IMG/VR virus record: IMGVR_UViG_3300005253_001115
Coordinates: 124,001-188,000 of that record
Strand: one strand, 5' to 3'
DNA: 64,000 nt
A program made the translations under genes and the position numbers. The notes under the pieces were generated by a model. That model saw only the letters and a program-made list of their open reading frames with translations, had not been told where the DNA came from and made no database searches. Within the stretch, counting starts at the first letter, position 1. Each line of letters begins with the position of its first letter. Shown here piece by piece: positions 1 to 64,000 of the stretch.

Positions 1-649
1 GAAGGTGCTCAACGTACTCTTCAACGTCCTCGATCTTCGTAAGGAGACGCCATTTCGAGGGCTTAGACCACTTATCTGCCTTCTTCTGAGCATCTGAGGT
101 GCCAAGAGCCAGTTGAATGTCGATTTTCCACTGGTCAAAGAAGCTCTGACGCTTCAAAATGTAAGCGGGATCGTGGATGCTAAAGATCTTACCCAATACT
201 GGGTGGTCATAATGCTGGCCACGCGCCTTGGCTATGTTAGGGGTCTCAGGGCACAGAGACTTTAGGACGCTCCCTAGGACAACTATCTTGGTGGGCTTCA
301 GGGTGTCGATGTCCGCCTTTAGGTGCGTCAGACACTCCTCAATGACTTCAGGAGCCAAAGCTGCTCCGGTTCCGGCTAGCTCATCCCAGTTACGAACAAG
401 CTCCGTGTAGGCCACTGAGACACCTCTGACGTTGAGGCGGCGCACAGTCTTTCGTAGGAGATCACCAGCCCTACCAGCAAATGGCAGGCCGCTCTCAGAC
501 TCAGCTCGGCCAGGACCTTCGCCCACGAAGAGAACGGTCTCGTCGGGGTTAGACTTGCCCTTGCGGAACTGTGTGGGAATAAGGGAGCAATCTGCGTATG
601 CAGAGCATTCCTTTCGCTCGCATGTGAAGTTCAGAATTCCTGAATCCAT
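1..649 (-). CDS. Family-4 uracil-DNA glycosylase-like domain, probably the N-terminus of a phage DNA polymerase (runs off the left edge)
   Basis: Not in the ORF track; translated by hand from ATG at 649: MDSGILNFTCERKECSAYADC...VLFVGEGPGRAESESGLPFAGRAGDLLR...YTELVRNW...EECLTHLKADIDTLKPTKIVVLG...SIHDPAYILK...WRLLTKIEDVEEYVEHL, open to position 1. GEGPG/PFxGxAG are family-4 UDG motifs; the continuation resembles a linker into a polymerase exonuclease domain. Confidence 0.8.
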   Translation of the reverse strand, partial: MDSGILNFTCERKECSAYADCSLIPTQFRKGKSNPDETVLFVGEGPGRAESESGLPFAGRAGDLLRKTVRRLNVRGVSVAYTELVRNWDELAGTGAALAPEVIEECLTHLKADIDTLKPTKIVVLGSVLKSLCPETPNIAKARGQHYDHPVLGKIFSIHDPAYILKRQSFFDQWKIDIQLALGTSDAQKKADKWSKPSKWRLLTKIEDVEEYVEHL

Positions 650-670
650 GCGACTTCTTTAGAGTAGCGG

Positions 671-1108
671 CTACTCCCAGAGGTACTTAACTACCACTGC
701 GTTGACGTTTGTCATGGACTTGCGCAGTGATAGGGGCAACATCCAGTAGAAGTCTTCACGCAACTTCGGTGTGATGATGACTGTTCCTTCATCACTTTCT
801 TCGTCGTACATCCCCGGGGAAAGCTTCTGCACTTCACCGACTTCTACGGGGCGGATGGGGGCCAGCACGAAAACACCTTGTGCCTTCGAGGGGCTCGTTT
901 CGCGAAGGATCTCTACCAGCCAGAAAGTTCCATCCTTCGGGGACTCGTCGGTAGGCTCCCACTTAGAGTCGATGACGCCGAGCTTACCCAAGGTGCGGGT
1001 AATCAAATGGTTGTGGATCTTAGGCTTGCCGCCGATCGTACCACCACCCTGAGGCTGGCCGTTGTTGAAGAACTTCACTACTGTTCGGATTCCGGTTACG
1101 GTTTTCAT
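671..1108 (-). CDS. Hypothetical protein
   Basis: ORF from MKTVTGIRT (ATG 1108), just downstream of the previous gene's stop; no recognisable motif. Confidence 0.6.
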   Translation of the reverse strand: MKTVTGIRTVVKFFNNGQPQGGGTIGGKPKIHNHLITRTLGKLGVIDSKWEPTDESPKDGTFWLVEILRETSPSKAQGVFVLAPIRPVEVGEVQKLSPGMYDEESDEGTVIITPKLREDFYWMLPLSLRKSMTNVNAVVVKYLWE

Positions 1109-1121
1109 AAATCTGTTTCTC

Positions 1122-2054
1122 TTATACAGGCAGGAAGTTAGAGGACGCACCCACAATTGAGATCTGCGCCTGCTTCCCGGGGTTAAGCTGTGTGGACACT
1201 TGTACGTAATACGGCCTGTTCTGGGCGAACTTCGTGGTGTCCACATTGAGGATTTGTACTTCTCGGAACTCAAACTGAGATGCCGTGTTGGTGATGCTAC
1301 CGTTGGATATAGCAGGGTATTCCGTACCCTCTTCGTCTACCAGAGATACCGTTACGTTACCGCCTAGTGGTACGTTTGCTTCGATGATGATCCGGTTAGG
1401 CGGCTGTAGCCTAGATACAAACGGGAACAGATGCTTGATCGTGTTAATGGAAGCGGACTGGTTATCCAGATCCATGTGAGCAGCTCCTACCTGACCGGAT
1501 TCGAAGGCCGCGACATTAAATACGTCTGTGGCGACTACAGCCCCCACTACGGGAGACTCAGAGCGGACGTAGATGCGAGGAACGAATGGAGGCACGATCG
1601 TATCGGCAGGGAACTCGGACGGGTTAGTAATTTGGAGCTTGGGAGCTTCGATGAACATATCCGGCTGTAGGGCGGTACCTGCACCGGTCCACCTAATCCA
1701 CCCAACAACAACCGTGTTAGGGATGGTGTCGAATCCAATCAAGCCCTCTCGGATTAGAAGGAGGGCGGGTACGCCACCCTGGACCTGCTGATTATTGTGC
1801 TCGTAGACTACAGTGTAGTCCGTGGGGTCCACGGGAAGCGTATCGCCCACGACTAGGTTGATCGTAGCATCTTCAATCAGTAGAAGCTCGTTGAGCATAA
1901 CCTTGTGGGGAGCGATATTCACGCTCTTGCCACCCAGGCCAACAGACATTTCTGCGCCTTCGAGTACCGCCGGTACGACGATAGATGTGGAAATCTCATT
2001 GATTCTCTGGGCGAGGACTGTATCCCCGAAGTTTACGTATCGTGTCTGTGCCAT
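1122..2054 (-). CDS. Putative virion structural (baseplate/fibre-associated) protein
   Basis: 310 aa, acidic and beta-rich; N-terminus (RYVNFGDTVLAQRINE...PAVLEG) resembles the N-termini of 9920-12139 and 12141-14951. Confidence 0.55.
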   Translation of the reverse strand: MAQTRYVNFGDTVLAQRINEISTSIVVPAVLEGAEMSVGLGGKSVNIAPHKVMLNELLLIEDATINLVVGDTLPVDPTDYTVVYEHNNQQVQGGVPALLLIREGLIGFDTIPNTVVVGWIRWTGAGTALQPDMFIEAPKLQITNPSEFPADTIVPPFVPRIYVRSESPVVGAVVATDVFNVAAFESGQVGAAHMDLDNQSASINTIKHLFPFVSRLQPPNRIIIEANVPLGGNVTVSLVDEEGTEYPAISNGSITNTASQFEFREVQILNVDTTKFAQNRPYYVQVSTQLNPGKQAQISIVGASSNFLPV

Positions 2055-2058
2055 AATG

Positions 2059-2655
2059 CTACTCCGTGCCGTATAGGCGGAACGTTCCTCGCTCGATGTT
2101 GTCAGAAGTCATAGAAAAGGTAATATTCTCGATTCGTCCGAACTGGAGAGTGGTTTGTCCCTTGTACATACCAAACCCGTCTATGCGAGCAAGCACTGAC
2201 GTGTCGCTCCACCCTGCGGCCTCAAACCCAATCCGAGGAAAGTCCGTAGCGTCCGTTCCTGGGTAAAGCCAGCAGGAATAGTTGAACGTCGAATTTGAAG
2301 CACTCCCGAAATTAGCGTTACCGGAACCTCCAGACATGATGATGGAATCGTCAGAGATATCTTCGTAAAGACTACCGTTATCGTTGGCGGCGTGTGCCTG
2401 ATACAGCCAAGTGTAGTCGCTGGCCCCAACCGGGAAGGTTCCGTTGACTCCGATTCGAGACTGTAGATCTACGTTGTTAGCAACCGAACTTAGTTGGTCG
2501 ATTTCAATCTGAAAGCGGTTGTAGGGTGTGGCCGGAAGAGTCAGCGTTACGGTACCCGTGGGGGAAACAACAGTCTGCGTCTCCAACAGCACCCTAGGTA
2601 CAATCCTATTTCCACTTGCGTCTCTCAAGTCGGGGTTCTGATGCCTAATAGTCAT
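2059..2655 (-). CDS. Putative tail-fibre-associated structural protein
   Basis: 198 aa, S/T/G/N-rich, C-terminal GTFRLYG as seen at the end of phage fibre tip domains; coupled to the upstream gene by a TAATG overlap. Confidence 0.5.
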   Translation of the reverse strand: MTIRHQNPDLRDASGNRIVPRVLLETQTVVSPTGTVTLTLPATPYNRFQIEIDQLSSVANNVDLQSRIGVNGTFPVGASDYTWLYQAHAANDNGSLYEDISDDSIIMSGGSGNANFGSASNSTFNYSCWLYPGTDATDFPRIGFEAAGWSDTSVLARIDGFGMYKGQTTLQFGRIENITFSMTSDNIERGTFRLYGTE

Positions 2656-5600
2656 TAGCTAGCTCCTACGATGACCGCTGTACCGGCCTCAGCCGGATTG
2701 AAGGTCATGGTTACAGTATTGGCATCAACAATATTTACGACAGGGAACTGGGCATCGCCTGATGTGTCGTATGCCGCCCAAGTAACGTCCGTGGTACCAA
2801 GATTGTGTGTAACAGTCCATACGGTGGACGTTGCGAAGGCTTGCGAGAAGACGTTGGTTGCGGGGCCTGTCGGACCCTGGATACCAACCCCTGTCGGGCC
2901 GACAGCTCCGTCAAGACCGTCCGCACCGGGATCACCAGTTGCTCCGTCCGAACCGGCGACTCCTGTCGGACCCTGACCGATGGGGCCAACACTGGTAGTG
3001 TCGGCCAAAGCAAAGTCCGTGAAGATACCGAACATCTCGAACTGTACCTTGTCGATAGGCTCGCCGAAGTCATGCTCGAATACTGCGAAGTTCGGGTTCT
3101 TGGAAATCAGCGCCATATCAGAGAAGCCCTTCCAGTTGCCCGGATCAGATTCCAGAGCAGCCTGTACACGCACTGAAGAGGCCAATAGAGGCTCTGGCGG
3201 GGTGCTTGCCGCGCCACCACTTACGTTCTCTGGGTTGTGCATGACAACAGCGATCTTCTCCACGTCTGCACCCTGTAGACCAACAGGGACACCCAAAGAC
3301 CGGGATCGGTACTTCTTCCGTACCGAGTCTAGATCGGCGGTACTGGCGGGAATTCGTGTACGAAGACCTTCCGAGAAAGCATCGGCCGACGTAGCGATGT
3401 AGCGGCCTGCACCGCCCAAGAAACCGGTGATGTCGATGGGCTCGGGAGCAGTATTTACGAAGATGCCTACAATCACGTTATTGGCCACACCACCCGCGTT
3501 TCGGGTAAGGTCCACAACCTCGTCTGTTCGTACACCCGTTACGCCGGAATCAAAGATAGGGTCAGCCAAAGTAACTACTATGTTGTCACCCGTGGTCTCG
3601 AAATCCGTTCCTGCGCCTACGTTAAATTCGCCATTGGCGGTGACAGCACTGCCGTCCGTTCCCCCGGCCATGCCGGAGGGGAACAGGGAGTAACCGGAGG
3701 ATACTGATTCCACGATGTTGTCGTTACCAGAATCGCCAAGAGCATCATTCACGATGTCTACTTGGTCTCCGGTTCCGATCGAAGCTGTAACCGCCAAAGA
3801 GGATGAAGAGATTGCAGAAATGATAGCTGCCTGTGTCTCAAAAGCCTGGGCGTCCTTACCCACGTTAACAGGAAGGTGCGTGATGTCAGACAGGGCACCG
3901 CCCCCTGTGTCAAACTCGAATACTTCGGTGTCGGTTCCGTCACCCAGAGTGAAGGTATCCTGATCGTTTAGTCCGATCTGACTATCAGAGACCTGAATGG
4001 TAGACGCAGGTGCCAGTGTATCGAAACCTAGAAGCGTGGCAAGAGAGCTATTTACTATGGTGAATGGGTTACTACCAACTGCCGTGATGCTAATGGCGCG
4101 TTGGGTGGTCACAGTCGTTATGTATTCGATGGCATTAGCAACACCGTTGATAAATAGCGAATTCGATGTCAGACCAGAAGCAATATCGGCTGCCAGAACC
4201 TCGGGGTCCTGCCATCCGTTGCCAGTAGACACCGAAATATTGTTACCGGTAGTCTGCTCGTTGATGGTGAGGTTGGTGGAACCAATAAGTATGTTGATGC
4301 CGAACTGCAAGGCAGTCAGAACGCCGCTGGCTGCTGCGGGGGTCTTGGCGATTAGGATCTTGCCATTGCCCAGGTCAATGGTATCGTTGTTGGATATCAG
4401 CTCGTTCTGCACGATAGTCAAGGAGCCCGTGGCCTCAGCCGGACCCTCGTCGCCCTCGAAAATGTCTCCGTAGCGAGGGCTGCGGAAGTCCTCGTATAGC
4501 CAAGCCCTAGCGCCCTGTCCTTCTGGGGTGCCCGTCCCGTTATAAATGGGGGTTCGGGGAAGATCAAGATCAAGAGATACAGGCCGCGCGTCGAGCACAT
4601 TCTCTACAGCGAGGCCATCCCAGAATACGTCAGCTAGGGGACACTTCTCCTTGAAAGTGTCGGTCACAGCCGCCTCTTGGTCGGCATATACGATAATGGT
4701 GGAGTCGTTTCCGTCGTTACTTCGTCCGCCTGTTGCCACACGAACCGTACTAAGCTCAGAGAACAAAGCCGTGGTGCGTTGGAACTGGTCGATGTTCTCG
4801 GCGGCAGCGGGGACGGGGGTGTCGCTCCAGTTGGCGAAGTTGAAAGTGAGATTCTCGCTCACAGCATTACCGTCAGCGTCGGTACCTGTGCATGTCAGGA
4901 TGATCTCCATGTTCGTTACGTCATTAGCACGAGTTAGTCCGATCTCAATGGGGGCAGAACCACGCATGGCGCGCGTGATTTGTAGATCGGCGCTGCCCAT
5001 GGCGTCCAGCTTGATGGGCGGTTGCAAGATCTGAGGAGTAGAAATCAGATCGCCTTCGCTATCAAGAAGAACCCGGAAATCTCGGGGAATGGGTCCAGAG
5101 CCGTCGAAAGAGATGATAGGGGTAGGAATGGATGACACTGCGATTCCATCGGCAACGACCAACTCACTGCCCGCAGGCTGCAAGAACACTAGGTCATTGG
5201 TTGCGGGATCTACTGGACCCTCACCAGCCTGTGCGAACATGTACTCTACCGTGATGCCCTCCGTGGGAATGGGCTCATTGGCGGGGATGACTAGGATGTT
5301 GGTATCCGGCACGAAATCCACAGAGATCTGTCGGGCAGGGTTGCCCACGGCGTAGGCGCTACCGATAGACAGTGGGAAGTGCTGTAGGGCTGCGTAGCTA
5401 GAGCCTGCTGCTCCGAACTGTGTGCTGCGACGTGTAACCGACCCAGAACCGTCCAAGTTGAAGCTAGCTGCTTCAATGTCCTCAGAGGTCTTAATGCCGG
5501 GGTAGCGGGGAACGGAAGAGTCCTTCGACAGAACCATACCATGCGCTACAGCCTGCTGGTACAGGGTGAGGCGACCAGCAGCGAGGTCGTTCAGGCTCGT

Positions 5601-6293
5601 TCCGTGGGGATTGGTATCTGTGGGGTCGGCCGTACCTACCTTGCTACGGTGCTCTATATCGACCGGGCTGAACCAAGGTCGGTTAGTGGGGAAGTTGTTT
5701 CCACCAAGGTCTATAGCCAGATCCAGACTTAGGTCAGCAAGCTGGTTTACCGTAACGTAAGACAGAATTACGATGTCCTTCAAGCGGTCCGGGCTAAATT
5801 GGGCGGCGTCGTTGAAGTTACCGAGAATGTCTACCTTGATGACCGTATCGTTGTCTGCGGGCCTCTGGTTTCGGACAGCAACGTCGATGTTGAATTTACT
5901 CACCCGGCGCTCAGCGCCTTCTTCGGTGAAGTATTCGATGAAGACGACGTTTACAGCGCCGACAGCCGTAGAGGCCAGTTCTAGGCTGGTGATCTTGTTT
6001 AGGAGCTTGACCCAATTACCGAAGGCTGTTACAGCCGTACCGGGAGTGACATCTACCCGGAGATCGTTGTCTGCCGCCACGGAGACGTTGAGGGGCCGGT
6101 CAATATCCGTAGTAGAGATATCCTGGGGATTAGTATCATCAACGATACCGAAGCGGCCGAGGCTGTTCTGGACGGCACCGATCTCTAGACGGGTGCGCTC
6201 CTGCATTTCCTGACCGTTGCTTGTCTGCTGAAACTCCAGGTCGTCGGTTGCAACGGGGGCTTGGAAGTTAGTTCCCGGAAGCTTAGCCACCAT
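2655..6293 (-). CDS. Large virion structural/tail fibre protein with collagen-like repeat
   Basis: 1212 aa, very acidic; G-X-Y run (GPTGVAGSDGATGDPGADGLDGAVGPTG) followed by a WTVTHNLG...IVDANTVTMTF C-terminal fibre-type domain; RBS AAGGAG upstream. Confidence 0.7.
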   Translation of the reverse strand: MVAKLPGTNFQAPVATDDLEFQQTSNGQEMQERTRLEIGAVQNSLGRFGIVDDTNPQDISTTDIDRPLNVSVAADNDLRVDVTPGTAVTAFGNWVKLLNKITSLELASTAVGAVNVVFIEYFTEEGAERRVSKFNIDVAVRNQRPADNDTVIKVDILGNFNDAAQFSPDRLKDIVILSYVTVNQLADLSLDLAIDLGGNNFPTNRPWFSPVDIEHRSKVGTADPTDTNPHGTSLNDLAAGRLTLYQQAVAHGMVLSKDSSVPRYPGIKTSEDIEAASFNLDGSGSVTRRSTQFGAAGSSYAALQHFPLSIGSAYAVGNPARQISVDFVPDTNILVIPANEPIPTEGITVEYMFAQAGEGPVDPATNDLVFLQPAGSELVVADGIAVSSIPTPIISFDGSGPIPRDFRVLLDSEGDLISTPQILQPPIKLDAMGSADLQITRAMRGSAPIEIGLTRANDVTNMEIILTCTGTDADGNAVSENLTFNFANWSDTPVPAAAENIDQFQRTTALFSELSTVRVATGGRSNDGNDSTIIVYADQEAAVTDTFKEKCPLADVFWDGLAVENVLDARPVSLDLDLPRTPIYNGTGTPEGQGARAWLYEDFRSPRYGDIFEGDEGPAEATGSLTIVQNELISNNDTIDLGNGKILIAKTPAAASGVLTALQFGINILIGSTNLTINEQTTGNNISVSTGNGWQDPEVLAADIASGLTSNSLFINGVANAIEYITTVTTQRAISITAVGSNPFTIVNSSLATLLGFDTLAPASTIQVSDSQIGLNDQDTFTLGDGTDTEVFEFDTGGGALSDITHLPVNVGKDAQAFETQAAIISAISSSSLAVTASIGTGDQVDIVNDALGDSGNDNIVESVSSGYSLFPSGMAGGTDGSAVTANGEFNVGAGTDFETTGDNIVVTLADPIFDSGVTGVRTDEVVDLTRNAGGVANNVIVGIFVNTAPEPIDITGFLGGAGRYIATSADAFSEGLRTRIPASTADLDSVRKKYRSRSLGVPVGLQGADVEKIAVVMHNPENVSGGAASTPPEPLLASSVRVQAALESDPGNWKGFSDMALISKNPNFAVFEHDFGEPIDKVQFEMFGIFTDFALADTTSVGPIGQGPTGVAGSDGATGDPGADGLDGAVGPTGVGIQGPTGPATNVFSQAFATSTVWTVTHNLGTTDVTWAAYDTSGDAQFPVVNIVDANTVTMTFNPAEAGTAVIVGAS
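2860..2990 (-). repeat. Collagen-like Gly-X-Y repeat
   Basis: GPIGQGPTGVAGSDGATGDPGADGLDGAVGPTGVGIQGPTGPA in the translation; approximate bounds. Confidence 0.85.
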
Positions 6294-6765
6294 GGGTGTT
6301 CTCCTTAATGCTGCTGCTGTGCTCTTCTAAATAGGCTACGGCAGATTCCAAAATCTCTCTATTGTCCCTGAAAGAACCGAGTCCCGTGTTGCAGCCTATG
6401 CAGAGCAAATCTCTAACTTGTCCCGTATCGTGGTTGTGGTCTACTGCCAAATTGTTACCGGAAAGGCAAGCATTTTTGCAAATCTTGCAGACCCCTCCTT
6501 GTCTTTCCAACATATCACCATATTCTTCTAAAGAAATACCAAACTTGGTTTTGAGATTGTATGCTCTTTGCTTTGTGGGTTCTACCTTCCATCCTCGCGC
6601 AGACTTACCATTTTTGTCTTTGTCAAGAAACTTTTTAGGATCTCTATCGTAACGTCTCTTTTCCCTAGCCCGTCGGCAAACTCGGCACATAGTGTGATTA
6701 ACCTGTCCCTTAGAGAGATAAGTATTTTCAGGCGTCCTGGGATGTCCGTTTCTGCAAGTCTTCAT
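6283..6765 (-). mobile_element. Free-standing endonuclease VII-type (HNH) homing endonuclease
   Basis: KFGISLEEYGDMLERQGGVCKIC...LAVDHNHDTGQVRDLLCIGCNTGLG...AYLE is the EndoVII signature; N-terminal CRNGH..CRVC zinc motif; visibly more AT-rich than its flanks; start taken at MKTCRNGH. Confidence 0.9.
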
Positions 6766-6769
6766 AGTA

Positions 6770-8197
6770 TCAAAGGAAAAGCATGCCACCGTCGAAACGG
6801 TTTGGCGTTCGATTGGAATCAAAACGCCCCTTGAGGCCCATGGCAAAATTCAAAAACATGGGCTTTTGGAACATGTTCGTTGCCTGCCATTGTGCGTCCC
6901 CAAAAACATCTGCTGTTATTCCGTAGATTAGAGAGAACGCCTGATTCTCGGTGGGAACCCAGTTCCCAAATTCCACTGTTGTCTCGGGCGTCCCGATCAC
7001 TACGATTTCAATCCTTTCTGTCGGCAAGTCATCGGTCGTCGTTCCAATGAGAACTTGCTGTGGGGTGACCGGCGGGAGTTCAAACTCTCGCCATTCGTTC
7101 GGGTAGAAGCGCACCTTCAAAGTGCAGGGTAGATTGGCCGCGACCGGGATGTTCCATTCTGTCCCCGGGGGCATGACCGGAATCATCTCCTGCGTCACCT
7201 GAAACTGCCCGAGGTCGTTACATAGAGATACTGCATTGATTTCTTGGGTGGTTCCGCGCTTCGAGAAAGTAATGGAACCGTCAGCCACCTGCCAAAGGCA
7301 GATAACATCTGCCATCACAGGCATTTCCGTGATTTGGAACTGCTTGTTGATTGGGAGCGGGGCGAGCCCGTCGTGGATGATCGGAGCACCCAGTTTGTCG
7401 AATACGGTGATCGACAACTGCTCATTTACATTATCACGGTCAAACAGCACGCCGGAGACGTAATCCAGCAAAAACGGACCGATATCGTCTAAAAAGCCAG
7501 GAACCAGGGGAATGAATACCTGATTGCTGAGGTAGCTGGGCTGGGCCTTGATGAAAAGGTTCGTGCCGCTTTCTTCGAGGTCCACGGTGAGGGGCTGCTC
7601 CAGCAGAATCTCATAGATCATGGTGAATTCGGTAGATCCGTCCGATATAGCGTCCAGAAAGCGCGCCCGTACCACCTTCACATCCAGAAGGCTCGTCAGA
7701 AGCCCTGGAGTCGTCTCTACGGAAAGATTGTCCCCTGCGAGGACGTGGTATCGGCTTCGGATGATAATCGACGTGGAGCCAGCAGGAGCGTCCAGGGCAG
7801 GCTCGATCGGCGTGGCGAACAGGTTCACGGTGTTCTCTGACGTGAAGTCGCCCAGAATCGGGTCCTGTAGGGTGATGAAATCGTCCCCGAAGTCCTTCAC
7901 GAGAGCAAATTCCTCGTCAGGTCCCAGAGACAGAACGGCACCGATCTCCAGCCACCGGCTGGGTCGATCCAAGATCAGCGTCTTGGTGTTTCTAGGAGCT
8001 GCTTCCTTGAGGCGGATTTCGTTGTCGGGGTTGATAATGGCAAAATCGGCTCCTGTCTTACGGGCGAACCTCACCTGTCCCTTTAGAAGCGGATCTGAAA
8101 AGATGGGAAAGCCTCGCGGCTGTACAATCACATTGCTATAGTGAGGAGAAATCCCACTAACGAGTTGGTTGTACCTTGTAAGACGACCTCTAGCCAT
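6770..8197 (-). CDS. Putative structural protein
   Basis: 475 aa ORF in the tail module; acidic and beta-rich; C-terminal RFDS..RFDG motif similar to the FDS repeats in the wedge protein. Confidence 0.5.
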   Translation of the reverse strand: MARGRLTRYNQLVSGISPHYSNVIVQPRGFPIFSDPLLKGQVRFARKTGADFAIINPDNEIRLKEAAPRNTKTLILDRPSRWLEIGAVLSLGPDEEFALVKDFGDDFITLQDPILGDFTSENTVNLFATPIEPALDAPAGSTSIIIRSRYHVLAGDNLSVETTPGLLTSLLDVKVVRARFLDAISDGSTEFTMIYEILLEQPLTVDLEESGTNLFIKAQPSYLSNQVFIPLVPGFLDDIGPFLLDYVSGVLFDRDNVNEQLSITVFDKLGAPIIHDGLAPLPINKQFQITEMPVMADVICLWQVADGSITFSKRGTTQEINAVSLCNDLGQFQVTQEMIPVMPPGTEWNIPVAANLPCTLKVRFYPNEWREFELPPVTPQQVLIGTTTDDLPTERIEIVVIGTPETTVEFGNWVPTENQAFSLIYGITADVFGDAQWQATNMFQKPMFLNFAMGLKGRFDSNRTPNRFDGGMLFL

Positions 8198-8670
8198 TAA
8201 CTACTACTCTCAATCTTCGATCGCACCAAGCCGATGCGATAGCCAATCGAATGGAGTTCCTCGTCCTGGGACAGCTTAGTTTCAGCCGCCTGCAAGAAGC
8301 GGGCTCCGGCTTCGGCCACATCTCGTGACATGGTTCCGTTGGGGTACAACACTGACCGCAGGCTCTGGGCCATGCTAGTCAGCACAGCCACCACAGCCTT
8401 CGAGTCCCGCTGTTCTAGAACGGCCTCGGTAAGCTCTGCAATCTCTTCCGCAGCCGACACAGCCAGATCCTCGATCGTAAGCTCGTCCATGTCCCCTACA
8501 GCGGCGTAGTTTTCGCGCACCACAGCAGCGAGGCTTTTGTTCCGGGGAAGAGCGCTGTCCGACGACATGATGAAAATGGCGGCGTCCACGTCTGCGCTAA
8601 TGTCCTGATTCTTTCCATCAAGATCATTCGCAAGGATTACCAGTTCTGAGAGAAGTGTGTTTATGTCCAT
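8197..8670 (-). CDS. Hypothetical helical protein
   Basis: 157 aa, coupled to both neighbours; N-terminal LVILANDLDGKNQDISADVD motif. Confidence 0.55.
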   Translation of the reverse strand: MDINTLLSELVILANDLDGKNQDISADVDAAIFIMSSDSALPRNKSLAAVVRENYAAVGDMDELTIEDLAVSAAEEIAELTEAVLEQRDSKAVVAVLTSMAQSLRSVLYPNGTMSRDVAEAGARFLQAAETKLSQDEELHSIGYRIGLVRSKIESSS

Positions 8671-8671
8671 A

Positions 8672-9904
8672 TTAGTATTGTGTAATCACTCTCGTCACGT
8701 AGACGCTCTTAGTGTTTTTGGCAACGATCGGGAAATGACCGACGGCGTATAGAATTCTATTTCCAATTTCCAAAGGGTTTACAGAGTCAGTGATGTCAGC
8801 GTAGATTCCAATTTCTCCGAAGCCAACGTTACCAACGTCCTGTGGGACGCGGCACACTAGAGACACGGCCTCTGCGTTGGGGCGCTCTATGTCTAGGAAG
8901 GCTTCTACGTCACTGGGCGCACCAGCAGGGAATGCGGCACTTTCTAGGGAGGGGCTAGCGCCTCCACCCAGGGACCCGGTTCCTGGTAGGACGTCGAAAT
9001 TGTTGATGCCTGTTCCGCCCGCATCGAACTCGACCAAAGTGTTCTCGTTGCCCGCAGTACCGGCAGCCAAAGCTGCGACGGTAACAACGGCATTCACAAC
9101 AGAAGCCCGCACCACGTTCTGGATCAGCGGGTTCGTAGAAGCATTGATAGCGTCAGCGAGGTTCTGCGCAGTATCTTCAACCGTGTCTCCGGGAACCCAA
9201 GTACCCGCACCAGGGCTAGCGGTTAGGATCTGATACGTAGTGGTGATGTCGGGAACCACTGTCCCGTCGCTTCCAGACTGGTCCCAGCTCTTACCAACGT
9301 CCGTTCCATCGGCAGGGTTCGGGGGCTGAGAAACAGGGAACAGGGCACCGTTGAAGTCCGTGATACCAATCTCGATGGTAGTTTGCGTGTTGGATACGAT
9401 CTCTTCATCCAGGCCCGCTAGGGTACCTGAGACGATACGCAAGCGTTGGCCAATGTGGGCGTTAATGGAGAGTCCCGTAGTGATTAAGGTACCACCTCCG
9501 CCTCCAAGGTTGTCCACCACCCCGTCATTGTAGCCGGAGGTAGGTCCACCAGCGTCCGTGCCTCCTCCCGAAGCTGTGCCGGTAGCTACAACTACGATGC
9601 CAACAGGGAAGTCCACCCCGTTGATCCTGATGTTGTCAGTAGTGTCGAAACGGTTATCCGTGATAGCTATTGTAGCGAGCGCCTGGGTAGTGGCGTCCGA
9701 GATAGAAGAAATCTGTAGAGGGTTGTCCAGCTTGTAGCCGCCGTCACCCATAGCGAATCCCGACAGCCGGAAAGACACGAGGGTGCGCAGGGGTTCGTTC
9801 CCAGTGAGCTGGGAACGGGCTATAATGGACCTAGCGAGCAGATTTCGACCCTCTAGGGTCAAAATAGCGATCGGGTCGTCTGTTTGTGACGGGAAAAACG
9901 GCAT
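8672..9904 (-). CDS. Tail-collar/fibre attachment protein (P2 gpH N-terminal/DUF3751-like) with a large internal insertion
   Basis: ILTLEGRNLLARS...FAMGDGG at the N-terminus and VCRVPQDVG..GFGEIGIYA...LYAVGHFP at the C-terminus flank an inserted G/T-rich region. Confidence 0.6.
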   Translation of the reverse strand: MPFFPSQTDDPIAILTLEGRNLLARSIIARSQLTGNEPLRTLVSFRLSGFAMGDGGYKLDNPLQISSISDATTQALATIAITDNRFDTTDNIRINGVDFPVGIVVVATGTASGGGTDAGGPTSGYNDGVVDNLGGGGGTLITTGLSINAHIGQRLRIVSGTLAGLDEEIVSNTQTTIEIGITDFNGALFPVSQPPNPADGTDVGKSWDQSGSDGTVVPDITTTYQILTASPGAGTWVPGDTVEDTAQNLADAINASTNPLIQNVVRASVVNAVVTVAALAAGTAGNENTLVEFDAGGTGINNFDVLPGTGSLGGGASPSLESAAFPAGAPSDVEAFLDIERPNAEAVSLVCRVPQDVGNVGFGEIGIYADITDSVNPLEIGNRILYAVGHFPIVAKNTKSVYVTRVITQY

Positions 9905-9919
9905 TTACTTTTCCACCTC

Positions 9920-12139
9920 TTATGACCTGCCTATCCATACCCAACTACCGCCATCCCAAAACTCTAGGGCATTGGGGTCCTCATCCGTCCTTATAAAAAG
10001 AGTTCCGGCCGCAGGGTCACTCGGTCTATTGGCCTCCGACCCAAAAGAAAAGGCATGATGACCAGAAACGGGGTCGTGCTCCTGTGTCCACTTGTGGGGA
10101 ATAGCGACGGACGTAATGTTAACGAGAAGCGTATCGTTCGCCGTAGCAATCCCAATATACCAGTCGTTCTCCGTCGTGGTTAGAAGCCCAGGAGTGTTGG
10201 GGTCCGCGTAGTATTTAAGGCCCGGTACGAACGGGGTGCTAGAAGACGCTACGTACAGGCCAGATATGATTACGTTGTTTCCAGTACCTCTCAAGCCGGT
10301 AGGGAGCTTGAGCGGGTCCTGCGTATTTGCCGGGACGAACTTGCCAGAGGCAATCTCAAACGCGCACGTTTGACCCTCTTGCACACCCAGGAAAATATCC
10401 GAGGGGAAGATGACCCCAGGGGTCACCTCCCCACTCGCTTGTAGTGGTATTCCATTCATGTTCACCAAAAGTTCGGTGTCAGAAATGGCCGTTCCAATAA
10501 ACCATTCATTTGGCAAAGTGGTCAGGCTACCTGGGTTGGCTTTGTCGGCGTACACTTGAGAACCAGTCGGGAAACCTCCTGTAGAGAGGTCTAGCATTCC
10601 TTCTTGGATTAGATTGTTGGCAGTACCACGAACGCCAATAGGCATTCGCATAGAATTTGGGTCAGCAACCACGAACTGCGAGCCAGAGGTGTTCCAGGCA
10701 GCTACTTGTCCGGGAGCTACATTGTCCCATTTAGTGTCATCCGAGAACTGTACGTTGATTGTCCCATTGAGCAGACGCAAGATCTCAGTATTGATCTGCG
10801 CGTGCTGCGGGCCACGCTGTAGCATAAACTGCGGAGGGAAATCTCCCCAGTGTGTTCTGCGACCAAACGAAGTTCGTGCCCCTCCAGCACTAATGCTGTT
10901 GCTTAGCAACAGGTATAGTGTTCCTCCAGCTCCCGCATTAGGAACGAAGAAGCCCAAATCGTCAATGTGTGTATCACCGGGAGTAATCGCAGTGAAAGGT
11001 CCGACTCCTCCTGCGCTACCTACTCGCACTTCCTCGACAACAACAGAAGCGAAATCGTCGTTAATGTACCGTTCGTCATCCTCTTGTACCGAAGAGTACA
11101 GGGCGAACCACTGCTTAGAAATGGCGGCAGATACGTCATTGTTTGCCCCAACGAAGTACCCATCGCTGTTTTGTGCCGATCCCAGTTCAACCCAGTTTAA
11201 GCCATCAACACTGATCGAGTTTACTGTAACTTCATCGGGAGTGGCTATAACCTTGGTAGACGTGACGTAAGAGTTAGTAGCGTTGGGAGTCTCGTCCTCA
11301 AGAGGAAGGCCGTTGCCTTCTAGGGCTGCTCTCTGGTCCGCTGTGGGCAGCAAAAGGCTGTCTTCAAGAAGGTACCTATTCGCCAGTGAAGGCATGTCTA
11401 CACCGGCACCGGAGAGCGCAGCAGCCTGCTCTGTGCTGACGTGTAGCTCCGTACCTGATTCGTTCATGTTACCACGGTGCTCGTCTAGCTCAGTCTGTAG
11501 GGCCGAAATGTCCGTGCTGTTGACCCAAGCAGACCCGTTCCAGGTGAAAAAGGAAGGAACGCTCGCGCCGCCAGAGCCATCAGAAATAGTGAAGTAATCA
11601 CCTACACGGTTGGCGTTGAGTCCTGCGATTGGCAATTCCGAAATGTCATTTAGGACGCCACGGAAAGCAGAGCGGCCAAGGACATCAATAGAGTCTCGTT
11701 CAAAAAATGAGATATCCGCAGAGCTAACTGCTGTGTTACCTGCGGGCACTATGACAGTAGCGAACACGATCATGTTCGGGTTGTCGGCACCTTGCTGACC
11801 TATCGGTCCCGTAACAGCAAACACGTCAGAAGTAAGAGCGTCTACACTGATCGTGGGGTCGGAATTCGACTGATACTGCTGTTGGATTACGATATAGGTT
11901 TTGATGTCTACCAGCGGATCGGCTACGATGTCTAAATTCTGGGAGTTGGACTGCTTCACGAACATGCCGTCCGAACCAACCGTGGAGAAGTCAGACAGCG
12001 TAACTCTAAGAACACCAGACACAGGCGCGACGTTCCCGCCCTCAAAGATTCCCTTTACAAGGAGGCCCGCAAGGCGATCGTTGATGTCCTGAGTAGAGTC
12101 AGGATTCCGGTATTTTAGTAATGCTCGTTCGTTAGCCAT
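9920..12139 (-). CDS. Putative tail fibre/baseplate appendage protein, paralogue A
   Basis: 739 aa; colinear similarity to 12141-14951 (NPDSTQDIND, GSDGMFV, NRVGDYF, WNGSAW, QRGPQ); two tandem ~90-aa C-terminal modules. Confidence 0.65.
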   Translation of the reverse strand: MANERALLKYRNPDSTQDINDRLAGLLVKGIFEGGNVAPVSGVLRVTLSDFSTVGSDGMFVKQSNSQNLDIVADPLVDIKTYIVIQQQYQSNSDPTISVDALTSDVFAVTGPIGQQGADNPNMIVFATVIVPAGNTAVSSADISFFERDSIDVLGRSAFRGVLNDISELPIAGLNANRVGDYFTISDGSGGASVPSFFTWNGSAWVNSTDISALQTELDEHRGNMNESGTELHVSTEQAAALSGAGVDMPSLANRYLLEDSLLLPTADQRAALEGNGLPLEDETPNATNSYVTSTKVIATPDEVTVNSISVDGLNWVELGSAQNSDGYFVGANNDVSAAISKQWFALYSSVQEDDERYINDDFASVVVEEVRVGSAGGVGPFTAITPGDTHIDDLGFFVPNAGAGGTLYLLLSNSISAGGARTSFGRRTHWGDFPPQFMLQRGPQHAQINTEILRLLNGTINVQFSDDTKWDNVAPGQVAAWNTSGSQFVVADPNSMRMPIGVRGTANNLIQEGMLDLSTGGFPTGSQVYADKANPGSLTTLPNEWFIGTAISDTELLVNMNGIPLQASGEVTPGVIFPSDIFLGVQEGQTCAFEIASGKFVPANTQDPLKLPTGLRGTGNNVIISGLYVASSSTPFVPGLKYYADPNTPGLLTTTENDWYIGIATANDTLLVNITSVAIPHKWTQEHDPVSGHHAFSFGSEANRPSDPAAGTLFIRTDEDPNALEFWDGGSWVWIGRS

Positions 12140-12140
12140 A

Positions 12141-14951
12141 TTATGACAATCCCAGGTCCGTAACCATAATCATTCTGTCGTTGGCGTTTAGCGGTCTATT
12201 CTGTTCCACCCCTACCCGTATTTCCAGGGTATGCGCTGCCGCTGCAACGTTATTCAAGAAACCTACCAGTGTAATCGTAGCTTCTCCATTCTCGGAAACT
12301 TCATGCTGGGCACGAATACTGTTCGGGTTGGTAATCTCAGTGCCATCCATAAAGAATGCTACGGAAATGTCTACTGCGTCACCTGATCTATTGAAGTAAC
12401 AGGGAGCATAGATTTGGATGGTAGAAACACCAGTACGGCCTGTGAAGTCGAACGCCAAAGACTGAATGACGGTAACAGGTAGCGGCCACCCGCCTGTTTG
12501 TGCAATTACCTGTGGGACATCGTTGCCGGAGTTTATGATCTGCTCAACTCGTCCTCGCAAGTAATCCTCAGCACCGAGAAAATGCCTAGAGGCATGCTCG
12601 AACGGGTTCATTGAGTCAGATACGTTGTCGTGTAGAATCTTTGCAGGCATGCGAATCTGAGAGCTAGCAATCAGGTTGTTGTCGATCGTAACAGGGCCGG
12701 TAAAGCGAGTCTGCTCAATCCATGTATTACCCGCTCCGTTGGTGCAGTAGAACACACGTCCCGTATCGGAACCGTAGAACAGCATGCCGGTAGAAGATGC
12801 CTGGGAGTTAGAGGCTGCGAAACGATCGGCTTCTGGGCCGACCCAAGAGCGGGCAGAGCCCTCGTCGTGGGTACCTGTTACGTCATCGTGCTCGAACGTT
12901 ACGATCGCTCGTGCTGTCTCCCACAAGGGAGCATTTACACACTCAAGCATTAGGTTGTCTGTAGTGGTAGCACGCCCAACAAAGAAATCGTTCTGCGTAG
13001 TCGTAAGATCGCCAGGAGTAAGTACACCTCCCGGAGCACCGGAGAACCAAGCGTAATAACGCACACCATTAAGGAACGGTGCTCCGCCGGGCACCCACTG
13101 CTCGTTGGTGATGATGTTGTTCGAGTTACCGAGAATGCCCTGAGGAGCAAAGGCAAAGGATTTCTCCCACGGCTCCCACATAGAGGTACCCGCATTCCAG
13201 GCAACAACCTGTCCGGGAGATGCGTTGATGAGGCCACCGGGGAACGGTATTCCGGGAGGGATAACCGTGCTGGAAATGCCGATCGAGTTCATGCTAACCA
13301 ACAGTTTGGTGGTGGTCAAAAACGTACCGACGAATCTATCATTCGGTGTTACAGTCATGGCTCCGGCTGTAACTTGGTCGGCGTAAACCTCGTCGCCTGC
13401 CGTGAAGCCAGAAGGCGCAGGAAACTCGTAGATACCGTCCTGAATCAAGTTGTTGAAGTTGCCTCGGATACCTACCGGGAATAGATTGCCAGGGATGTCA
13501 TGCTGTACCATGTCTCCGCTAATGGAATCGTAAGCGATAACGTCACCAGGGCTAGTGCCTCCGTCCCACTCAGAGTCTCGGAAGTTCGGTGTGGTATCGG
13601 TGACCAAGACCTGATTCATACGCGAATCAATCTGTCCAAACTGTGGTCCGCGCTCGATAAAGGCTTGGGGCAGCAAGTCCTGCATAGTGGTTCGCTTGCC
13701 GTACCCGATTCGGAAGCCTACATCGGCCTGGCCGTCGATATCTCCGCTGCTTACCTGAAGATACAAGGGACCGCCCGGGTTGCCTTGCACACTTAGGTCT
13801 CGCCAGAAACCCAGGGCGTCTACCTGCGGGTCTTGTGGGTTTAGTTCGTTCGTGAGGCTGGCTTCAGTGAAGACACCGGTAACACGCACAGGGCGACCCT
13901 GTGAGTTTATGAGTTCCTTGTCTCGGTTGGTACCCGTAGTGTCGTCAGCGTAAATGTTGAACCATTGCTGCGCCGTTCCTACGGCACCCTTACCCACGTA
14001 GATTGGACCATCGGACTCAAGAAGCTCGATAACAGCACTGCCAGCGAACGACTTCTCGGTAGGGACCGCGAAGACCTTTGAGTTCAAGGTAAACTGGTTG
14101 TCTGGGCCCGGCTCAGAACCACGGTATCCCGCTCCTTGGTCCAAGTTGCTGCTACCGGACAGAATCGTGGGATCGCCGGTCATACCGTCGTTCTCGTTCT
14201 GGTCCGGGAGGCGTGCGTCTAGCTCTGTCACGAAGCGGTTAGAGCTATTCGGGGTTCCTGTAGTACCAAGGACCGCCTCGAACTGAGTGTTTGTGAGATG
14301 CTTCGCGTTGTTGGAAAGGTTGTCGATGTGCTCCTGTAGGAGTGTTGATAGAACCTGTGCCTGGGTGATGTTCTGCCAGTCGGCTCCGTTCCAGACGTAC
14401 ATCTCCGGCACGTCGCTCTCCCCGCTGGTGACGATGTAGAAGTCGCCGGGACGGTTGGAGTTTAGAGATCCAGCAGGGAGATTTCCTGCATTGGTGATAG
14501 TGCCTCGAAGAGAAAGCCTTCCCAAAGTGTCTACAATGTCAGACTCTAGATAGGAGATCATCGACTGGGTAACGAAAGTGCCAGATAGCGGTACATCTAC
14601 CACTGCGAACACGATCAGGAACCCAATTTCTGCGTCTCCCAGGTACGCTGCCTCATCAAGGCTCTCGACCTGAACCACCGGCTCAGCGTTGTCCTTGTAG
14701 ATGGATCTCAGTACGATGAAGTTGCGAACACCATCTACAACTGCTAGCGTAGTGATATCCGTCTCTTGGACGAACATACCATCAGCGCCAACCGTAGCGA
14801 AAGCCTCTAGGCTAACTACAAGCCCGTCGGCTACGGTTCCGGCAAGTACCTGTCCACCAGAAAACACACCCTTGTTGAATACAAGGTTGGTATCATTGAT
14901 GTCCCGGGTACTGTCAGGATTCTGGAACTGTAGAAGAGGTCGTAGCGGCAA
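12141..14951 (-). CDS. Putative tail fibre/baseplate appendage protein, paralogue B
   Basis: 936 aa, TTG start; NPDSTRDIND, GADGMFV, NRPGDFY, WNGADW, ERGPQ shared with paralogue A; extra C-terminal beta domain. Confidence 0.65.
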   Translation of the reverse strand: MPLRPLLQFQNPDSTRDINDTNLVFNKGVFSGGQVLAGTVADGLVVSLEAFATVGADGMFVQETDITTLAVVDGVRNFIVLRSIYKDNAEPVVQVESLDEAAYLGDAEIGFLIVFAVVDVPLSGTFVTQSMISYLESDIVDTLGRLSLRGTITNAGNLPAGSLNSNRPGDFYIVTSGESDVPEMYVWNGADWQNITQAQVLSTLLQEHIDNLSNNAKHLTNTQFEAVLGTTGTPNSSNRFVTELDARLPDQNENDGMTGDPTILSGSSNLDQGAGYRGSEPGPDNQFTLNSKVFAVPTEKSFAGSAVIELLESDGPIYVGKGAVGTAQQWFNIYADDTTGTNRDKELINSQGRPVRVTGVFTEASLTNELNPQDPQVDALGFWRDLSVQGNPGGPLYLQVSSGDIDGQADVGFRIGYGKRTTMQDLLPQAFIERGPQFGQIDSRMNQVLVTDTTPNFRDSEWDGGTSPGDVIAYDSISGDMVQHDIPGNLFPVGIRGNFNNLIQDGIYEFPAPSGFTAGDEVYADQVTAGAMTVTPNDRFVGTFLTTTKLLVSMNSIGISSTVIPPGIPFPGGLINASPGQVVAWNAGTSMWEPWEKSFAFAPQGILGNSNNIITNEQWVPGGAPFLNGVRYYAWFSGAPGGVLTPGDLTTTQNDFFVGRATTTDNLMLECVNAPLWETARAIVTFEHDDVTGTHDEGSARSWVGPEADRFAASNSQASSTGMLFYGSDTGRVFYCTNGAGNTWIEQTRFTGPVTIDNNLIASSQIRMPAKILHDNVSDSMNPFEHASRHFLGAEDYLRGRVEQIINSGNDVPQVIAQTGGWPLPVTVIQSLAFDFTGRTGVSTIQIYAPCYFNRSGDAVDISVAFFMDGTEITNPNSIRAQHEVSENGEATITLVGFLNNVAAAAHTLEIRVGVEQNRPLNANDRMIMVTDLGLS

Positions 14952-14963
14952 GTTTCTGTTCCC

Positions 14964-15389
14964 TTAGAAGATTACTGAGACCGTGAACTCGACAACTTCT
15001 GTGTCCACTTTTACCCGAAGAGGGAAGTTTCCGATGGCGAACAGAAATGAAGTACCTGCAAGATCGGGGTCTACGTCGTCCGGGTACGTAGCGAACAAGC
15101 CGATGTTGGATAGTTCACCAACAGCCTCATTCTGCTGTAGAATACACAGGAACGTAGGTGTAAACAGGTCAGGTAGATTAGCCTCATCAACTGGTTCGGG
15201 GCCGAACGTCACACCGGGTAGGTCACTAAGAGATGTGTCTGGGGTCAAGGCGATAATGGGGTTACCCACATCGTGACCGCCGTTTCCTACCTTGAAAGAT
15301 GTGACTGCGAAGGAAGTACCGTTGACCGTCAGGTCAGCGAAAGCTGCACGACCACGATCCGTGATCGCAGCCTTAACGGAAATTGCCAT
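14964..15389 (-). CDS. Stand-alone tail-collar/fibre attachment domain protein (DUF3751-like)
   Basis: ITDRGRAAFA...FKVGNGG...LCILQQNEAVGELSNIGLFA...LFAIGNFP; aligns by eye with the two ends of 8672-9904; RBS AGGAG. Confidence 0.6.
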   Translation of the reverse strand: MAISVKAAITDRGRAAFADLTVNGTSFAVTSFKVGNGGHDVGNPIIALTPDTSLSDLPGVTFGPEPVDEANLPDLFTPTFLCILQQNEAVGELSNIGLFATYPDDVDPDLAGTSFLFAIGNFPLRVKVDTEVVEFTVSVIF

Positions 15390-15411
15390 GTCTAAGACTC
15401 CTAACTACTGC

Positions 15412-15690
15412 TTACGATTCGAGAAGTTCGTCCGCCAGATCCTTGTGCCCCTTCTCGTAGAGGTCAGCGGCTACCTGAGTAACGTCTTTCTTGGGCACCA
15501 CGAGAGTGCCATCGGGCTGGACCAGTCCGGCCAGTGCTCTAACCTGATTCCGATACTCCCAAATCTTCAGAGGACGATTGAACTGCCGTGTCCACACACT
15601 GGCAGCGTCAATGGCCTCTTCCATCACAAAAAATCGAGTCTGCTGGCCTGTAACTGCCTTATACTCTGTGTCAAGTACGAATGTTCGCAC
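15412..15690 (-). CDS. Hypothetical protein
   Basis: GTG start at 15690 after GGGGA; 92 aa; C-terminal QVAADLYEKGHKDLADELLE. Confidence 0.5.
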   Translation of the reverse strand: MRTFVLDTEYKAVTGQQTRFFVMEEAIDAASVWTRQFNRPLKIWEYRNQVRALAGLVQPDGTLVVPKKDVTQVAADLYEKGHKDLADELLES

Positions 15691-15764
15691 GATATTCCCC
15701 CAATCCGGCCCGGGCTGGTTCCTTCTCTTAGAGATAACCCGGCATTTTGTATTCTGGGCTAGCC

Positions 15765-18584
15765 CTAAGAGCCAATGACCCGGAAGTAATGATGTTCCCC
15801 AGCGTCCGTCACCCAAAGGCTTCCAGCCACTGGTAACAAGTCCTCCGTGGTCTTAGATCGAGGATATAGATACCCTCCGGCCTCTTTAGTCCATACGACC
15901 TGATCTTGAGGGCCTGCTTCGAGGGAATATGTGGAATTTCCAGCCACCACAATCCAATAAGGCGTGGATGCCGCCAAAGCCACCGGAGTAAACAAGCGGA
16001 AATTCGTGTACTTTGGCACCCCTGATGGAATCAGACGGGTTTGAATGCCGTCAGCTCGCTCGATCAGGTCTCCAGGCTTGCCACCGTTGTCTTCGTGAAG
16101 CGAGACAGCAATGCCCCCTACGGGGTCCCCAATGCGGTGTAAATGTAGTTCTAGGTACGATACGGTACCTGGCGCGGCCAGCTCGAACTGCTGCGCCATA
16201 GCCGATCCCAGGCCCCCTATGAGCCCTTCTGAAGAGCCGACGGAGCCTCCAGAAAAGCCTGTGATGTCGATCAGATCAGGCCCCGGGTTGGGGTTTGTGA
16301 AGGATAGCTCCATCTCATCACCCGTGGGGGAGAACTGAGACGTGAAAAAGTTCACATAGCGCTCATCCCCGGGGTTGACGTAACTGCTGGTCTTTACCAG
16401 ACCTTCGATGAACCTGCCACCCTCTTTTCGGAGATTTTCCACTGTTTCTTCACGATTGAAACCCTCAAATCCTTCGCCTGCTGTCCGCTGGATCTTGTAA
16501 CGTCCCGGAATGTAAATGGTATCTCCGTCCACGTTGTAGGAGGGGTCGGCCAGTAGCTTCTGCACGCCACCAAAGCGGTCAGTAAAGGTTAGTTCACTAC
16601 CCCACAGGCTCTCTGGGGCTACATTGTCCACGTCCTCTAGCTCGACCTTGGCACGAGCGGGGCGATAAGTGCCCGAAGCGTCCAGCTTGTACAGCCGCCC
16701 AAAATACAGGTCAGACCAGCCAGGACTACCCTCTACAGCCTGCGGAACTAGACGGAACATCGTGATGTCGGAAGAATCAAAGCCGGGGTCTGAAACTCCT
16801 GCGTCCGGGAAGTCGATAAAGATGGGCAAAACGTTTACGCCCTCTACGAGATCCTCCTTGTCAAAACGCCAGCCACGTTCCCTGCTCAGGCTGTCCTTAA
16901 CGAAGATACTTACTCCCGCCAGGCTTCCAGGGAAGTTGGGTATGTCTTCTACATTAGAATCCGTCCCGAAGGCTTCCGGCCCTATGAAGATGGTTAGGTA
17001 AACAGTTTGCCCCCCAGCGTCGGACCAGTCCTGGGTCGGCCCGGTGTAATCAATAGTGGGGAAGTTATTGGAGGCAGGCGAGACAATCGTGTGCTTTACA
17101 GACGATGTTCCGGCCAGTGCAATGGCGGTGTCCGCAGAGATGGTTCCGGGGGTAATGCCGCCAATAGTGAAATTCGCGAAATCGCTGAAGTCCATCAAAT
17201 TGGTCTCGATCTCGTGCGTTTCCAGATCGACAGCGAACAGCTCATTGCTAACCTCTCCCGCTGCCTCTACGTCAATGTCCAACGTCTGCTCTGAAGAGAA
17301 CGTGCTAACGATCTGTGTGAAGTACCCGTCGTATACACAGTCCTCCAGACCAGAAGAGGGACTAGGTGTAATAAACAGAGAGTCCAGAGCATAAAGTACG
17401 GGGTCTGTGTTAGACACGAACCCCTCGAACCTGCCAGTAAGAGACAAACCTACCCAACCGTCAGCACCAGGATCTAGAGCTGGAGCGTCGAGGAGGTCTC
17501 CAGAGTCAAACGGTAGGTCTGAGTCGAAAGCTAGTCTCTTCTGTCCCAGTGGGCTGTCTGGGGTGATGAAAAGGTCGAACGGGTACGCTGCTGCGCAGAA
17601 CCGGATCAATAGTTTGTCTAGGATCTCCACAACGATACGAAAATCAGTGAAGGTGAACTCGCTGTAGGCTGTGGCTGCCGGATCATCGAAGTCAAACAGG
17701 TGCCGCTCAGCAAATTCGTTCGCCAGCACCAGAATCTCGTGCTCTCCGATTTCTTGTATCTGGTAGAAATGGCGAGCGTTGTTTATGAGACGAATGAAAG
17801 CCAACCAGTGGACAATCTCGAAGTTGGGAATCCAAACATGGGCCTCGTAACCTCCGAACTCTAGTTGGCTCTTGAAGAGGGGCACTACATCCGGCTCGAA
17901 GATGGTACGGTCCGTCTGGGTCGGAACGAAGATGGGAGTAGTCCCCAAAAGCGCTGCCGCGAAGTCTCTCACTCCCTGGGTGGACCCGCTCTTGGTCATG
18001 TAAGACCGTGTTACGAAACGACTAATTAGAGTTCGTAGAGACTTGGGGTCAGCGTACAGATCTTGGAACGGGATCAGGATCTCAGTCATACGAGACGAAA
18101 AGTCACTGAAGAGAGCCCGTGTCTGCTCATCCAGAGGATTCTGGGTGTTACTGAAGATCTCACGAGCGTAGGTGGTTACGAAGGTACCGACGTGAGAAGA
18201 AATCACGGACGTGAAGGTAGAGTCGTTCTCTGTGAATACCTCAATTAAGTTCTCGCCCTTCAACAGGGCTATGAATTCAGTCGTGGTGGTGTTGATGGGT
18301 ACGAACTGCTTCTCAACAATCCGGTTACGGACCTTGAGCACATTGCTTCTGGTATCGTTGCTGATTAGGGTAGCGCGGATGGTGTGCTGCACACCCGGGC
18401 TGTCAGTGGTGATACTGAAGGCCGTTTCCTGAGCCGTGAACTGCGTTACAGGTCCAGACAGGTTGGTGAACTTACCGCGAGGGATGCCCTTGAAGCGTCC
18501 AAGAACCGCATCGGAACTACCGTAAATCATATTGTTCAGGTTTGACTGGTATACCTGGGGCTGTAGTACGACTCTAATAGTCAT
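15765..18584 (-). CDS. Baseplate wedge subunit (gpI/gp7-like) with appended beta-sandwich domains
   Basis: Directly downstream of gpJ; LRTLI...YMTKSGSTQGVRDFAAALLG resembles the gpI-type 'KGT..GI...L' motif; C-terminal AQQF..GTVSYLEL...VSLHEDNGGKPG...LAASTPYWIVV resembles a choice-of-anchor R-type domain. Confidence 0.6.
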   Translation of the reverse strand: MTIRVVLQPQVYQSNLNNMIYGSSDAVLGRFKGIPRGKFTNLSGPVTQFTAQETAFSITTDSPGVQHTIRATLISNDTRSNVLKVRNRIVEKQFVPINTTTTEFIALLKGENLIEVFTENDSTFTSVISSHVGTFVTTYAREIFSNTQNPLDEQTRALFSDFSSRMTEILIPFQDLYADPKSLRTLISRFVTRSYMTKSGSTQGVRDFAAALLGTTPIFVPTQTDRTIFEPDVVPLFKSQLEFGGYEAHVWIPNFEIVHWLAFIRLINNARHFYQIQEIGEHEILVLANEFAERHLFDFDDPAATAYSEFTFTDFRIVVEILDKLLIRFCAAAYPFDLFITPDSPLGQKRLAFDSDLPFDSGDLLDAPALDPGADGWVGLSLTGRFEGFVSNTDPVLYALDSLFITPSPSSGLEDCVYDGYFTQIVSTFSSEQTLDIDVEAAGEVSNELFAVDLETHEIETNLMDFSDFANFTIGGITPGTISADTAIALAGTSSVKHTIVSPASNNFPTIDYTGPTQDWSDAGGQTVYLTIFIGPEAFGTDSNVEDIPNFPGSLAGVSIFVKDSLSRERGWRFDKEDLVEGVNVLPIFIDFPDAGVSDPGFDSSDITMFRLVPQAVEGSPGWSDLYFGRLYKLDASGTYRPARAKVELEDVDNVAPESLWGSELTFTDRFGGVQKLLADPSYNVDGDTIYIPGRYKIQRTAGEGFEGFNREETVENLRKEGGRFIEGLVKTSSYVNPGDERYVNFFTSQFSPTGDEMELSFTNPNPGPDLIDITGFSGGSVGSSEGLIGGLGSAMAQQFELAAPGTVSYLELHLHRIGDPVGGIAVSLHEDNGGKPGDLIERADGIQTRLIPSGVPKYTNFRLFTPVALAASTPYWIVVAGNSTYSLEAGPQDQVVWTKEAGGYLYPRSKTTEDLLPVAGSLWVTDAGEHHYFRVIGS

Positions 18585-18586
18585 GG

Positions 18587-19987
18587 TTACCTAATGTTAA
18601 GCTGGAAGCTCTCGTCGTCTAGCTGTGAAATTTCATTGTCATCCATCTCGATGATTTCTACGTCCCGCAAGGATAGATCCGTGCGCCGAAACTGCTGCAA
18701 ATCTAGAGAGGTCACACCCTGCACAGTGGTCAGAATGCTCTCTCGGAGCTGCTCTGGGAACAGGGTGAACCCGAACACGTTCTGGTTTACATACTCAAGA
18801 GCTACGTTCTGTACTTGATCTGTAGTCCTGGGAACGTCGAACGAAGACGCCACACGAATGGACATCTCTACGGTGATGGGTGCAACCTCTGCCTGATATA
18901 CTAGGATGTCAGTACCGAACAGCAGAGAGTCACCGACGTTGGTAGGCTCGTACACCTGTTGTGTGTCGAACACGAGTCGATTGAAGTCGTAGGAGAACGT
19001 CACCACGTCACCAGCGCTCAGTGGGTTGCTCAATAGCGCTGTGTCCTGCGCCCGTACCGTACCGGCTTCGAGGCCCCCGTCTAACACGATAACAGCCCCA
19101 GAGTCAACCACACCGTTTACTTGTAGGAGCAATGACCCGACCACAGCAGGCGGGCTGGCTAGAAGGATCTGCGTCTCCCCGCCCAGCCCGACGAAGCTCT
19201 GTCGGACAGTCTCGCTGTTGATGCCAGCAATGTAGACATCTAGAGCGGGGGTCTGCGGTGCGCGCAAAAACAGAACGCTTGCAGGCTGAATTATAGCTAC
19301 GTCGTTGACTAGCTCCGGGAAGGCATTGGCCGCAACGAACTTGATGCCGTCGATCGAGCCAGTGTTGAGACCAGCAAACCGCTGGCGAATTCGGGCTACC
19401 TCTGCGGACTGCGTTTCCTGCTCGCTACCTCCGGTAGCTGACGTGCGACTCTCTACGCCGTCGAAATCAGAGTTAGCTGTAACCAAAGTCTGGATTCGGA
19501 AGGCGGGAACATTGAAGTTTTCTCCCGGAGAAACAGCCTTTACGTTGACAGCCACCTCATAGGTGCGCCGGGCTGCGTTGAAGAAGGCTTCAGCGTTAGA
19601 GGGGTCGATTACAGCGTCTTCCTGAACAATGTATTGTAGAGTACCGTCTAGGTTGCTGATGAGGGAGCCACGGCGAACAACTGCGGGCTGCGCGGGCCGG
19701 GTAAACCGGAAGAAGAACACAACCACGGAGGCTTTAGCTCCGGGCGCACGTTGAATGCCGAAGTTGGTAGCCAGGGCGTTGGTCTCATCGACTGTAGCGA
19801 CTTCCTGAAACTGTAGCGAGTACAGGGCGTTGATTCTGTCCTGCTCGCTCTCGATACGAGAAATCTCATTAGAGACAGGCTGTAGCATGATGTTGTACAC
19901 TGGACCACTGCGGGATTCGATCGTGGGATCGGCACCTTCTACAGAATCCGCCATTGACTTTTGAATCTGTTCTACTGAACGCGCCAT
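18587..19987 (-). CDS. Baseplate J/gp47 family wedge protein
   Basis: LATNFGIQRAPGAKASVVVFF...VRRGSLIS...VKAVSPGENFNV...ATGGSEQETQSAEVARI is the typical Baseplate_J pattern. Confidence 0.85.
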   Translation of the reverse strand: MARSVEQIQKSMADSVEGADPTIESRSGPVYNIMLQPVSNEISRIESEQDRINALYSLQFQEVATVDETNALATNFGIQRAPGAKASVVVFFFRFTRPAQPAVVRRGSLISNLDGTLQYIVQEDAVIDPSNAEAFFNAARRTYEVAVNVKAVSPGENFNVPAFRIQTLVTANSDFDGVESRTSATGGSEQETQSAEVARIRQRFAGLNTGSIDGIKFVAANAFPELVNDVAIIQPASVLFLRAPQTPALDVYIAGINSETVRQSFVGLGGETQILLASPPAVVGSLLLQVNGVVDSGAVIVLDGGLEAGTVRAQDTALLSNPLSAGDVVTFSYDFNRLVFDTQQVYEPTNVGDSLLFGTDILVYQAEVAPITVEMSIRVASSFDVPRTTDQVQNVALEYVNQNVFGFTLFPEQLRESILTTVQGVTSLDLQQFRRTDLSLRDVEIIEMDDNEISQLDDESFQLNIR

Positions 19988-20565
19988 TAGATTGACTCCA
20001 AGTGCTCTATAAACTCTTTTCCTGTCTTGGTATGCTTACTCAAGTTACACGCTGAACAGGTCAAAACTACGTTGGTTATGCAATGTTTCCCACCACGGAT
20101 CAAGGGCACATAGTGATCCATGTGGAAATCTCTGCGTTCCATATTCTTTTTGCAGAAAACGCACAGCCCCTTCTGTTCCTGCCACAACATTTGTTCTATT
20201 TCCAAAGCTGTCTTTTTCGGCCATTCCCCTACTTGGGAAACTTTTAATGCTCGTCTCTTTCTTTCTGCTTGCCTGTGTTCTGCTTTTCCCTCGGCCGTTT
20301 GTCTTCTAGCTTTGCCGTAGGCTCTTTGGGCTTCAGCAATATGCTTTTGTTTTCTGTGCTCTCTTTGATATTTTGCCGCCCGTTCTTGAAATTCGGGATC
20401 ACTTCTCCTGACTTCTGCGCGTAGCCTACGAGATTCCCTAAATTCGGTATTTTCCATGCTTAGGGCATGACTGGAACTTCTTCGAACTAGCTTGCACTCC
20501 GAGCAAAAATGCTTAGTTAGACCCCTCTTCTTTTCCAGCCTACTTCCGCACATCTCACACGCCAT
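19987..20565 (-). mobile_element. Free-standing HNH homing endonuclease
   Basis: CVFC...HMDHYVPLIRGGKHCITNVVLTCSACNLSK; N-terminal CxxC/CxxC and a basic linker; AT-richer than its flanks. Confidence 0.9.
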
Positions 20566-21070
20566 TGTACGTTTCTCCTGTAATCACTGGTGTCGGATTT
20601 AGGGCCTTAGTTCGTATCTCCTGAACCTGCTGGCTGCTGCCCGGTGGCAACAGTTGATTCAGCGCTACAGGCTTCTGTTCAATCCTTGCTGATGCTTCTA
20701 CTGACGGTCCTGATGTGGTTAGTACAGATAGGCCGAACAGGATCTCTGTCTGGTCGTTCTTGAACACCTGAATCTGTTCAATAGCCGCAATTTCTTCTTG
20801 TGCTGTGGTGAACGCGCTAGTCCTCTGCAAACTACGCAGCCGCTCAACAGCGTCAAGAACGTAGGATGTTACCTGAGCCTTGCTGATGTTGAACACAGGT
20901 GACGTGTCTGTCAAAACCAGTTCCGAGCCGTAATCCCTGTCGAGATCTAGGTGGGTCAAAAGTACCTCCGCCAGATCTTGGCTAACCTTGCCAAAGTTCC
21001 CGAGAGGGTCCAGACGACCATTTACGTCGAAGAAGATGTCACCATCTACCATTCTGAATGTGGTTGTCAT
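20555..21070 (-). CDS. Baseplate gp25/GPW-like protein
   Basis: DGDIFFD.NGRL...KVSQDLAEVLLT...DYGSEL...EEIAAIEQIQV; position upstream of gpJ. Confidence 0.7.
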   Translation of the reverse strand: MTTTFRMVDGDIFFDVNGRLDPLGNFGKVSQDLAEVLLTHLDLDRDYGSELVLTDTSPVFNISKAQVTSYVLDAVERLRSLQRTSAFTTAQEEIAAIEQIQVFKNDQTEILFGLSVLTTSGPSVEASARIEQKPVALNQLLPPGSSQQVQEIRTKALNPTPVITGETYNGV

Positions 21071-21756
21071 TATCTCGCTCCCGTAACGCGCGCCTGGATA
21101 TCCGTAATAACGTTGCGCCAGGATAGAAGCTCTTCCGCGATCCTATTGTCCGCAATACCGGAGATAGCGTCTCCTGTCCTTACCCTAGAAATACGAGCCT
21201 GATCCATAACTTCATTCATAACTACGCGATATTCCGCTCGTTTCAACTCAGAGGCAATCTGACCCATGGCTGCCTGAGAATCACGCATGATGAGGCTTAT
21301 CTCAGGCACCCCAGAGAAGCGAGAAGGGGGGAATTTCTCAGGCTTGACTGTGGGTCCGGGATCTACCTGCTGAAAGGTATCCCTGAAGGCTGCAAACCGC
21401 TGTGTCCTGCCAGTCAGCTCTTTGGCCTTGGCCATCGCGTCCGTTTTCTCCTCCAGATAGGCTTCTGCGAGGAGGTTGTCTCTGTCCAGCCTCTTTAGCT
21501 GTAGATTTGCGGCCTCGTTGAACCAGACGGTCGCAGCGGAGAGCTTTTCAGGGCTTTGGAGAGCCTGTAGAATCAGGAACGCTTCGAACTGCCGGGAGAT
21601 GGTCTGATTAGGCACATCCCCGATCTTCTGGGTTCCAGCATTGAAGAAGCGGGGAAGGTCAATCGTCTTATCAGAGGCAAAAAGCTGCACGCGCAGCCGT
21701 TCCTCTTTGGTGAGGTTGTTGAAAATATTTGTGTTAAGGAATGTGTCAAGTGACAT
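21070..21756 (-). CDS. Hypothetical helical protein (baseplate module)
   Basis: 228 aa ORF coupled by TAATG overlaps. Confidence 0.55.
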   Translation of the reverse strand: MSLDTFLNTNIFNNLTKEERLRVQLFASDKTIDLPRFFNAGTQKIGDVPNQTISRQFEAFLILQALQSPEKLSAATVWFNEAANLQLKRLDRDNLLAEAYLEEKTDAMAKAKELTGRTQRFAAFRDTFQQVDPGPTVKPEKFPPSRFSGVPEISLIMRDSQAAMGQIASELKRAEYRVVMNEVMDQARISRVRTGDAISGIADNRIAEELLSWRNVITDIQARVTGAR

Positions 21757-23840
21757 TAAGACTTTCTCAGTTCTGTTACGAGGTTTCTGATCGAATCCCC
21801 GGAGAGGCGGGCAACAAAGAACCTAGCATCGTTGATGGCGCACCCGTAGTTAGAGCCGTAGACTCCTAGGTCTCGAATTGTCGAAATCGCTGTCCGCCGC
21901 AGCACGTCGAAGCTATCTCTAATCTGCCGCAGGGCTTCTTCTTGTCCATTTTCCAGCGGGATGCTGAATGCTTCAGGGAACTCAGCCGACGGCAGTAGTG
22001 CGTCTATCACCGTTACAGGCAAGCTTAGGAGCCTTCCAACCGGATCTTCCTCACTGTCGCCGCGCAGTGCCGAAGCAAACGTCCCTACTTGTAGAGATAC
22101 GCTATTGAAGAGAACTTTTGCCTCGGGAGTAGACAACAGTACCGTTTGGATCTGTGACCGTAATTCCTCAATCCCTGCGGGAAGTTCCGTAACTAAGTTG
22201 CTTGTAGCGGGTTCACCATCAGCCAGTACGACATTGGTCATGCTGCCAACGGATACGCAACTTGCCAGGAAATCCCTAATGTTTCCGTGCCTGTATGAGC
22301 CCAGATACTCGTCAATCAGCAACCGAAGGGCAGAAAGTCCATCCAGCACCTCTTGGAGGTCCGGGTCGATCTGGAAGTCGAAGTCCTCGGGGAATCCAGT
22401 GATCTGGTCTTGGATTCGGAGAGACTTGACCAGATTACAGGCCCTAGTGAGCGTGTTGTTGGTGGACTCGACCGTTCTGGCTCCGGCTATCCTAGGAGCG
22501 GGATCAGGAGGAGTAAGAAACGTCGAGTAGGCTGTCTGAAGACTAACGATGTCGGCCAGCACGGCAAGCAAGGCTTCTGTGATGTCGCGTTGACTAGAAT
22601 TTTCTCGCCCGACGATTACCCGGTGGGCGTCCAAAGAGGCGACTACCCGCTTCGAGGCCGTTACTACATCCTGCCTAAATGTCGGGCTCAGGTTCAAGGC
22701 ACTGCTGGTGAATCTTAGTGTGTCCGGCTCCTGCTGTAGCAAGAACCCCAGAGCCCTGCGCTCAACTTCGTTACTTGTCTGGGGGAACACAGTGACTCGC
22801 AGTTCGTTTGCGTTCAGGTTTGCACCTGTGTAATTCTGATCGTCACGGTTCACCAGAGAGTGTTCCAATTCTGTTTCTGTGACGCCTGCCTCAAAGGCAC
22901 CTGACACCACCTCCGTGTCGGAAAGCACAGTAGTACCAAAAGTCATTTGGGCCAAGAAACGAAAGGCATCCTGCTGTACAGCATCCAGAATCCTTAGAAG
23001 CTCAGGCTGTGAGGGAAGTGAACTTGTTGCGAACTGGAAGCGCGCCAGCATGGCGTCTAGTAGGCCCAGGAATACACTGGAGCTGCTGCGTGCTAGGTCA
23101 TCTCCGAAGGATGCAGAACGTATCTGTAGATTGTTTAGGCCGAGCGTCACCTTCATCTTAGAGAAGTTTTCGGACGTGGGGTTTACGGTTCCGTACCACA
23201 CTACTCGGGTGGACATTTGATCCTTGGGCACATCTGAAGATTTGGACAAGGCGTCTAGCTGCTTGTTAATAGCCAGAAATACTGGGAACACAACGTATAC
23301 CAGTTCTGGAAGTTCCGGGAACTGGAAGAACTCGAATGTATCTATACCCAATTCAGCGGCTATCTGGTCTCGCGTCTTAGCAGTGCCATCAGGGTTTCGG
23401 GCATTGGTAGACACTACCTCGAACTTGTTGATAGTAACATCAAACGTGTTCGTCTCAGGAATACCGGGCGGGTGGGCGTCAATACGCTCCGATACCAGAG
23501 TCAGGTTTTTGTCGGCACTTAGGTAGAATTCTCTAAGGTCTTTCAGGTTGCTTTGTGTAGGAGCAGAAGGCACAAACACCGCCCCTAGAGCTGTTACTTC
23601 TGTGTAGGATAGGCGTACCTGATCGTACAAGACAGTGGGGCTGATAGGCGGCAGAGCCCGCTGGCTTACCAACTGATCGTACCCCACCCCCAGAACCTTT
23701 CTAGTGATGGTATCGTACTTGTCCCTCAGGGCTAAGATAGCGGTCGTGCTTAGGTCTAGGCTTCCCAAATTCTCGCGAATCTGGTCCGCGAGGGCTGTAC
23801 CCTCTTCAACAACTCCCCGTACTGCGCTTTGAACAGTCAT
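21756..23840 (-). CDS. Hypothetical large helical protein (baseplate module)
   Basis: 694 aa, L/A/S-rich, coupled on both sides. Confidence 0.55.
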   Translation of the reverse strand: MTVQSAVRGVVEEGTALADQIRENLGSLDLSTTAILALRDKYDTITRKVLGVGYDQLVSQRALPPISPTVLYDQVRLSYTEVTALGAVFVPSAPTQSNLKDLREFYLSADKNLTLVSERIDAHPPGIPETNTFDVTINKFEVVSTNARNPDGTAKTRDQIAAELGIDTFEFFQFPELPELVYVVFPVFLAINKQLDALSKSSDVPKDQMSTRVVWYGTVNPTSENFSKMKVTLGLNNLQIRSASFGDDLARSSSSVFLGLLDAMLARFQFATSSLPSQPELLRILDAVQQDAFRFLAQMTFGTTVLSDTEVVSGAFEAGVTETELEHSLVNRDDQNYTGANLNANELRVTVFPQTSNEVERRALGFLLQQEPDTLRFTSSALNLSPTFRQDVVTASKRVVASLDAHRVIVGRENSSQRDITEALLAVLADIVSLQTAYSTFLTPPDPAPRIAGARTVESTNNTLTRACNLVKSLRIQDQITGFPEDFDFQIDPDLQEVLDGLSALRLLIDEYLGSYRHGNIRDFLASCVSVGSMTNVVLADGEPATSNLVTELPAGIEELRSQIQTVLLSTPEAKVLFNSVSLQVGTFASALRGDSEEDPVGRLLSLPVTVIDALLPSAEFPEAFSIPLENGQEEALRQIRDSFDVLRRTAISTIRDLGVYGSNYGCAINDARFFVARLSGDSIRNLVTELRKS

Positions 23841-25267
23841 TACGATCTAATTGCCTTTGCACTGGACAGACCGCCTGCGGTACCCTTAGTACCGCTGCGG
23901 TCCTTCCTTCCCAGGTTCGGGGCCACGATGCCCGAATTGCTTAGCACGCCACCAGCCCTGATAACACCTGTCACGTCTAGGTTTCCTGCTACTGTCACTA
24001 GAGGTGTCTCTAACACAATAGACTTGGCCAGAACCGTAAACACGTCGCACTCGAAAGAACCAGTGGTTTTCGTGAAACCCATCTTGCTGGCTGATCCCGA
24101 CGAAACCGACAGAGAACCCGTCACCTTGATAAGCTTGTTTCCTTCCACCGTCTCTGTTGAGTTGGCCTTCATGAGGCGAATCTCGTCTCCCGTTACGGTG
24201 ACCCTGTGGATGTTGCCTACTTCCTTGATGTCATCATTACCGATTCGCTGGATCTTATCCACACCAATGCTAACATCCTCGTTGCGTCCGATGGTGCGCT
24301 CAAAGTTGAGACCAATCTGAGCCTTCAGTGTGCCTGCTGGCAGAATGAAAGTTCCACCGATGCTGGCCTCTACCGGGTGCTCAATCTTGAAGTTTCCATT
24401 CTCGTCTAGCTGCACCAGGACTGAGGTTTCGGCGGGCGTGAAATACTCCGCCCGTGCGCGAAGATTCAAACCCGTATCGTCCAGAGTGTAAGGCATACCT
24501 TCGTCGTCAATAGCGTTCCCTGTTCTCGTATCGAACAGAACAGCAGGGGACGCACTCTGTGCATTGGACATCCGAATAAGATATTCCTTTGCAAACCCGC
24601 TGGCATTCTCTCCCCGTTTGCCCTTGTCGTCTGGGAAGAACTTGTCTACGTAACTTCCTGCGTCCTGCCTTCGCACAACGCCAAAGCGTTCCTCGTCCTT
24701 GATGGTGTTCTCGTCGTTCTGGTATCCGCGTCTAATGTGCAACGGAGCCTTCATCCCAAACTCGGCCTCGTCTTGGTCCATCTTCATGCTTATGATGCCC
24801 GCCCGCATGTCAATGTGCGGTCTGCTACCCATGTAGAGGTTGGTCCCGCCGCGCGAAGTAATATCAATCTCACCCTCTTCTAGGGGCCGGAAAGCCTCTG
24901 CTGATACAAGCTCGCCGGAACCGCTGATGAGATTTTCAACGTTTCCCCGGAAGTCAATAAGGCGCTGTTGTGTATCTGTGTGCCAGTATCGCATGTGCTC
25001 CGGCTCTTGGGAGTCACTACGGGTGATTAAGAGAGTTCCCATGCCAGCTTCGGGCGCAGCGCGCATCCAAGCAGAGCGGCCCAGGTGGGGCTGGGGGTTA
25101 GCTATGATTCGGCGTCCACCGTGGCTGTCCACCATTGTGGTATCGGATTGGGCGTTGTATTCCTTGATGAACCCAAAATACGGCCTATCAGTCCCCTGCA
25201 ATTTAGCTACGGTCTTCTGCTTAGCCTTGCGCAATAGCTGTGCTCTGGTTTCTACGTTTCTAGCCAT
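23840..25267 (-). CDS. Baseplate central spike (gp5/gpV/VgrG C-terminus-like)
   Basis: N-terminal OB-fold-like segment (WMRAAPEAGMGTLL); 8-residue beta-helix repeats IGLNFERT-IGRNEDVS-IGVDKIQR-IGNDDIKE-VGNIHRVT-VTGDEIRL; C-terminal VTVAGNLDVTGVI. Confidence 0.75.
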   Translation of the reverse strand: MARNVETRAQLLRKAKQKTVAKLQGTDRPYFGFIKEYNAQSDTTMVDSHGGRRIIANPQPHLGRSAWMRAAPEAGMGTLLITRSDSQEPEHMRYWHTDTQQRLIDFRGNVENLISGSGELVSAEAFRPLEEGEIDITSRGGTNLYMGSRPHIDMRAGIISMKMDQDEAEFGMKAPLHIRRGYQNDENTIKDEERFGVVRRQDAGSYVDKFFPDDKGKRGENASGFAKEYLIRMSNAQSASPAVLFDTRTGNAIDDEGMPYTLDDTGLNLRARAEYFTPAETSVLVQLDENGNFKIEHPVEASIGGTFILPAGTLKAQIGLNFERTIGRNEDVSIGVDKIQRIGNDDIKEVGNIHRVTVTGDEIRLMKANSTETVEGNKLIKVTGSLSVSSGSASKMGFTKTTGSFECDVFTVLAKSIVLETPLVTVAGNLDVTGVIRAGGVLSNSGIVAPNLGRKDRSGTKGTAGGLSSAKAIRS

Positions 25268-25268
25268 C

Positions 25269-28200
25269 TTAACCCTGATCCTCGTCCTCGTCGCCGAAAT
25301 CGAATTCGTACTTAAACCGGCTCTGCTCGGCCTGCACTTCTATAGCGCCTGCCTCTGTGCTGGGTGTTGCGGCTACGTCCGACGTTGCAAAGACCAGCAC
25401 CCCGACAGTAGACTGGAAGCCTTGACCCGATGGCAGTACCCCTGCCGTCTCGGCCTCTTCGACAGCGGCCTTAGCTTCGGCAGATTTCGCTACTTCGACA
25501 GGATCTACCTCTCCCGGGAACAGCTCGCTGTACGCACTCTTTAGAGGTTGCGCAATTTTCTCCCATGCCGCACCTAGCTTCTTATTGACAGCTCCCTTAG
25601 TCTTTTTCCAGTTTTCCAGTGTTAACGGGTTCTTAATCCCGTCGGGACCAAGATCGAATTCGGCTGCGACCATATCGAAATCACCCTTCCACTTGTAAGT
25701 TAGTTTTCTCCAGTATCCGTCTGCTGCTATAGTCTGCTCGTTAATATCGGCGGAGTCTCCAATGCCCAGGCCCTCCCTTTGTTCAGAGGATAGACCAAAT
25801 AGACCGTAGGACCCGTCCAGCAAGCGGTTTAGCGGATTCCAGCCACTATTCTGTTGGGCCATAGCCAGGAACCTACCTACAGACTCGGCAGACGGAACAG
25901 GGCTTCCGCCGGGTTCAGCTATGTCTTGAACGCCCGTTGACACCTGAGCGCTTGTTTCTGTTTGTAAAGGTTCTTCCTTGGCAGGCAGAGAGGTAGTCCT
26001 ATCCTCAGACCCAGCTAGGACGGGGGTTCCTTTAGCCGAACCGGTGGCAGGTGTAATAGTGCTGTTCTCGAAGATTTCCCTGTAGGTGATCGGCATAGTA
26101 GTACCACTGAAGATAAAGGTGTAGTTGGCCGTGCCGTCGGGTCGGAATATCTGTCTTCGCACGTATCTAGTGGTGATGGCCGTGTTACCCTCCTTGAACA
26201 CCGTCAGGGAGTTGTTCACGACCGTAGTGAGCCCGATACGCTTCCTCTCCATGTGTTCCATGGGACGGTTGGGTAGAATCCACGGGCGATAATTGAAGGC
26301 CATGTTCATTTTGTTGGACTCGGCCAGCTTCTTCTGGAACTCGATCTGCGCAAGACGGCCCAGGGCGTCAACTTGGGATACGAACGGCAAAGTAAGTTCG
26401 TGCTCTAGCACCCCGTACCTCATCATCATCATAGGGGACACCACCACAGCCTTAGGTTGGATGAAGTCAGGAATATTGGACGCCTCTCCTTCCGGCCGGA
26501 TACGCCCATGAGCGATAACGCAAGTAACCATATCACCCGCCTCATCCTGAATGGTGTCGCTTGTGAGATGCTTGTCTACCTTGAAGACTGTGCTATACTC
26601 TCCGTAATCCTCAGGCATGAAGTCATACTGTGGAAACTCTACAATGAAATCCCCCATGGGAGAAACCCAGAACTGGTAGTCGATACGGGCAGAGAAGTCC
26701 TGCATGATGTCGAGTCGGGAACGGAAGTCAATCTGGTTGCTGTTGGCGTTCTCCACGTCGGAATCGAGAAGGTTCTTGGCTCCGGTGCCGGAAGCTGGCA
26801 AAAGAAAGTGTACATACTGCTTGTGCGGTGACCACTCTCCGTCGTGCGTTGTTGCCTTGCCAATGTAGGTCGCTTCTGCGGCCGTAAGATAGCGGCGATC
26901 TAAATTCCCTGTTGCTGCCGCAACCTTTTCAGCCGAGACGCTACCTTGAGTGGAATTAAGTAGTTGCTCTTCCTTCTCGGTGGTCTTCTTAATGGTCTTG
27001 ATTACACCCCCCACCTTTTCAGAAGCATCCCCGTCTAGTGAAACTCTGCGAAACTGGTTTGCCCCGTTGGTTCCGAACAAACAAAGAGCATGCCAGTGTT
27101 CTAGCGGGTCGGGTGCTATCTTTTTTTCCGCCTTGCTATCTCCGGGGCGGTATGAGATCTTCTCACCGAGCGTGAAGTCACCAATTCCTCGCCGGAACTT
27201 GGATTCACCAAATGCTTTGTTCAGTTCTTCCGATTCTGTGGACGTTCCTGTAATGAGGAACTCCATAACGTCTTCATAGCGCTTGGCTTGAAGAGGGTGT
27301 CCTTGGATTGTGGGACTCAACAGGTCAGTAAATAACGATGCAGAGCCCGCCGCATCCTTGCCCTGGAACAAGGCGCGAGGATTAGTTACACCGGTTACGG
27401 CAGTTTCCTGTACACGCATCTTAGCGGCTATAGCGCGAATGTCGTAACAAGAAATCTTAACCTGTGACTGTCCGTTGATGTAGTTAGTGTCGTAACTGAT
27501 CTCCGATAGATAGCCGGTGAAGGCAGGCATCCACTCGTTCGCTTCCCGTATCGGGTTCTTTCTAAAAACTCGGATAGGATCGTGCTTGTGGAACACTGTA
27601 GACATGAACCCTAGCTGCCACCGCCTGTCTGTAAGGCCGGTATTAGCCTGGAAGGTAGTCTTTTCGGCTCGATTCTTCTTAGGTGCTACGGCCTCGCCCT
27701 TTACAGGAGGTACAACTTTTCCGGTAGCGTTGGATACCGCATCTATCTGCTTGCCTGTTGCGTCGATATTTTCCACACCTTGTGTGATGGACACCTGGGT
27801 CAATCTCATTTTCTCGATATCAACGAGCGGGTTCCTGTTAAGGTCATTTTTGTACTCGATCAAATCCTTCTTGGCCTGCTCGCTGTACTTTCTCTCGCCT
27901 TGTCCGTCTGCGGTTCGGAACGTGCCCTTCAAGTCATTATTGAAACCCATGTTCTCTTGGGTGATGACAAAGTTATTCATGGCATTGTTTAGAGTGAGAT
28001 TGCACTCGTTCCAACCGTCCTTGTCAACTATGTTGATGTTTAGCTGACCCACTAAGTAACCGGAAACGTCCACGCCACTGATGAATACCATGACATCGTG
28101 AGAAAAGACTTGGTTCTTATGCTCCACAAACTTTACTTGGGGGCGTGTAATGTAAGGGAAGTTCGAAACACCGGCTTGCTCCAAAAGCCCTTCGGATTCC

Positions 28201-28790
28201 AGCTCCTTTACAGCCGCAAGTTCGTTTAGGCCCTGAGTTTCTAGATCCGCGTCTTTGGGAGCTTCCTTGATACCTGTTGAATTGGCAGTCTCGTCCCCCT
28301 CCTGAGCAGCACCTGGATCTACTTGGACTCGCTTGATTAGGTTTCTCGCGAGTTCGCCCTGGGGAGACAGCTTAGCCGCTTCTGTGCCAGAGCCGTTTGC
28401 GTTAACGCCATAGCGGATGCCGGTCTTTCCGCCGGTTGGGAAGAACGAAACGGTGCCTATCTGGTGACCGGCAGAGACCTTCTCTCCCACTTGTACATTG
28501 ACAGATCCCAAATTTGCATAGGAGGTATTTGGGAATTCTGCAAGATTTACGTTGGGGTCAGACGGGGTGCGGCCGGAGAGGTCCGTGCCATTCTCTGTAG
28601 CGGCCAGAATAATGGTGAAGAACTTTTGGGACTTGATGATGGACTTGACGCGGCCGGGGTGTGTAGAACGGACCGGATCGCCTCCCCGAGCAAAGATGGA
28701 GAGCCTTTTGTCCTTAGCACCCAGGGGACCGACTTCCGCTTTGTCCTTGTCTATCGGAGACTTCATCCTGTCTAGAGAGTCTGTTGTCAT
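25269..28790 (-). CDS. Baseplate hub protein (gp27/gpD-like) with degenerate M23-like and lytic-transglycosylase-like domains
   Basis: Core: VMVFISGVDVS, FTGYLSEISY..VKISCYD, YQFWVSPMGDFIVEFPQYD, MRYGV, PWILPNRP. N-terminal M23-like and C-terminal SLT-like segments. Upstream of the spike gene. Confidence 0.7.
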   Translation of the reverse strand: MTTDSLDRMKSPIDKDKAEVGPLGAKDKRLSIFARGGDPVRSTHPGRVKSIIKSQKFFTIILAATENGTDLSGRTPSDPNVNLAEFPNTSYANLGSVNVQVGEKVSAGHQIGTVSFFPTGGKTGIRYGVNANGSGTEAAKLSPQGELARNLIKRVQVDPGAAQEGDETANSTGIKEAPKDADLETQGLNELAAVKELESEGLLEQAGVSNFPYITRPQVKFVEHKNQVFSHDVMVFISGVDVSGYLVGQLNINIVDKDGWNECNLTLNNAMNNFVITQENMGFNNDLKGTFRTADGQGERKYSEQAKKDLIEYKNDLNRNPLVDIEKMRLTQVSITQGVENIDATGKQIDAVSNATGKVVPPVKGEAVAPKKNRAEKTTFQANTGLTDRRWQLGFMSTVFHKHDPIRVFRKNPIREANEWMPAFTGYLSEISYDTNYINGQSQVKISCYDIRAIAAKMRVQETAVTGVTNPRALFQGKDAAGSASLFTDLLSPTIQGHPLQAKRYEDVMEFLITGTSTESEELNKAFGESKFRRGIGDFTLGEKISYRPGDSKAEKKIAPDPLEHWHALCLFGTNGANQFRRVSLDGDASEKVGGVIKTIKKTTEKEEQLLNSTQGSVSAEKVAAATGNLDRRYLTAAEATYIGKATTHDGEWSPHKQYVHFLLPASGTGAKNLLDSDVENANSNQIDFRSRLDIMQDFSARIDYQFWVSPMGDFIVEFPQYDFMPEDYGEYSTVFKVDKHLTSDTIQDEAGDMVTCVIAHGRIRPEGEASNIPDFIQPKAVVVSPMMMMRYGVLEHELTLPFVSQVDALGRLAQIEFQKKLAESNKMNMAFNYRPWILPNRPMEHMERKRIGLTTVVNNSLTVFKEGNTAITTRYVRRQIFRPDGTANYTFIFSGTTMPITYREIFENSTITPATGSAKGTPVLAGSEDRTTSLPAKEEPLQTETSAQVSTGVQDIAEPGGSPVPSAESVGRFLAMAQQNSGWNPLNRLLDGSYGLFGLSSEQREGLGIGDSADINEQTIAADGYWRKLTYKWKGDFDMVAAEFDLGPDGIKNPLTLENWKKTKGAVNKKLGAAWEKIAQPLKSAYSELFPGEVDPVEVAKSAEAKAAVEEAETAGVLPSGQGFQSTVGVLVFATSDVAATPSTEAGAIEVQAEQSRFKYEFDFGDEDEDQG

Positions 28791-28861
28791 TATTGTGCCT
28801 GATGCTGGAACCCGGGCACCTCATCGACGCTCTCCGGGTATAAGTCTACGTAAAGCTTCTC

Positions 28862-29416
28862 CTAAGAGATAACCTCTCCCGCTCCCGGAAGCTCTGGCAG
28901 CACATCTTCGTCCTCAGGGGCTTCATCTTCGACAATTTGTACCCCAAGGGCACCCAAAATTTGTTCAGCACTTGTGGGGCTGTTCACTGTAATTTGCGCA
29001 GTCTTTGCCAGCCACGGGTGCATACCTGTAGGCGTAAAAGAAACCGCCACTATCGGGATTCCCCAGAGAGCAGCCAGCAGCGGGATTTCCAAAGTGGACC
29101 CGTTCTCCACAACCACAGCGTCAGCACGGAGCAGAAGCCACTGGTCACGCCATACGAGGTGATCGGTGCTGGCAAGCTGGTCAGCTTGCAGCAAGGTGTC
29201 CCGGGCTTCTGACAGGGACTTCCAGAGTCCAGCATCGAGCTGGAACCCCTCGGCGAACCGAGCTGCCCTCTCGGCAGGTTCCTTGTCGGCCAGAATCTCA
29301 GCCAGAGACTCCTCTTGCATAGAGAATGGATACCCGGGCGTAAAGGCGGGCACCAGTCCCCGCAGGGACAATGCCCACGGCGGCTCCTTACCGTTGTAGT
29401 GCATGTAAATGAACAT
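28862..29416 (-). CDS. Hypothetical protein, weak nucleoside 2-deoxyribosyltransferase-like pattern
   Basis: WRDQWLLLRADAVVV..GSTLEIPLLAALWGIPIVAV resembles the NDT 'D...I..AD.vv...GT..E.G.A...gkPv' pattern. Confidence 0.35.
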   Translation of the reverse strand: MFIYMHYNGKEPPWALSLRGLVPAFTPGYPFSMQEESLAEILADKEPAERAARFAEGFQLDAGLWKSLSEARDTLLQADQLASTDHLVWRDQWLLLRADAVVVENGSTLEIPLLAALWGIPIVAVSFTPTGMHPWLAKTAQITVNSPTSAEQILGALGVQIVEDEAPEDEDVLPELPGAGEVIS

Positions 29417-29932
29417 CTACTTCTTCTTTACCCCCGGCCCCCTAACGTGCCCCGGGGAAAACAACCTGTCCACAGTGTGCTCTGCGATACGGTCTGCCAG
29501 TTCCGACCCGAGGCCAAAGGCCCAGGCCATTTCTCGCATCATTCCGACGATGGCCATGTTACCGGCAGCCCTCTCGAATTTCTCATCCTCGAAACCAGTG
29601 TCTATGCCACGGGCTTCCATCATCGTGGTGAAAGCGATCACAATGTTGTGAGCAGCCTCTTGTCTGGTAAAGGACCGGGCCAGAATCTCATCTAGAGACC
29701 GGAAGTAGTTGATGCCTATCTGGTGATTCCTGCGTTTCTTCCCGTCCTTGCTCCTCTCGGGCTCTGGTTCCGGCTTGGGCTTGGGCGTGCGAACCGGACG
29801 GTTGTACTTGTCCGGCTCCAGATCCAGGCCAGGACCTTCTCCGTCTACAATCTGATCCCGCATGGATAGCGAATCTGGGTGGTCTTCCGACCTAACGCGC
29901 ACAGCACCCACGCCTCTCTTAGGTCTAGGCAT
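29417..29932 (-). CDS. Hypothetical protein
   Basis: 171 aa, P/K/E-rich N-terminal half and helical C-terminal half; overlaps the upstream gene. Confidence 0.5.
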   Translation of the reverse strand: MPRPKRGVGAVRVRSEDHPDSLSMRDQIVDGEGPGLDLEPDKYNRPVRTPKPKPEPEPERSKDGKKRRNHQIGINYFRSLDEILARSFTRQEAAHNIVIAFTTMMEARGIDTGFEDEKFERAAGNMAIVGMMREMAWAFGLGSELADRIAEHTVDRLFSPGHVRGPGVKKK

Positions 29933-30470
29933 CGAAGGATCTCCTTACTTTACGAGCCTCAAGGATAGTCCTGCCGTTCTCACCGATCTCGCGTAGAGCG
30001 AAGTAGGTCTCGTTCAGGTTTTGTCTAGCCATTTCACCGATACCCTTCAGGCTCTTCCATTGTGCCTGTCGTCTGATGACAGGTCCAAATACATAACGGA
30101 TCGCGGCTTCACGAGTTTCCTTGTTGGAGCACTTCTTCATCAGATCGTTATACTCGGTAAAGAGGTAGCTCTCTCCCGTGGAAATGACAATTTGCAGCTC
30201 GTCAATGGCGATGGAAGTCTGGATCATGATACCAGTGAGGCGGTCCCGGTATGCCTGGGTTTCCTGCATCTCGTCAATCAGTTGCTTCAGGTCGTCAGCA
30301 GTCTTGGGCTCAAACGGCTTGCGGTTGTCCTTGGCGAAAATGATGTAACGCCGTATCTCGTCCTTGAGCGAGCTATCCAGAGCGAATTTCTGTAGCTTGG
30401 CCTGACGGTTGATCTTGATGACTTTCTCATCCCCCATGGCCTCTGCAAATAGGTTTTCGGCCTCAGCCAT
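29925..30470 (-). CDS. Hypothetical coiled-coil protein, possibly UvsY-like recombination mediator
   Basis: All-helical 181 aa next to replication genes; the functional guess rests on size, composition and context only. Confidence 0.3.
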   Translation of the reverse strand: MAEAENLFAEAMGDEKVIKINRQAKLQKFALDSSLKDEIRRYIIFAKDNRKPFEPKTADDLKQLIDEMQETQAYRDRLTGIMIQTSIAIDELQIVISTGESYLFTEYNDLMKKCSNKETREAAIRYVFGPVIRRQAQWKSLKGIGEMARQNLNETYFALREIGENGRTILEARKVRRSFDA

Positions 30471-30834
30471 CTTTCTTTCTCCTATAGATGAATACGTACA
30501 TACGGTTCTTCAGATATGCACCGAACTTGATTAAGCGAATAGAAGAGTCTGGTTTGCCTCTTAGCTTGGGTAGAACCATGTCCTTGGGCTTCTCACCCTT
30601 CTTCACATAGTCCAACAACACGTAGAAGTTGTCGTCTATAATAGAGGGGCTGCCCTTAAAGTCCAGCACGTAACCTACGCAGTAACCTCTTTTGTTGTAA
30701 AACCCTGTGAGTGTCACTTTGTGGTCGTTGAAGAGCTTCTCGGAACGTGGCTCCAAATCCGACACAGCCTTAGCCACTCTCAGAACGTATTTATGCTCCG
30801 TAACCTTCAAGAGGCTACCAATAGGGTAGATCAT
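30463..30834 (-). CDS. Hypothetical basic protein
   Basis: ORF from MIYPIGSLLK; K-rich. Confidence 0.45.
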   Translation of the reverse strand: MIYPIGSLLKVTEHKYVLRVAKAVSDLEPRSEKLFNDHKVTLTGFYNKRGYCVGYVLDFKGSPSIIDDNFYVLLDYVKKGEKPKDMVLPKLRGKPDSSIRLIKFGAYLKNRMYVFIYRRKKDG

Positions 30835-30844
30835 CCATGTCAAC

Positions 30845-31075
30845 TTACTCTTCATCGTCGTCGTCGTTATTTGTAAAATACACCACTGGCATAAAGATCG
30901 GCCACCCAAAAGCTGAAATTACGGTCCAGAAACGGTACGCTATAGGCCCCACGTCGTACTCGTCTGCGGGATTGAAACCCTCCTCAAGGCTCTCGGCGTC
31001 CAACAGCCACAGCTCCACTAGTCGGTAGCACCCTACCCCAAACCAAATTCCAAACACGATGCCGTATAGATCCAA
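30845..31075 (-). CDS. Small membrane protein
   Basis: Two hydrophobic segments (YGIVFGIWFGVGCY; FWTVISAFGWPIFMPVVYF) and an acidic tail. Confidence 0.5.
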   Translation of the reverse strand: MDLYGIVFGIWFGVGCYRLVELWLLDAESLEEGFNPADEYDVGPIAYRFWTVISAFGWPIFMPVVYFTNNDDDDEE

Positions 31076-31079
31076 TAGT

Positions 31080-32192
31080 CTAGTCCTGTAGAACTGGAGA
31101 CACGGAGGATGCGGGGACCTTGAGGCTCTCCATCACGATCGTGTCTTCCATGACCAGTAAGCGCGTCGGGCCGTACTTCAGCCCCTCGTCTCGGGTCAGC
31201 TTCAAAATGTCTTGGAAGGTATCCGAGCTTACTCGGAATTCCACATCTTCGTCACCATCCATAGTGACGTTAATGTCGAACTCAGACTCCATCTCTCCGG
31301 CAGCGCTCTCCGCAGAGAGGACGGCCAAGCCCTCCTTCTTGATGGTGACGAAAAATCGTGCTCCGTCCTTGTCCGCAGACCGGATGATGCCTTTGGTGGC
31401 GTCGATTGCGTCAGTTACTGCATTGCCGTCGAACTCTACCACGGCGAGATGATCTCCCTCGGATTTAAGCTGGGTAATCACCTCCTTCACATCCTGAGAG
31501 TCTTCTTGCATCACGGCGTGATAGAGATCAAATGTGTCCGTCCGAAGACGAAAGAAACAATCGTCAGCACCCATCTTGACGACACCATCGGGCTGAACCT
31601 TGGATATGATGTTCCGCCAGACCTCTAGCTCGACTGTGAGTTGGAAAGCTTCCTTGGCACGAATCTCCTCATTGGAGACCCCGTAGTGTGTACCCATGTA
31701 GGTGTCGTAAGCGCTGATGTTCAGCTCTCTGTTCTCGACTTGGAGAATGACGGTAGGGCTGCTGGCGTCTATTAGCGGCTTGAATGCCGTGGCCCCGGTT
31801 GCGAATACCAGCAGCTTAGCCGGAACCACAGCCTGGACTTTCACAGTATCCTCTGGGCGCTCGATGTCGATGTCCTCTTCAGGGAGAACCCGAATGGCAC
31901 CACGGGTTCTACCCATAGTTACATTAACATTGTCCCCGTCTTCGAATACCATTGTAAGCGTCTTCGTCTTGGGCTTCACAGACCCTAGGAACTCGATCTT
32001 CGTGCAACACGCACCCTCGCCAGAGCTGGACTCAAGCTTCAAGGGCACCTGAACGTAAGCCTCGGGGTTGGACGCCTCGATACGCGCCTTCCCGTCCGCC
32101 AGCTTCAGGATGCAGTCCACCTCTGTACCCAGAAGGGATGTAATGGTAGAAACTGCCATGTTGTAGGACTCAGATTCGACTACCAGTTCCAT
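31080..32192 (-). CDS. DNA polymerase sliding clamp (bacterial beta/DnaN-like)
   Basis: 370 aa, acidic, three repeated alpha/beta domains (LADGKARIEASNPE; VENRELNISAYD; KEGLAVLSAESAAGEMESEF...DVEFRVSSDTFQDIL); length and pattern match DnaN. Confidence 0.65.
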   Translation of the reverse strand: MELVVESESYNMAVSTITSLLGTEVDCILKLADGKARIEASNPEAYVQVPLKLESSSGEGACCTKIEFLGSVKPKTKTLTMVFEDGDNVNVTMGRTRGAIRVLPEEDIDIERPEDTVKVQAVVPAKLLVFATGATAFKPLIDASSPTVILQVENRELNISAYDTYMGTHYGVSNEEIRAKEAFQLTVELEVWRNIISKVQPDGVVKMGADDCFFRLRTDTFDLYHAVMQEDSQDVKEVITQLKSEGDHLAVVEFDGNAVTDAIDATKGIIRSADKDGARFFVTIKKEGLAVLSAESAAGEMESEFDINVTMDGDEDVEFRVSSDTFQDILKLTRDEGLKYGPTRLLVMEDTIVMESLKVPASSVSPVLQD

Positions 32193-32194
32193 GC

Positions 32195-32770
32195 TTACCT
32201 CATCACAGAGAGAAGAATTGTCGCGATCATGCGAGCGTCATCCACGCCCCTGTGGGGTCGTCCATCGAACTTTAGACCCAGAATATCCAGGGCCTTTCCT
32301 ACACCGAATCCCTTGGATCGCCCTGTCAGCATCGAGAAAAGCCCCTTGATGTTGTAGTGTGCCCGCGCGAACGGGTACGTGATGCCCTTCCTGGCGCATT
32401 CTCGGTAAAGCTGAACTCGGTCGTAATCTCCCCAGCTACCCCAGGGTTGCTGGCTGAGATCAAACTTGTTCGCTTTGCACCAAACCTTCAGGTCATTCTT
32501 TAGTGTGACCTCCAGATTCGGCTTGTCCTTCACATCCTCGAAGGTTAGGCTCGTCAGTTCCTCGCAGAACTGTCCCATGGGGCCATCCGGCCGCACTAGA
32601 AAAGATTCGACCGCCTCGATTTCCTTGGCGGGCAGGTTGTAAATGACAGCCCCGATCTCGGTGATTTCCTGATCTTGGGCGGCTACCCAGCCTGCGGGCT
32701 TATCGGCATCGTCATCTCGGAAGCACGTAGCCTCGAAATCGACAATCAGCATTTTTGACCATTGGTGCAT
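32195..32770 (-). CDS. DEDDh 3'-5' exonuclease (ERI-1/KapD family)
   Basis: IVDFEATC...EITEIGAV...FCEELTSL...SWGDYD...FDGRPHRGVDDA. Confidence 0.9.
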   Translation of the reverse strand: MHQWSKMLIVDFEATCFRDDDADKPAGWVAAQDQEITEIGAVIYNLPAKEIEAVESFLVRPDGPMGQFCEELTSLTFEDVKDKPNLEVTLKNDLKVWCKANKFDLSQQPWGSWGDYDRVQLYRECARKGITYPFARAHYNIKGLFSMLTGRSKGFGVGKALDILGLKFDGRPHRGVDDARMIATILLSVMR

Positions 32771-35715
32771 TATTCAATCTCCTCTTCTGGATCGCGCCCG
32801 AACATTTCGAACATGAAAGGACTTGGGTCCTGTTCCTGTATACTGCTCCATTTGCGTACTTGCTCGGGATAACTGACGTGAAGGTGGTCTTTGGCTCTGG
32901 TGACGGCCACGTAGAACAGTCTACGCTCCTCGTCACCTCGTCCTTCGTCCACGGCTAGTGTGAAGGGCACCACACCTGCTGCGGCCCCCACAATGAATAC
33001 TATCGGAAACTCCAGACCTTTACTTGAGTGCATTGACATCAGGGACACAGCGTCATCGACTCGATTATCGTCCCCTTCCTGCACCAACGCGATCTGCTGG
33101 AGAAACTTCTCCAGCGAGGGCTTCGAGTTGGCATCTTCAAATTCTCCAATTCCGATGACGAACGTCTCCAGATTCTCCAATCGCTGGATGCTCCGGGGTC
33201 CGTCTTTTTCTTCATCAGCCTCATTCTTGAGATGGCCCATGTAGCCACTTTCTCGAACAAGCTCATCAACTACGGTCATTAAGCTCCTACCGTTGCGCAT
33301 CTCCTCTCGTTTTCGTTCCATTAGCATAGCAAATTCATCGAGAAGCGCCCGTGTTGATTTTCGCCCGGTCCTGATCTTGGCCGCAGCGTCCGTTACGTTG
33401 ATTCCCTCTTTCTTGGCCAATATGTCTATCTTGCCGATCAGGACATCTCCAACGCCTCTCTTAGGATACGAAATCGCTTGCGCAAAAGCTGCACTATCCG
33501 CCGGGTTCGTGAGGAGCTTCATGTAGGCCAGAGTCGTCTTGATTTCCTTACGAGCGAAAAAGCTGGGGCCTCCCTTGGTCTTGTAGGGAATGCTGCTCTG
33601 GCTAAGGGCCATCTCAAACGCCTGGGATTGCTTGTTGAGGCGATAGATGACTGCCATGTCCCCCCACTTGTATCCCTTGTCGTGATAGCAGTGCATCAGA
33701 TGCGCAGTCTGGTTAGCTTCCTCCCACTCGTTCTCATATCGGTGGATTTCTACAGCACCACCCTCACCCCTCTCCGATATGAGTTCCACGTCATCGTTGT
33801 TTGGGTTCTGCCGTATTACATTCTGTGCCTTCTCCAGAATCTCTGACCGGGACCGGTAGTTCCTAGGCAACTCTAGGATCAAGGCTCCGGGATAGTCCTT
33901 CTGGAAATTCTTGAGGTTCTCCGGCTTGGCTCCCCGCCAGGAAAATATGGATTGGTCATAATCCCCAACCATAAACAAGTTTCCGTGGGACGCAAGAATT
34001 CTTGCGATGGCGTATTGGACATCGTTCGTGTCCTGGGCCTCATCGACCATGATGAACTTGAAGCGCTTGGATAGCTTGGTAGCGATGTCCGGGCACTTCG
34101 TCAGGATCTTCCATGTCAGGTACAACATACCGCTGAAATCGACGGCATTGGCGTCGTGAAGCTCACGAATGTACATACCGATACGGGGGTCGCAGTTCTC
34201 CAGATCGAACGGCTTAGCGCTTTCTCGGAGGTCTCCTGCGACGTTCATTAGCCTGCCTCGCTCTTTCGGACCCAGCTTTAGGTCTTCGTCCTCCTGCTCT
34301 GCCGCCCACATTCGGTGGACCTTTTGCATTAGGCCCTTGCAGTCATCATCGTCGTAGATGGAAAAACCGTCTCTCAGTCCTACCCTATCGCCGTAGCTGC
34401 GAAGCAGTTTCACACCCATTTTGTGGAAAGTGCTGACCCAGACGCGCTTGGCTCCGGGATCAGAAGCCAGGATACGCTCCTTCATCTCGGTGGACGCCTT
34501 GTTGGTGAAGGTAATGCAACAGATCGAGCGCGGGTCCTCTCCCCGAGCAAGGAGACGGATCACCCGCTGGGTGAGGGTGGCCGTTTTACCAGAATTGTGA
34601 GTAACCGTAAAATCCTCCAGCAGATATAAGCTGTCTCCGTCTAGAGCGAACCCAAAATATTCGTCAGGTGCTGATTCTTTTAGACTGAACCCCGTAACAC
34701 GGTGATTTTTAATCTGCTTTCTGTAAGATCCTTTCTTTCTACTTAGCTTAGCTGGAATTAAGTCGCAGTTACCAGAAATAGATACCTTCCAGTAAGTTCC
34801 CCATCTTTCCGATCCCCTGTATGTGCAATATTTATCTACTGGTCGCGTGTAAGCGGCGAACCCCAGACTTCGCGCCAAAAAGGCAATGTCTTCAAGCAGT
34901 GCTTCGCGTTTCTGCGTAATCTCATAGCACCCCTTGCCATAATAGCCGTCAGAATCAATCAACCCAGCTAACAGCCACAAACGATCGTCCACGCTTGCGG
35001 TTAGATATACTTTTGGTATGTGTTTATTTTCCAGAACACCTATTTGTCGTAGACTGTTGCGAGCAGGATTTTTGAAAGGTTTAACTAAGCCCCCCGACTG
35101 CACTGCCGCATACGTTGTCGCTTTATTACCCCCGGGCAGCTTATATTTGTTTATTTCGGAACCCAAGGAAGTGGCCCAAGCACACCACGCTTCCTGCACT
35201 TCGTTATCCATAGTGGTTAATGTAGGGCTGTGAGAACATCCGTCGCCCAACCAAAGACCTAGTATGTATGGAGGGACAGGAAGTTCAGATTTAGCTTCCC
35301 AGTTAATTGCTTCGGAACGATAAAGCTTAGATCTAGCTTTAAGTCCGGGTCCCTGTTGAATAAAGGTAGAAACCTTCATGTTAAAGTTAGGTTTATCCTT
35401 GTGTCTATTTCCTGACCGGCGTAGAGCAAGAATGTGATCTTCGTTTACAAAAAACGATTTTCCTTTTACCGGAATGACTTCATACATTTTACCGAAGCCT
35501 GTTTTTAGCTCTAAAACTCGCCTGGGTTTGCTGTCAGGTCCCATAAGAAGGTCACCGACAAGAACCCCACTCACGTCCTTCATGCTGCCATCAAACATAA
35601 TTACCCGAGTGCCGCGAGGGTGGCACCCCGGAACTGCTGTTACTAGGCAGGCTCCTGTGTAGTGGTTTGCGGCTTTTTCTTGTTCAGCATTGAGGTTAAC
35701 GGAAGAGGAACTCAT
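32770..35715 (-). CDS. uvrD: UvrD/PcrA SF1 DNA helicase containing an intein
   Basis: Spliced Walker A AVPG/SGKT; ITFTNKA, STFH, VDEAQD, VGDYDQSIFSWRGA, NYRS, LMSMHSSKGLEF, EERRLFYVAVTRAK. Confidence 0.95.
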   Translation of the reverse strand: MSSSSVNLNAEQEKAANHYTGACLVTAVPGCHPRGTRVIMFDGSMKDVSGVLVGDLLMGPDSKPRRVLELKTGFGKMYEVIPVKGKSFFVNEDHILALRRSGNRHKDKPNFNMKVSTFIQQGPGLKARSKLYRSEAINWEAKSELPVPPYILGLWLGDGCSHSPTLTTMDNEVQEAWCAWATSLGSEINKYKLPGGNKATTYAAVQSGGLVKPFKNPARNSLRQIGVLENKHIPKVYLTASVDDRLWLLAGLIDSDGYYGKGCYEITQKREALLEDIAFLARSLGFAAYTRPVDKYCTYRGSERWGTYWKVSISGNCDLIPAKLSRKKGSYRKQIKNHRVTGFSLKESAPDEYFGFALDGDSLYLLEDFTVTHNSGKTATLTQRVIRLLARGEDPRSICCITFTNKASTEMKERILASDPGAKRVWVSTFHKMGVKLLRSYGDRVGLRDGFSIYDDDDCKGLMQKVHRMWAAEQEDEDLKLGPKERGRLMNVAGDLRESAKPFDLENCDPRIGMYIRELHDANAVDFSGMLYLTWKILTKCPDIATKLSKRFKFIMVDEAQDTNDVQYAIARILASHGNLFMVGDYDQSIFSWRGAKPENLKNFQKDYPGALILELPRNYRSRSEILEKAQNVIRQNPNNDDVELISERGEGGAVEIHRYENEWEEANQTAHLMHCYHDKGYKWGDMAVIYRLNKQSQAFEMALSQSSIPYKTKGGPSFFARKEIKTTLAYMKLLTNPADSAAFAQAISYPKRGVGDVLIGKIDILAKKEGINVTDAAAKIRTGRKSTRALLDEFAMLMERKREEMRNGRSLMTVVDELVRESGYMGHLKNEADEEKDGPRSIQRLENLETFVIGIGEFEDANSKPSLEKFLQQIALVQEGDDNRVDDAVSLMSMHSSKGLEFPIVFIVGAAAGVVPFTLAVDEGRGDEERRLFYVAVTRAKDHLHVSYPEQVRKWSSIQEQDPSPFMFEMFGRDPEEEIE
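34594..35625 (-). mobile_element. Class 1 intein with LAGLIDADG endonuclease (344 aa) in the UvrD P-loop
   Basis: Starts CHPRGT, block B VNEDHIL, LGLWLGDG, LLAGLIDSDG, ends VTHN followed by Ser+1; AT-richer than the extein. Confidence 0.95.
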
Positions 35716-36643
35716 GATTACCCTGGGCTAAGATTGTGTTGCACTCGTAGTGGTCTAGGATGTCTGTCATTTGCTGCTTGGAGCCCCGGTGGTGCGTCTC
35801 CTCCAGCTCCAGTTCCTTCTTTAGGGTAATGATCTCCAGATTCCGCCGGACGAGCTGTTCGTACTCAACGAGAAGCTTGTGTGCTCGGGGCTTCTCCAGC
35901 CTCGCAGCCGCCTCAATCACCAGAGACACGGGGTCTCCGGTTCCCTCGGCGTAGCTAACATTCCGCATGGCCTCGTGAAAGGCTTTCGTGGGTATTCGTG
36001 GCACCTTGGGGATATTATCGCTCACGTCCCCCATCACCGCCTTGTAGAGAGCGATCATGTGGGCTCGCTTGCGGGTGGTGTCGAACTTCTTCAGCAGGTC
36101 CGCATCTGTTACCTTCTCTGACTTTCGAAGGCTGATCTGGGTCACCCGAGGATTGTTAAGAAGCTGCCAGAGATCCTTGTCGGAAGAGAACACGAAGGTA
36201 GGCTTCCGGTACTTCTTCGTGATGGTGGCGATAACGTCATCGGCCTCCTCGCCCGCAGCCTCAGCGAAGGTGCAGGGAAAGGTCGCTAGGAAGTCGAAGA
36301 AGCTCTCCAGTCGCTCGTTTCTCTCTTCCTCTTGCATCACCTGATTTTCGTCCCGGTTCATCTTGTACTCCGGGAAGAGCGCCTGTTTTTCTGTAGGCTC
36401 GTTATCGAGAGCGATCACCAGTGCAATACGCTGTCCGGGCTTCGTGTATTTCTTGACGTGCCCACGGATGCGTTGGAACGTGCCGAATACTTGAGACGAG
36501 GGCCTACCGTCGCTGGTAGCCAGCGGTCCTAGGTACTTACTTAGGGTTACAGAGAAGAATAGGTTCAGTGCATCATAGACAAAGATCGCGCTAGCTTTGT
36601 CCGGCGTTGTGAACCGGCTCTGAGTCCCGAACAGGGGTTTCAT
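35696..36643 (-). CDS. 5'-3' exonuclease/flap endonuclease (Pol I N-terminal/T4 RNase H-like)
   Basis: VYDALNL, LFPEYKMNR, EADDVIAT, SSDKDLWQL, MGDVSDNIPKVPRI. Confidence 0.9.
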   Translation of the reverse strand: MKPLFGTQSRFTTPDKASAIFVYDALNLFFSVTLSKYLGPLATSDGRPSSQVFGTFQRIRGHVKKYTKPGQRIALVIALDNEPTEKQALFPEYKMNRDENQVMQEEERNERLESFFDFLATFPCTFAEAAGEEADDVIATITKKYRKPTFVFSSDKDLWQLLNNPRVTQISLRKSEKVTDADLLKKFDTTRKRAHMIALYKAVMGDVSDNIPKVPRIPTKAFHEAMRNVSYAEGTGDPVSLVIEAAARLEKPRAHKLLVEYEQLVRRNLEIITLKKELELEETHHRGSKQQMTDILDHYECNTILAQGNHEFLFR

Positions 36644-36869
36644 CTTCATTGCCCATTTTCTCCACTTCAAGTGTTTGCATGTTCACCCTGAACCACTGGT
36701 TCCGGTCGGAGCCAGCGGGGATCACATTGAACTCAACAGTATCATCCCTCATGCAGAAACCAATCTGGTTTCCCTCTGCGGTTTCGATCAGAGCGCCAGA
36801 GTAGACTTCTTTGATTACCGGGCACATCTCCTTGTAGTCTATATCAATCTTCATTTTCGTCCTCAACAA
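36591..36869 (-). CDS. Hypothetical protein
   Basis: Short ORF in tight packing (IKEVYSGALIETAEGNQIGFCMRD). Confidence 0.45.
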   Translation of the reverse strand: MLRTKMKIDIDYKEMCPVIKEVYSGALIETAEGNQIGFCMRDDTVEFNVIPAGSDRNQWFRVNMQTLEVEKMGNEDETPVRDSEPVHNAGQS

Positions 36870-37194
36870 TCGTCTTTGCTAGTGCGGCCTTCTTCTCATC
36901 TATGTCCTTCATGATAGCCTTATGTCGGTCCGTCATGGAGGTGACCTTCTTTCCCTTCTTGGCTTTCAGCTCTCTAGCTACAAGGAACATAGCTTCACCA
37001 GTCTTCTTGCGGCTACTGGCACCGGATATCTTCCATGCCCTATCGAGAAGCTCTTGGGCACGCTTGAAGTCCCGGCCTTTATCGAGCCCGAGATGCTTCA
37101 CAAGATGTAGAAGCCCTCTCGCGAGAAGCTTCTCGTCCCCATTCTTGTCCTTCGATCGGCGGAAGTAATCTTGCGCGCGGTCAATATCAGCCAT
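36844..37194 (-). CDS. Hypothetical basic helical protein
   Basis: 116 aa with a two-fold internal repeat (DIDRAQDYF / DFKRAQELL); RBS AGGAG. Confidence 0.5.
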   Translation of the reverse strand: MADIDRAQDYFRRSKDKNGDEKLLARGLLHLVKHLGLDKGRDFKRAQELLDRAWKISGASSRKKTGEAMFLVARELKAKKGKKVTSMTDRHKAIMKDIDEKKAALAKTIVEDENED

Positions 37195-37552
37195 TGTTTC
37201 TCTCCTTTTGATCTCTTATTGCTGCCCTGCGCGAGAACAGCTCTCGCTCCATAGCTATAAGTTTCTTGCCCATTACCCGAATGCAGGATTGCGCGTTCCG
37301 GTGTGACCAGTCGCTACCGGATTGCTGATCTACTTCACCTAGACCGCACGTTTTGCATGTTCTCTCATCAAAGGAAGCAATGTGTGCATCAATCTCCTTC
37401 TGCGTCGTTTTACAGTGGCACGTCTCCCCTGCCAGCGGTGCCCCAAGAGAGTCGCGCCGAAAAGCATAGTCACACGTAAAGCTTTTTCCGTTGTTGTGGA
37501 CGCTTCTATGGTGTCCGCACCCCCGGCAATCGGTGTATCGGTTGTTCATCAA
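37187..37552 (-). CDS. Hypothetical Cys/His-rich (zinc-binding) protein
   Basis: CRGCGHH..H, CHC, CKTC, H..C motifs. Confidence 0.5.
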   Translation of the reverse strand: MMNNRYTDCRGCGHHRSVHNNGKSFTCDYAFRRDSLGAPLAGETCHCKTTQKEIDAHIASFDERTCKTCGLGEVDQQSGSDWSHRNAQSCIRVMGKKLIAMERELFSRRAAIRDQKERNNG

Positions 37553-37968
37553 TCACCCTTCTGGATTCGATAGCTGTCGTCTTCAAAGTGCTGCGTTGAA
37601 ATCTCAATAATAGTGGACTGTGCATCTACGCCAATGAACTGGTGCGGAGTGTTCGGCGGGATAACCAACCTGTCGCCCTTCTCCATCAAGAATTCAGAAC
37701 CGTGCTCGATGTTCGGGAACTCTTCAAGAAAGACCATCGGCCCTGTAGGCCACCCGTGAGAGTCGTCTTCCCACACCCTCATGATAATACAGCCATCCTG
37801 AATGTAGAACGTCTCGTCCTTGAGCTTGTGGAAATGGATAGAGCATCTGAGACCCGTTTCTACTACTAGCAGCTTGCCGCAGTACAGCTCGCTGTTGGCC
37901 ATCAATTTTTCATAGCCCCAGCCCTTGCGATGGAATGCTACGTCTCGGTCCTTAGAGATCATCGTCAT
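37549..37968 (-). CDS. Cupin (sugar isomerase-like)
   Basis: KGWGYE...YCGKLL...CSIHFHKLKDETFYI...GDRLVIPPNTPHQF...EISTQHFEDDSYR. Confidence 0.85.
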   Translation of the reverse strand: MTMISKDRDVAFHRKGWGYEKLMANSELYCGKLLVVETGLRCSIHFHKLKDETFYIQDGCIIMRVWEDDSHGWPTGPMVFLEEFPNIEHGSEFLMEKGDRLVIPPNTPHQFIGVDAQSTIIEISTQHFEDDSYRIQKGD

Positions 37969-39322
37969 CGTCCTCTCCAATGTTTCCAAACATGGGCTTT
38001 GCTGTCGGGTGTCGTTCGTGCTTCTTCCTGCCCTTCTTTTTAATGGCTACATCCTTGGCGTTGTCAGGGTTTCCCGGATTCCTAAATTGCTGGGTCTTGA
38101 AGCGCTCTACCAGAGGGAACTTGAAGCGCGGGCTGTGCCGGGCCTTGACTACGTTGATCTCAACAAGGTGACTCTCATTCTCAGCGTCACCGTAGACCCA
38201 CGTAAGCATATAATCGCTATTTTCCCTGATGGCCTTACTGTACTTAACGTCTCCCTGCTCATTTAGCTGTGCCAACACGACCCAAGCAGTATTTGTGGAA
38301 CTTGCCTGTTGCTTGGCTTCCTTAGCGATATCTCCCAGAAGTTTGGCGTCATTGGAGTTCTTGCTAGTACCCTCTTCTTCTGTGAGAAGGTTGATGTAGT
38401 CAATGACGATGAGGTCGTAGTTGAGGGCGCGCATCTCCAAGGCAATTTCGGACAACGTAGCTCGGCTTCTGTGATAAATGTCGAAGCGCTTGTTGCCGTC
38501 TTCGCACTCTTTTTGCCATTTAGCCGCCTCCCTACTGATGACGGTCTTCTGCATCTCTGTGAGTGATGCTCTATTGATAGCACCGTAGTCTACACCAGAC
38601 AGATTCGAATCGACTCGCCCTGTGGTCTGCTCTTTGTGCATTTCCAAAGTTACGATAGCCGCACTGTACCCAGCTTTTACAGTGTTAAGGCACATCTGCA
38701 CAGCCATGCAGCTCTTACCGCCGCCGGAAGTAGCGGCCAATACGGTGAGACCTCCACGGGGTAATCCACCTGCCGAGGCGTCAAATTCGTGGAACCCGGT
38801 AGGGATTGTGTTAGGCTTCTTTCGGCTGAGAAGTAGTGCTGTAGCCTCAAGGAAGTTACCGTCTGCTCCCATCGACAGGGTTTCGTCGGACTGGTCGGTT
38901 CTGGCCTTTAGGAGCATCTGCTCCAAAATCGTGAAGGCGTCCTCAGGGTTCACATTATCGTCCTTCATGAACGCGAAGGTTTCGGACAAGCCATCATTGA
39001 TTACACGACATTTTCGCATTGTTTCTAGAGAGTGATGTAGTTGCTCGGCATCACCCTCTGTTTTCACTGCGGGGTAGGCTACGGGGTCGAGCAACTCGCG
39101 AGCTTCTTGTGAGAGCAGGGTGTCGTGCTGCATGGTGTCGTAGGTCGGCATCTCTTTACGAGACTTGACCATGGCCATGATGCGGGTGTACGTCTCGACA
39201 GTCCGTGCGTCACTAAAGTGGTCGGGTCGAAGGAACGCAGCAAGGTAGGTTCGTGACTTGTCATGGAAGCCGATAAGCGTCATGAGAGCCTTTACCTCGT
39301 TGTCAAGATCCTGAACGTTCAT
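37952..39322 (-). CDS. dnaB: DnaB-like replicative helicase
   Basis: IPTGF..FD..GGL..GGLTVLAATSGGGKS, TLEM, LIVIDYINLL, VLAQLN, SKAIRENSD, KARH. Confidence 0.9.
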   Translation of the reverse strand: MNVQDLDNEVKALMTLIGFHDKSRTYLAAFLRPDHFSDARTVETYTRIMAMVKSRKEMPTYDTMQHDTLLSQEARELLDPVAYPAVKTEGDAEQLHHSLETMRKCRVINDGLSETFAFMKDDNVNPEDAFTILEQMLLKARTDQSDETLSMGADGNFLEATALLLSRKKPNTIPTGFHEFDASAGGLPRGGLTVLAATSGGGKSCMAVQMCLNTVKAGYSAAIVTLEMHKEQTTGRVDSNLSGVDYGAINRASLTEMQKTVISREAAKWQKECEDGNKRFDIYHRSRATLSEIALEMRALNYDLIVIDYINLLTEEEGTSKNSNDAKLLGDIAKEAKQQASSTNTAWVVLAQLNEQGDVKYSKAIRENSDYMLTWVYGDAENESHLVEINVVKARHSPRFKFPLVERFKTQQFRNPGNPDNAKDVAIKKKGRKKHERHPTAKPMFGNIGEDDDDDL

Positions 39323-39948
39323 ATCACCATCTTCTTCTTGGGTCTGCCCGCGAAGTGATACACTTCATCTGGCTCCATAAATAAAGACTCTCTAGCGAAC
39401 TTGAACGGATTATCCGCAGCAGCTACCACCACTCGGTAACTGCCTTCGTTACTACTCAGAAGATCACGTAACAGAGACAACCGTTCCCTAGAGGTGTTGG
39501 GAGTCAGGTTGTGGATAGCCAAGAACTTAGGCGATGTAGGGTAGAAATCACGCTTCAACGACAAGCACTTCTCGTACTCCTGAATATCGTCCAGCCGGAC
39601 ACGGGCAATCGTTATCTGTTCCACAGACCTACGAATCAGGGCTGTAGCGAGAAGGCTAGCCGCTGCTAGGGCGTGCTCATCCGTGGGACTAGAAGTCATC
39701 ACAACCAGCCGGTTGGATTCCAAAAGATCCGGCTGCTCCAGACGAGCAGTCAAATACTGCTTCTGGAGAGCAGCGGACACCTGCACCATTTCATTGGAAT
39801 TGTCTTCAAACTTGAAGCTCTTAGGCCGAACTGAGGACACAGCCGTGTTCCAGAAGCGCTCGGGAATACCAGCAACCCATTGCAACTTTTCGAAATCGGA
39901 AGCCGAGTAATACTCAGGGGGTCGTTGTCGTTTCCACGGTGCGCTCAT
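39319..39948 (-). CDS. Degenerate DnaC/IstB-like helicase-loader homologue
   Basis: AGIPERFW N-terminal motif; P-loop-like topology, but the Walker A position reads TSSPTDEH and the Walker B position reads FLAIHNL; directly upstream of dnaB. Confidence 0.5.
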   Translation of the reverse strand: MSAPWKRQRPPEYYSASDFEKLQWVAGIPERFWNTAVSSVRPKSFKFEDNSNEMVQVSAALQKQYLTARLEQPDLLESNRLVVMTSSPTDEHALAAASLLATALIRRSVEQITIARVRLDDIQEYEKCLSLKRDFYPTSPKFLAIHNLTPNTSRERLSLLRDLLSSNEGSYRVVVAAADNPFKFARESLFMEPDEVYHFAGRPKKKMVI

Positions 39949-40192
39949 GGTTATCCTTTATTGTGGTGCAGGAGAAGTCGAACTCAACGCTCCTGTGTCT
40001 CTCCATGAGGTGCATCTCGGTCTGGTAGACCCGATTCCTGTTATCTCGGCTTTCAGAATCGACGAAGGTAGTGGCCTTTATGCGCTTCTTTCCGCGACTG
40101 GAAACTGTAGCCTCTACAGCAACCTTACGAACGTGCGCAAGGTTGCTGAGAAATTGAAAAACGTCCTGCTCAAGATCTCTCAGGGAACTCAT
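39914..40192 (-). CDS. Hypothetical protein
   Basis: 92 aa, ATGA-coupled to the upstream gene. Confidence 0.5.
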   Translation of the reverse strand: MSSLRDLEQDVFQFLSNLAHVRKVAVEATVSSRGKKRIKATTFVDSESRDNRNRVYQTEMHLMERHRSVEFDFSCTTIKDNHERTVETTTTP

Positions 40193-40653
40193 TTCTCTTC
40201 TCCTAGAGCTTCGATTAAGAAATCGTACACTTCTTGCTGCAATCCTGGGTTCTTAGACTCTCTGTTGCCTGCAACATTTAGTGTCTCAATCTTGTACATC
40301 TGGAGAAACTCTCCAAACAGATGAAAAGACTCCTCGCTAAATTCCTCAATCACCAAGCAAGGCTTGTTACTGTCCTTGCACATTCGTCTGGTGGTGTGCG
40401 AGCCGGGAGAGGAGACTCTCCCGAAAATGACAGTGGCATCAGAGTCTACCACATTGTACCGGGTTCGGGGAGCGTATTCGCCAGAAGCCAGCTCGCCTAC
40501 ATCGTACATTTTGGCGTATTCGGGATGATAGCCGTCTTCGGTCTTGAAGCCAAGGGGCATCTTGCCTCCTGTGGGAATACCCAGATATTTGGCTGCCTCT
40601 AAGCCACCTAGGTCCGCCCCGGACTGCGCTCCTGATATGATCTTCTTCAGCAT
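40189..40653 (-). CDS. SLOG-family protein (YpsA/'putative molybdenum carrier')
   Basis: KIISGAQSGADLGGLEAA...TGG..P.GFKTEDG...Y.PRT..NV.DSDATVIF...LNVAGNRES. Confidence 0.85.
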   Translation of the reverse strand: MLKKIISGAQSGADLGGLEAAKYLGIPTGGKMPLGFKTEDGYHPEYAKMYDVGELASGEYAPRTRYNVVDSDATVIFGRVSSPGSHTTRRMCKDSNKPCLVIEEFSEESFHLFGEFLQMYKIETLNVAGNRESKNPGLQQEVYDFLIEALGEEK

Positions 40654-41612
40654 TACTTCTCCTGAGATTTAGCCTGCCGCATGCGGCTGGCAGTACGCTT
40701 ATGTTCCGCTTCAATCTTGTCGATGGTAGCCGGTCGCCCATCAAAGAGATACTTGGTGGGGTTCATGGCCTTGTCACGATCGAAATTGCCTTTGTTGTGG
40801 AAACCCCATTTTCCAAAATGTTCAACATAAGATACAAGACTTGTAACCGCCTTACGTCCCGCGATTTCCCTGGAGTAGAAGCCGTCCCAGCCTCGCCCGT
40901 CCGGCACCTGAACCTTCTTGGGATTGTCCCGGAAACTCTTCATTCGGAAGAACATCGAGATGCCAGCCGCCATGCCACGTACCGAGGTGTATGGGTCGAT
41001 TACTTGGTTCTCGGTTCGTTTGCCACGAGGCGAGTGGAACTTGGCGTTGTAGAGGCAAATTGTACCCCAATTCGGGTACATTTCCATAATCTCGTGAAGA
41101 CGGTAGAAGAAATGTGGATCGTGTAGGCCGTCGCTATCGACGTGATAGAGGTACTCTGGTCCGTCAGGCCCAAAGTCCTCATCGAGCCAGGGCTTGAAGA
41201 TATCCGGCTTGAAATCACCCAGTACGCTCTTGGTAATGTTCGAGCGCAGGTTCTTAACGCCCCGCTTGCCACCCCTGGAGCGCTCGTGCCGGTACACCCG
41301 GTCGCAGAACTGCGCCAGCCACTCCTCGTCATATTCGTCGGAGCCGTCGTCATGGATGTACAGTTTCGCTTCCATCTTGTGGCGGTTCGTAGCCCCGATG
41401 CACATCTCTGCCGTGCCTCGGCGATTGTAGGTAAGAGGCGTGATGAGGGTCTTACGGGAGAGTGCCTTGACAGCTTCGTGATCGTAGTCAGCGAAGTGCG
41501 CAACAGCGTCAAACGGGACAATATATCCCGGCGCATTTGGATCAAACGGAATGGCTATAGACTTCACAGCTCGGGAAGGTGCCGGATTTTTTGGATCGGG
41601 TCTAATTGCCAT
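40653..41612 (-). CDS. GT-A fold (GT2-like) glycosyltransferase
   Basis: TYNRR, IHDDGSD, YLYHVDSDGLH (DxD motif), GWD, SYVEHFG. Confidence 0.75.
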   Translation of the reverse strand: MAIRPDPKNPAPSRAVKSIAIPFDPNAPGYIVPFDAVAHFADYDHEAVKALSRKTLITPLTYNRRGTAEMCIGATNRHKMEAKLYIHDDGSDEYDEEWLAQFCDRVYRHERSRGGKRGVKNLRSNITKSVLGDFKPDIFKPWLDEDFGPDGPEYLYHVDSDGLHDPHFFYRLHEIMEMYPNWGTICLYNAKFHSPRGKRTENQVIDPYTSVRGMAAGISMFFRMKSFRDNPKKVQVPDGRGWDGFYSREIAGRKAVTSLVSYVEHFGKWGFHNKGNFDRDKAMNPTKYLFDGRPATIDKIEAEHKRTASRMRQAKSQEK

Positions 41613-42402
41613 TTCGGTTGTTTTTCCTGTGAAGGGCTAGTGTCAAGGCGAAGACCTCATCTAAGTCGTCTCCCGCTGCGACTACTTTAGGGTAGCTGCG
41701 CATTTTGGCGGGAAAACGATTAGTGAAGGATGCTACGGTTGGCACCCCCAATGCTGCTGCGATGTGGAATCCTCCGCTGTCCGGTCCCACAAACAGACGG
41801 GAGCATTGAATCTCATTCGCCATCTTTAGCATGTGGGAGCGCCCAGGCTCCATGTGGTCCTGCCCCACCATCCTCACGAGAGGGTGCTGCCCGTGGGAAT
41901 CCATGAACTCCATGAAGCGCGAAATGACCCTGCGCCCGGATTCCCATGCCTTGTTGCGGGGCTCCTGTGGGATGTGGAAGGAGATATCGACAGTGGGTGG
42001 GGCCTTGATCTCAGGATGGGAGATCTCCGGGTAGCGGTCATCCTCGGTCCTTACAGGACACATTGTGCCGTCTAGGTAGAGCTTGGGTTGCCTGCGCTCC
42101 AGAGTGACACCGGCAGCCTCCGCAAAAGCGTCGATACCGTGTTGGCCGAAGGGTGCTCGCTCGATTACACCGTGTAGATTTACATGCACATCATACCCCT
42201 CGGGGGTAGGGTCCCAGCAGCCGGTACGAGTACAGAGAATCTCATCAATCAGGGGGTGATAGAGCATCAGGTCGTAAACGTGCCTGTGGGTCCGGTAGGT
42301 AATGTAACAGGGGGCATACTTATCGTGAAGAGCCCGGAGGATGGGCTCTGTCATAAGCATGTCTCCGGCACCACCGAGACGTGTAAGAAGAATTCTAGTC
42401 AC
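41602..42402 (-). CDS. GT9 (ADP-heptose heptosyltransferase-like) glycosyltransferase
   Basis: ILLTRLGGAGDMLMTEPILRAL...HPLIDEI...LFVGPDSGGFHIAAALGVPTV; GTG start at 42402. Confidence 0.85.
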   Translation of the reverse strand: MTRILLTRLGGAGDMLMTEPILRALHDKYAPCYITYRTHRHVYDLMLYHPLIDEILCTRTGCWDPTPEGYDVHVNLHGVIERAPFGQHGIDAFAEAAGVTLERRQPKLYLDGTMCPVRTEDDRYPEISHPEIKAPPTVDISFHIPQEPRNKAWESGRRVISRFMEFMDSHGQHPLVRMVGQDHMEPGRSHMLKMANEIQCSRLFVGPDSGGFHIAAALGVPTVASFTNRFPAKMRSYPKVVAAGDDLDEVFALTLALHRKNNRNGN

Positions 42403-43402
42403 GAAGAGTGCCCACCCAAGAACTTGCAGCCCCGTCAGCAGGAACATCTTCCCCGCTGATAAACTTCATCATCTTTTCCATTTGCTGGTCCCAGCCCCAG
42501 TTGGCGGACCATTCCCAACCCCGTCTTGCGATCTCTAGCCGTTCTTTGCTTTGATCCTTGTCCATCCAGTAACGTGCCTTCTCCAGAAGGTCCGGCACGT
42601 CACCGAAATTGAAGGTTACTAGCTGGTTGCCTTCCTCGAAGGAAGCAGCCACGTCCGTGTTCCTCTCGCTGAGAGCGAAGCCGCTGGAAGTTAGCAGGCG
42701 CACTAGGCGATTTGATGTGATGCCAACAGGGGTATCACCCTCACCCGGAGTACCACACACCATGTTCAGGCAAATGCCGCTGTTGTAGTACAACTTAGAA
42801 GCGTCCTCGTGGAAGATCCGCTTGTTGTGATGTACGCGAAAACCGTTACGCGCGAGAGCGGAAATTTTCGCCCGCCGACCACCGTCCCCTTTGTAGTTCG
42901 CGGACCCCAGAAACGCAATCTGGTCTGGGTTGGTGCGTGGAACATCAAGGTTCTGTGGACGCCAAAGACTGTGGCGACAACCCTGGTATATCTGGGCGAT
43001 TCGCCCCTTGAAGCCGTTGTTTCGGAACCAACGAGCGCCCTCTGATCCTGTCAAGAGGATACGGTCACACAGCAAACCGCGCTTCCCAATCTCATCTGGG
43101 CGACCCGGAGGACCACAGCCATTACCGCTAACGGAATCAAAGGTAAGGTACGTTGTGTCAGGCAGCGCGTTTACTAGGGCTGTGTAGACGCCCAGTGGGA
43201 TTACGGTGCCTTTACCGATTATGGTCGTATCGCAGCCCTCTGCCAGGGATGTTACGTAGTTGACGTAAGAATGGCTCTTGACAAGAGCGTTCTTGTTGGT
43301 CTCGATTTCTACCCATGTATGTCCCCCGGCCCGAAGACCGTCCAGCACACCGTAGATAGTGCTGCGCTTGTCGTTGAACGGGGCCATGATTGCAACCTTC
43401 AT
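42395..43402 (-). CDS. CgeB/DUF3880-like GT-B glycosyltransferase
   Basis: IAFLGS..Y...R...YYNSGICLN...TSNRLVRLLTSSGFALS...EIARRGWE; start MKVAIM, ATGA-coupled to hldD. Confidence 0.75.
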   Translation of the reverse strand: MKVAIMAPFNDKRSTIYGVLDGLRAGGHTWVEIETNKNALVKSHSYVNYVTSLAEGCDTTIIGKGTVIPLGVYTALVNALPDTTYLTFDSVSGNGCGPPGRPDEIGKRGLLCDRILLTGSEGARWFRNNGFKGRIAQIYQGCRHSLWRPQNLDVPRTNPDQIAFLGSANYKGDGGRRAKISALARNGFRVHHNKRIFHEDASKLYYNSGICLNMVCGTPGEGDTPVGITSNRLVRLLTSSGFALSERNTDVAASFEEGNQLVTFNFGDVPDLLEKARYWMDKDQSKERLEIARRGWEWSANWGWDQQMEKMMKFISGEDVPADGAASSWVGTLRD

Positions 43403-44352
43403 AGTCCCAACCTCCTTACATAAGCGTTGATACCTCTCTGTAGGTCGATGAAGGACTGCGTATAGCCCGCGCGCCGCAACTTCGTCATCTCGGCCTTGGT
43501 GTAATACTGGTACTGGTCTCGAATGTCTTCCGGCGTGTCCACCCATACGATCTTGGGAAAGACTTTGAGGGCTTCGAAGGCTTTGATAGCTAGATCTAAG
43601 AAGGGGCTGGATGCGCCTGTACCTAGGTTGTAGATGCCACGCTTCGAGTTGGCAATAGACCAGTGCAGCACCTTCACCACGTCATCGACGTAGATGAAGT
43701 CTCGGGACTGCATACCGTCATCGTACTCTTCGTTGTGTGACCGAAACAGTATCAGCTTCTTTGTTTCCTTGATCTGTTTTAACGCCTGGTACACCATGCT
43801 GGCCATGCGGCCCTTATGGGACTCGCCGTATCCGTAGACGTTGAAGAACTTGAAGCCTGCCCAGCTCGGAGGTACGATACCTCGACGCTCTAATTTCAGA
43901 ACATCTAGGTCGAAGGCGTGCTTGGACATGCCGTAGTGGTTTAGTGGCATCAGGTTCCGCAGGTCGTCTTCGTCGTCCGAGAACGTATCCGCTGCTCCGT
44001 AGGTGGCTGCGCTAGAAGCGTACACGAAGGGAACCAGATACTCGGAAGCGTACTCCCACAGGTCGTGAGAGAAGTCCGTGTTGAGTCTACGAAGCTCGTG
44101 TATGTCGGAAGCTGCGGTGTCCGTAATAGCCCCTAGGTGAATAATGGCATCAATGTGCCGTGGGGCATCATGAAGAAGATGCTGCATGATGTCGTCGGTA
44201 TCAAGCTTCAGACCAAAATCGAGCCCATCGTGGTCTGGTCGGGAGAAATTGGCGAGCTTATCGACAGAGATCAGCTCGATCTTTTCCTTGTTGCAGCTCT
44301 CCACGAACCGGGCTCCGATGAACCCGGCGGCTCCTGTGACTAGGTATCTCAT
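43399..44352 (-). CDS. hldD: ADP-L-glycero-D-manno-heptose 6-epimerase
   Basis: VTGAAGFIG, HLGAITDT, YASSAATYG, PLNHYGMSK, FKFFNVYG..E.HKGRMASMV, QSRDFIYVDD, GIYNLGTG, YQYYTKAEMTKLR.AGY are HldD/RfaD-specific motifs. Confidence 0.92.
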   Translation of the reverse strand: MRYLVTGAAGFIGARFVESCNKEKIELISVDKLANFSRPDHDGLDFGLKLDTDDIMQHLLHDAPRHIDAIIHLGAITDTAASDIHELRRLNTDFSHDLWEYASEYLVPFVYASSAATYGAADTFSDDEDDLRNLMPLNHYGMSKHAFDLDVLKLERRGIVPPSWAGFKFFNVYGYGESHKGRMASMVYQALKQIKETKKLILFRSHNEEYDDGMQSRDFIYVDDVVKVLHWSIANSKRGIYNLGTGASSPFLDLAIKAFEALKVFPKIVWVDTPEDIRDQYQYYTKAEMTKLRRAGYTQSFIDLQRGINAYVRRLGL

Positions 44353-44362
44353 GTCTGTACCT

Positions 44363-44929
44363 TTAGGGTATCTTGTAGAAGCACGCCTGAATATCGTCCA
44401 TGCCGTTCCAGTCCCTGGCCTGGAGAGGCTCTAACGAAAGGCGTGCAACAGTAGCTTCAAGCTGGTCCGGGAATACCTCGACACCGTAATCGTGGGCCGC
44501 GATGACAGACCCCATGGGGAGATGGTCGGCGTAGAAGTTGAACTCATCGACTTTGTTACCGCCGTCGCAGAAAAAGAAAGTGGGGCGATTGTCCATGAGG
44601 TTCGTGATAGCGCCCAGGCACTCCCAGTGATCTTGTGGGGAATTTCGCACGCCCAGGGCGTTGAATACAGGAAGAAGTGGCTCGTGTAGTTCGGGTCTGT
44701 TGTCGTAGGTAAGGAGTCTGTTCCCGCGCTGTACCGCGTGGAGGGCCAAAATCACCGACAGTGCTCCGGCTCCTGTCCCGATCTCCACAAAGCGTTGGAG
44801 CTGAGGGTTGGACGTAACGATGTCGTCAATGACCTTGTAAAGCCAGTACGTGTGCTGCTGACGCTGCCCTAGGAAGGTCTTGTACCATCGCTCTTGCACT
44901 ACCGGGTTGTCTCTGTTGTTGGGCCTCAC
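44363..44929 (-). CDS. Class I SAM-dependent methyltransferase (Methyltransf_24/CmcI-like)
   Basis: FVEIGTGAGALS, FFCDGG, GSVIAAHDY. Confidence 0.75.
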   Translation of the reverse strand: MRPNNRDNPVVQERWYKTFLGQRQQHTYWLYKVIDDIVTSNPQLQRFVEIGTGAGALSVILALHAVQRGNRLLTYDNRPELHEPLLPVFNALGVRNSPQDHWECLGAITNLMDNRPTFFFCDGGNKVDEFNFYADHLPMGSVIAAHDYGVEVFPDQLEATVARLSLEPLQARDWNGMDDIQACFYKIP

Positions 44930-45585
44930 AGCGGAACCGAAATCAAAGCTTCACCCTGCCCGGAAGGTAGGTGTATGTAGAACCAACCCGTGTCCGCAAC
45001 GAATGTCTTAACAGCCGCCGTTACCCCCACCTGTGCCCTATTCCACGGAGCTTCTTCCTTAAAGTCGTCTGCTAGAATGAAGCCGCCGGGACGCACAATG
45101 TCACGGGCAAGATACAGATCGCTGAGGCACCCTTCCTCGCTATGGTCGCCGTCAACGTGTACCAAATCAAAAAGCTCCATAGACTCCGCAAGGACCCGGG
45201 CCTCTGGGCTCAGAGAGTTTACCTCATAAGTAACAACAGTAGCCTCTGGGTACTTGTCTCGGAGAGTGTCTGTGGCGTGGTGCATGAAATTTCTCCTACC
45301 GCCCCAAGGAGCAAGACCCTTAACGCTCTGATTCATGTCCATACCCACATAGGTAGCTGTCGGGCATGCGTACAAAAAGGCCGCTGCCGCGTAGCCTGCC
45401 CGTATTCCTATCTCAAGAATGCGCTTTGGCTGCGTATGCTTGGCAATGGCAGCCTTATAGAGAGTGGATTCGTAAGCATCTGCCTTCCACGTCTTGCCGT
45501 CCGGCCCAGGGGGCTCAGACGGGTGAATGAACGGAGTATAGTCGAAAGTGCAACTTTCCGCACTAGCAATTATTTCTTCTCTCAC
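44926..45585 (-). CDS. Class I SAM-dependent methyltransferase (Methyltransf_24)
   Basis: ILEIGIRAGYAA, FDLVHVDGDHS, PGGFILADD, GVTAAV. Confidence 0.85.
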   Translation of the reverse strand: MREEIIASAESCTFDYTPFIHPSEPPGPDGKTWKADAYESTLYKAAIAKHTQPKRILEIGIRAGYAAAAFLYACPTATYVGMDMNQSVKGLAPWGGRRNFMHHATDTLRDKYPEATVVTYEVNSLSPEARVLAESMELFDLVHVDGDHSEEGCLSDLYLARDIVRPGGFILADDFKEEAPWNRAQVGVTAAVKTFVADTGWFYIHLPSGQGEALISVPL

Positions 45586-46193
45586 TGTGCTTCTCCTTCA
45601 AACCAGAGCATAATTTCGATACCGTTGAGAATCTTATAGCGGGAAGCTCGCGCAGCTAGCTCATCATGTTCATCTAGTTGAACCCTGTGTTCCTTGGCGT
45701 CAGCCCATTTCTTGTCGGAGTAGGGAGCTACGAAAACCACAGCCTCCCTTGCTCGACTCAAACATTTTGGAAGCACGATGTCCATAAGTTGATCTCGTGT
45801 GAAGTGTTCAATCGTATGCGAAGAGAAAACGTAATCGAATGTCTCCACGTCTTCCTTTAGTATATCATGGACCCGAAAATCTATGGACTTGTCCAAACCC
45901 TTTTTGGCCTCCTCCAAAAGGTCCGTGGCCAAAATTGTGCCCAAATTCGATAGGTTACGAATAAGGTTGCAGTGTACTGGGTGCCCCGCTCCGAAAACCC
46001 ACAAGGAACTACCTTCCTTGAATTCGGAAATGGCCTCGTCGTAGTACCGAGGCGGTTTTTTTTCTTCCCCGCCGGGACCACCACGGTACTTCTTACGGTA
46101 GTACGGAAAAGTAGCAGCCTCGGTAGTAGACTCTCTTTCGATCATGCGTTTCAGCGGTTTGCCTGCGTCTTCAGGAATTGGTGTCCACTTCAT
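45582..46193 (-). CDS. Class I SAM-dependent methyltransferase-like protein
   Basis: WVFGAG (variant motif I), ATDL, FDYVFSSHTIEHF, FVAP. Confidence 0.7.
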   Translation of the reverse strand: MKWTPIPEDAGKPLKRMIERESTTEAATFPYYRKKYRGGPGGEEKKPPRYYDEAISEFKEGSSLWVFGAGHPVHCNLIRNLSNLGTILATDLLEEAKKGLDKSIDFRVHDILKEDVETFDYVFSSHTIEHFTRDQLMDIVLPKCLSRAREAVVFVAPYSDKKWADAKEHRVQLDEHDELAARASRYKILNGIEIMLWFEGEAQ

Positions 46194-46819
46194 TTTCGTG
46201 CCCTGAAGCAATAGTGAGAATTCTTTCTCTCGGCACTAATAATCCCAGCATCATACTCGACCTCTGCGCCAAGGGATTCGGCAATAATTTCGGGACTTCT
46301 AACGTTCATGTGACTACATCGTTTTCGGGGAGGGTCTACATCGAAGGCCCATCCTCTATATTTTGGGTGTGCGTCATCAATGATAAGGAACATGCCTCCG
46401 GGTTTCACAACACGGCTAAGCTCTGAAGACCAGATCTTAAACTGTTCTGGTTCTACTATGTGCTGAATGACGGTGATGGCCACAACGGAATCAAATTCGC
46501 CGTCGTCGAAAGGAATTCTGTCATCCGGCAGGGCCACGTAAGATGTACCCTCCAGCTCCGGGGCAAATTTGAAAGCTCCTTCGTTAATGTCGGCTCCAAC
46601 GTAACTATCAGCCCTCTCCATCAGGGCTTCGGCAAAGCGACCCACCCCACACCCAAAATCCAGAACCCTCCCTATACTGGGCGGACAGATTCCCAGGATG
46701 GCGTCCTTGAATACTTCCCACTGCTGGTCTTTTACCGTGGTGCTGTTGCGTGTGGATACGTACAAGGCACCTTGGTTTTCTAGTCTGTCGGCCCACCACT
46801 GTCGGTTATACTCCGCCAT
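46190..46819 (-). CDS. Class I SAM-dependent methyltransferase (Methyltransf_11), paralogue of 51075-51698
   Basis: VLDFGCGVGRF, IPFDDGEFD, VIQHI, RVVKPGG; RBS GGAGG before MAEYNR. Confidence 0.9.
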   Translation of the reverse strand: MAEYNRQWWADRLENQGALYVSTRNSTTVKDQQWEVFKDAILGICPPSIGRVLDFGCGVGRFAEALMERADSYVGADINEGAFKFAPELEGTSYVALPDDRIPFDDGEFDSVVAITVIQHIVEPEQFKIWSSELSRVVKPGGMFLIIDDAHPKYRGWAFDVDPPRKRCSHMNVRSPEIIAESLGAEVEYDAGIISAERKNSHYCFRARK

Positions 46820-47384
46820 ATCCGTAACCTCCCTTTCTAGGTCGGGCAGCATCCACCTTTTCCGCGATGTTCTTAAAGGTGTTTCTGTCCAGACCAAGCC
46901 ACTGTGCTATACCGTCCATAGTGTCGTGAAACTCGCTCATAAGATCTTCGTACCTTACGGTATAGATATCGGACCGGGTTTCCGCAAAACTGAGCCACTT
47001 TTCAACGGCTTCTTTCCAGCACTCATAAGGTGTCATGTATTGCTGGTCTCCTTCGATCCACCTGTTTAGTTGCTCCTGCTTCACTTTTCCGTCCTCTACC
47101 AGCTTGATCCAGGGTGTATTATTGAAAACTTTTGGAGAAATATCGCCGTTAATTCGGGATGACTGGGCTAGAAGAGAAGCTAAAACGTCTTCGTAGTTTC
47201 TCCACACGTACAAAAACCTTTCGTTCTTCTTCTCGAACAGTTTACCCAGAGGCTCGCCTGAGAAGGGAGGAGGCCATCTGTGGTGTTGGTTTCCCCTCTG
47301 TTGCATCGGTCCAAAAGCGTTCACCTCTACGAGATGGCATAGGTAGTGATTGCCGGAGCGCGGGTGGCCGAAGACGTGTATCAT
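46806..47384 (-). CDS. PAPS-dependent sulfotransferase
   Basis: 5'-PSB HPRSGNHYL, 3'-PB LYVWRNYEDVLAS, VRYEDL...IAQWLGL. Confidence 0.8.
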   Translation of the reverse strand: MIHVFGHPRSGNHYLCHLVEVNAFGPMQQRGNQHHRWPPPFSGEPLGKLFEKKNERFLYVWRNYEDVLASLLAQSSRINGDISPKVFNNTPWIKLVEDGKVKQEQLNRWIEGDQQYMTPYECWKEAVEKWLSFAETRSDIYTVRYEDLMSEFHDTMDGIAQWLGLDRNTFKNIAEKVDAARPRKGGYGYGGV

Positions 47385-48178
47385 AGAAGATGGTCCATAA
47401 ATTGGTGAAACGGCTCTGGATTTTCTGTTCTGCTTTTGAAGTACATGGTCAAGTAAGTGACCCATTGAGGAAATAACCGTCCGTAAAATGCTTGGGTGTG
47501 ACCAGAGGTTCTTGTGTACACCACACTAGGAACTTTTTGGCTGAGGGCAACGTAAGCCATTAGTCCCTGTATGCCTATGAACCCCGTGGCTCGGGATACT
47601 ACACCCATGCCCTCTAGTAAAGAGGTTTTCCCTATCAAATTCAACACATTGGGCTTAGTGAAAGTAGAGTACCTGTTAGCCTCCCCCACAAGTACAAAAG
47701 TATGCTTTGGGTACGCTCCGGTCATCCATTCCAATTCTTCATGTATGTCACGATGTCCCTGCTGCGGCTTTCCCGACTTAGGACAACAGGCTATGTAACT
47801 CCCTACTGGTTCGTGTTCTGACACAGGGAAAGTAAACTTCGGGTAGGCTGTCACGGGGGCGATTCCTCTGTTTGCACTCACGATTGGGCTGGGTCTGAAT
47901 CCGGGAGGGTCTCCTCTGACATTAGCTGGACAGGACCCTAGTGTTCTTTTCCACTCCTCGTGGTCTATGAAATTCACGTCTACGTTATGAGAAAGGGAAT
48001 AGATCTTCTCTATAAGGGGAATACCTTGCTGTTGCGTCTCAGGATCGCTACTGATGCACTGGTTGACAGTTATAGGTGTCCGGCTGGGGTCGTATAGTAT
48101 GGCGTTGAACAGGAATGCGTCTCCAATTGATCCTTTGCATACCAGATTCCGAACGTCGAGAGGGGGGCGTCTGCTCAT
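47381..48178 (-). CDS. Divergent GT9-like glycosyltransferase, paralogue of 50323-51075
   Basis: GSIGDAF, FVLVG, NLIGKTSLLE..GVVSRA..FIG...YVA...VPSV. Confidence 0.7.
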   Translation of the reverse strand: MSRRPPLDVRNLVCKGSIGDAFLFNAILYDPSRTPITVNQCISSDPETQQQGIPLIEKIYSLSHNVDVNFIDHEEWKRTLGSCPANVRGDPPGFRPSPIVSANRGIAPVTAYPKFTFPVSEHEPVGSYIACCPKSGKPQQGHRDIHEELEWMTGAYPKHTFVLVGEANRYSTFTKPNVLNLIGKTSLLEGMGVVSRATGFIGIQGLMAYVALSQKVPSVVYTRTSGHTQAFYGRLFPQWVTYLTMYFKSRTENPEPFHQFMDHLL

Positions 48179-48783
48179 AGCGGCTGACCTCCGATCTTCT
48201 CCTTAACGTCAACAAATTCACGGTTTTCCTCTCCGAGCCACGCAGCCATGTCACTCGTCGTTTTCTGAAATGAAGAAACAAGGAGATCGTAGTCCACCAC
48301 ATACACGTCTGTGCGATGAGCGGAGAAGTCTAACCAACTGCTCACATGGTGCTTCCAGTATTCATAAGGTGTCACCTCTGGAGGAGGGAGTGCCGAGGAA
48401 AAAGCACTGCCCGCGCCTCTCTTCGTTTCTCCGTCTATTTTCCACGCCCAGTGAGTTCCAGCTACGTGAAGCTCTCCCCAGGGAGTATCTGAGAACTCGG
48501 TCACTGTCAAATCTGTCCTGTGGATGCCGAACCTACCGGGCATGCGGAGAATAGACTTCGCCACGTCTTCGAACCCACGCCAAATGTAGAGATGTGGCAG
48601 GTCGTTTTCCTTGAAGGTGTTGGGTAAGCCATGCAGGGGGTAAGCCATGGTCTTTCGTCCATTTGCTTCGCGTAGGTGTCCCCAGGCCACTTCCCATATA
48701 CTGGGCTTGTGGATGAAGTTGGCATTCAGCACTGCCATGAGGTAGTGCGTGCCAGAGCGTGGGTGACTGTGAACGTTGTACAT
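48175..48783 (-). CDS. PAPS-dependent sulfotransferase
   Basis: HPRSGTHYL, LYIWRGFEDVAKS, YWKHHVSSW, VDYDLL...AAWLG. Confidence 0.8.
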   Translation of the reverse strand: MYNVHSHPRSGTHYLMAVLNANFIHKPSIWEVAWGHLREANGRKTMAYPLHGLPNTFKENDLPHLYIWRGFEDVAKSILRMPGRFGIHRTDLTVTEFSDTPWGELHVAGTHWAWKIDGETKRGAGSAFSSALPPPEVTPYEYWKHHVSSWLDFSAHRTDVYVVDYDLLVSSFQKTTSDMAAWLGEENREFVDVKEKIGGQPL

Positions 48784-49433
48784 TAACTTTTCGGTAGTGC
48801 TATCAAATAGATGGAATCCTTGTGGATCTTCTCTATGGTGTGGGTAGCTTCCAGTTCGCTAGTGATGAATTCGGAGGTTCCTGGGTTGTCGTAACCACGT
48901 TCCACGTACCAGTTCTTCGAGCCGTTCTTGTCGTACAGTCGCATGTCGTCAATGATAAACACGTCACCGCTGATGTCTCTTTGGGCCTTGATAACGCCCA
49001 GCTCCCTCTCAAGAGGGAAGGCAACGTCTCTATGAAGAAGCTCTGCCGTCGTTGCCTCTTTGTCTTTTTCGAATCTGGCACCCTTCTTCGGTACATGGGC
49101 GTCGAGCCACCACAGAATGTTTCCCTCAGAGATCTCAATAGCCTCGGGGAGCTTGTCCGCAGACTCTCCGTGAATCAGGTTGATGCTGTCGTCTAGCATC
49201 TTACGTTCGGGTGCTCCGGGTGCTGGATCGTGGTGCATTAGACCTATTTCGCCTGCCGATACAATCCACTTGTAGTCTATCTCGACCGCTACGAACTTCT
49301 CGATCCCAGACAGATTAGTAGTGGCCCAAGCCATACTTCGACCGTGTTCCAAACCGGTCTCAACAAGCGTCTTCAGGTTGTACTTGTCAACCCAGAGTTG
49401 GACCGTTAGAGCGTCACTTCCTAAATATCCCAT
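48783..49433 (-). CDS. Methyltransferase-like protein of polysaccharide gene clusters
   Basis: LVETG..HG, AVEID, IHGES...L, WWLDAH, PL..EL..I, IIDD.RL. Confidence 0.65.
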   Translation of the reverse strand: MGYLGSDALTVQLWVDKYNLKTLVETGLEHGRSMAWATTNLSGIEKFVAVEIDYKWIVSAGEIGLMHHDPAPGAPERKMLDDSINLIHGESADKLPEAIEISEGNILWWLDAHVPKKGARFEKDKEATTAELLHRDVAFPLERELGVIKAQRDISGDVFIIDDMRLYDKNGSKNWYVERGYDNPGTSEFITSELEATHTIEKIHKDSIYLIALPKS

Positions 49434-50326
49434 TACGTTCTCCTTTTTGCGGCGTGATAAGCCCTGAAATCCTCAATTTGCGGTAGACCGGCCTCTTCGA
49501 TTACCGGAGGATGCGGACCTTCGTACACATACAAGTTACCCCCACTATCGGGTGTAAAGCCCGGAGTCCAGCAGGGATTTCTGCGCTTGTAGTCTGCACC
49601 GAACAGCTCCATGCTCTTGTCGGTCCAGTAGGCTTCGTTATCTAGCTCAAAAGGCCGATAGATCTGATTCAACCAGTTCCATTTCCTCTGTTGTGCCTCG
49701 AATACGCGACCGGACTGCTGCTTGTATTCAGTCTTCCATTGTCTTTCCTTGTAGTCCTCTGGTGTCAGTAGACTGTAGTGGAACATACCTTTCTGCCCGG
49801 TGTCTCTAACAACATTGCGGTACTCAACCCGAGAATTCCAAGAGCAGGTCGGCAGGAACTTGCCGTTTCGGTCCTTGATTTTGTACAGGCGGTGGTGGGT
49901 GGAATGCAGGTACCTCTCCATATTGATAAAGAAGAACTTAGCGGGAAACTGGATAGTGTCTGCTGTCGGGTCATTCTCGATAATGTCTCTGGCTTCCTGT
50001 AGCGTTTCATCGAAATAAAACTCGTCCACATCCAACATGAACACCCAGTTTCCCGGCTCGTACAGAGTGCTGGCTGCCAGCATATTATTCAATGTCTTGC
50101 ACTTCCCTGTCGCTATGAACCCGTCGTTTATACAAGGCACCAAGGTAATCTTGTCGCCAAATTCTTGGGCCTTGAGCAGGGTAGTATCATGAAGCTCTGC
50201 CAGCAGCGGGGTATGTGCTCCGATGGAAACTATAACTTCGTCACAGAAGCTTAGAGCTTGCTTGATAGACGGACCAATGAAATCCTCAGCGTAATGCGCC
50301 CCGATCAGACCTATGATTTTGTTCAT
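49433..50326 (-). CDS. GT-A fold (GT2-like) glycosyltransferase
   Basis: FCDEVIVSIG, DTT, WVFMLDVDEFY (DxD motif), MFHYS. Confidence 0.75.
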   Translation of the reverse strand: MNKIIGLIGAHYAEDFIGPSIKQALSFCDEVIVSIGAHTPLLAELHDTTLLKAQEFGDKITLVPCINDGFIATGKCKTLNNMLAASTLYEPGNWVFMLDVDEFYFDETLQEARDIIENDPTADTIQFPAKFFFINMERYLHSTHHRLYKIKDRNGKFLPTCSWNSRVEYRNVVRDTGQKGMFHYSLLTPEDYKERQWKTEYKQQSGRVFEAQQRKWNWLNQIYRPFELDNEAYWTDKSMELFGADYKRRNPCWTPGFTPDSGGNLYVYEGPHPPVIEEAGLPQIEDFRAYHAAKRRT

Positions 50327-51075
50327 ATCATGAACCTCTTGAACGCCAACGGGTCTTCCGATCGGCAGGTTTTGACTACAGAACAGTATCTCTCCCATTC
50401 AGGGAATAGGCGAGATCGAAACGCTTTATCGTACCCCACCGATTTGGTGTAAACAAAACTGGGGACCTTGGAACTGGCTGCGACGTACACCATCAATCCC
50501 TGTACGCCGATGAATTTTTTGGCTCGGGATACAATTCCGATAGCTTCCAAAATTGAAGTCTTTCCTATCAAGTTCGTCACATTATGGCGGGAATAGCCAA
50601 GGAATTCTGGATTGTCACCCACGAGAACGAACTGCTGGTCTTTGTACTCCTCGATTAGGGAGGATATCTCATCCTCCCCCACCTGTCTGTGTCCCTCGTT
50701 TGATTTCCCGCCACGGGGAGAGCAGGCGATGTAGCTTCCTGTCACCTGTTTCGTTGCGGGGAACTTAAACGGTGGGTGTGGGTTCATTACGCTCATCCCA
50801 CCCTCTCTTTCTCTTGCTTTTTCTATGGACGGCCAGAGGCGAGGAAATTTCTGCGAAGGTAGACTGTTAAACTCTTCTTTGTTAACGAATTCCACCTGAA
50901 TTTTTGGCATAAGAGAATAGATCTGCCGGATATGCGGCTCCCAATGGTCTACAGCATTGCCAGCGTAATCGCTGCACTGCTTGATAAGGATCTTCTCGCG
51001 ACTCGCTAACCCGTGAACTACACAGTTAACGATGTACGAGTCCCCAAGTGTTCCTCTGCACTTAAACGTTTTCAT
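50323..51075 (-). CDS. Divergent GT9-like glycosyltransferase
   Basis: GTLGDSY, FVLVG, NLIGKTSILEAIGIVSRAKKFIG...YVAASSKVPSFV. Confidence 0.7.
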   Translation of the reverse strand: MKTFKCRGTLGDSYIVNCVVHGLASREKILIKQCSDYAGNAVDHWEPHIRQIYSLMPKIQVEFVNKEEFNSLPSQKFPRLWPSIEKAREREGGMSVMNPHPPFKFPATKQVTGSYIACSPRGGKSNEGHRQVGEDEISSLIEEYKDQQFVLVGDNPEFLGYSRHNVTNLIGKTSILEAIGIVSRAKKFIGVQGLMVYVAASSKVPSFVYTKSVGYDKAFRSRLFPEWERYCSVVKTCRSEDPLAFKRFMI

Positions 51076-51698
51076 TAGACTTTCCTTGATCGGAACAAGT
51101 AGTGAGAATTAGGCCGCTCGGCGCTGATGACTCCGAAATCCTCATCAATTACCGAACCCAGAGACTCGCTTATGACTTGGGGACCACGGATCTTCATGTG
51201 TTTACCCATCTTAGGGCTCTGATCTGCGTCATCAATGATGTAGATAAGGCCACCGGGCTTAACTACCCGGGCGATTTCGCTGGACCAGATAACGTAGTGC
51301 TCGGGGTCAACAATGTGCTGGAGAACGGTGAGGGCCATAGCGGAATCGAAGCTATTGTCCTCGAAGGGAATACGGTCCTCTGGCAGACCGACGAACTCCA
51401 CGTTCGGGAGATCGGGGGCATGCTCGAAAGCGCCTGAGTTGATATCGACGCCTACGTAGCTAGAAGCGAACTCCCTAGCCGCCGCAGCAAAGCGACCTAC
51501 ACCGCAGCCAAAGTCGATAATGCGCCCCGGGTCAGTACCCTCCATGGCCTGCCTGAGGGAGTCTCGGAAGACTTCCCACTGGTGGTCATTCACTGTCTTG
51601 CTGTTTCGCGTGGACACATATAGGGCACCCTCCTTCTTCAGGCGAGCAGGCCAGTATTCCCTGGCGATGTACGGGTTTTTTCGCAGGTCAGTGCTCAT
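51075..51698 (-). CDS. Class I SAM-dependent methyltransferase (Methyltransf_11)
   Basis: IIDFGCGVGRF, IPFEDNSFD, VLQHI, RVVKPGG. Confidence 0.9.
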   Translation of the reverse strand: MSTDLRKNPYIAREYWPARLKKEGALYVSTRNSKTVNDHQWEVFRDSLRQAMEGTDPGRIIDFGCGVGRFAAAAREFASSYVGVDINSGAFEHAPDLPNVEFVGLPEDRIPFEDNSFDSAMALTVLQHIVDPEHYVIWSSEIARVVKPGGLIYIIDDADQSPKMGKHMKIRGPQVISESLGSVIDEDFGVISAERPNSHYLFRSRKV

Positions 51699-52528
51699 GT
51701 CTTTGTCCAATGCTTAATGGGGGTTTCTGGGTTCATTCTGGCCACACAGCTATTGAAGGATAAGTCCACGTTAGGGGTTGGAACGTCGATGAACGTGACT
51801 GGGGTATTGAAGGGGTTCCAGTAGCTAAGGTAGCGTTCCATAGAAACTACGGGACGCCCGTACCAAGAGACGTGAGGTGTGCCGCAAGCACTAGCAAGAT
51901 GTAATGTCCCGCTGCTGGGTCCGATAGCAACTTTAGCCGCAGACAAGGCTCCACACAGGTCTCCCAGACCAACTCCTCTGAAGTCTACCGTACCTTCGAT
52001 GTACACGTTGTCAGTGCCTCCGTAACAGGCCACAGAATACCCGGCGTCTAGAAGACGTTTGACCAGACCTTCGCATTTGTCCCGTGGATACTCCTTTTCC
52101 GGGTAAGATCGTTTGCGGTACTTCTTCGGACCACGGAAGGCGCACATGATGTCTGCAACATGCTTGGGCCTCTCTGACCCCAGCTTCCTCCATTCTTTGG
52201 GGTGAATACCGTCCACCTTATCAGCCACCTTGATGGCCTTGAACTCTTTCTTGGCGTGGGCTTTCCAGAACCACATAGGGGTAATTGACCTCGTTCCCGC
52301 AGGAGGCTGGAAGGCAGGCTTGGACACTTTGCCAGAGTACATGTCGAAGTCCGGCAAGTGCGGATTTATGATGATCTCGTCCGCAAACTCGTACAAGTAT
52401 TCGCTGTCGGGCTGTGTCTCCACAATGACATGATCGTAGTCCTTAGCGATGTGCCGGATAGACGGGCTCCACGAGGCGATCTCCCACCCGAACTCTCCTA
52501 CCCAAGGCCCTGCGTACAGTTTCTTCAC
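51695..52528 (-). CDS. GT9-like glycosyltransferase
   Basis: GPWVGEFGWE N-terminus; K.YP...LV..L, DFRG..LGDL...AIGPSSGTLHLASACGTPHV. Confidence 0.7.
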   Translation of the reverse strand: MKKLYAGPWVGEFGWEIASWSPSIRHIAKDYDHVIVETQPDSEYLYEFADEIIINPHLPDFDMYSGKVSKPAFQPPAGTRSITPMWFWKAHAKKEFKAIKVADKVDGIHPKEWRKLGSERPKHVADIMCAFRGPKKYRKRSYPEKEYPRDKCEGLVKRLLDAGYSVACYGGTDNVYIEGTVDFRGVGLGDLCGALSAAKVAIGPSSGTLHLASACGTPHVSWYGRPVVSMERYLSYWNPFNTPVTFIDVPTPNVDLSFNSCVARMNPETPIKHWTKT

Positions 52529-53418
52529 GTCTTGTCTCCGAGCATGTAGTCCAGCCTGTGCGCAGCCGTGTCCCTACTTCGATACAGCTCTGTACCCCAG
52601 TTGCGAATTCTTGCCACCTCCCCAGGATTCTCTAAGTAGTAGCTGGCCAGTTCTCGGGCCTCCTGTGGAGTCTTAAACCACACCAGATGTTTCTTGTTCT
52701 CGAACAGCTTCTCGATTCCGGGGAACCAGTTCACCAACGCGAAACCGTTGGAACTAAGGATATTGTACAGGCGGTTCGAGGTGTACCCTTTGGCGGGTAG
52801 TGATATGGACAAGGACACGGGAGACATAGCATACAGGTACTTCTGGTCCTTGGTTAGACCCTCTCTGTTGATGATCTTGACAGGGTGTTCTTTCCTGATC
52901 TCTTCGATAATAGGGGAGCGGTTTCCGTGAAACTCCCTGGCACTAATCAACGCCTTCAATTTGTCCGTGTCTGTCGGGTTTGAAGCCTCGAACGCGCTAC
53001 CTGGTCGTACTATCCCAAGGAACAGGATGTCCTCATCGAACTTCCTTCCGTTTTTGACATCGGCATCGTTTCCGCACTGCGGGAGGTAGTAGGCTGGCTT
53101 ACCAAAATGCTCAGCGTAGGCATCCGTGAACAACTGGTTGCATACAAACATTTCGGAAGCAGTTGTGCCGGATGTGATGATCTTCGGGTCCCGCAAATCG
53201 CACATCCACCACAGTATTTTGGCAGAAGTCTGGAAAGTCGGTGGGGTATTCATGAAGTACACGATGACATCGTAGTCGTCCCAACTCTTACCGCCAGGGG
53301 CAATGCCTTCCTTGCCCTTGGGCATCTCCAGCACATCAAAGCCTTTTGCCTTGGCGGCGATGGCTAGGGATGCTTGGATGGGACCGATAGGGAGTCTGTA
53401 CGCCACTGCTACTTTCAC
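52525..53418 (-). CDS. CgeB/DUF3880-like GT-B glycosyltransferase
   Basis: WWMCD.R, YLPQC, DILFLG, YTSNRLYNILSSNGFAL..FPGIE.LF...HLVWF...YYLENP. Confidence 0.8.
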   Translation of the reverse strand: MKVAVAYRLPIGPIQASLAIAAKAKGFDVLEMPKGKEGIAPGGKSWDDYDVIVYFMNTPPTFQTSAKILWWMCDLRDPKIITSGTTASEMFVCNQLFTDAYAEHFGKPAYYLPQCGNDADVKNGRKFDEDILFLGIVRPGSAFEASNPTDTDKLKALISAREFHGNRSPIIEEIRKEHPVKIINREGLTKDQKYLYAMSPVSLSISLPAKGYTSNRLYNILSSNGFALVNWFPGIEKLFENKKHLVWFKTPQEARELASYYLENPGEVARIRNWGTELYRSRDTAAHRLDYMLGDKT

Positions 53419-53855
53419 GGCTTGACCAGCTCACATGTGAAGAATCTCTTGTCCGTCTCCAGCTTTCGCAGGGTCCATCCCTGGAAACCGTAGTGGCGGC
53501 CGTAATTCTTCCATTGCTGTGTGGCCAGGTCCATGTAGAGAAACGACCGAGGGAAGAAGAACCGCTTGTGGGTAGGGTCTCCGAAAGCAGCATCGGGCCA
53601 ATTCTCGGCATCCGGTACCTTCCACCAAAACACCCCGCCCTTCTGTACTACCCGGAACACCTCATTCATGGCGAACATGAACTCATCGTTGTCGAAGTGT
53701 TCCATGAGGTTATCGGCCTCGACTAGCTCCACGGAGTTGTCCTCGTAGGGTAGCCGGTCCTTGCCGATGTTGCAGATGACATCCGCAGGAGCCTGCATGT
53801 CAATGTTGACATAGCCCTTCTTGTGCAGCTTACCGCACCCGATATTTAGCTTCAT
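53415..53855 (-). CDS. Small SAM-methyltransferase domain protein
   Basis: KLNIGCG...GYVNID, LPYEDNSV, LMEHF, EVFRV...GG, VPD, DPTH. Confidence 0.85.
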   Translation of the reverse strand: MKLNIGCGKLHKKGYVNIDMQAPADVICNIGKDRLPYEDNSVELVEADNLMEHFDNDEFMFAMNEVFRVVQKGGVFWWKVPDAENWPDAAFGDPTHKRFFFPRSFLYMDLATQQWKNYGRHYGFQGWTLRKLETDKRFFTCELVKP

Positions 53856-54685
53856 TTGTTGCCCCCAGTTCCGGGAGGAGCCATGGCCGCTTTTAGGGCG
53901 TTAAATTTCGCGTCTGCTCTTTTTTGTGCTGCTGAACGCTGTATCGCTTTGGCCACTTGTTTCGCTCTGTCCGCATTTGCCGCCCTGTTCGCTTGTGCCG
54001 CGCTACCCGTTTGTGTTTTTTTAGCTATGGCCGCTTGTGCCACAGCCATCCTTTCAGGAGTGTGCCATTTACTGATGAACAGCTCCTTGGCCTTTTTCTT
54101 GAGGGCCAATATATCCTTGCCGCGTGCTTCAGCTATTGGGGTGCTAGACATTCCGTGATGGAATATGAATACGTCTGTACGGATTGCGGTGGTATAGCCG
54201 TGTTCCTGTACCTCCATACAAAAATCACTGTCTTCGCCGTAAAGTTCAAACTCTTCGTCAAAGCCTCCTATCTCTTCCCACACAGACTTTGGAAAAACGA
54301 TACAAAAACCAACTAGCGGGTACTTGACAACCATAAGCCGCTTGTGCTTTGTTTGGAACTTCCTGCAATTTCCTTGCGGCCCTGTAGACTTGTTGGTCAT
54401 GGGGCCAACGGCCCCCAGTTTGTCATCTTCTTCGAAGCACTCAAGCAGGCGGCTTAGCCACGCTGCCTCTACTCGGGTGTCGTTGTTCAGAAGGCAAATA
54501 TACTCGGCATCCGAGGCCCGAATAAGGTCGTTCCAGACCTTAGACAGCCCCTCATCGGCTTCGTAGTTGTCGTGCGCCGTCAGGACATACTCCACGTCCT
54601 GAGTGTGCTCTTCCACACTAGAGACGCACTCGGCCTCTAGTTCCGGTAAGCCGTATTTGACGATGATGATCTCACACTTCGCCAT
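53852..54685 (-). CDS. GT2 glycosyltransferase with Ala/Lys-rich C-terminal tail
   Basis: EYICLLNNDT, WLSRL, AVGP, VGFC, IGGFDEEF..YGEDSDFC, IFHHG. Confidence 0.9.
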   Translation of the reverse strand: MAKCEIIIVKYGLPELEAECVSSVEEHTQDVEYVLTAHDNYEADEGLSKVWNDLIRASDAEYICLLNNDTRVEAAWLSRLLECFEEDDKLGAVGPMTNKSTGPQGNCRKFQTKHKRLMVVKYPLVGFCIVFPKSVWEEIGGFDEEFELYGEDSDFCMEVQEHGYTTAIRTDVFIFHHGMSSTPIAEARGKDILALKKKAKELFISKWHTPERMAVAQAAIAKKTQTGSAAQANRAANADRAKQVAKAIQRSAAQKRADAKFNALKAAMAPPGTGGNK

Positions 54686-55256
54686 CACGAACCTCGTTCT
54701 TTACGCATCGGGTTCCGTACCGCTTGTTGGGGCCGGACACCTCAATTGATTGCCAAGTGTCGAAATATTCGTCCACGGCCTTATTGGTACCTGGACATCT
54801 GGGGGCATTGTAGTCATCGAAGACCATGATCCCGCCTTCCACCAGACGCGGCCAGAATAGTTCAATGGCAGCCTTCGTGGATTCGTAGATGTCCACATCG
54901 ACATGCACTAGACAGAATCTAAGGTCCGTGAGTCCCTCGGCGCTCTCCGGGAACCAGCCAGGCCAGAACTCCACGTTGTCCCTGTCCTTTAGTAAAGCCT
55001 GTACGGCCTCCAGGGAGGTGTCAGCGAAGTCCCCCGGCTCGTGTATGTCGAACTCGGGGTTGGTCGGCGGCATCCCTTCGAAGGTGTCAAAGAGGTGAAT
55101 GAGCTTCATAGGCAAGTAATCGGCAAGTATCTGGGCAGTTCCGCCTTTATACACACCAATCTCTGCCACACTACCAGTAAGGTCGCGCACCTGTAAACAC
55201 TGCTTGGCTAGGAATTCTTGCCGTACCTCGGGTACGACGCTATTCGTCTTCCTCAT
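54672..55256 (-). CDS. TylF/MycF-family (macrocin-type) sugar O-methyltransferase
   Basis: GSVAEIGVYKGG, LFDTFEGMP, GWFPES, VHVDVDIYEST, GGIMVFDDY, G..KAVDEY. Confidence 0.9.
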   Translation of the reverse strand: MRKTNSVVPEVRQEFLAKQCLQVRDLTGSVAEIGVYKGGTAQILADYLPMKLIHLFDTFEGMPPTNPEFDIHEPGDFADTSLEAVQALLKDRDNVEFWPGWFPESAEGLTDLRFCLVHVDVDIYESTKAAIELFWPRLVEGGIMVFDDYNAPRCPGTNKAVDEYFDTWQSIEVSGPNKRYGTRCVKNEVRDGEV

Positions 55257-56991
55257 ACTTTTCAAGCGAAATCAGCACATCCTTGACGATCTTGCTTCTC
55301 GCAACATCCTGGGCCTTGAACATAGTGACTCCAACATCCTCCGTCTCTTGCAACCGTTCAACGATTTTGGCGAGTCCTGACTTGCCGTTAAGGTCCGACT
55401 GGCTGCTGTCACCGCTGATGACCAACTTCACGTTGTCACCGAGCCGGGTTAGCACCATCTTTATTTGGCTATAGGTGCAGTTCTGCGCCTCGTCTAGGAT
55501 GACGAAGCAGTTGTGAAAGGTTCGACCTCTCATGTATGCCACCGGAGCGATCTCAATCACCCCCTTGGCAATCTTGTCTTTAGCTACGTCTATACCCACG
55601 ATGTCGTTCATCGCGTCATACAGGGGTCGCATGTATGGGTCCATCTTCTCTTCTAGCACACCTGGGAGAAAGCCCAGTTTCTCGCCCGCCTCCACGACCG
55701 GTCGAGTCAAAACGATTCTGTTGATGCCTGTGTCCTTCTTGTTCCAAAGATGGCACAAGGCTTGGTACATTGCGAGGTACGTATTGTGCGTAACGCAGTA
55801 ATCGTCAGTAATGTACAGGTGCTCAGAACTATCCACCGATATACATTGGCACTCGATTTCTCCTACGTACTCTATCTTGTCTATCCTCTTTTTTAGCCCT
55901 GCTTCATACTGGCCCTCTCCTTGCAACCTATCAATTTTTCTAGACAATCGAAATAACCTGCGGGGGTTCTTCATTCTTATAGTTACGTTATACGCTCGCT
56001 TACCCTGCTTCAGTTTCCCCTTATACGTGTAATTGGGAATCCTAGTGGTTATCTTGGCAAGCCCACCGAGAGACCTAACTACTTCCTGAACAGACTTCGC
56101 CAGCCGCTCGCTTGCACTGGAATAACTAATTCCTCGTTTAACCTCTACCGTGCCGTCTGTATCCATAAGCCCTTGCAGTAGGGAGAACCGCTGTTCCACC
56201 GTGCCGCTTAGGTAATCGTCAGGTATGAACTTTTCATGGCTTCTTTTGCCAAATAGTCCAATACGCTTCAATTCTACTGTTATGTCATTAGGTGCATTTC
56301 TTTTGTTTTCTCGCTTAACTGTGTAGTCGTATACAGAACTGTTTATTTTGTTCAACATGTAACCAGCGGGTAATTCACTCCCCACTATTTCCAGCATTTC
56401 TGTGTCCGCTGTGGTCAGGCGCGGAGTGTTGGTAGTAAAAGAACCGTCCCCCAACAAAGCCCCCATCAGGTAAGGTGAGATGAAATGCTCAGCGTGCAGC
56501 CCATAGGCTGGCTCGCAAAGTGGTATATACAGCCTATTGCTCTTACTGGGAAGCTTTTTGTACTCAATTAAGTCTTCCAGGCTGACTACTTGGTAACCGT
56601 CAGTATTCCTGGCCCAATCAACATTCCACACTTTCCACAAGTGCTCCTTGCAGGATTCTGCTGAGCTTCCATCAATGAATGTGATTTTATAATAGGCTTT
56701 CTTACCTTGCGGAAAAACTTCACGAACACGCGCAGTCTTGCCATCAGGGGTACATACCTCGTCCCCTGGCTTAATGCTGCCCATGGTCACCCAGCCAGAA
56801 GGCGTTTTTATCCTGGCATGCAAAGGCTGCGCTTTGCCCGTACCTGCGGGTCCTAGTCCGAACGTGACAATATTGTCCTCAATGGTGTCGAGGTATACCT
56901 CTTGGTTTTCAGTCCGAGGCGCAATCTCCTTCAAGGAGTTGTAGTTCTGCGCCTTCTTGCGAGGGGTAGGAGTCGATTTTTGTCGAGTCAA
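55240..56991 (-). CDS. phoH: PhoH-family ATPase containing an intein
   Basis: PRTENQ, GPAGTGK/TYLA after splicing, LTRPVVEAGEKLGFLPG, AYMRGRTF, ILDEAQN, LTRLG, GD..QSDL. Confidence 0.95.
   Translation of the reverse strand: MTRQKSTPTPRKKAQNYNSLKEIAPRTENQEVYLDTIEDNIVTFGLGPAGTGKAQPLHARIKTPSGWVTMGSIKPGDEVCTPDGKTARVREVFPQGKKAYYKITFIDGSSAESCKEHLWKVWNVDWARNTDGYQVVSLEDLIEYKKLPSKSNRLYIPLCEPAYGLHAEHFISPYLMGALLGDGSFTTNTPRLTTADTEMLEIVGSELPAGYMLNKINSSVYDYTVKRENKRNAPNDITVELKRIGLFGKRSHEKFIPDDYLSGTVEQRFSLLQGLMDTDGTVEVKRGISYSSASERLAKSVQEVVRSLGGLAKITTRIPNYTYKGKLKQGKRAYNVTIRMKNPRRLFRLSRKIDRLQGEGQYEAGLKKRIDKIEYVGEIECQCISVDSSEHLYITDDYCVTHNTYLAMYQALCHLWNKKDTGINRIVLTRPVVEAGEKLGFLPGVLEEKMDPYMRPLYDAMNDIVGIDVAKDKIAKGVIEIAPVAYMRGRTFHNCFVILDEAQNCTYSQIKMVLTRLGDNVKLVISGDSSQSDLNGKSGLAKIVERLQETEDVGVTMFKAQDVARSKIVKDVLISLEKYEEDE
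55783..56832 (-). mobile_element. Ala1 intein with class-3 WCT signature and LAGLIDADG endonuclease (350 aa) in the PhoH P-loop
   Basis: Begins AQPL; block B EHLW, block F CQCISVD, block G VTHN followed by Thr+1; LMGALLGDG and LLQGLMDTDG; AT-richer than the extein. Confidence 0.92.
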
Positions 56992-57814
56992 TGGCTAGTT
57001 CCATATCCAGGGAGTTGGTATATCCCATATCGAACGCTTCGCGAGCTTGCTCAGGTGTCCAATTCAATAGCTCAACAGGTACTGCCGTGCGCGGGCGTAT
57101 TAGGTTAACCTTGATCTTCTTGAACCCGGGTACGTGATTTCTAGCGGCGCATAGTTTCAAGTCCTTAATAGCAGAACTTGCCAAAGTTCCATCAGTCAAT
57201 GAGTTAATGACATCGAACAGGTCATCCGGGTTGCACTTGTAGGTGGTCTTCTGCGACAGGAGTATCAAGGTGATCTCGTCGCAGCCTGCGGAGATGGCGG
57301 GTGCAAGCAGCGCGTTATCAATAGCGCCGCCGTCTACACAGACCAAATCGTCGTTGAACTTTACCGGGGGAAACAGCACAGGAATAGCGCCAGAAGCAAC
57401 AACGTATCGGTAGATGTCAGGATCTTTTCGCGAGAGTTCAAATACCTTTCTCCTTTGTGTGAGGATGTTAGTAGCCACGGCATAAGACTTGAACGAAAAA
57501 TCCAAGGTGTGCCGTGGAAACAGTTTTTGCAAGGTGGGGAGCATAGGAGTGTTGTCTACCAAGTTGCGCGCTTGGATGATGCGCTTCAACTTGGTGATCT
57601 TCTTCGGCTGCTTGAAGAAGTCATCTGGACCTATCTTGTCGGCCAGGTCCCAGGCTCGCTGAGGGTTGCCTTGCATCCATAGAAGGGTGGCTACAGCGCC
57701 TGTGGATGTTCCGTACACATAGTCAAACGCATGCCCTTCTTTCTTGAGGCCAGCCATAGCTCCTGCGCAGTACCACATTTTTGCACCCCCGCCAGACATT
57801 ACCAAGGCTTTCAT
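56909..57814 (-). CDS. Patatin-like phospholipase
   Basis: LVMSGGGAK, GTSTG (nucleophile elbow), ASGAIP..FPPV, VDGG. Confidence 0.9.
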   Translation of the reverse strand: MKALVMSGGGAKMWYCAGAMAGLKKEGHAFDYVYGTSTGAVATLLWMQGNPQRAWDLADKIGPDDFFKQPKKITKLKRIIQARNLVDNTPMLPTLQKLFPRHTLDFSFKSYAVATNILTQRRKVFELSRKDPDIYRYVVASGAIPVLFPPVKFNDDLVCVDGGAIDNALLAPAISAGCDEITLILLSQKTTYKCNPDDLFDVINSLTDGTLASSAIKDLKLCAARNHVPGFKKIKVNLIRPRTAVPVELLNWTPEQAREAFDMGYTNSLDMELAIDSTKIDSYPSQEGAELQLLEGDCASD

Positions 57815-57884
57815 GAGGCAAACTCCTCAGCAGTCTTTGTGCAAACTCTCGTTTCCATAGTCTTCCCCTACCGAAGAGATAAGG

Positions 57885-59375
57885 TCACTCAGATTTTCTG
57901 GTTCGCCTTCCCCAAGTGAGTCTCTTAGTCTTCTTGGGGCGGAAGGCCGCGTTTTTGATGTCGAACCCCTGCTCAAGGTAGACAGCGTTTCTCTTGGTCA
58001 TAGTGCCTATGATAGCACCACGAACCTCGTTCTCCACGTCGTCAACGAAGTCCTTGATGATTGGCTCAGGCTTGCCGTCGTAGTGAGTTCTGATTCGGGA
58101 AAACTCTTGATAAAAGTTGTAAGGGTTGGATGTAGGTAGGACATTGTAGAAGGTGTCCCACAAAGGAACGTCAATTCCGAGTCGGGTAATGCGGCGCATG
58201 GCTACCACGACACGAACCTCTCCCTTGCGAGCACGGTCCCATAGCTTGTCTCGTTCGGTAGTAGCACCGACTACGTGGATGGCGGTGATGCCACGAGCGT
58301 TGATGGCGTCGCTAAGTGCCTTAGCGTGCTTAACGCGCTCGGTCGTAATGAGAATGTAGCGCCCTGCTTCCGCATCTCGTACAGCCTCATCTACAATCAG
58401 TTCGTTACGCTCTTTGCTCTTTACCATGCCAGCTAGCATACTTGGCCATGCGGAAAATTTCTCGACTGTGTAGTCCGTGTGGACGTACTCAACCGAGCAC
58501 TTCATCTGTTTGCTGTTCCCCTCCACCACCACAGGACCCAGGATGTTCTCAATGATTACGTGCAGCTCATTTAGCTTGTAGGGTGTAGCCGAGTTTCCAC
58601 AGCGGTACTTTGCATTGAATGAGCCTACAACCTTTGCGTAACAGGCTGCCTGAGACAGGTGGCTCTCGTCAACGAACACTACGCCGAAGGAGTCCCGGTA
58701 CTTTTTGAGGTAGTGTCGTTTCGACGGGTGCCACCACGACTGCCAGGACGACAGTACGACATCTAGACCCTCGATGTTGTCGAACCCAATCTTATCGAGG
58801 CGACCGACGAGTTTTCGCCCCGCCATCTTCTCCACGTCCTCTACGTCCGTGTGTTCGCGGATAGTTTTCTCGAACTGATCCAAAATATCCCAAATATGGG
58901 AGAGAATCAAAGTCTTTTTCCCAAGGGAACACATGATGTCGGAAACCGTGATGGTCTTTCCAAATCGAGCGGGTGCTTTGATTTGTCCGTAGCCATACTT
59001 CAGCCACGTAGCGGCAACCTCTTGCTGGTTGCGGCCTTGCTCGTCGGTCTCTGGCGTATAGAGCGCGGTCCTCATCGTCAGGGGGTGCTCCATAGGAGGA
59101 GCTACACGTCGGTCCTTGATCTTGAAGCCAGCCTTGCGGCCGAAAAACTTCTTGATCTTGCCTATGTCTCCACGGGCAAAAGAAACCACACGCCCACCGT
59201 TATGCTCACGCCAGAGCTGGATTTCAATTTTGTCTTCTGGATCTTCTGGGTCGGGATCGGGGACGAGATAAGTCCATGCTTGATACATCTCGTCAGTAAC
59301 GAACTCGACAGGAACGTACACTCGTTCTCTAAGGACGGCCTTAGGCTTCTTGGTCGTCTCCTGTCTTGTCGTCAT
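57885..59375 (-). CDS. Superfamily 2 DNA helicase (UvsW-like)
   Basis: APARFGKT, VDESH, SATP, RNELI, GIDVP, QEFSRIR, DFVD. Confidence 0.85.
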   Translation of the reverse strand: MTTRQETTKKPKAVLRERVYVPVEFVTDEMYQAWTYLVPDPDPEDPEDKIEIQLWREHNGGRVVSFARGDIGKIKKFFGRKAGFKIKDRRVAPPMEHPLTMRTALYTPETDEQGRNQQEVAATWLKYGYGQIKAPARFGKTITVSDIMCSLGKKTLILSHIWDILDQFEKTIREHTDVEDVEKMAGRKLVGRLDKIGFDNIEGLDVVLSSWQSWWHPSKRHYLKKYRDSFGVVFVDESHLSQAACYAKVVGSFNAKYRCGNSATPYKLNELHVIIENILGPVVVEGNSKQMKCSVEYVHTDYTVEKFSAWPSMLAGMVKSKERNELIVDEAVRDAEAGRYILITTERVKHAKALSDAINARGITAIHVVGATTERDKLWDRARKGEVRVVVAMRRITRLGIDVPLWDTFYNVLPTSNPYNFYQEFSRIRTHYDGKPEPIIKDFVDDVENEVRGAIIGTMTKRNAVYLEQGFDIKNAAFRPKKTKRLTWGRRTRKSE

Positions 59376-59491
59376 CTTTTCGTACCTCACCACTTACGAC
59401 ATCACCAGTGACTACCTGTCCGACTATCGGCTTAGCTCGGTGCGTCTCCGCAACATGCTCGCCCATCGTGACCTTCTCTTCGTTTTCGTTC

Positions 59492-59890
59492 TCATTCGAA
59501 TTCGTCGTCATCGAAATCATCCCCATCGTCATCGAAATCGTCAGATTCCGAGAAGATGTCTTCGCTCGCGTCCTCCTCCGTGACTACGGGCTCTGTTGCT
59601 GCTACCGGCGTAGGCTCTACTGTGCCCTCTACGGTCACATCACCTTCCACTGTTAGTTCTTGCTTGGGCTTGGCCTCCTTGGCTTTCCTGGGCTTACGAT
59701 CGGGCTTGATGTCCTCGTAGACGATTCCTTCAAGCTTCTCTCGGGGGATAAACTCCAGGCGTGTGCCCTTTCTGTATGTGTGCCGAACAGCGACTCCTTC
59801 GGGGGTCTCCGAGACGATCTCAACGTCTTCATCGAGGCAAACAACCTTCGTTTCTCGGTAGAACACCAGAATTTTACCAGTATCAGCCAT
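59492..59890 (-). CDS. Hypothetical protein with acidic C-terminus
   Basis: Small beta domain followed by a D/E-rich tail (DDFDDDGDDFDDDEFE). Confidence 0.55.
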   Translation of the reverse strand: MADTGKILVFYRETKVVCLDEDVEIVSETPEGVAVRHTYRKGTRLEFIPREKLEGIVYEDIKPDRKPRKAKEAKPKQELTVEGDVTVEGTVEPTPVAATEPVVTEEDASEDIFSESDDFDDDGDDFDDDEFE

Positions 59891-60156
59891 TACACCTTCC
59901 TCACTTTTACGCTCCCGAGCTTGGACTCGTCACTCGGCCCATTCTTCAGTGTCTCTAGCATCTCCTTTAGGGTAGCGATACCAGATTCAACCTGCGTTAC
60001 CCCACAATCGGGGCAAAAATTGTCTACTTTGGGGTGGGGGCTGTGTCTTACGTAGCTCGTCACCTTCAGCAGCACATCGGGCTTCCTGACCTTCTCCTTG
60101 CACTTTCGGCACGCATTTCCGCGAGGACCGGCAGTAATGATCTTGGCATTAATCAC
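59890..60156 (-). CDS. Hypothetical zinc-finger protein
   Basis: CRKC...CPDC; RBS GAGGAG before GTG. Confidence 0.55.
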   Translation of the reverse strand: MINAKIITAGPRGNACRKCKEKVRKPDVLLKVTSYVRHSPHPKVDNFCPDCGVTQVESGIATLKEMLETLKNGPSDESKLGSVKVRKV

Positions 60157-60274
60157 TGTCTGGCTCCTCTAGAGATAATACAGCGGGGTTACGATCCGGC
60201 CCCCCTTGGGGACGCAGCCCCTCTTCGGGGTCTTCGTGGCTGCGGGCCGGTTGTCCGCAAAACGGGCATTTCAT
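60149..60274 (-). CDS. Small hypothetical protein (41 aa)
   Basis: Hand translation MKCPFCGQPARSHED...EEPDSD; ATGA-coupled to the DHH gene and fills the gap exactly. Confidence 0.35.
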   Translation of the reverse strand: MKCPFCGQPARSHEDPEEGLRPQGGPDRNPAVLSLEEPDSD

Positions 60275-61212
60275 TTAGTCTTCTTTCCAGCTCCCGGAGA
60301 CGGAAGCTCCTCAATCTCGTGATCTAGGGTGAAGCCAGAGGCTTTAACGTGACCACCACCCCCGAAGCTCTTGGCGAGCTTGCTAACGTCAAAATCGCTA
60401 TCGGCTGCGACCCGGCCGCTGTACTGGTACTTTCCGTCGTTACGCTTGAAGTAGGCCAACACGAATGGGTGACCCTCGGCAATGCCGTTCAGCAAAGAGG
60501 AGATTCCCCAGTGAGAGGTATTTACCACCGGAATGTCGAAATGAATCGACCCGTCAGGTGCCTGAAACGTGATCTGGCGCATCGAGGCCAGCACTGTCTC
60601 GCTGTTGTACTGCTCGATGTAGGCAGTGATAGCCTCACCCTTGTCCCGACACTCGCCGAAGGTAATGTCCCTATCGTAGAGTTTGTCGTAGGTCTCGAAG
60701 CTAATGGGTAGAGTATCAATGAACGCTAGAACATCTGTGGCGTTAGGCCACTTCCATGTCCAGATGTCTCGGGTCTCGATGTAATCGACATGCCAGGGGC
60801 GCTCGACCCCTGGGAAGAAATAGTCCCAGCTCATCCCAGCTCCGCTGCGATCCATGTCGAACTCGCAGAAGTCCAACCCGTGGCACTGGGCCTCGGCAGA
60901 CTTGTGGTGATCGATCACCTTGAGATCAGTCATCCCCGCTATCTTGACGAGATCCTGACGAGGGAAGCAGAAGTCTAGGCTGAAGGTCTGGTCAGCCTTG
61001 GTGATTCGCTTGTACGGCGGCGGCTTGTTGTGTACAGCAGGGTAGTATTCTATCTCCACGTCCTCCATGCCCCGGAAGTACAAATCGGCGCACCACGCGG
61101 CACATACACCGTCCGCGCAACGCCCGTGGTAGATTACCAGAACTTTTTTAGTGCGGTGTGTCATCGATCCCTCCTTGAGATTGGCTGCTTCTTCAAGTTC
61201 AAAATTTGTCAT
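60271..61212 (-). CDS. DHH/DHHA1 phosphoesterase (NrnA-like)
   Basis: YH..CADG..AA, LDF, IDHH, RSGA, D.W.W, AKSFGGGGH..ASGF; alternative start at 61164 has a strong RBS. Confidence 0.9.
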   Translation of the reverse strand: MTNFELEEAANLKEGSMTHRTKKVLVIYHGRCADGVCAAWCADLYFRGMEDVEIEYYPAVHNKPPPYKRITKADQTFSLDFCFPRQDLVKIAGMTDLKVIDHHKSAEAQCHGLDFCEFDMDRSGAGMSWDYFFPGVERPWHVDYIETRDIWTWKWPNATDVLAFIDTLPISFETYDKLYDRDITFGECRDKGEAITAYIEQYNSETVLASMRQITFQAPDGSIHFDIPVVNTSHWGISSLLNGIAEGHPFVLAYFKRNDGKYQYSGRVAADSDFDVSKLAKSFGGGGHVKASGFTLDHEIEELPSPGAGKKTK

Positions 61213-61222
61213 AATTCTCGAC

Positions 61223-61612
61223 CTATCTGTCATCACCATCACCCTTTAGCACATTCCTGGCTTGGCGGTCCATAAGCTGGTCGTAGTTATAGTTCAGAAC
61301 ATCCTCGATGCGAAGGTCAAACTCTTCAGCAGTCGCGTTCAGGTACCATGCTACCCCGCCCAGTTCACCAAGAACCTTCCGTCTAATCTCGTCGTCCACT
61401 ATTCCCCCGTTATCTCGGAGAATTTTCTTGACCTTGTTGGCCACTTCTCCTGCCTCTCCGGCCAGTCCTGTAGCAGCATAGAAGATCTTGAGCATCTTCG
61501 CAATGTCTTCTCTAGAAGACGAATCCAAGAGAGCCTCTACACCATCTCTGTAGATTGCTGCCCCATGAACCATTTCTGCGTATTCTCGCAGCTTTACGTC
61601 TCCATTACGCAT
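61223..61612 (-). CDS. MazG-like nucleotide pyrophosphohydrolase
   Basis: GLAGEAGEVANKVKKILRD...GELGGVAWY...L.DR..R..L.GDGD.R. Confidence 0.85.
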   Translation of the reverse strand: MRNGDVKLREYAEMVHGAAIYRDGVEALLDSSSREDIAKMLKIFYAATGLAGEAGEVANKVKKILRDNGGIVDDEIRRKVLGELGGVAWYLNATAEEFDLRIEDVLNYNYDQLMDRQARNVLKGDGDDR

Positions 61613-61901
61613 CAAACTTCTCTACTCTCATAATGTCAAGATCTTCTTCCAAGATCCACAAGCATTCCCATTCGGGGCGTGGTCGGTCCACCACTTCAAA
61701 GTAGGCGTCAATATCTTCGGGGTCAGCAGGCATCCATATTGGCATGCCTTTTGTCCACCCAATGTGACGCCACACGAACTCGTGACCTACCATCTGCTGG
61801 GTGCCTGCATTCAGCCCAGAGTGGTCTCTGGGCCGGAATATGGCGCGCACGTCCCTGTTCTCGTACAATGGGTGCGGCCTGCAACCCTCCTCAGTCGCCA
61901 T
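61605..61901 (-). CDS. Hypothetical protein
   Basis: 98 aa ORF overlapping its neighbours. Confidence 0.45.
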   Translation of the reverse strand: MATEEGCRPHPLYENRDVRAIFRPRDHSGLNAGTQQMVGHEFVWRHIGWTKGMPIWMPADPEDIDAYFEVVDRPRPEWECLWILEEDLDIMRVEKFDA

Positions 61902-62043
61902 CTTCGACCACTGGCTCAGAGGTGGTGCGGATCTGCATGGCCTGATTGAAGGCTCTCACTGTGTGAGTGTGGGTCTTCTGTTCTTCGACCGCAGCTTCCA
62001 GGGCTTCAACTCGTTCTTCTAGCGTAGGGGTTTCATTTTCCAT
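61891..62043 (-). CDS. Small hypothetical protein (50 aa)
   Basis: Hand translation MENETPTLEERVEALEAAVEEQKTHTH...; AAGGGG RBS; fills the gap. Confidence 0.45.
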   Translation of the reverse strand: MENETPTLEERVEALEAAVEEQKTHTHTVRAFNQAMQIRTTSEPVVEDGD

Positions 62044-62057
62044 GCCCCTTCTTTAGC

Positions 62058-62357
62058 CTAAGGACTATCTTCGTCCCTTACCAACTGGATGACGGGTGCG
62101 TCTGGATGGCTGCCCTTCCTCAGAGGGGTTTTCATGACCGTTACAATGTAACCCTCCTGTAGTCCTCGGAGCTTGTCCCACAGCCGTCCAAATACGCCGG
62201 ACCGTGCCAGCACCACAACGTGAGAAGCACAGAAATCTTCGAACTCTTCCTGGGTAAGTTTGAGGTGTCCCTCGTCCCCCAGGAACGCGATTAGTGCCTC
62301 CTTGACCTGATTAGCCAGTCTGTCCAGGTCTTCGCCTGTGTAGGTGTAAACGTTCAT
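62058..62357 (-). CDS. Hypothetical protein
   Basis: 99 aa, ATGA-coupled to the ligase. Confidence 0.5.
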   Translation of the reverse strand: MNVYTYTGEDLDRLANQVKEALIAFLGDEGHLKLTQEEFEDFCASHVVVLARSGVFGRLWDKLRGLQEGYIVTVMKTPLRKGSHPDAPVIQLVRDEDSP

Positions 62358-63739
62358 ACAGTCTCCTTGGGAAGGTCGTCTCGTAGCCGCATGAAGACCG
62401 GGTTCCGGGCAGCGTCACCGAGAGCGTGAGCATCCTTCTGTTGTGTCATTTCGATGATCATGCCGACAAGTTCATCTCGCCGAGTCCAGTGGTCCGCTCG
62501 GTTCGCGTCACCCCGGACGTTACAGCGGGTCTCGGCACCGTTCGCCAGCCGAACCCGGTACCGACCGGCCCAATGCTCGTTACGCTTGCCCGCAGTTCCG
62601 GGCATCACTTCTAGGAGGATGCCGTCAATGAACTCCTCTTCCTTACGCTTGAGCATGATGGGCGACCGGGACGGAAGATAAGGTGAGTTGAGATCCTTAA
62701 TCATCGAGCCTTCGTGCTTCTCGCTCATGTACTGCTGGTGCGCGTCGGTAAGCTCCTCGTGGTTGTTGCAGATGACCTGGGGCATCAAGTTCGTAGAAGC
62801 GTCCTCCTCACCTAGCGAGGCCACCAGCTTAACGAGATTCGCCCGCCGCTCATGGTGCGGCGTCCTGTCCATAGCGATCGTCGGATCGTACACGTCGAGA
62901 CTGATGCGGTCGAAAGCCCAAAACTTCAACTCACTCTGAAGCTCAAGCCACATGTCGGGAGTAACCCGCTCCGGGCGGAAAATACCCTGGTAGGTGCCCG
63001 TCTTCAGCATGGCTGAAGTCTTTCCCCACGGCGACCTGTACTTCTTGCCACCGTAGGTGGAAAGAGGACCATTGGGTTCCCAATCAGCGTAGATTTCTCC
63101 ATCGACTGCGCCGTTGACGACTATCGGGGCCAACTCGTCAATGATGTGCTTGAGGACTTCGTTGTACTCCTTGCCGGAGCGGGTCTTCGCGACCCCTTTG
63201 CCGTCCGTGAAGACCATGGTAATGCGAAGCCCGTCATACTTGGGCTCGCAAGCTACCGGGAACTGAATCCCCATGTGGTGATCCTTGAACTTTTCTGCGA
63301 GGGAGACAGCGAAACTGGACGCTAGGTCAGGCCAGATCTCGCCGAAAGTGTTGACGTTCGCGCCAATCTGAAGGTTCCGGTTGAGGACGCGGCCGTACCA
63401 CTGAGCCCGATTGGGGTCGATGGCTCGCATGAAGCGGGTAATGGTGTCAATCGCTTCCTGCCCGGTGATGTTCCGAGCGGCAAGCTCATCGAGTATGGCG
63501 AGGAAAACGTCCCATTCCTCTTCCATCGAATACGAGTCGCCGAAGATGGCTTTTGCCTTGGGAAGGTCGAGCTGCTTCCATGTGATCCCATAGGTGGTCT
63601 TCCAGTCATAAGCCCGCCGAAACAACTCCTTCAAGATGGGGTTATTTGCGGCAGACCGCAGAAGATCCTTCTTCTCAGTCCGCTTGGAGGTGGCTTCGAC
63701 ATTCTCCAGGCACTTGATAGCGCGCTCTAGGTTCTGCAT
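62354..63739 (-). CDS. ATP-dependent DNA ligase
   Basis: Motif I EPKYDGLR, VDGEIY, FWAFD, HEGSMIKD..SPY..R...LKRK, C-terminal RNPVFMRLRDD. Confidence 0.92.
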   Translation of the reverse strand: MQNLERAIKCLENVEATSKRTEKKDLLRSAANNPILKELFRRAYDWKTTYGITWKQLDLPKAKAIFGDSYSMEEEWDVFLAILDELAARNITGQEAIDTITRFMRAIDPNRAQWYGRVLNRNLQIGANVNTFGEIWPDLASSFAVSLAEKFKDHHMGIQFPVACEPKYDGLRITMVFTDGKGVAKTRSGKEYNEVLKHIIDELAPIVVNGAVDGEIYADWEPNGPLSTYGGKKYRSPWGKTSAMLKTGTYQGIFRPERVTPDMWLELQSELKFWAFDRISLDVYDPTIAMDRTPHHERRANLVKLVASLGEEDASTNLMPQVICNNHEELTDAHQQYMSEKHEGSMIKDLNSPYLPSRSPIMLKRKEEEFIDGILLEVMPGTAGKRNEHWAGRYRVRLANGAETRCNVRGDANRADHWTRRDELVGMIIEMTQQKDAHALGDAARNPVFMRLRDDLPKETV

Positions 63740-63770
63740 TCATCTCTCTTCGGCGGTTAGCAGAGGAACT

Positions 63771-64000
63771 TTAGATAAAAACCAGTGCTTCGCTAACATC
63801 CGTAATTTCGTATCCCCAGCGTTCGTATTCGATTCCTGCGTTTGCTAGGTTAATAAGCGCCTGGGGATCGGTACCTGTGGCGTCGCCTTCCCATCGCTTG
63901 CCGGTCTCCGGGTCGCACTCAAACTTGTTCAGAGTGGGCCACACCACTCTGGTGATACCTGCTTGGATGATAGCCTGCGTGCAATTCGTACATGGAGGAC
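63771..64000 (-). CDS. dCMP deaminase, C-terminal part (starts outside the window)
   Basis: Hand translation PPCTNCTQAIIQAGITRVVW...EALVFI*; PCxxC..IIQAGI is the dCMP deaminase/ComEB motif. Confidence 0.85.
   Translation of the reverse strand, partial: PPCTNCTQAIIQAGITRVVWPTLNKFECDPETGKRWEGDATGTDPQALINLANAGIEYERWGYEITDVSEALVFI

What the first reader, a model, noticed from the sequence alone, without database searches (positions are those of the whole stretch)
46806..48783. Two sulfotransferases flanking a glycosyltransferase
Seen: paralogous ORFs with HPRSG(T/N)HYL and LY(I/V)WR..EDV..S motifs sit on either side of the GT9-like gene 47381-48178, all coupled by ATGA overlaps. Established: these are the PAPS-binding 5'-PSB and 3'-PB motifs. 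No PAPS-synthesis gene (cysC/cysDN) is in the window. Inference: the phage sulfates its glycan using host PAPS, creating an anionic surface. Glycan sulfation by a phage is, to my knowledge, not biochemically characterised.
Basis: partly seen in the sequence, partly recalled or inferred. Interest (0 to 1): 0.6.

Follow-up and report, generated by a model that had tools for sequence, protein, structure and literature searches.

The report
Sulfotransferase pair in phage glycan island
A 267-kb uncultured marine-sediment phage carries two small sulfate-adding enzymes on either side of a sugar-adding enzyme, inside a 15-kb gene block that appears to build a methylated, sulfated heptose sugar chain with sulfate donor taken from the host; what the chain is attached to is still unknown.

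Summary
On the minus strand, ST2 (48175-48783), a GT-B glycosyltransferase (47381-48178) and ST1 (46806-47384) are joined by two ATGA overlaps. Both STs pass Pfam Sulfotransfer_1. They keep the PAPS 5'-PSB and 3'-PB motifs and an invariant His. The ST1 model matches only PAPS sulfotransferases, not kinases. The middle gene has no sequence-family hit, but its model is closest to GT9 heptosyltransferases.

The ST-GT-ST trio recurs in three other sediment contigs and is under purifying selection. It lies in a ~15-kb island (40653-55265) with about ten glycosyltransferases, about nine methyltransferases and an ADP-heptose 6-epimerase.

The whole 266,640-bp phage record (89% complete) has no APS kinase, ATP sulfurylase or CysD/CysH, so host PAPS is the likely donor. 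It also has no polytopic membrane protein.

The acceptor is not shown. My preferred target is the phage's ten collagen-like Gly-X-Thr tail fibres, whose module contains a methyltransferase-GT2-TPR-GT9 fusion. Remodelling of host LPS core is a serious rival.

Phage sulfotransferase genes have been reported before with function unknown. This is therefore a new variant of a known kind, of moderate interest.

The parts
48175..48783 (-). ST2, 202-aa PAPS-type sulfotransferase
   Evidence: Pfam Sulfotransfer_1 28.7 bits (cut-off 22). HPRSGTHYL and YIWRGFEDVAKS motifs. 87% identical ortholog in L006; dN/dS 0.13.
47381..48178 (-). GT9L, 265-aa compact GT-B glycosyltransferase, structurally nearest to GT9 heptosyltransferases
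   Evidence: No family hit. Model pLDDT 89. WaaF 1psw Z 15.3, 3tov Z 15.2, WaaC Z 14.5, TibC Z 12.2. Sub-threshold PF01075, E 0.028. 18 non-self homologs. dN/dS 0.11.
46806..47384 (-). ST1, 192-aa PAPS-type sulfotransferase (start at 47384, not 47465)
   Evidence: Pfam Sulfotransfer_1 41.8 bits. Model pLDDT 81. All listed Foldseek PDB hits are PAPS sulfotransferases. ATGA overlap. dN/dS 0.14.
46190..46819 (-). Class I SAM methyltransferase immediately downstream of ST1 (paralog of 51075-51710)
   Evidence: Methyltransf_11 60.5 bits. Start ATG 46819 with GGGAGG upstream.
45582..46211 (-). Weak methyltransferase-like ORF
   Evidence: Only sub-threshold Methyltransf_11/25 hits.
44926..45585 (-). 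Methyltransf_24 methyltransferase
   Evidence: 47.9 bits.
44363..44929 (-). Methyltransf_24-like ORF (sub-threshold)
   Evidence: 19.9 bits, below cut-off.
43399..44352 (-). ADP-L-glycero-D-manno-heptose 6-epimerase (HldD type)
   Evidence: NCBIfam TIGR02197 equivalog, 307.4 bits against a cut-off of 274.6. Pfam Epimerase.
42395..43546 (-). Glyco_trans_1_2 (CgeB-like) glycosyltransferase; the true start is probably downstream of the listed one
   Evidence: 39.5 bits.
41602..42447 (-). GT9 heptosyltransferase-family protein
   Evidence: PF01075 31 bits. Best NCBIfam hits are LPS heptosyltransferases, below cut-off.
40653..41612 (-). GT2-like ORF (sub-threshold), distal end of the island
   Evidence: Glycos_transf_2 18.7 bits, below cut-off.
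48783..49433 (-). 216-aa protein upstream of ST2, probably a class I SAM methyltransferase fold
   Evidence: No Pfam hit. Atlas structure TM 0.77-0.80 to methyltransferase-named, mostly viral clusters. TAATG overlap with the ST2 start.
49433..50326 (-). GT2-like ORF (sub-threshold); start taken at the ATGA overlap with the gene upstream
   Evidence: Weak Glyco_tranf_2_4 / Glycos_transf_2 hits. ATGA overlap at 50323-50326.
50323..51075 (-). GT9L', 250-aa paralog of the middle gene
   Evidence: 39% identity, E 1e-61. Sub-threshold PF01075, E 0.02.
51075..51710 (-). Class I SAM methyltransferase
   Evidence: Methyltransf_11 62.4 bits.
51695..52528 (-). GT9 heptosyltransferase-family protein
   Evidence: PF01075 24.3 bits against a cut-off of 22.
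52525..53418 (-). Glyco_trans_1_2 glycosyltransferase
   Evidence: 51.2 bits.
53415..53855 (-). Small methyltransferase
   Evidence: Methyltransf_11 24.7 bits.
53852..54688 (-). GT2 glycosyltransferase
   Evidence: Glyco_trans_2_3 36.8 bits. PHROG glycosyltransferase hits.
54672..55265 (-). TylF-type sugar O-methyltransferase, proximal end of the island
   Evidence: TylF 71.1 bits.

Best explanation
ST1 and ST2 are two anciently diverged PAPS-dependent carbohydrate O-sulfotransferases of a jumbo phage.

Proposed pathway. They are translated together with a heptosyltransferase-like GT-B enzyme, as part of a ~15-kb operon of soluble enzymes working in the infected cell's cytoplasm. Host heptose phosphate would be activated by a phage HldC-like adenylyltransferase and epimerised by the phage HldD. 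Heptose and other sugars would be added by GT9, GT9-like, GT2 and GT1-like transferases. The chain would then be O-methylated by about nine methyltransferases and sulfated at two different positions by ST1 and ST2. The sulfate donor would be host-made PAPS, because the phage has no sulfate-activation genes.

What is shown: family, motifs, fold, operon structure, conservation, and the absence of PAPS-synthesis genes and membrane proteins.

What is inferred: the carbohydrate acceptor, the heptose content and the host PAPS supply.

Acceptor. My preferred target (about 0.4) is the phage's own collagen-like Gly-X-Thr tail fibres, giving a negatively charged glycan coat on the virion. Host LPS core is the next most likely (about 0.3).
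For: Sulfotransferase identity:
- Pfam Sulfotransfer_1 is above cut-off for both proteins.
- A profile of 9 family members hits 35 PDB sequences, all sulfotransferases. It aligns HPRSGxHYL to the PKSGTHW 5'-PSB loop, YIWRnfxDVaxS to the YIVRNPKDTAVS 3'-PB, and YEDL..F..G to YEEM..F..G.
- H7, R9, S10, G11, H35, R62, S70, Y145 and G185 are invariant in the family.
- All listed Foldseek PDB hits of the ST1 model are PAPS sulfotransferases bound to PAP or PAPS.

Conservation:
- The ST-GT9L-ST order with 4-nt overlaps recurs in L006, L008 and L004/L005.
- ST1-type and ST2-type sequences form separate groups, with one of each per phage.
- dN/dS is 0.10-0.14.

Glycan context:
- HldD equivalog; GT9 genes; methyltransferases and other glycosyltransferases.
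- An rfaE-domain-II-like adenylyltransferase elsewhere in the genome.
- Cellular homologs (24-26% identity) in marine-sediment Desulfatiglandales. The one examined (NaphS2) sits in a cluster with a GT4, a methyltransferase and an ABC-transporter ATPase.

Host PAPS: the 266,640-bp record has no APS kinase, ATP sulfurylase or PAPS_reduct/CysD.

Cytoplasmic action: no transmembrane segment in any island protein, and no credible polytopic membrane protein in the genome.

Fibre target:
- Ten collagen-like ORFs with about 760 G-X-Y triplets, about 480 of them with Thr at Y.
- A 938-aa methyltransferase-GT2-TPR-GT9 protein lies inside that tail-fibre module.
Against: - No biochemical data exist, and no RNA run holds the locus.
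- The proteins are short (192-202 aa, against 220-360 aa for the matched PDB sulfotransferase chains). TM-scores to solved sulfotransferases are only about 0.5. Residues 30-50 and the C-terminus of the model are low-confidence.
- The canonical C-terminal GxxGxxK / RKG element is at best vestigial (an R/K-x-G-G motif around the invariant G185).
- The 5'-PSB has Arg where cytosolic SULTs have Lys.
- The host is unknown and may not make PAPS. The record is 89% complete, so a cysC could lie in the missing part.
- The island lies among replication and early-type genes (helicases, ligase, PhoH), about 40 kb from the fibre module, not within it.
- HldD and GT9 are classical LPS-core genes, which favours the host-surface rival.
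- Collagen-like fibres are common in phages with no known glycosylation.
Confidence: 0.55

Rival explanations
1. Host-surface remodelling. The island, including ST1 and ST2, modifies the host's LPS inner core (heptose region) or another lipid-linked glycan on the cytoplasmic face of the inner membrane. The host's own MsbA/Lpt or ABC exporters then carry it outward. This would change the cell surface during infection, for example to block superinfection or to stop progeny sticking to debris.
For: - HldD, the HldC-like enzyme and the GT9 genes are the classical LPS-core toolkit.
- Core assembly needs only peripheral, soluble enzymes, which fits the absence of membrane proteins.
- The island sits with early and replication genes.
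- Cyanomyoviruses carry comparable LPS / cell-wall gene sets that are read as host-surface modification (PMC12801897).
- The ST homolog in the bacterium NaphS2 sits in a cluster with a GT4, a methyltransferase and an ABC-transporter ATPase.
Against: - No Kdo, lipid A or O-antigen ligase functions were seen among the ORFs scanned (the island, its flanks and three other regions).
- This reading does not explain the GT9 fusion with TPR repeats inside the tail-fibre module, or the ten Gly-X-Thr fibres.
- A virulent-looking jumbo phage gains less from slow envelope turnover than a temperate phage would.
Confidence: 0.3
2. DNA hypermodification. The glycosyltransferases, methyltransferases and sulfotransferases decorate modified bases of the phage DNA to evade restriction.
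For: Phage glycosyltransferases are known to hypermodify DNA with diverse glycans (Pyle et al. 2024, as cited in PMC12619734). The island lies next to replication genes and a cpYpsA SLOG protein.
Against: - No thymidylate-synthase-type hydroxymethylase is present in the genome to create the hydroxymethyl handle.
- About ten glycosyltransferases, an ADP-heptose pathway and about nine methyltransferases are far beyond known DNA-glycosylation systems.
- The ST homolog examined in a bacterium (NaphS2) sits among polysaccharide-type genes.
Confidence: 0.05
3. The sulfotransferases act on a non-carbohydrate acceptor, such as a small molecule, a lipid, or a protein Tyr, Ser or Thr. Their position among glycosyltransferases would then be incidental.
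For: The closest solved structures are small-molecule cytosolic SULTs and StaL. Acceptor specificity cannot be read from these models.
Against: - Tight translational coupling to a glycosyltransferase is conserved in four independent contigs.
- Every related island pairs the STs with glycosyltransferases, methyltransferases or carbamoyltransferases.
- The resemblance to SULTs reflects the shared PAPS core, not the acceptor site.
Confidence: 0.07
4. The ORFs are inactive relics or P-loop kinase-like proteins, not working sulfotransferases.
For: Small size; missing canonical C-terminal PAPS-binding element; Lys-to-Arg change in the 5'-PSB.
Against: dN/dS is 0.10-0.14. The PAPS-contact and catalytic positions are invariant across diverged members. 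The listed fold matches are all sulfotransferases. From my own knowledge, Arg at this position occurs in active sulfotransferases such as tyrosylprotein sulfotransferase.
Confidence: 0.03

Closest known systems
PAPS-dependent sulfotransferases of Pfam PF00685 (e.g. SULT7A1 5x2b, SULT1E1, StaL 4eec)
   Same: Same family by score. Same 5'-PSB and 3'-PB motifs, a conserved His, the YEDL helix, and the same fold.
   Different: - One third shorter (192-202 aa).
- Arg instead of Lys in the 5'-PSB.
- C-terminal GxxGxxK region reduced to a short R/K-x-G-G tail.
- Only 14-19% identity to solved chains.
- Phage-encoded and embedded in a glycan operon.
Bacterial carbohydrate sulfotransferases in surface-polysaccharide clusters (nearest found: Desulfatiglandales/NaphS2 homologs; NodH, LpsS and Stf0 from my own knowledge)
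   Same: Small soluble sulfotransferases next to glycosyltransferases and methyltransferases. They depend on cellular PAPS.
   Different: Only 20-26% identity. The bacterial clusters bring their own exporter (ABC_tran); the phage island has none.
Mycobacteriophage virion glycosylation (Freeman et al. 2023, cited)
   Same: Phage-encoded soluble glycosyltransferases proposed to decorate the phage's own structural proteins in the cytoplasm.
   Different: Those phages use a few glycosyltransferases on capsid and tail-tube C-termini. I know of no sulfation, heptose pathway or collagen-like acceptor reported there. In the present case the virion target is inferred, not shown.
LPS / cell-wall gene clusters of cyanomyoviruses (P-SSM2, S-SCSM1, S-SCSM2R; PMC12801897)
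   Same: A large block of glycosyltransferases and sugar-nucleotide enzymes in a lytic myovirus, with unknown target.
   Different: Different phage lineage and habitat. The cited paper does not mention sulfotransferases or heptose.
GT9 heptosyltransferases WaaC/WaaF and the protein heptosyltransferase TibC
   Same: The middle gene's model is a GT-B fold nearest to these enzymes (Z 12-15). An ADP-heptose epimerase lies in the same operon.
   Different: - About 60-70 residues shorter.
- Fails the PF01075 threshold and profile comparison.
- The conserved nucleotide-site motif reads I-Q-G-L-M.
Collagen-like glycoproteins BclA (Bacillus exosporium) and Mimivirus fibrils (my own knowledge, not tested here)
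   Same: Gly-X-Thr collagen repeats serve as O-glycosylation sites, with methylated sugars made by dedicated glycosyltransferase and methyltransferase genes. The phage has ten such fibre genes with a glycosyltransferase fusion among them.
   Different: No evidence here that the fibres are glycosylated. To my knowledge, sulfation is not a feature of BclA.

Membership tests
PAPS-dependent sulfotransferase (Pfam PF00685 Sulfotransfer_1) | Profile score above the curated gathering threshold | tested here: met
   ST1 41.8 bits and ST2 28.7 bits against a cut-off of 22. The whole-genome scan finds exactly these two.
PAPS-dependent sulfotransferase (Pfam PF00685 Sulfotransfer_1) | 5'-phosphosulfate-binding loop (P-K/R-S/T-G-T/x) | tested here: met
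   H-P-R-S-G-N/T-H-Y-L at residues 7-15. R9, S10 and G11 are invariant in 9 members. The motif aligns to PKSGTHW of SULT7A1. Arg replaces Lys.
PAPS-dependent sulfotransferase (Pfam PF00685 Sulfotransfer_1) | 3'-phosphate-binding motif (strand-R-x7-S-helix) | tested here: met
   Y59, R62 and S70 are invariant. The motif aligns to YIVRNPKDTAVS.
PAPS-dependent sulfotransferase (Pfam PF00685 Sulfotransfer_1) | Catalytic base His between the two motifs | tested here: inconclusive
   H35 is invariant and lies near the P-T-H of SULT7A1, but the HMM alignment is offset by a few residues and this part of the model has pLDDT 60-68.
PAPS-dependent sulfotransferase (Pfam PF00685 Sulfotransfer_1) | C-terminal R-K-G / GxxGxxK 3'-phosphate contact | tested here: inconclusive
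   Only a short R/K-x-G-G tail around the invariant G185. Model pLDDT is below 50 there.
PAPS-dependent sulfotransferase (Pfam PF00685 Sulfotransfer_1) | Sulfotransferase fold rather than a nucleotide-kinase fold | tested here: met
   All listed Foldseek PDB hits are sulfotransferases, probability 1.00, TM about 0.5. Atlas structural neighbours are also named sulfotransferases.
PAPS-dependent sulfotransferase (Pfam PF00685 Sulfotransfer_1) | Binds PAPS and transfers sulfate | not testable with these tools
   Needs a 35S-PAPS or PAP-release assay.
CAZy GT9 / Pfam PF01075 heptosyltransferase (middle gene 47381-48178) | Profile score above threshold | tested here: not met
   No hit in hmmscan. 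11 bits, E 0.028 in the genome scan. hhalign against the in-window GT9 gives probability 0.35%. No PDB sequence hit.
CAZy GT9 / Pfam PF01075 heptosyltransferase (middle gene 47381-48178) | GT-B fold closest to solved GT9 enzymes | tested here: met
   1psw Z 15.3, 3tov Z 15.2 and WaaC Z 13.6-14.5, against Z 12.3 or less for the other glycosyltransferases and epimerases listed. Three NDH-PSI supercomplex chains also scored Z 12.8-14.8.
CAZy GT9 / Pfam PF01075 heptosyltransferase (middle gene 47381-48178) | N-terminal G-D catalytic Asp | tested here: inconclusive
   G16, G19 and D20 are invariant in 19 homologs, after the first strand. Equivalence to WaaC Asp13 is from memory and was not aligned residue by residue.
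CAZy GT9 / Pfam PF01075 heptosyltransferase (middle gene 47381-48178) | Uses ADP-heptose as donor | not testable with these tools
   Only contextual evidence: an HldD equivalog in the same operon.
ADP-L-glycero-D-manno-heptose pathway | HldD epimerase | tested here: met
   TIGR02197, 307.4 bits against a cut-off of 274.6.
ADP-L-glycero-D-manno-heptose pathway | Heptose-1-phosphate adenylyltransferase | tested here: inconclusive
   C1:30948-31361 scores 151 bits to TIGR02199, its best hit by about 90 bits over the other families, but below the cut-off of 181.5.
ADP-L-glycero-D-manno-heptose pathway | GmhA isomerase and heptose kinase encoded by the phage | tested here: not met
   No TIGR00441 or TIGR02198 match in the genome. 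These steps would have to come from the host.
Phage virion glycosylation (mycobacteriophage type) | Glycan found on virion structural proteins | not testable with these tools
   Indirect evidence only: a glycosyltransferase fusion inside the fibre module and Gly-X-Thr fibres.

The most novel reading that the evidence does not exclude
A lineage of marine-sediment jumbo phages coats its collagen-like Gly-X-Thr tail fibres with a heptose-based oligosaccharide that is O-methylated and doubly sulfated. The sulfation is done by two minimal (~190-200 aa) phage sulfotransferases that draw on host PAPS. That would be the first sulfated glycoprotein coat of a bacteriophage, built by a virus-encoded pathway comparable in size to those of giant viruses.
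Probability: 0.3. Interest if true: 0.75.

Novelty: new variant of a known kind. Interest (0 to 1): 0.5.

Why it matters
Sulfated glycans are rare in bacteria and, as far as I could find, undescribed for phage particles. If the sulfate goes onto the virion, it would show that phages can tune surface charge and receptor or mineral binding with their own post-translational chemistry. That is relevant in sulfate-rich sediments. If it goes onto the host envelope, it would be a new form of phage-driven surface remodelling.

These are also among the smallest PAPS sulfotransferases. They come as a conserved pair with a partner glycosyltransferase, which makes them attractive for structural work and for enzymatic sulfation of sugars. 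The language-model atlas suggests that similar small proteins form many mostly viral clusters, so working out this pair could annotate a large uncharacterised group of phage genes.

Tried and rejected
Searches that found nothing:
- Megablast of 44000-53000 and tblastn of ST1 against GenBank phages: no match. The baseplate protein finds only Virus Rctr197k at 25% identity, so there is no cultured relative.
- PHROGs: no family for ST1, ST2 or GT9L.
- IMG/VR motif scan with the ST profile: no relative. IMG/VR relatives of GT9L (L021, L022) have no such ST within 6 kb.
- The ST1 single sequence against PDB was not significant (E 0.5). The 9-sequence profile was needed.
- GT9L against the in-window GT9 by BLASTP and hhalign, and against PDB by profile: nothing significant.

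Leads rejected or left inconclusive:
- A 431-aa ORF with six hydrophobic segments (C1:193062-194357) looked like a membrane protein, but it lies antisense inside a 698-aa ORF. I rejected it as an artefact.
- The APS-kinase scan gave only a 13-bit P-loop match.
- The relative's contig SDBU01000070 could not say anything about the host: SDBU01 is a whole Loki's Castle sediment metagenome assembly, not a genome bin.
- Sequencing runs: only DNA contigs from marine-sediment metagenomes and no RNA, so expression could not be tested and read laying was not used.

Steps not run:
- The large representative-protein search, because the family scans already settle the family and I make no claim of rarity.
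- Complex prediction, because I do not claim that these proteins bind each other.


Full report
**What is there.** The window is bases 124001-188000 of a single-contig IMG/VR virus record of 266,640 bp. The record is classed as linear and CheckV puts it at 89% complete. Almost every long ORF in the window is on the minus strand. PHROG hits include:
- a baseplate wedge (18587-19987),
- a sliding clamp (31080-32192),
- a DnaB helicase (37952-39322),
- a DNA ligase (62354-63739),
- a PhoH protein (55240-56991).

The genome also has 33 tRNA genes. It is a jumbo myovirus-like phage. Public runs that hold it are all marine-sediment metagenomes, from three studies. It has no close cultured relative.

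**The observation.** Three minus-strand genes occupy 46806-48783. I read both junctions. ...CTATGAGC... at 48175-48178 is the stop of ST2 overlapping the start of the middle gene. ...CTATGATA... at 47381-47384 is the stop of the middle gene overlapping the start of ST1. The ORF list extends ST1 to an ATG at 47465. The conserved N-terminus, which begins M-I-H-V-F-G-H-P-R-S-G as in all relatives, and the ATGA overlap show that 47384 is the real start.

ST1 (192 aa) and ST2 (202 aa) are paralogs: 32% identity, E 9e-29. Both exceed the curated threshold of Pfam Sulfotransfer_1 (41.8 and 28.7 bits against 22). A scan of the whole genome finds exactly these two.

**Are they sulfotransferases?** A nine-sequence alignment has these invariant residues: H7, R9, S10, G11, H13, Y14, L15, H35, Y59, R62, S70, W130, Y145 and G185. 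A profile built from it hits 35 PDB sequences at E<0.01, and all of them are sulfotransferases. The printed alignment to SULT7A1 puts:
- HPRSGnHYL on PKSGTHWL (the 5'-phosphosulfate loop),
- YIWRnfedvakS on YIVRNPKDTAVS (the 3'-phosphate motif),
- YEDL..F....G on YEEM..F....G.

The AlphaFold model of ST1 (pLDDT 81) finds PAPS sulfotransferases in every listed Foldseek PDB hit.

Some caveats remain:
- The proteins are about a third shorter than solved sulfotransferases.
- TM-scores are about 0.5.
- The loop around the putative catalytic His35 and the C-terminal tail are poorly modelled.
- The canonical C-terminal RKG / GxxGxxK element survives only as R/K-x-G-G.
- Arg replaces the usual Lys in the 5'-PSB.

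**The middle gene.** It has no Pfam, PHROG or NCBIfam hit. BLASTP, hhalign and a PDB profile search against GT9 proteins are all insignificant. It does have 18 non-self homologs and a paralog at 50323-51075 (39% identity, E 1e-61).

Its model (pLDDT 89) is a compact GT-B fold. The best structural matches are GT9 heptosyltransferases: WaaF Z 15.3, 3tov Z 15.2, WaaC Z 14.5, and the protein heptosyltransferase TibC Z 12.2. All other glycosyltransferases and epimerases listed score Z 12.3 or lower; three NDH-PSI supercomplex chains also score Z 12.8-14.8. The genome-wide PF01075 scan gives sub-threshold matches at the same motif in both paralogs (E 0.02-0.03).

'GT9-like' is therefore right as a description of the fold, but family membership by sequence is not met.

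**Conservation.** The word search finds only four non-self relatives of ST1. Their contigs are informative:
- L006 and L008 carry ST2-type, GT9L and ST1-type genes in the same order, with 4-nt overlaps at most junctions.
- L004/L005 is a 129-kb contig from the Loki's Castle sediment assembly. It is syntenic with the window (ligase, helicase, patatin, PhoH, then a glycan island). It carries three STs: ST-GT9L-ST1type, and GT9L'-ST2type.

A tree separates ST1-type from ST2-type sequences, with one of each per phage. The duplication is therefore old and both copies are retained. Against L006, dN/dS is 0.13 for ST2, 0.11 for GT9L and 0.14 for ST1. Related islands swap in carbamoyltransferases, or three STs in a row after a GT9. 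This is the pattern expected of a variable glycan-decoration cassette.

**The surroundings.** From 55265 down to 40653 the operon encodes, in order:
- a TylF-type O-methyltransferase,
- a GT2,
- a methyltransferase,
- a Glyco_trans_1_2,
- a GT9,
- a methyltransferase,
- GT9L',
- a GT2-like protein,
- a 216-aa methyltransferase-like protein,
- ST2, GT9L, ST1,
- four methyltransferases or methyltransferase-like proteins,
- an ADP-L-glycero-D-manno-heptose 6-epimerase (TIGR02197 equivalog, 307 bits against a cut-off of 275),
- a Glyco_trans_1_2,
- a GT9,
- a GT2-like protein.

Many junctions are 1- or 4-nt overlaps. Elsewhere in the genome there is a 137-aa adenylyltransferase whose best match by far is the heptose-1-phosphate adenylyltransferase domain of HldE (151 bits, below the cut-off of 181.5). 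There is no GmhA or heptose kinase. The sugar being handled is therefore most likely heptose, started by host enzymes and finished by phage enzymes.

**Donor.** The genome has no APS kinase (only a 13-bit P-loop match), no ATP sulfurylase and no PAPS_reduct/CysD family member, while all three searches ring in control genomes. Within the limits of an 89%-complete record, the phage must rely on host PAPS.

**Acceptor (inferred).** No island protein has a transmembrane segment. The only multi-segment candidate in the genome is an antisense artefact. The phage therefore brings no flippase, polymerase, priming transferase or exporter, and its enzymes must act on something reachable from the cytoplasm. 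No thymidylate-synthase-type hydroxymethylase is present, which argues against glycosylated DNA bases.

Two targets remain.

- *The phage's own proteins.* The genome has ten collagen-like ORFs, at C1:63-91 kb and at 107 kb. Together they hold about 760 G-X-Y triplets, about 480 with Thr at Y, and the four I scanned hit tail-fibre or tail-protein PHROGs. In the middle of that module sits a 938-aa protein with methyltransferase, GT2, TPR and GT9 domains. From my own knowledge, TPR repeats fused to a glycosyltransferase are typical of protein glycosyltransferases, and Gly-X-Thr collagen repeats are the O-glycosylation sites of Bacillus BclA.
- *The host's LPS inner core.* It is built from ADP-heptose by soluble GT9 enzymes and exported by host machinery. 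This matches the HldD/GT9 toolkit and the island's position among early and replication genes.

I put the fibre target at about 0.4, host LPS at about 0.3, and other acceptors at about 0.1-0.15. The remainder is uncertainty about the whole scheme.

That the acceptor is a carbohydrate at all is supported by the conserved coupling to a glycosyltransferase. It is also supported by the nearest cellular homologs (20-26% identity), found in marine-sediment Desulfatiglandales and one Planctomycetota MAG. The NaphS2 copy sits beside a GT4, a methyltransferase and an ABC-transporter ATPase. Those bacteria are plausible hosts or gene donors, but the identity is too low to say so.

**Comparison with what is known.** The enzymes are new, unusually small members of the PAPS sulfotransferase family. 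Phage sulfotransferase genes have been noted before: Sulfotransfer_3 genes in OM43-phage genomes and in Synechococcus phage S-SRM01, 'biological function... remains unclear' (PMC10580990); and a glacier-ice auxiliary gene (PMC8290583). Phrase searches for phage- or virus-encoded sulfotransferases found no characterisation.

The language-model atlas places ST1 nearest to several clusters of 50-92 proteins of 213-246 aa, most of them mainly viral, so the group is probably larger than the word search suggests. The closest system-level analogues are mycobacteriophage virion glycosylation and the cyanomyovirus LPS-type clusters. The paper I checked on the cyanomyovirus clusters mentions neither sulfation nor heptose, and I know of neither for mycobacteriophage glycosylation.

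**Verdict.**
- The enzymatic assignment is well supported.
- Host-PAPS dependence is likely.
- The 'anionic phage surface' is a reasonable hypothesis but is not shown, and it has one strong rival.

This is a new variant of a known kind, of moderate interest (0.5). Interest would rise to about 0.75 if sulfated fibres were demonstrated.

Noticed in passing
window 55240-56991 (-) and 32770-35715 (-): Two probable inteins. The PhoH gene is 583 aa with a LAGLIDADG/Hom_end insert at about residues 256-342; the ortholog in L004 is 216 aa with no insert. The UvrD-type helicase carries Hint plus LAGLIDADG domains near its N-terminus.
   Followed up: partly
G000:C1:63444-90661 and 107387-108730 (outside the window): Ten collagen-like ORFs with about 760 G-X-Y triplets, about 480 with Thr at Y; the four scanned hit tail-fibre or tail-protein PHROGs. 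That is an unusually large set for one phage.
   Followed up: partly
G000:C1:77675-80491 (+) (outside the window): A 938-aa fusion protein (methyltransferase, GT2, TPR repeats, GT9) sits inside the tail-fibre module between collagen-like fibre genes.
   Followed up: partly
window 60271-61242 (-): A weak DHH/DHHA1 protein, conserved in position in L004. From my own knowledge, NrnA-type DHH enzymes hydrolyse pAp, the inhibitory by-product of sulfotransfer. No test was made here beyond weak Pfam and PDB hits.
   Followed up: partly
window 40189-40653 (-): A circularly permuted YpsA SLOG-family protein (122.9 bits) lies directly after the last gene of the glycan island. Its function is unknown.
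   Followed up: no
window 37549-37989 (-): A small cupin with a D-lyxose-isomerase-like hit (32.3 bits) lies between the helicase and the island. It may be a sugar isomerase.
   Followed up: no
window 56909-57814 (-): A patatin-like phospholipase (101.6 bits) lies next to PhoH and is conserved in the related contig L004.
   Followed up: no
G000:C1:73-24017 and C1:27968-29272 (outside the window): A block of 33 tRNA genes at one end of the record, followed by an RtcB RNA ligase (426 bits).
   Followed up: no
L023 (Deltaproteobacterium NaphS2, ADZZ01000764.1) 5212-5826; L024, L025, L026: The nearest cellular homologs of the phage STs are in marine-sediment sulfate reducers (Desulfatiglandales) and a Planctomycetota MAG. 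The NaphS2 copy sits with GT4, methyltransferase, radical-SAM/SPASM, ABC_tran and sulfatase-family genes. This is a possible clue to the host or gene donor.
   Followed up: partly
L008 5126-5770: The called ST1-type gene in this contig starts at 5243 and lacks the PAPS loop, but the open frame reaches back to 5126 and scores 216 bits against the ST profile. The gene call is probably too short.
   Followed up: partly
G000:C1:193062-194357 (-) = L007 5062-6357: A 431-aa ORF with six hydrophobic stretches lies wholly antisense to a 698-aa ORF. It is most likely not a gene.
   Followed up: yes
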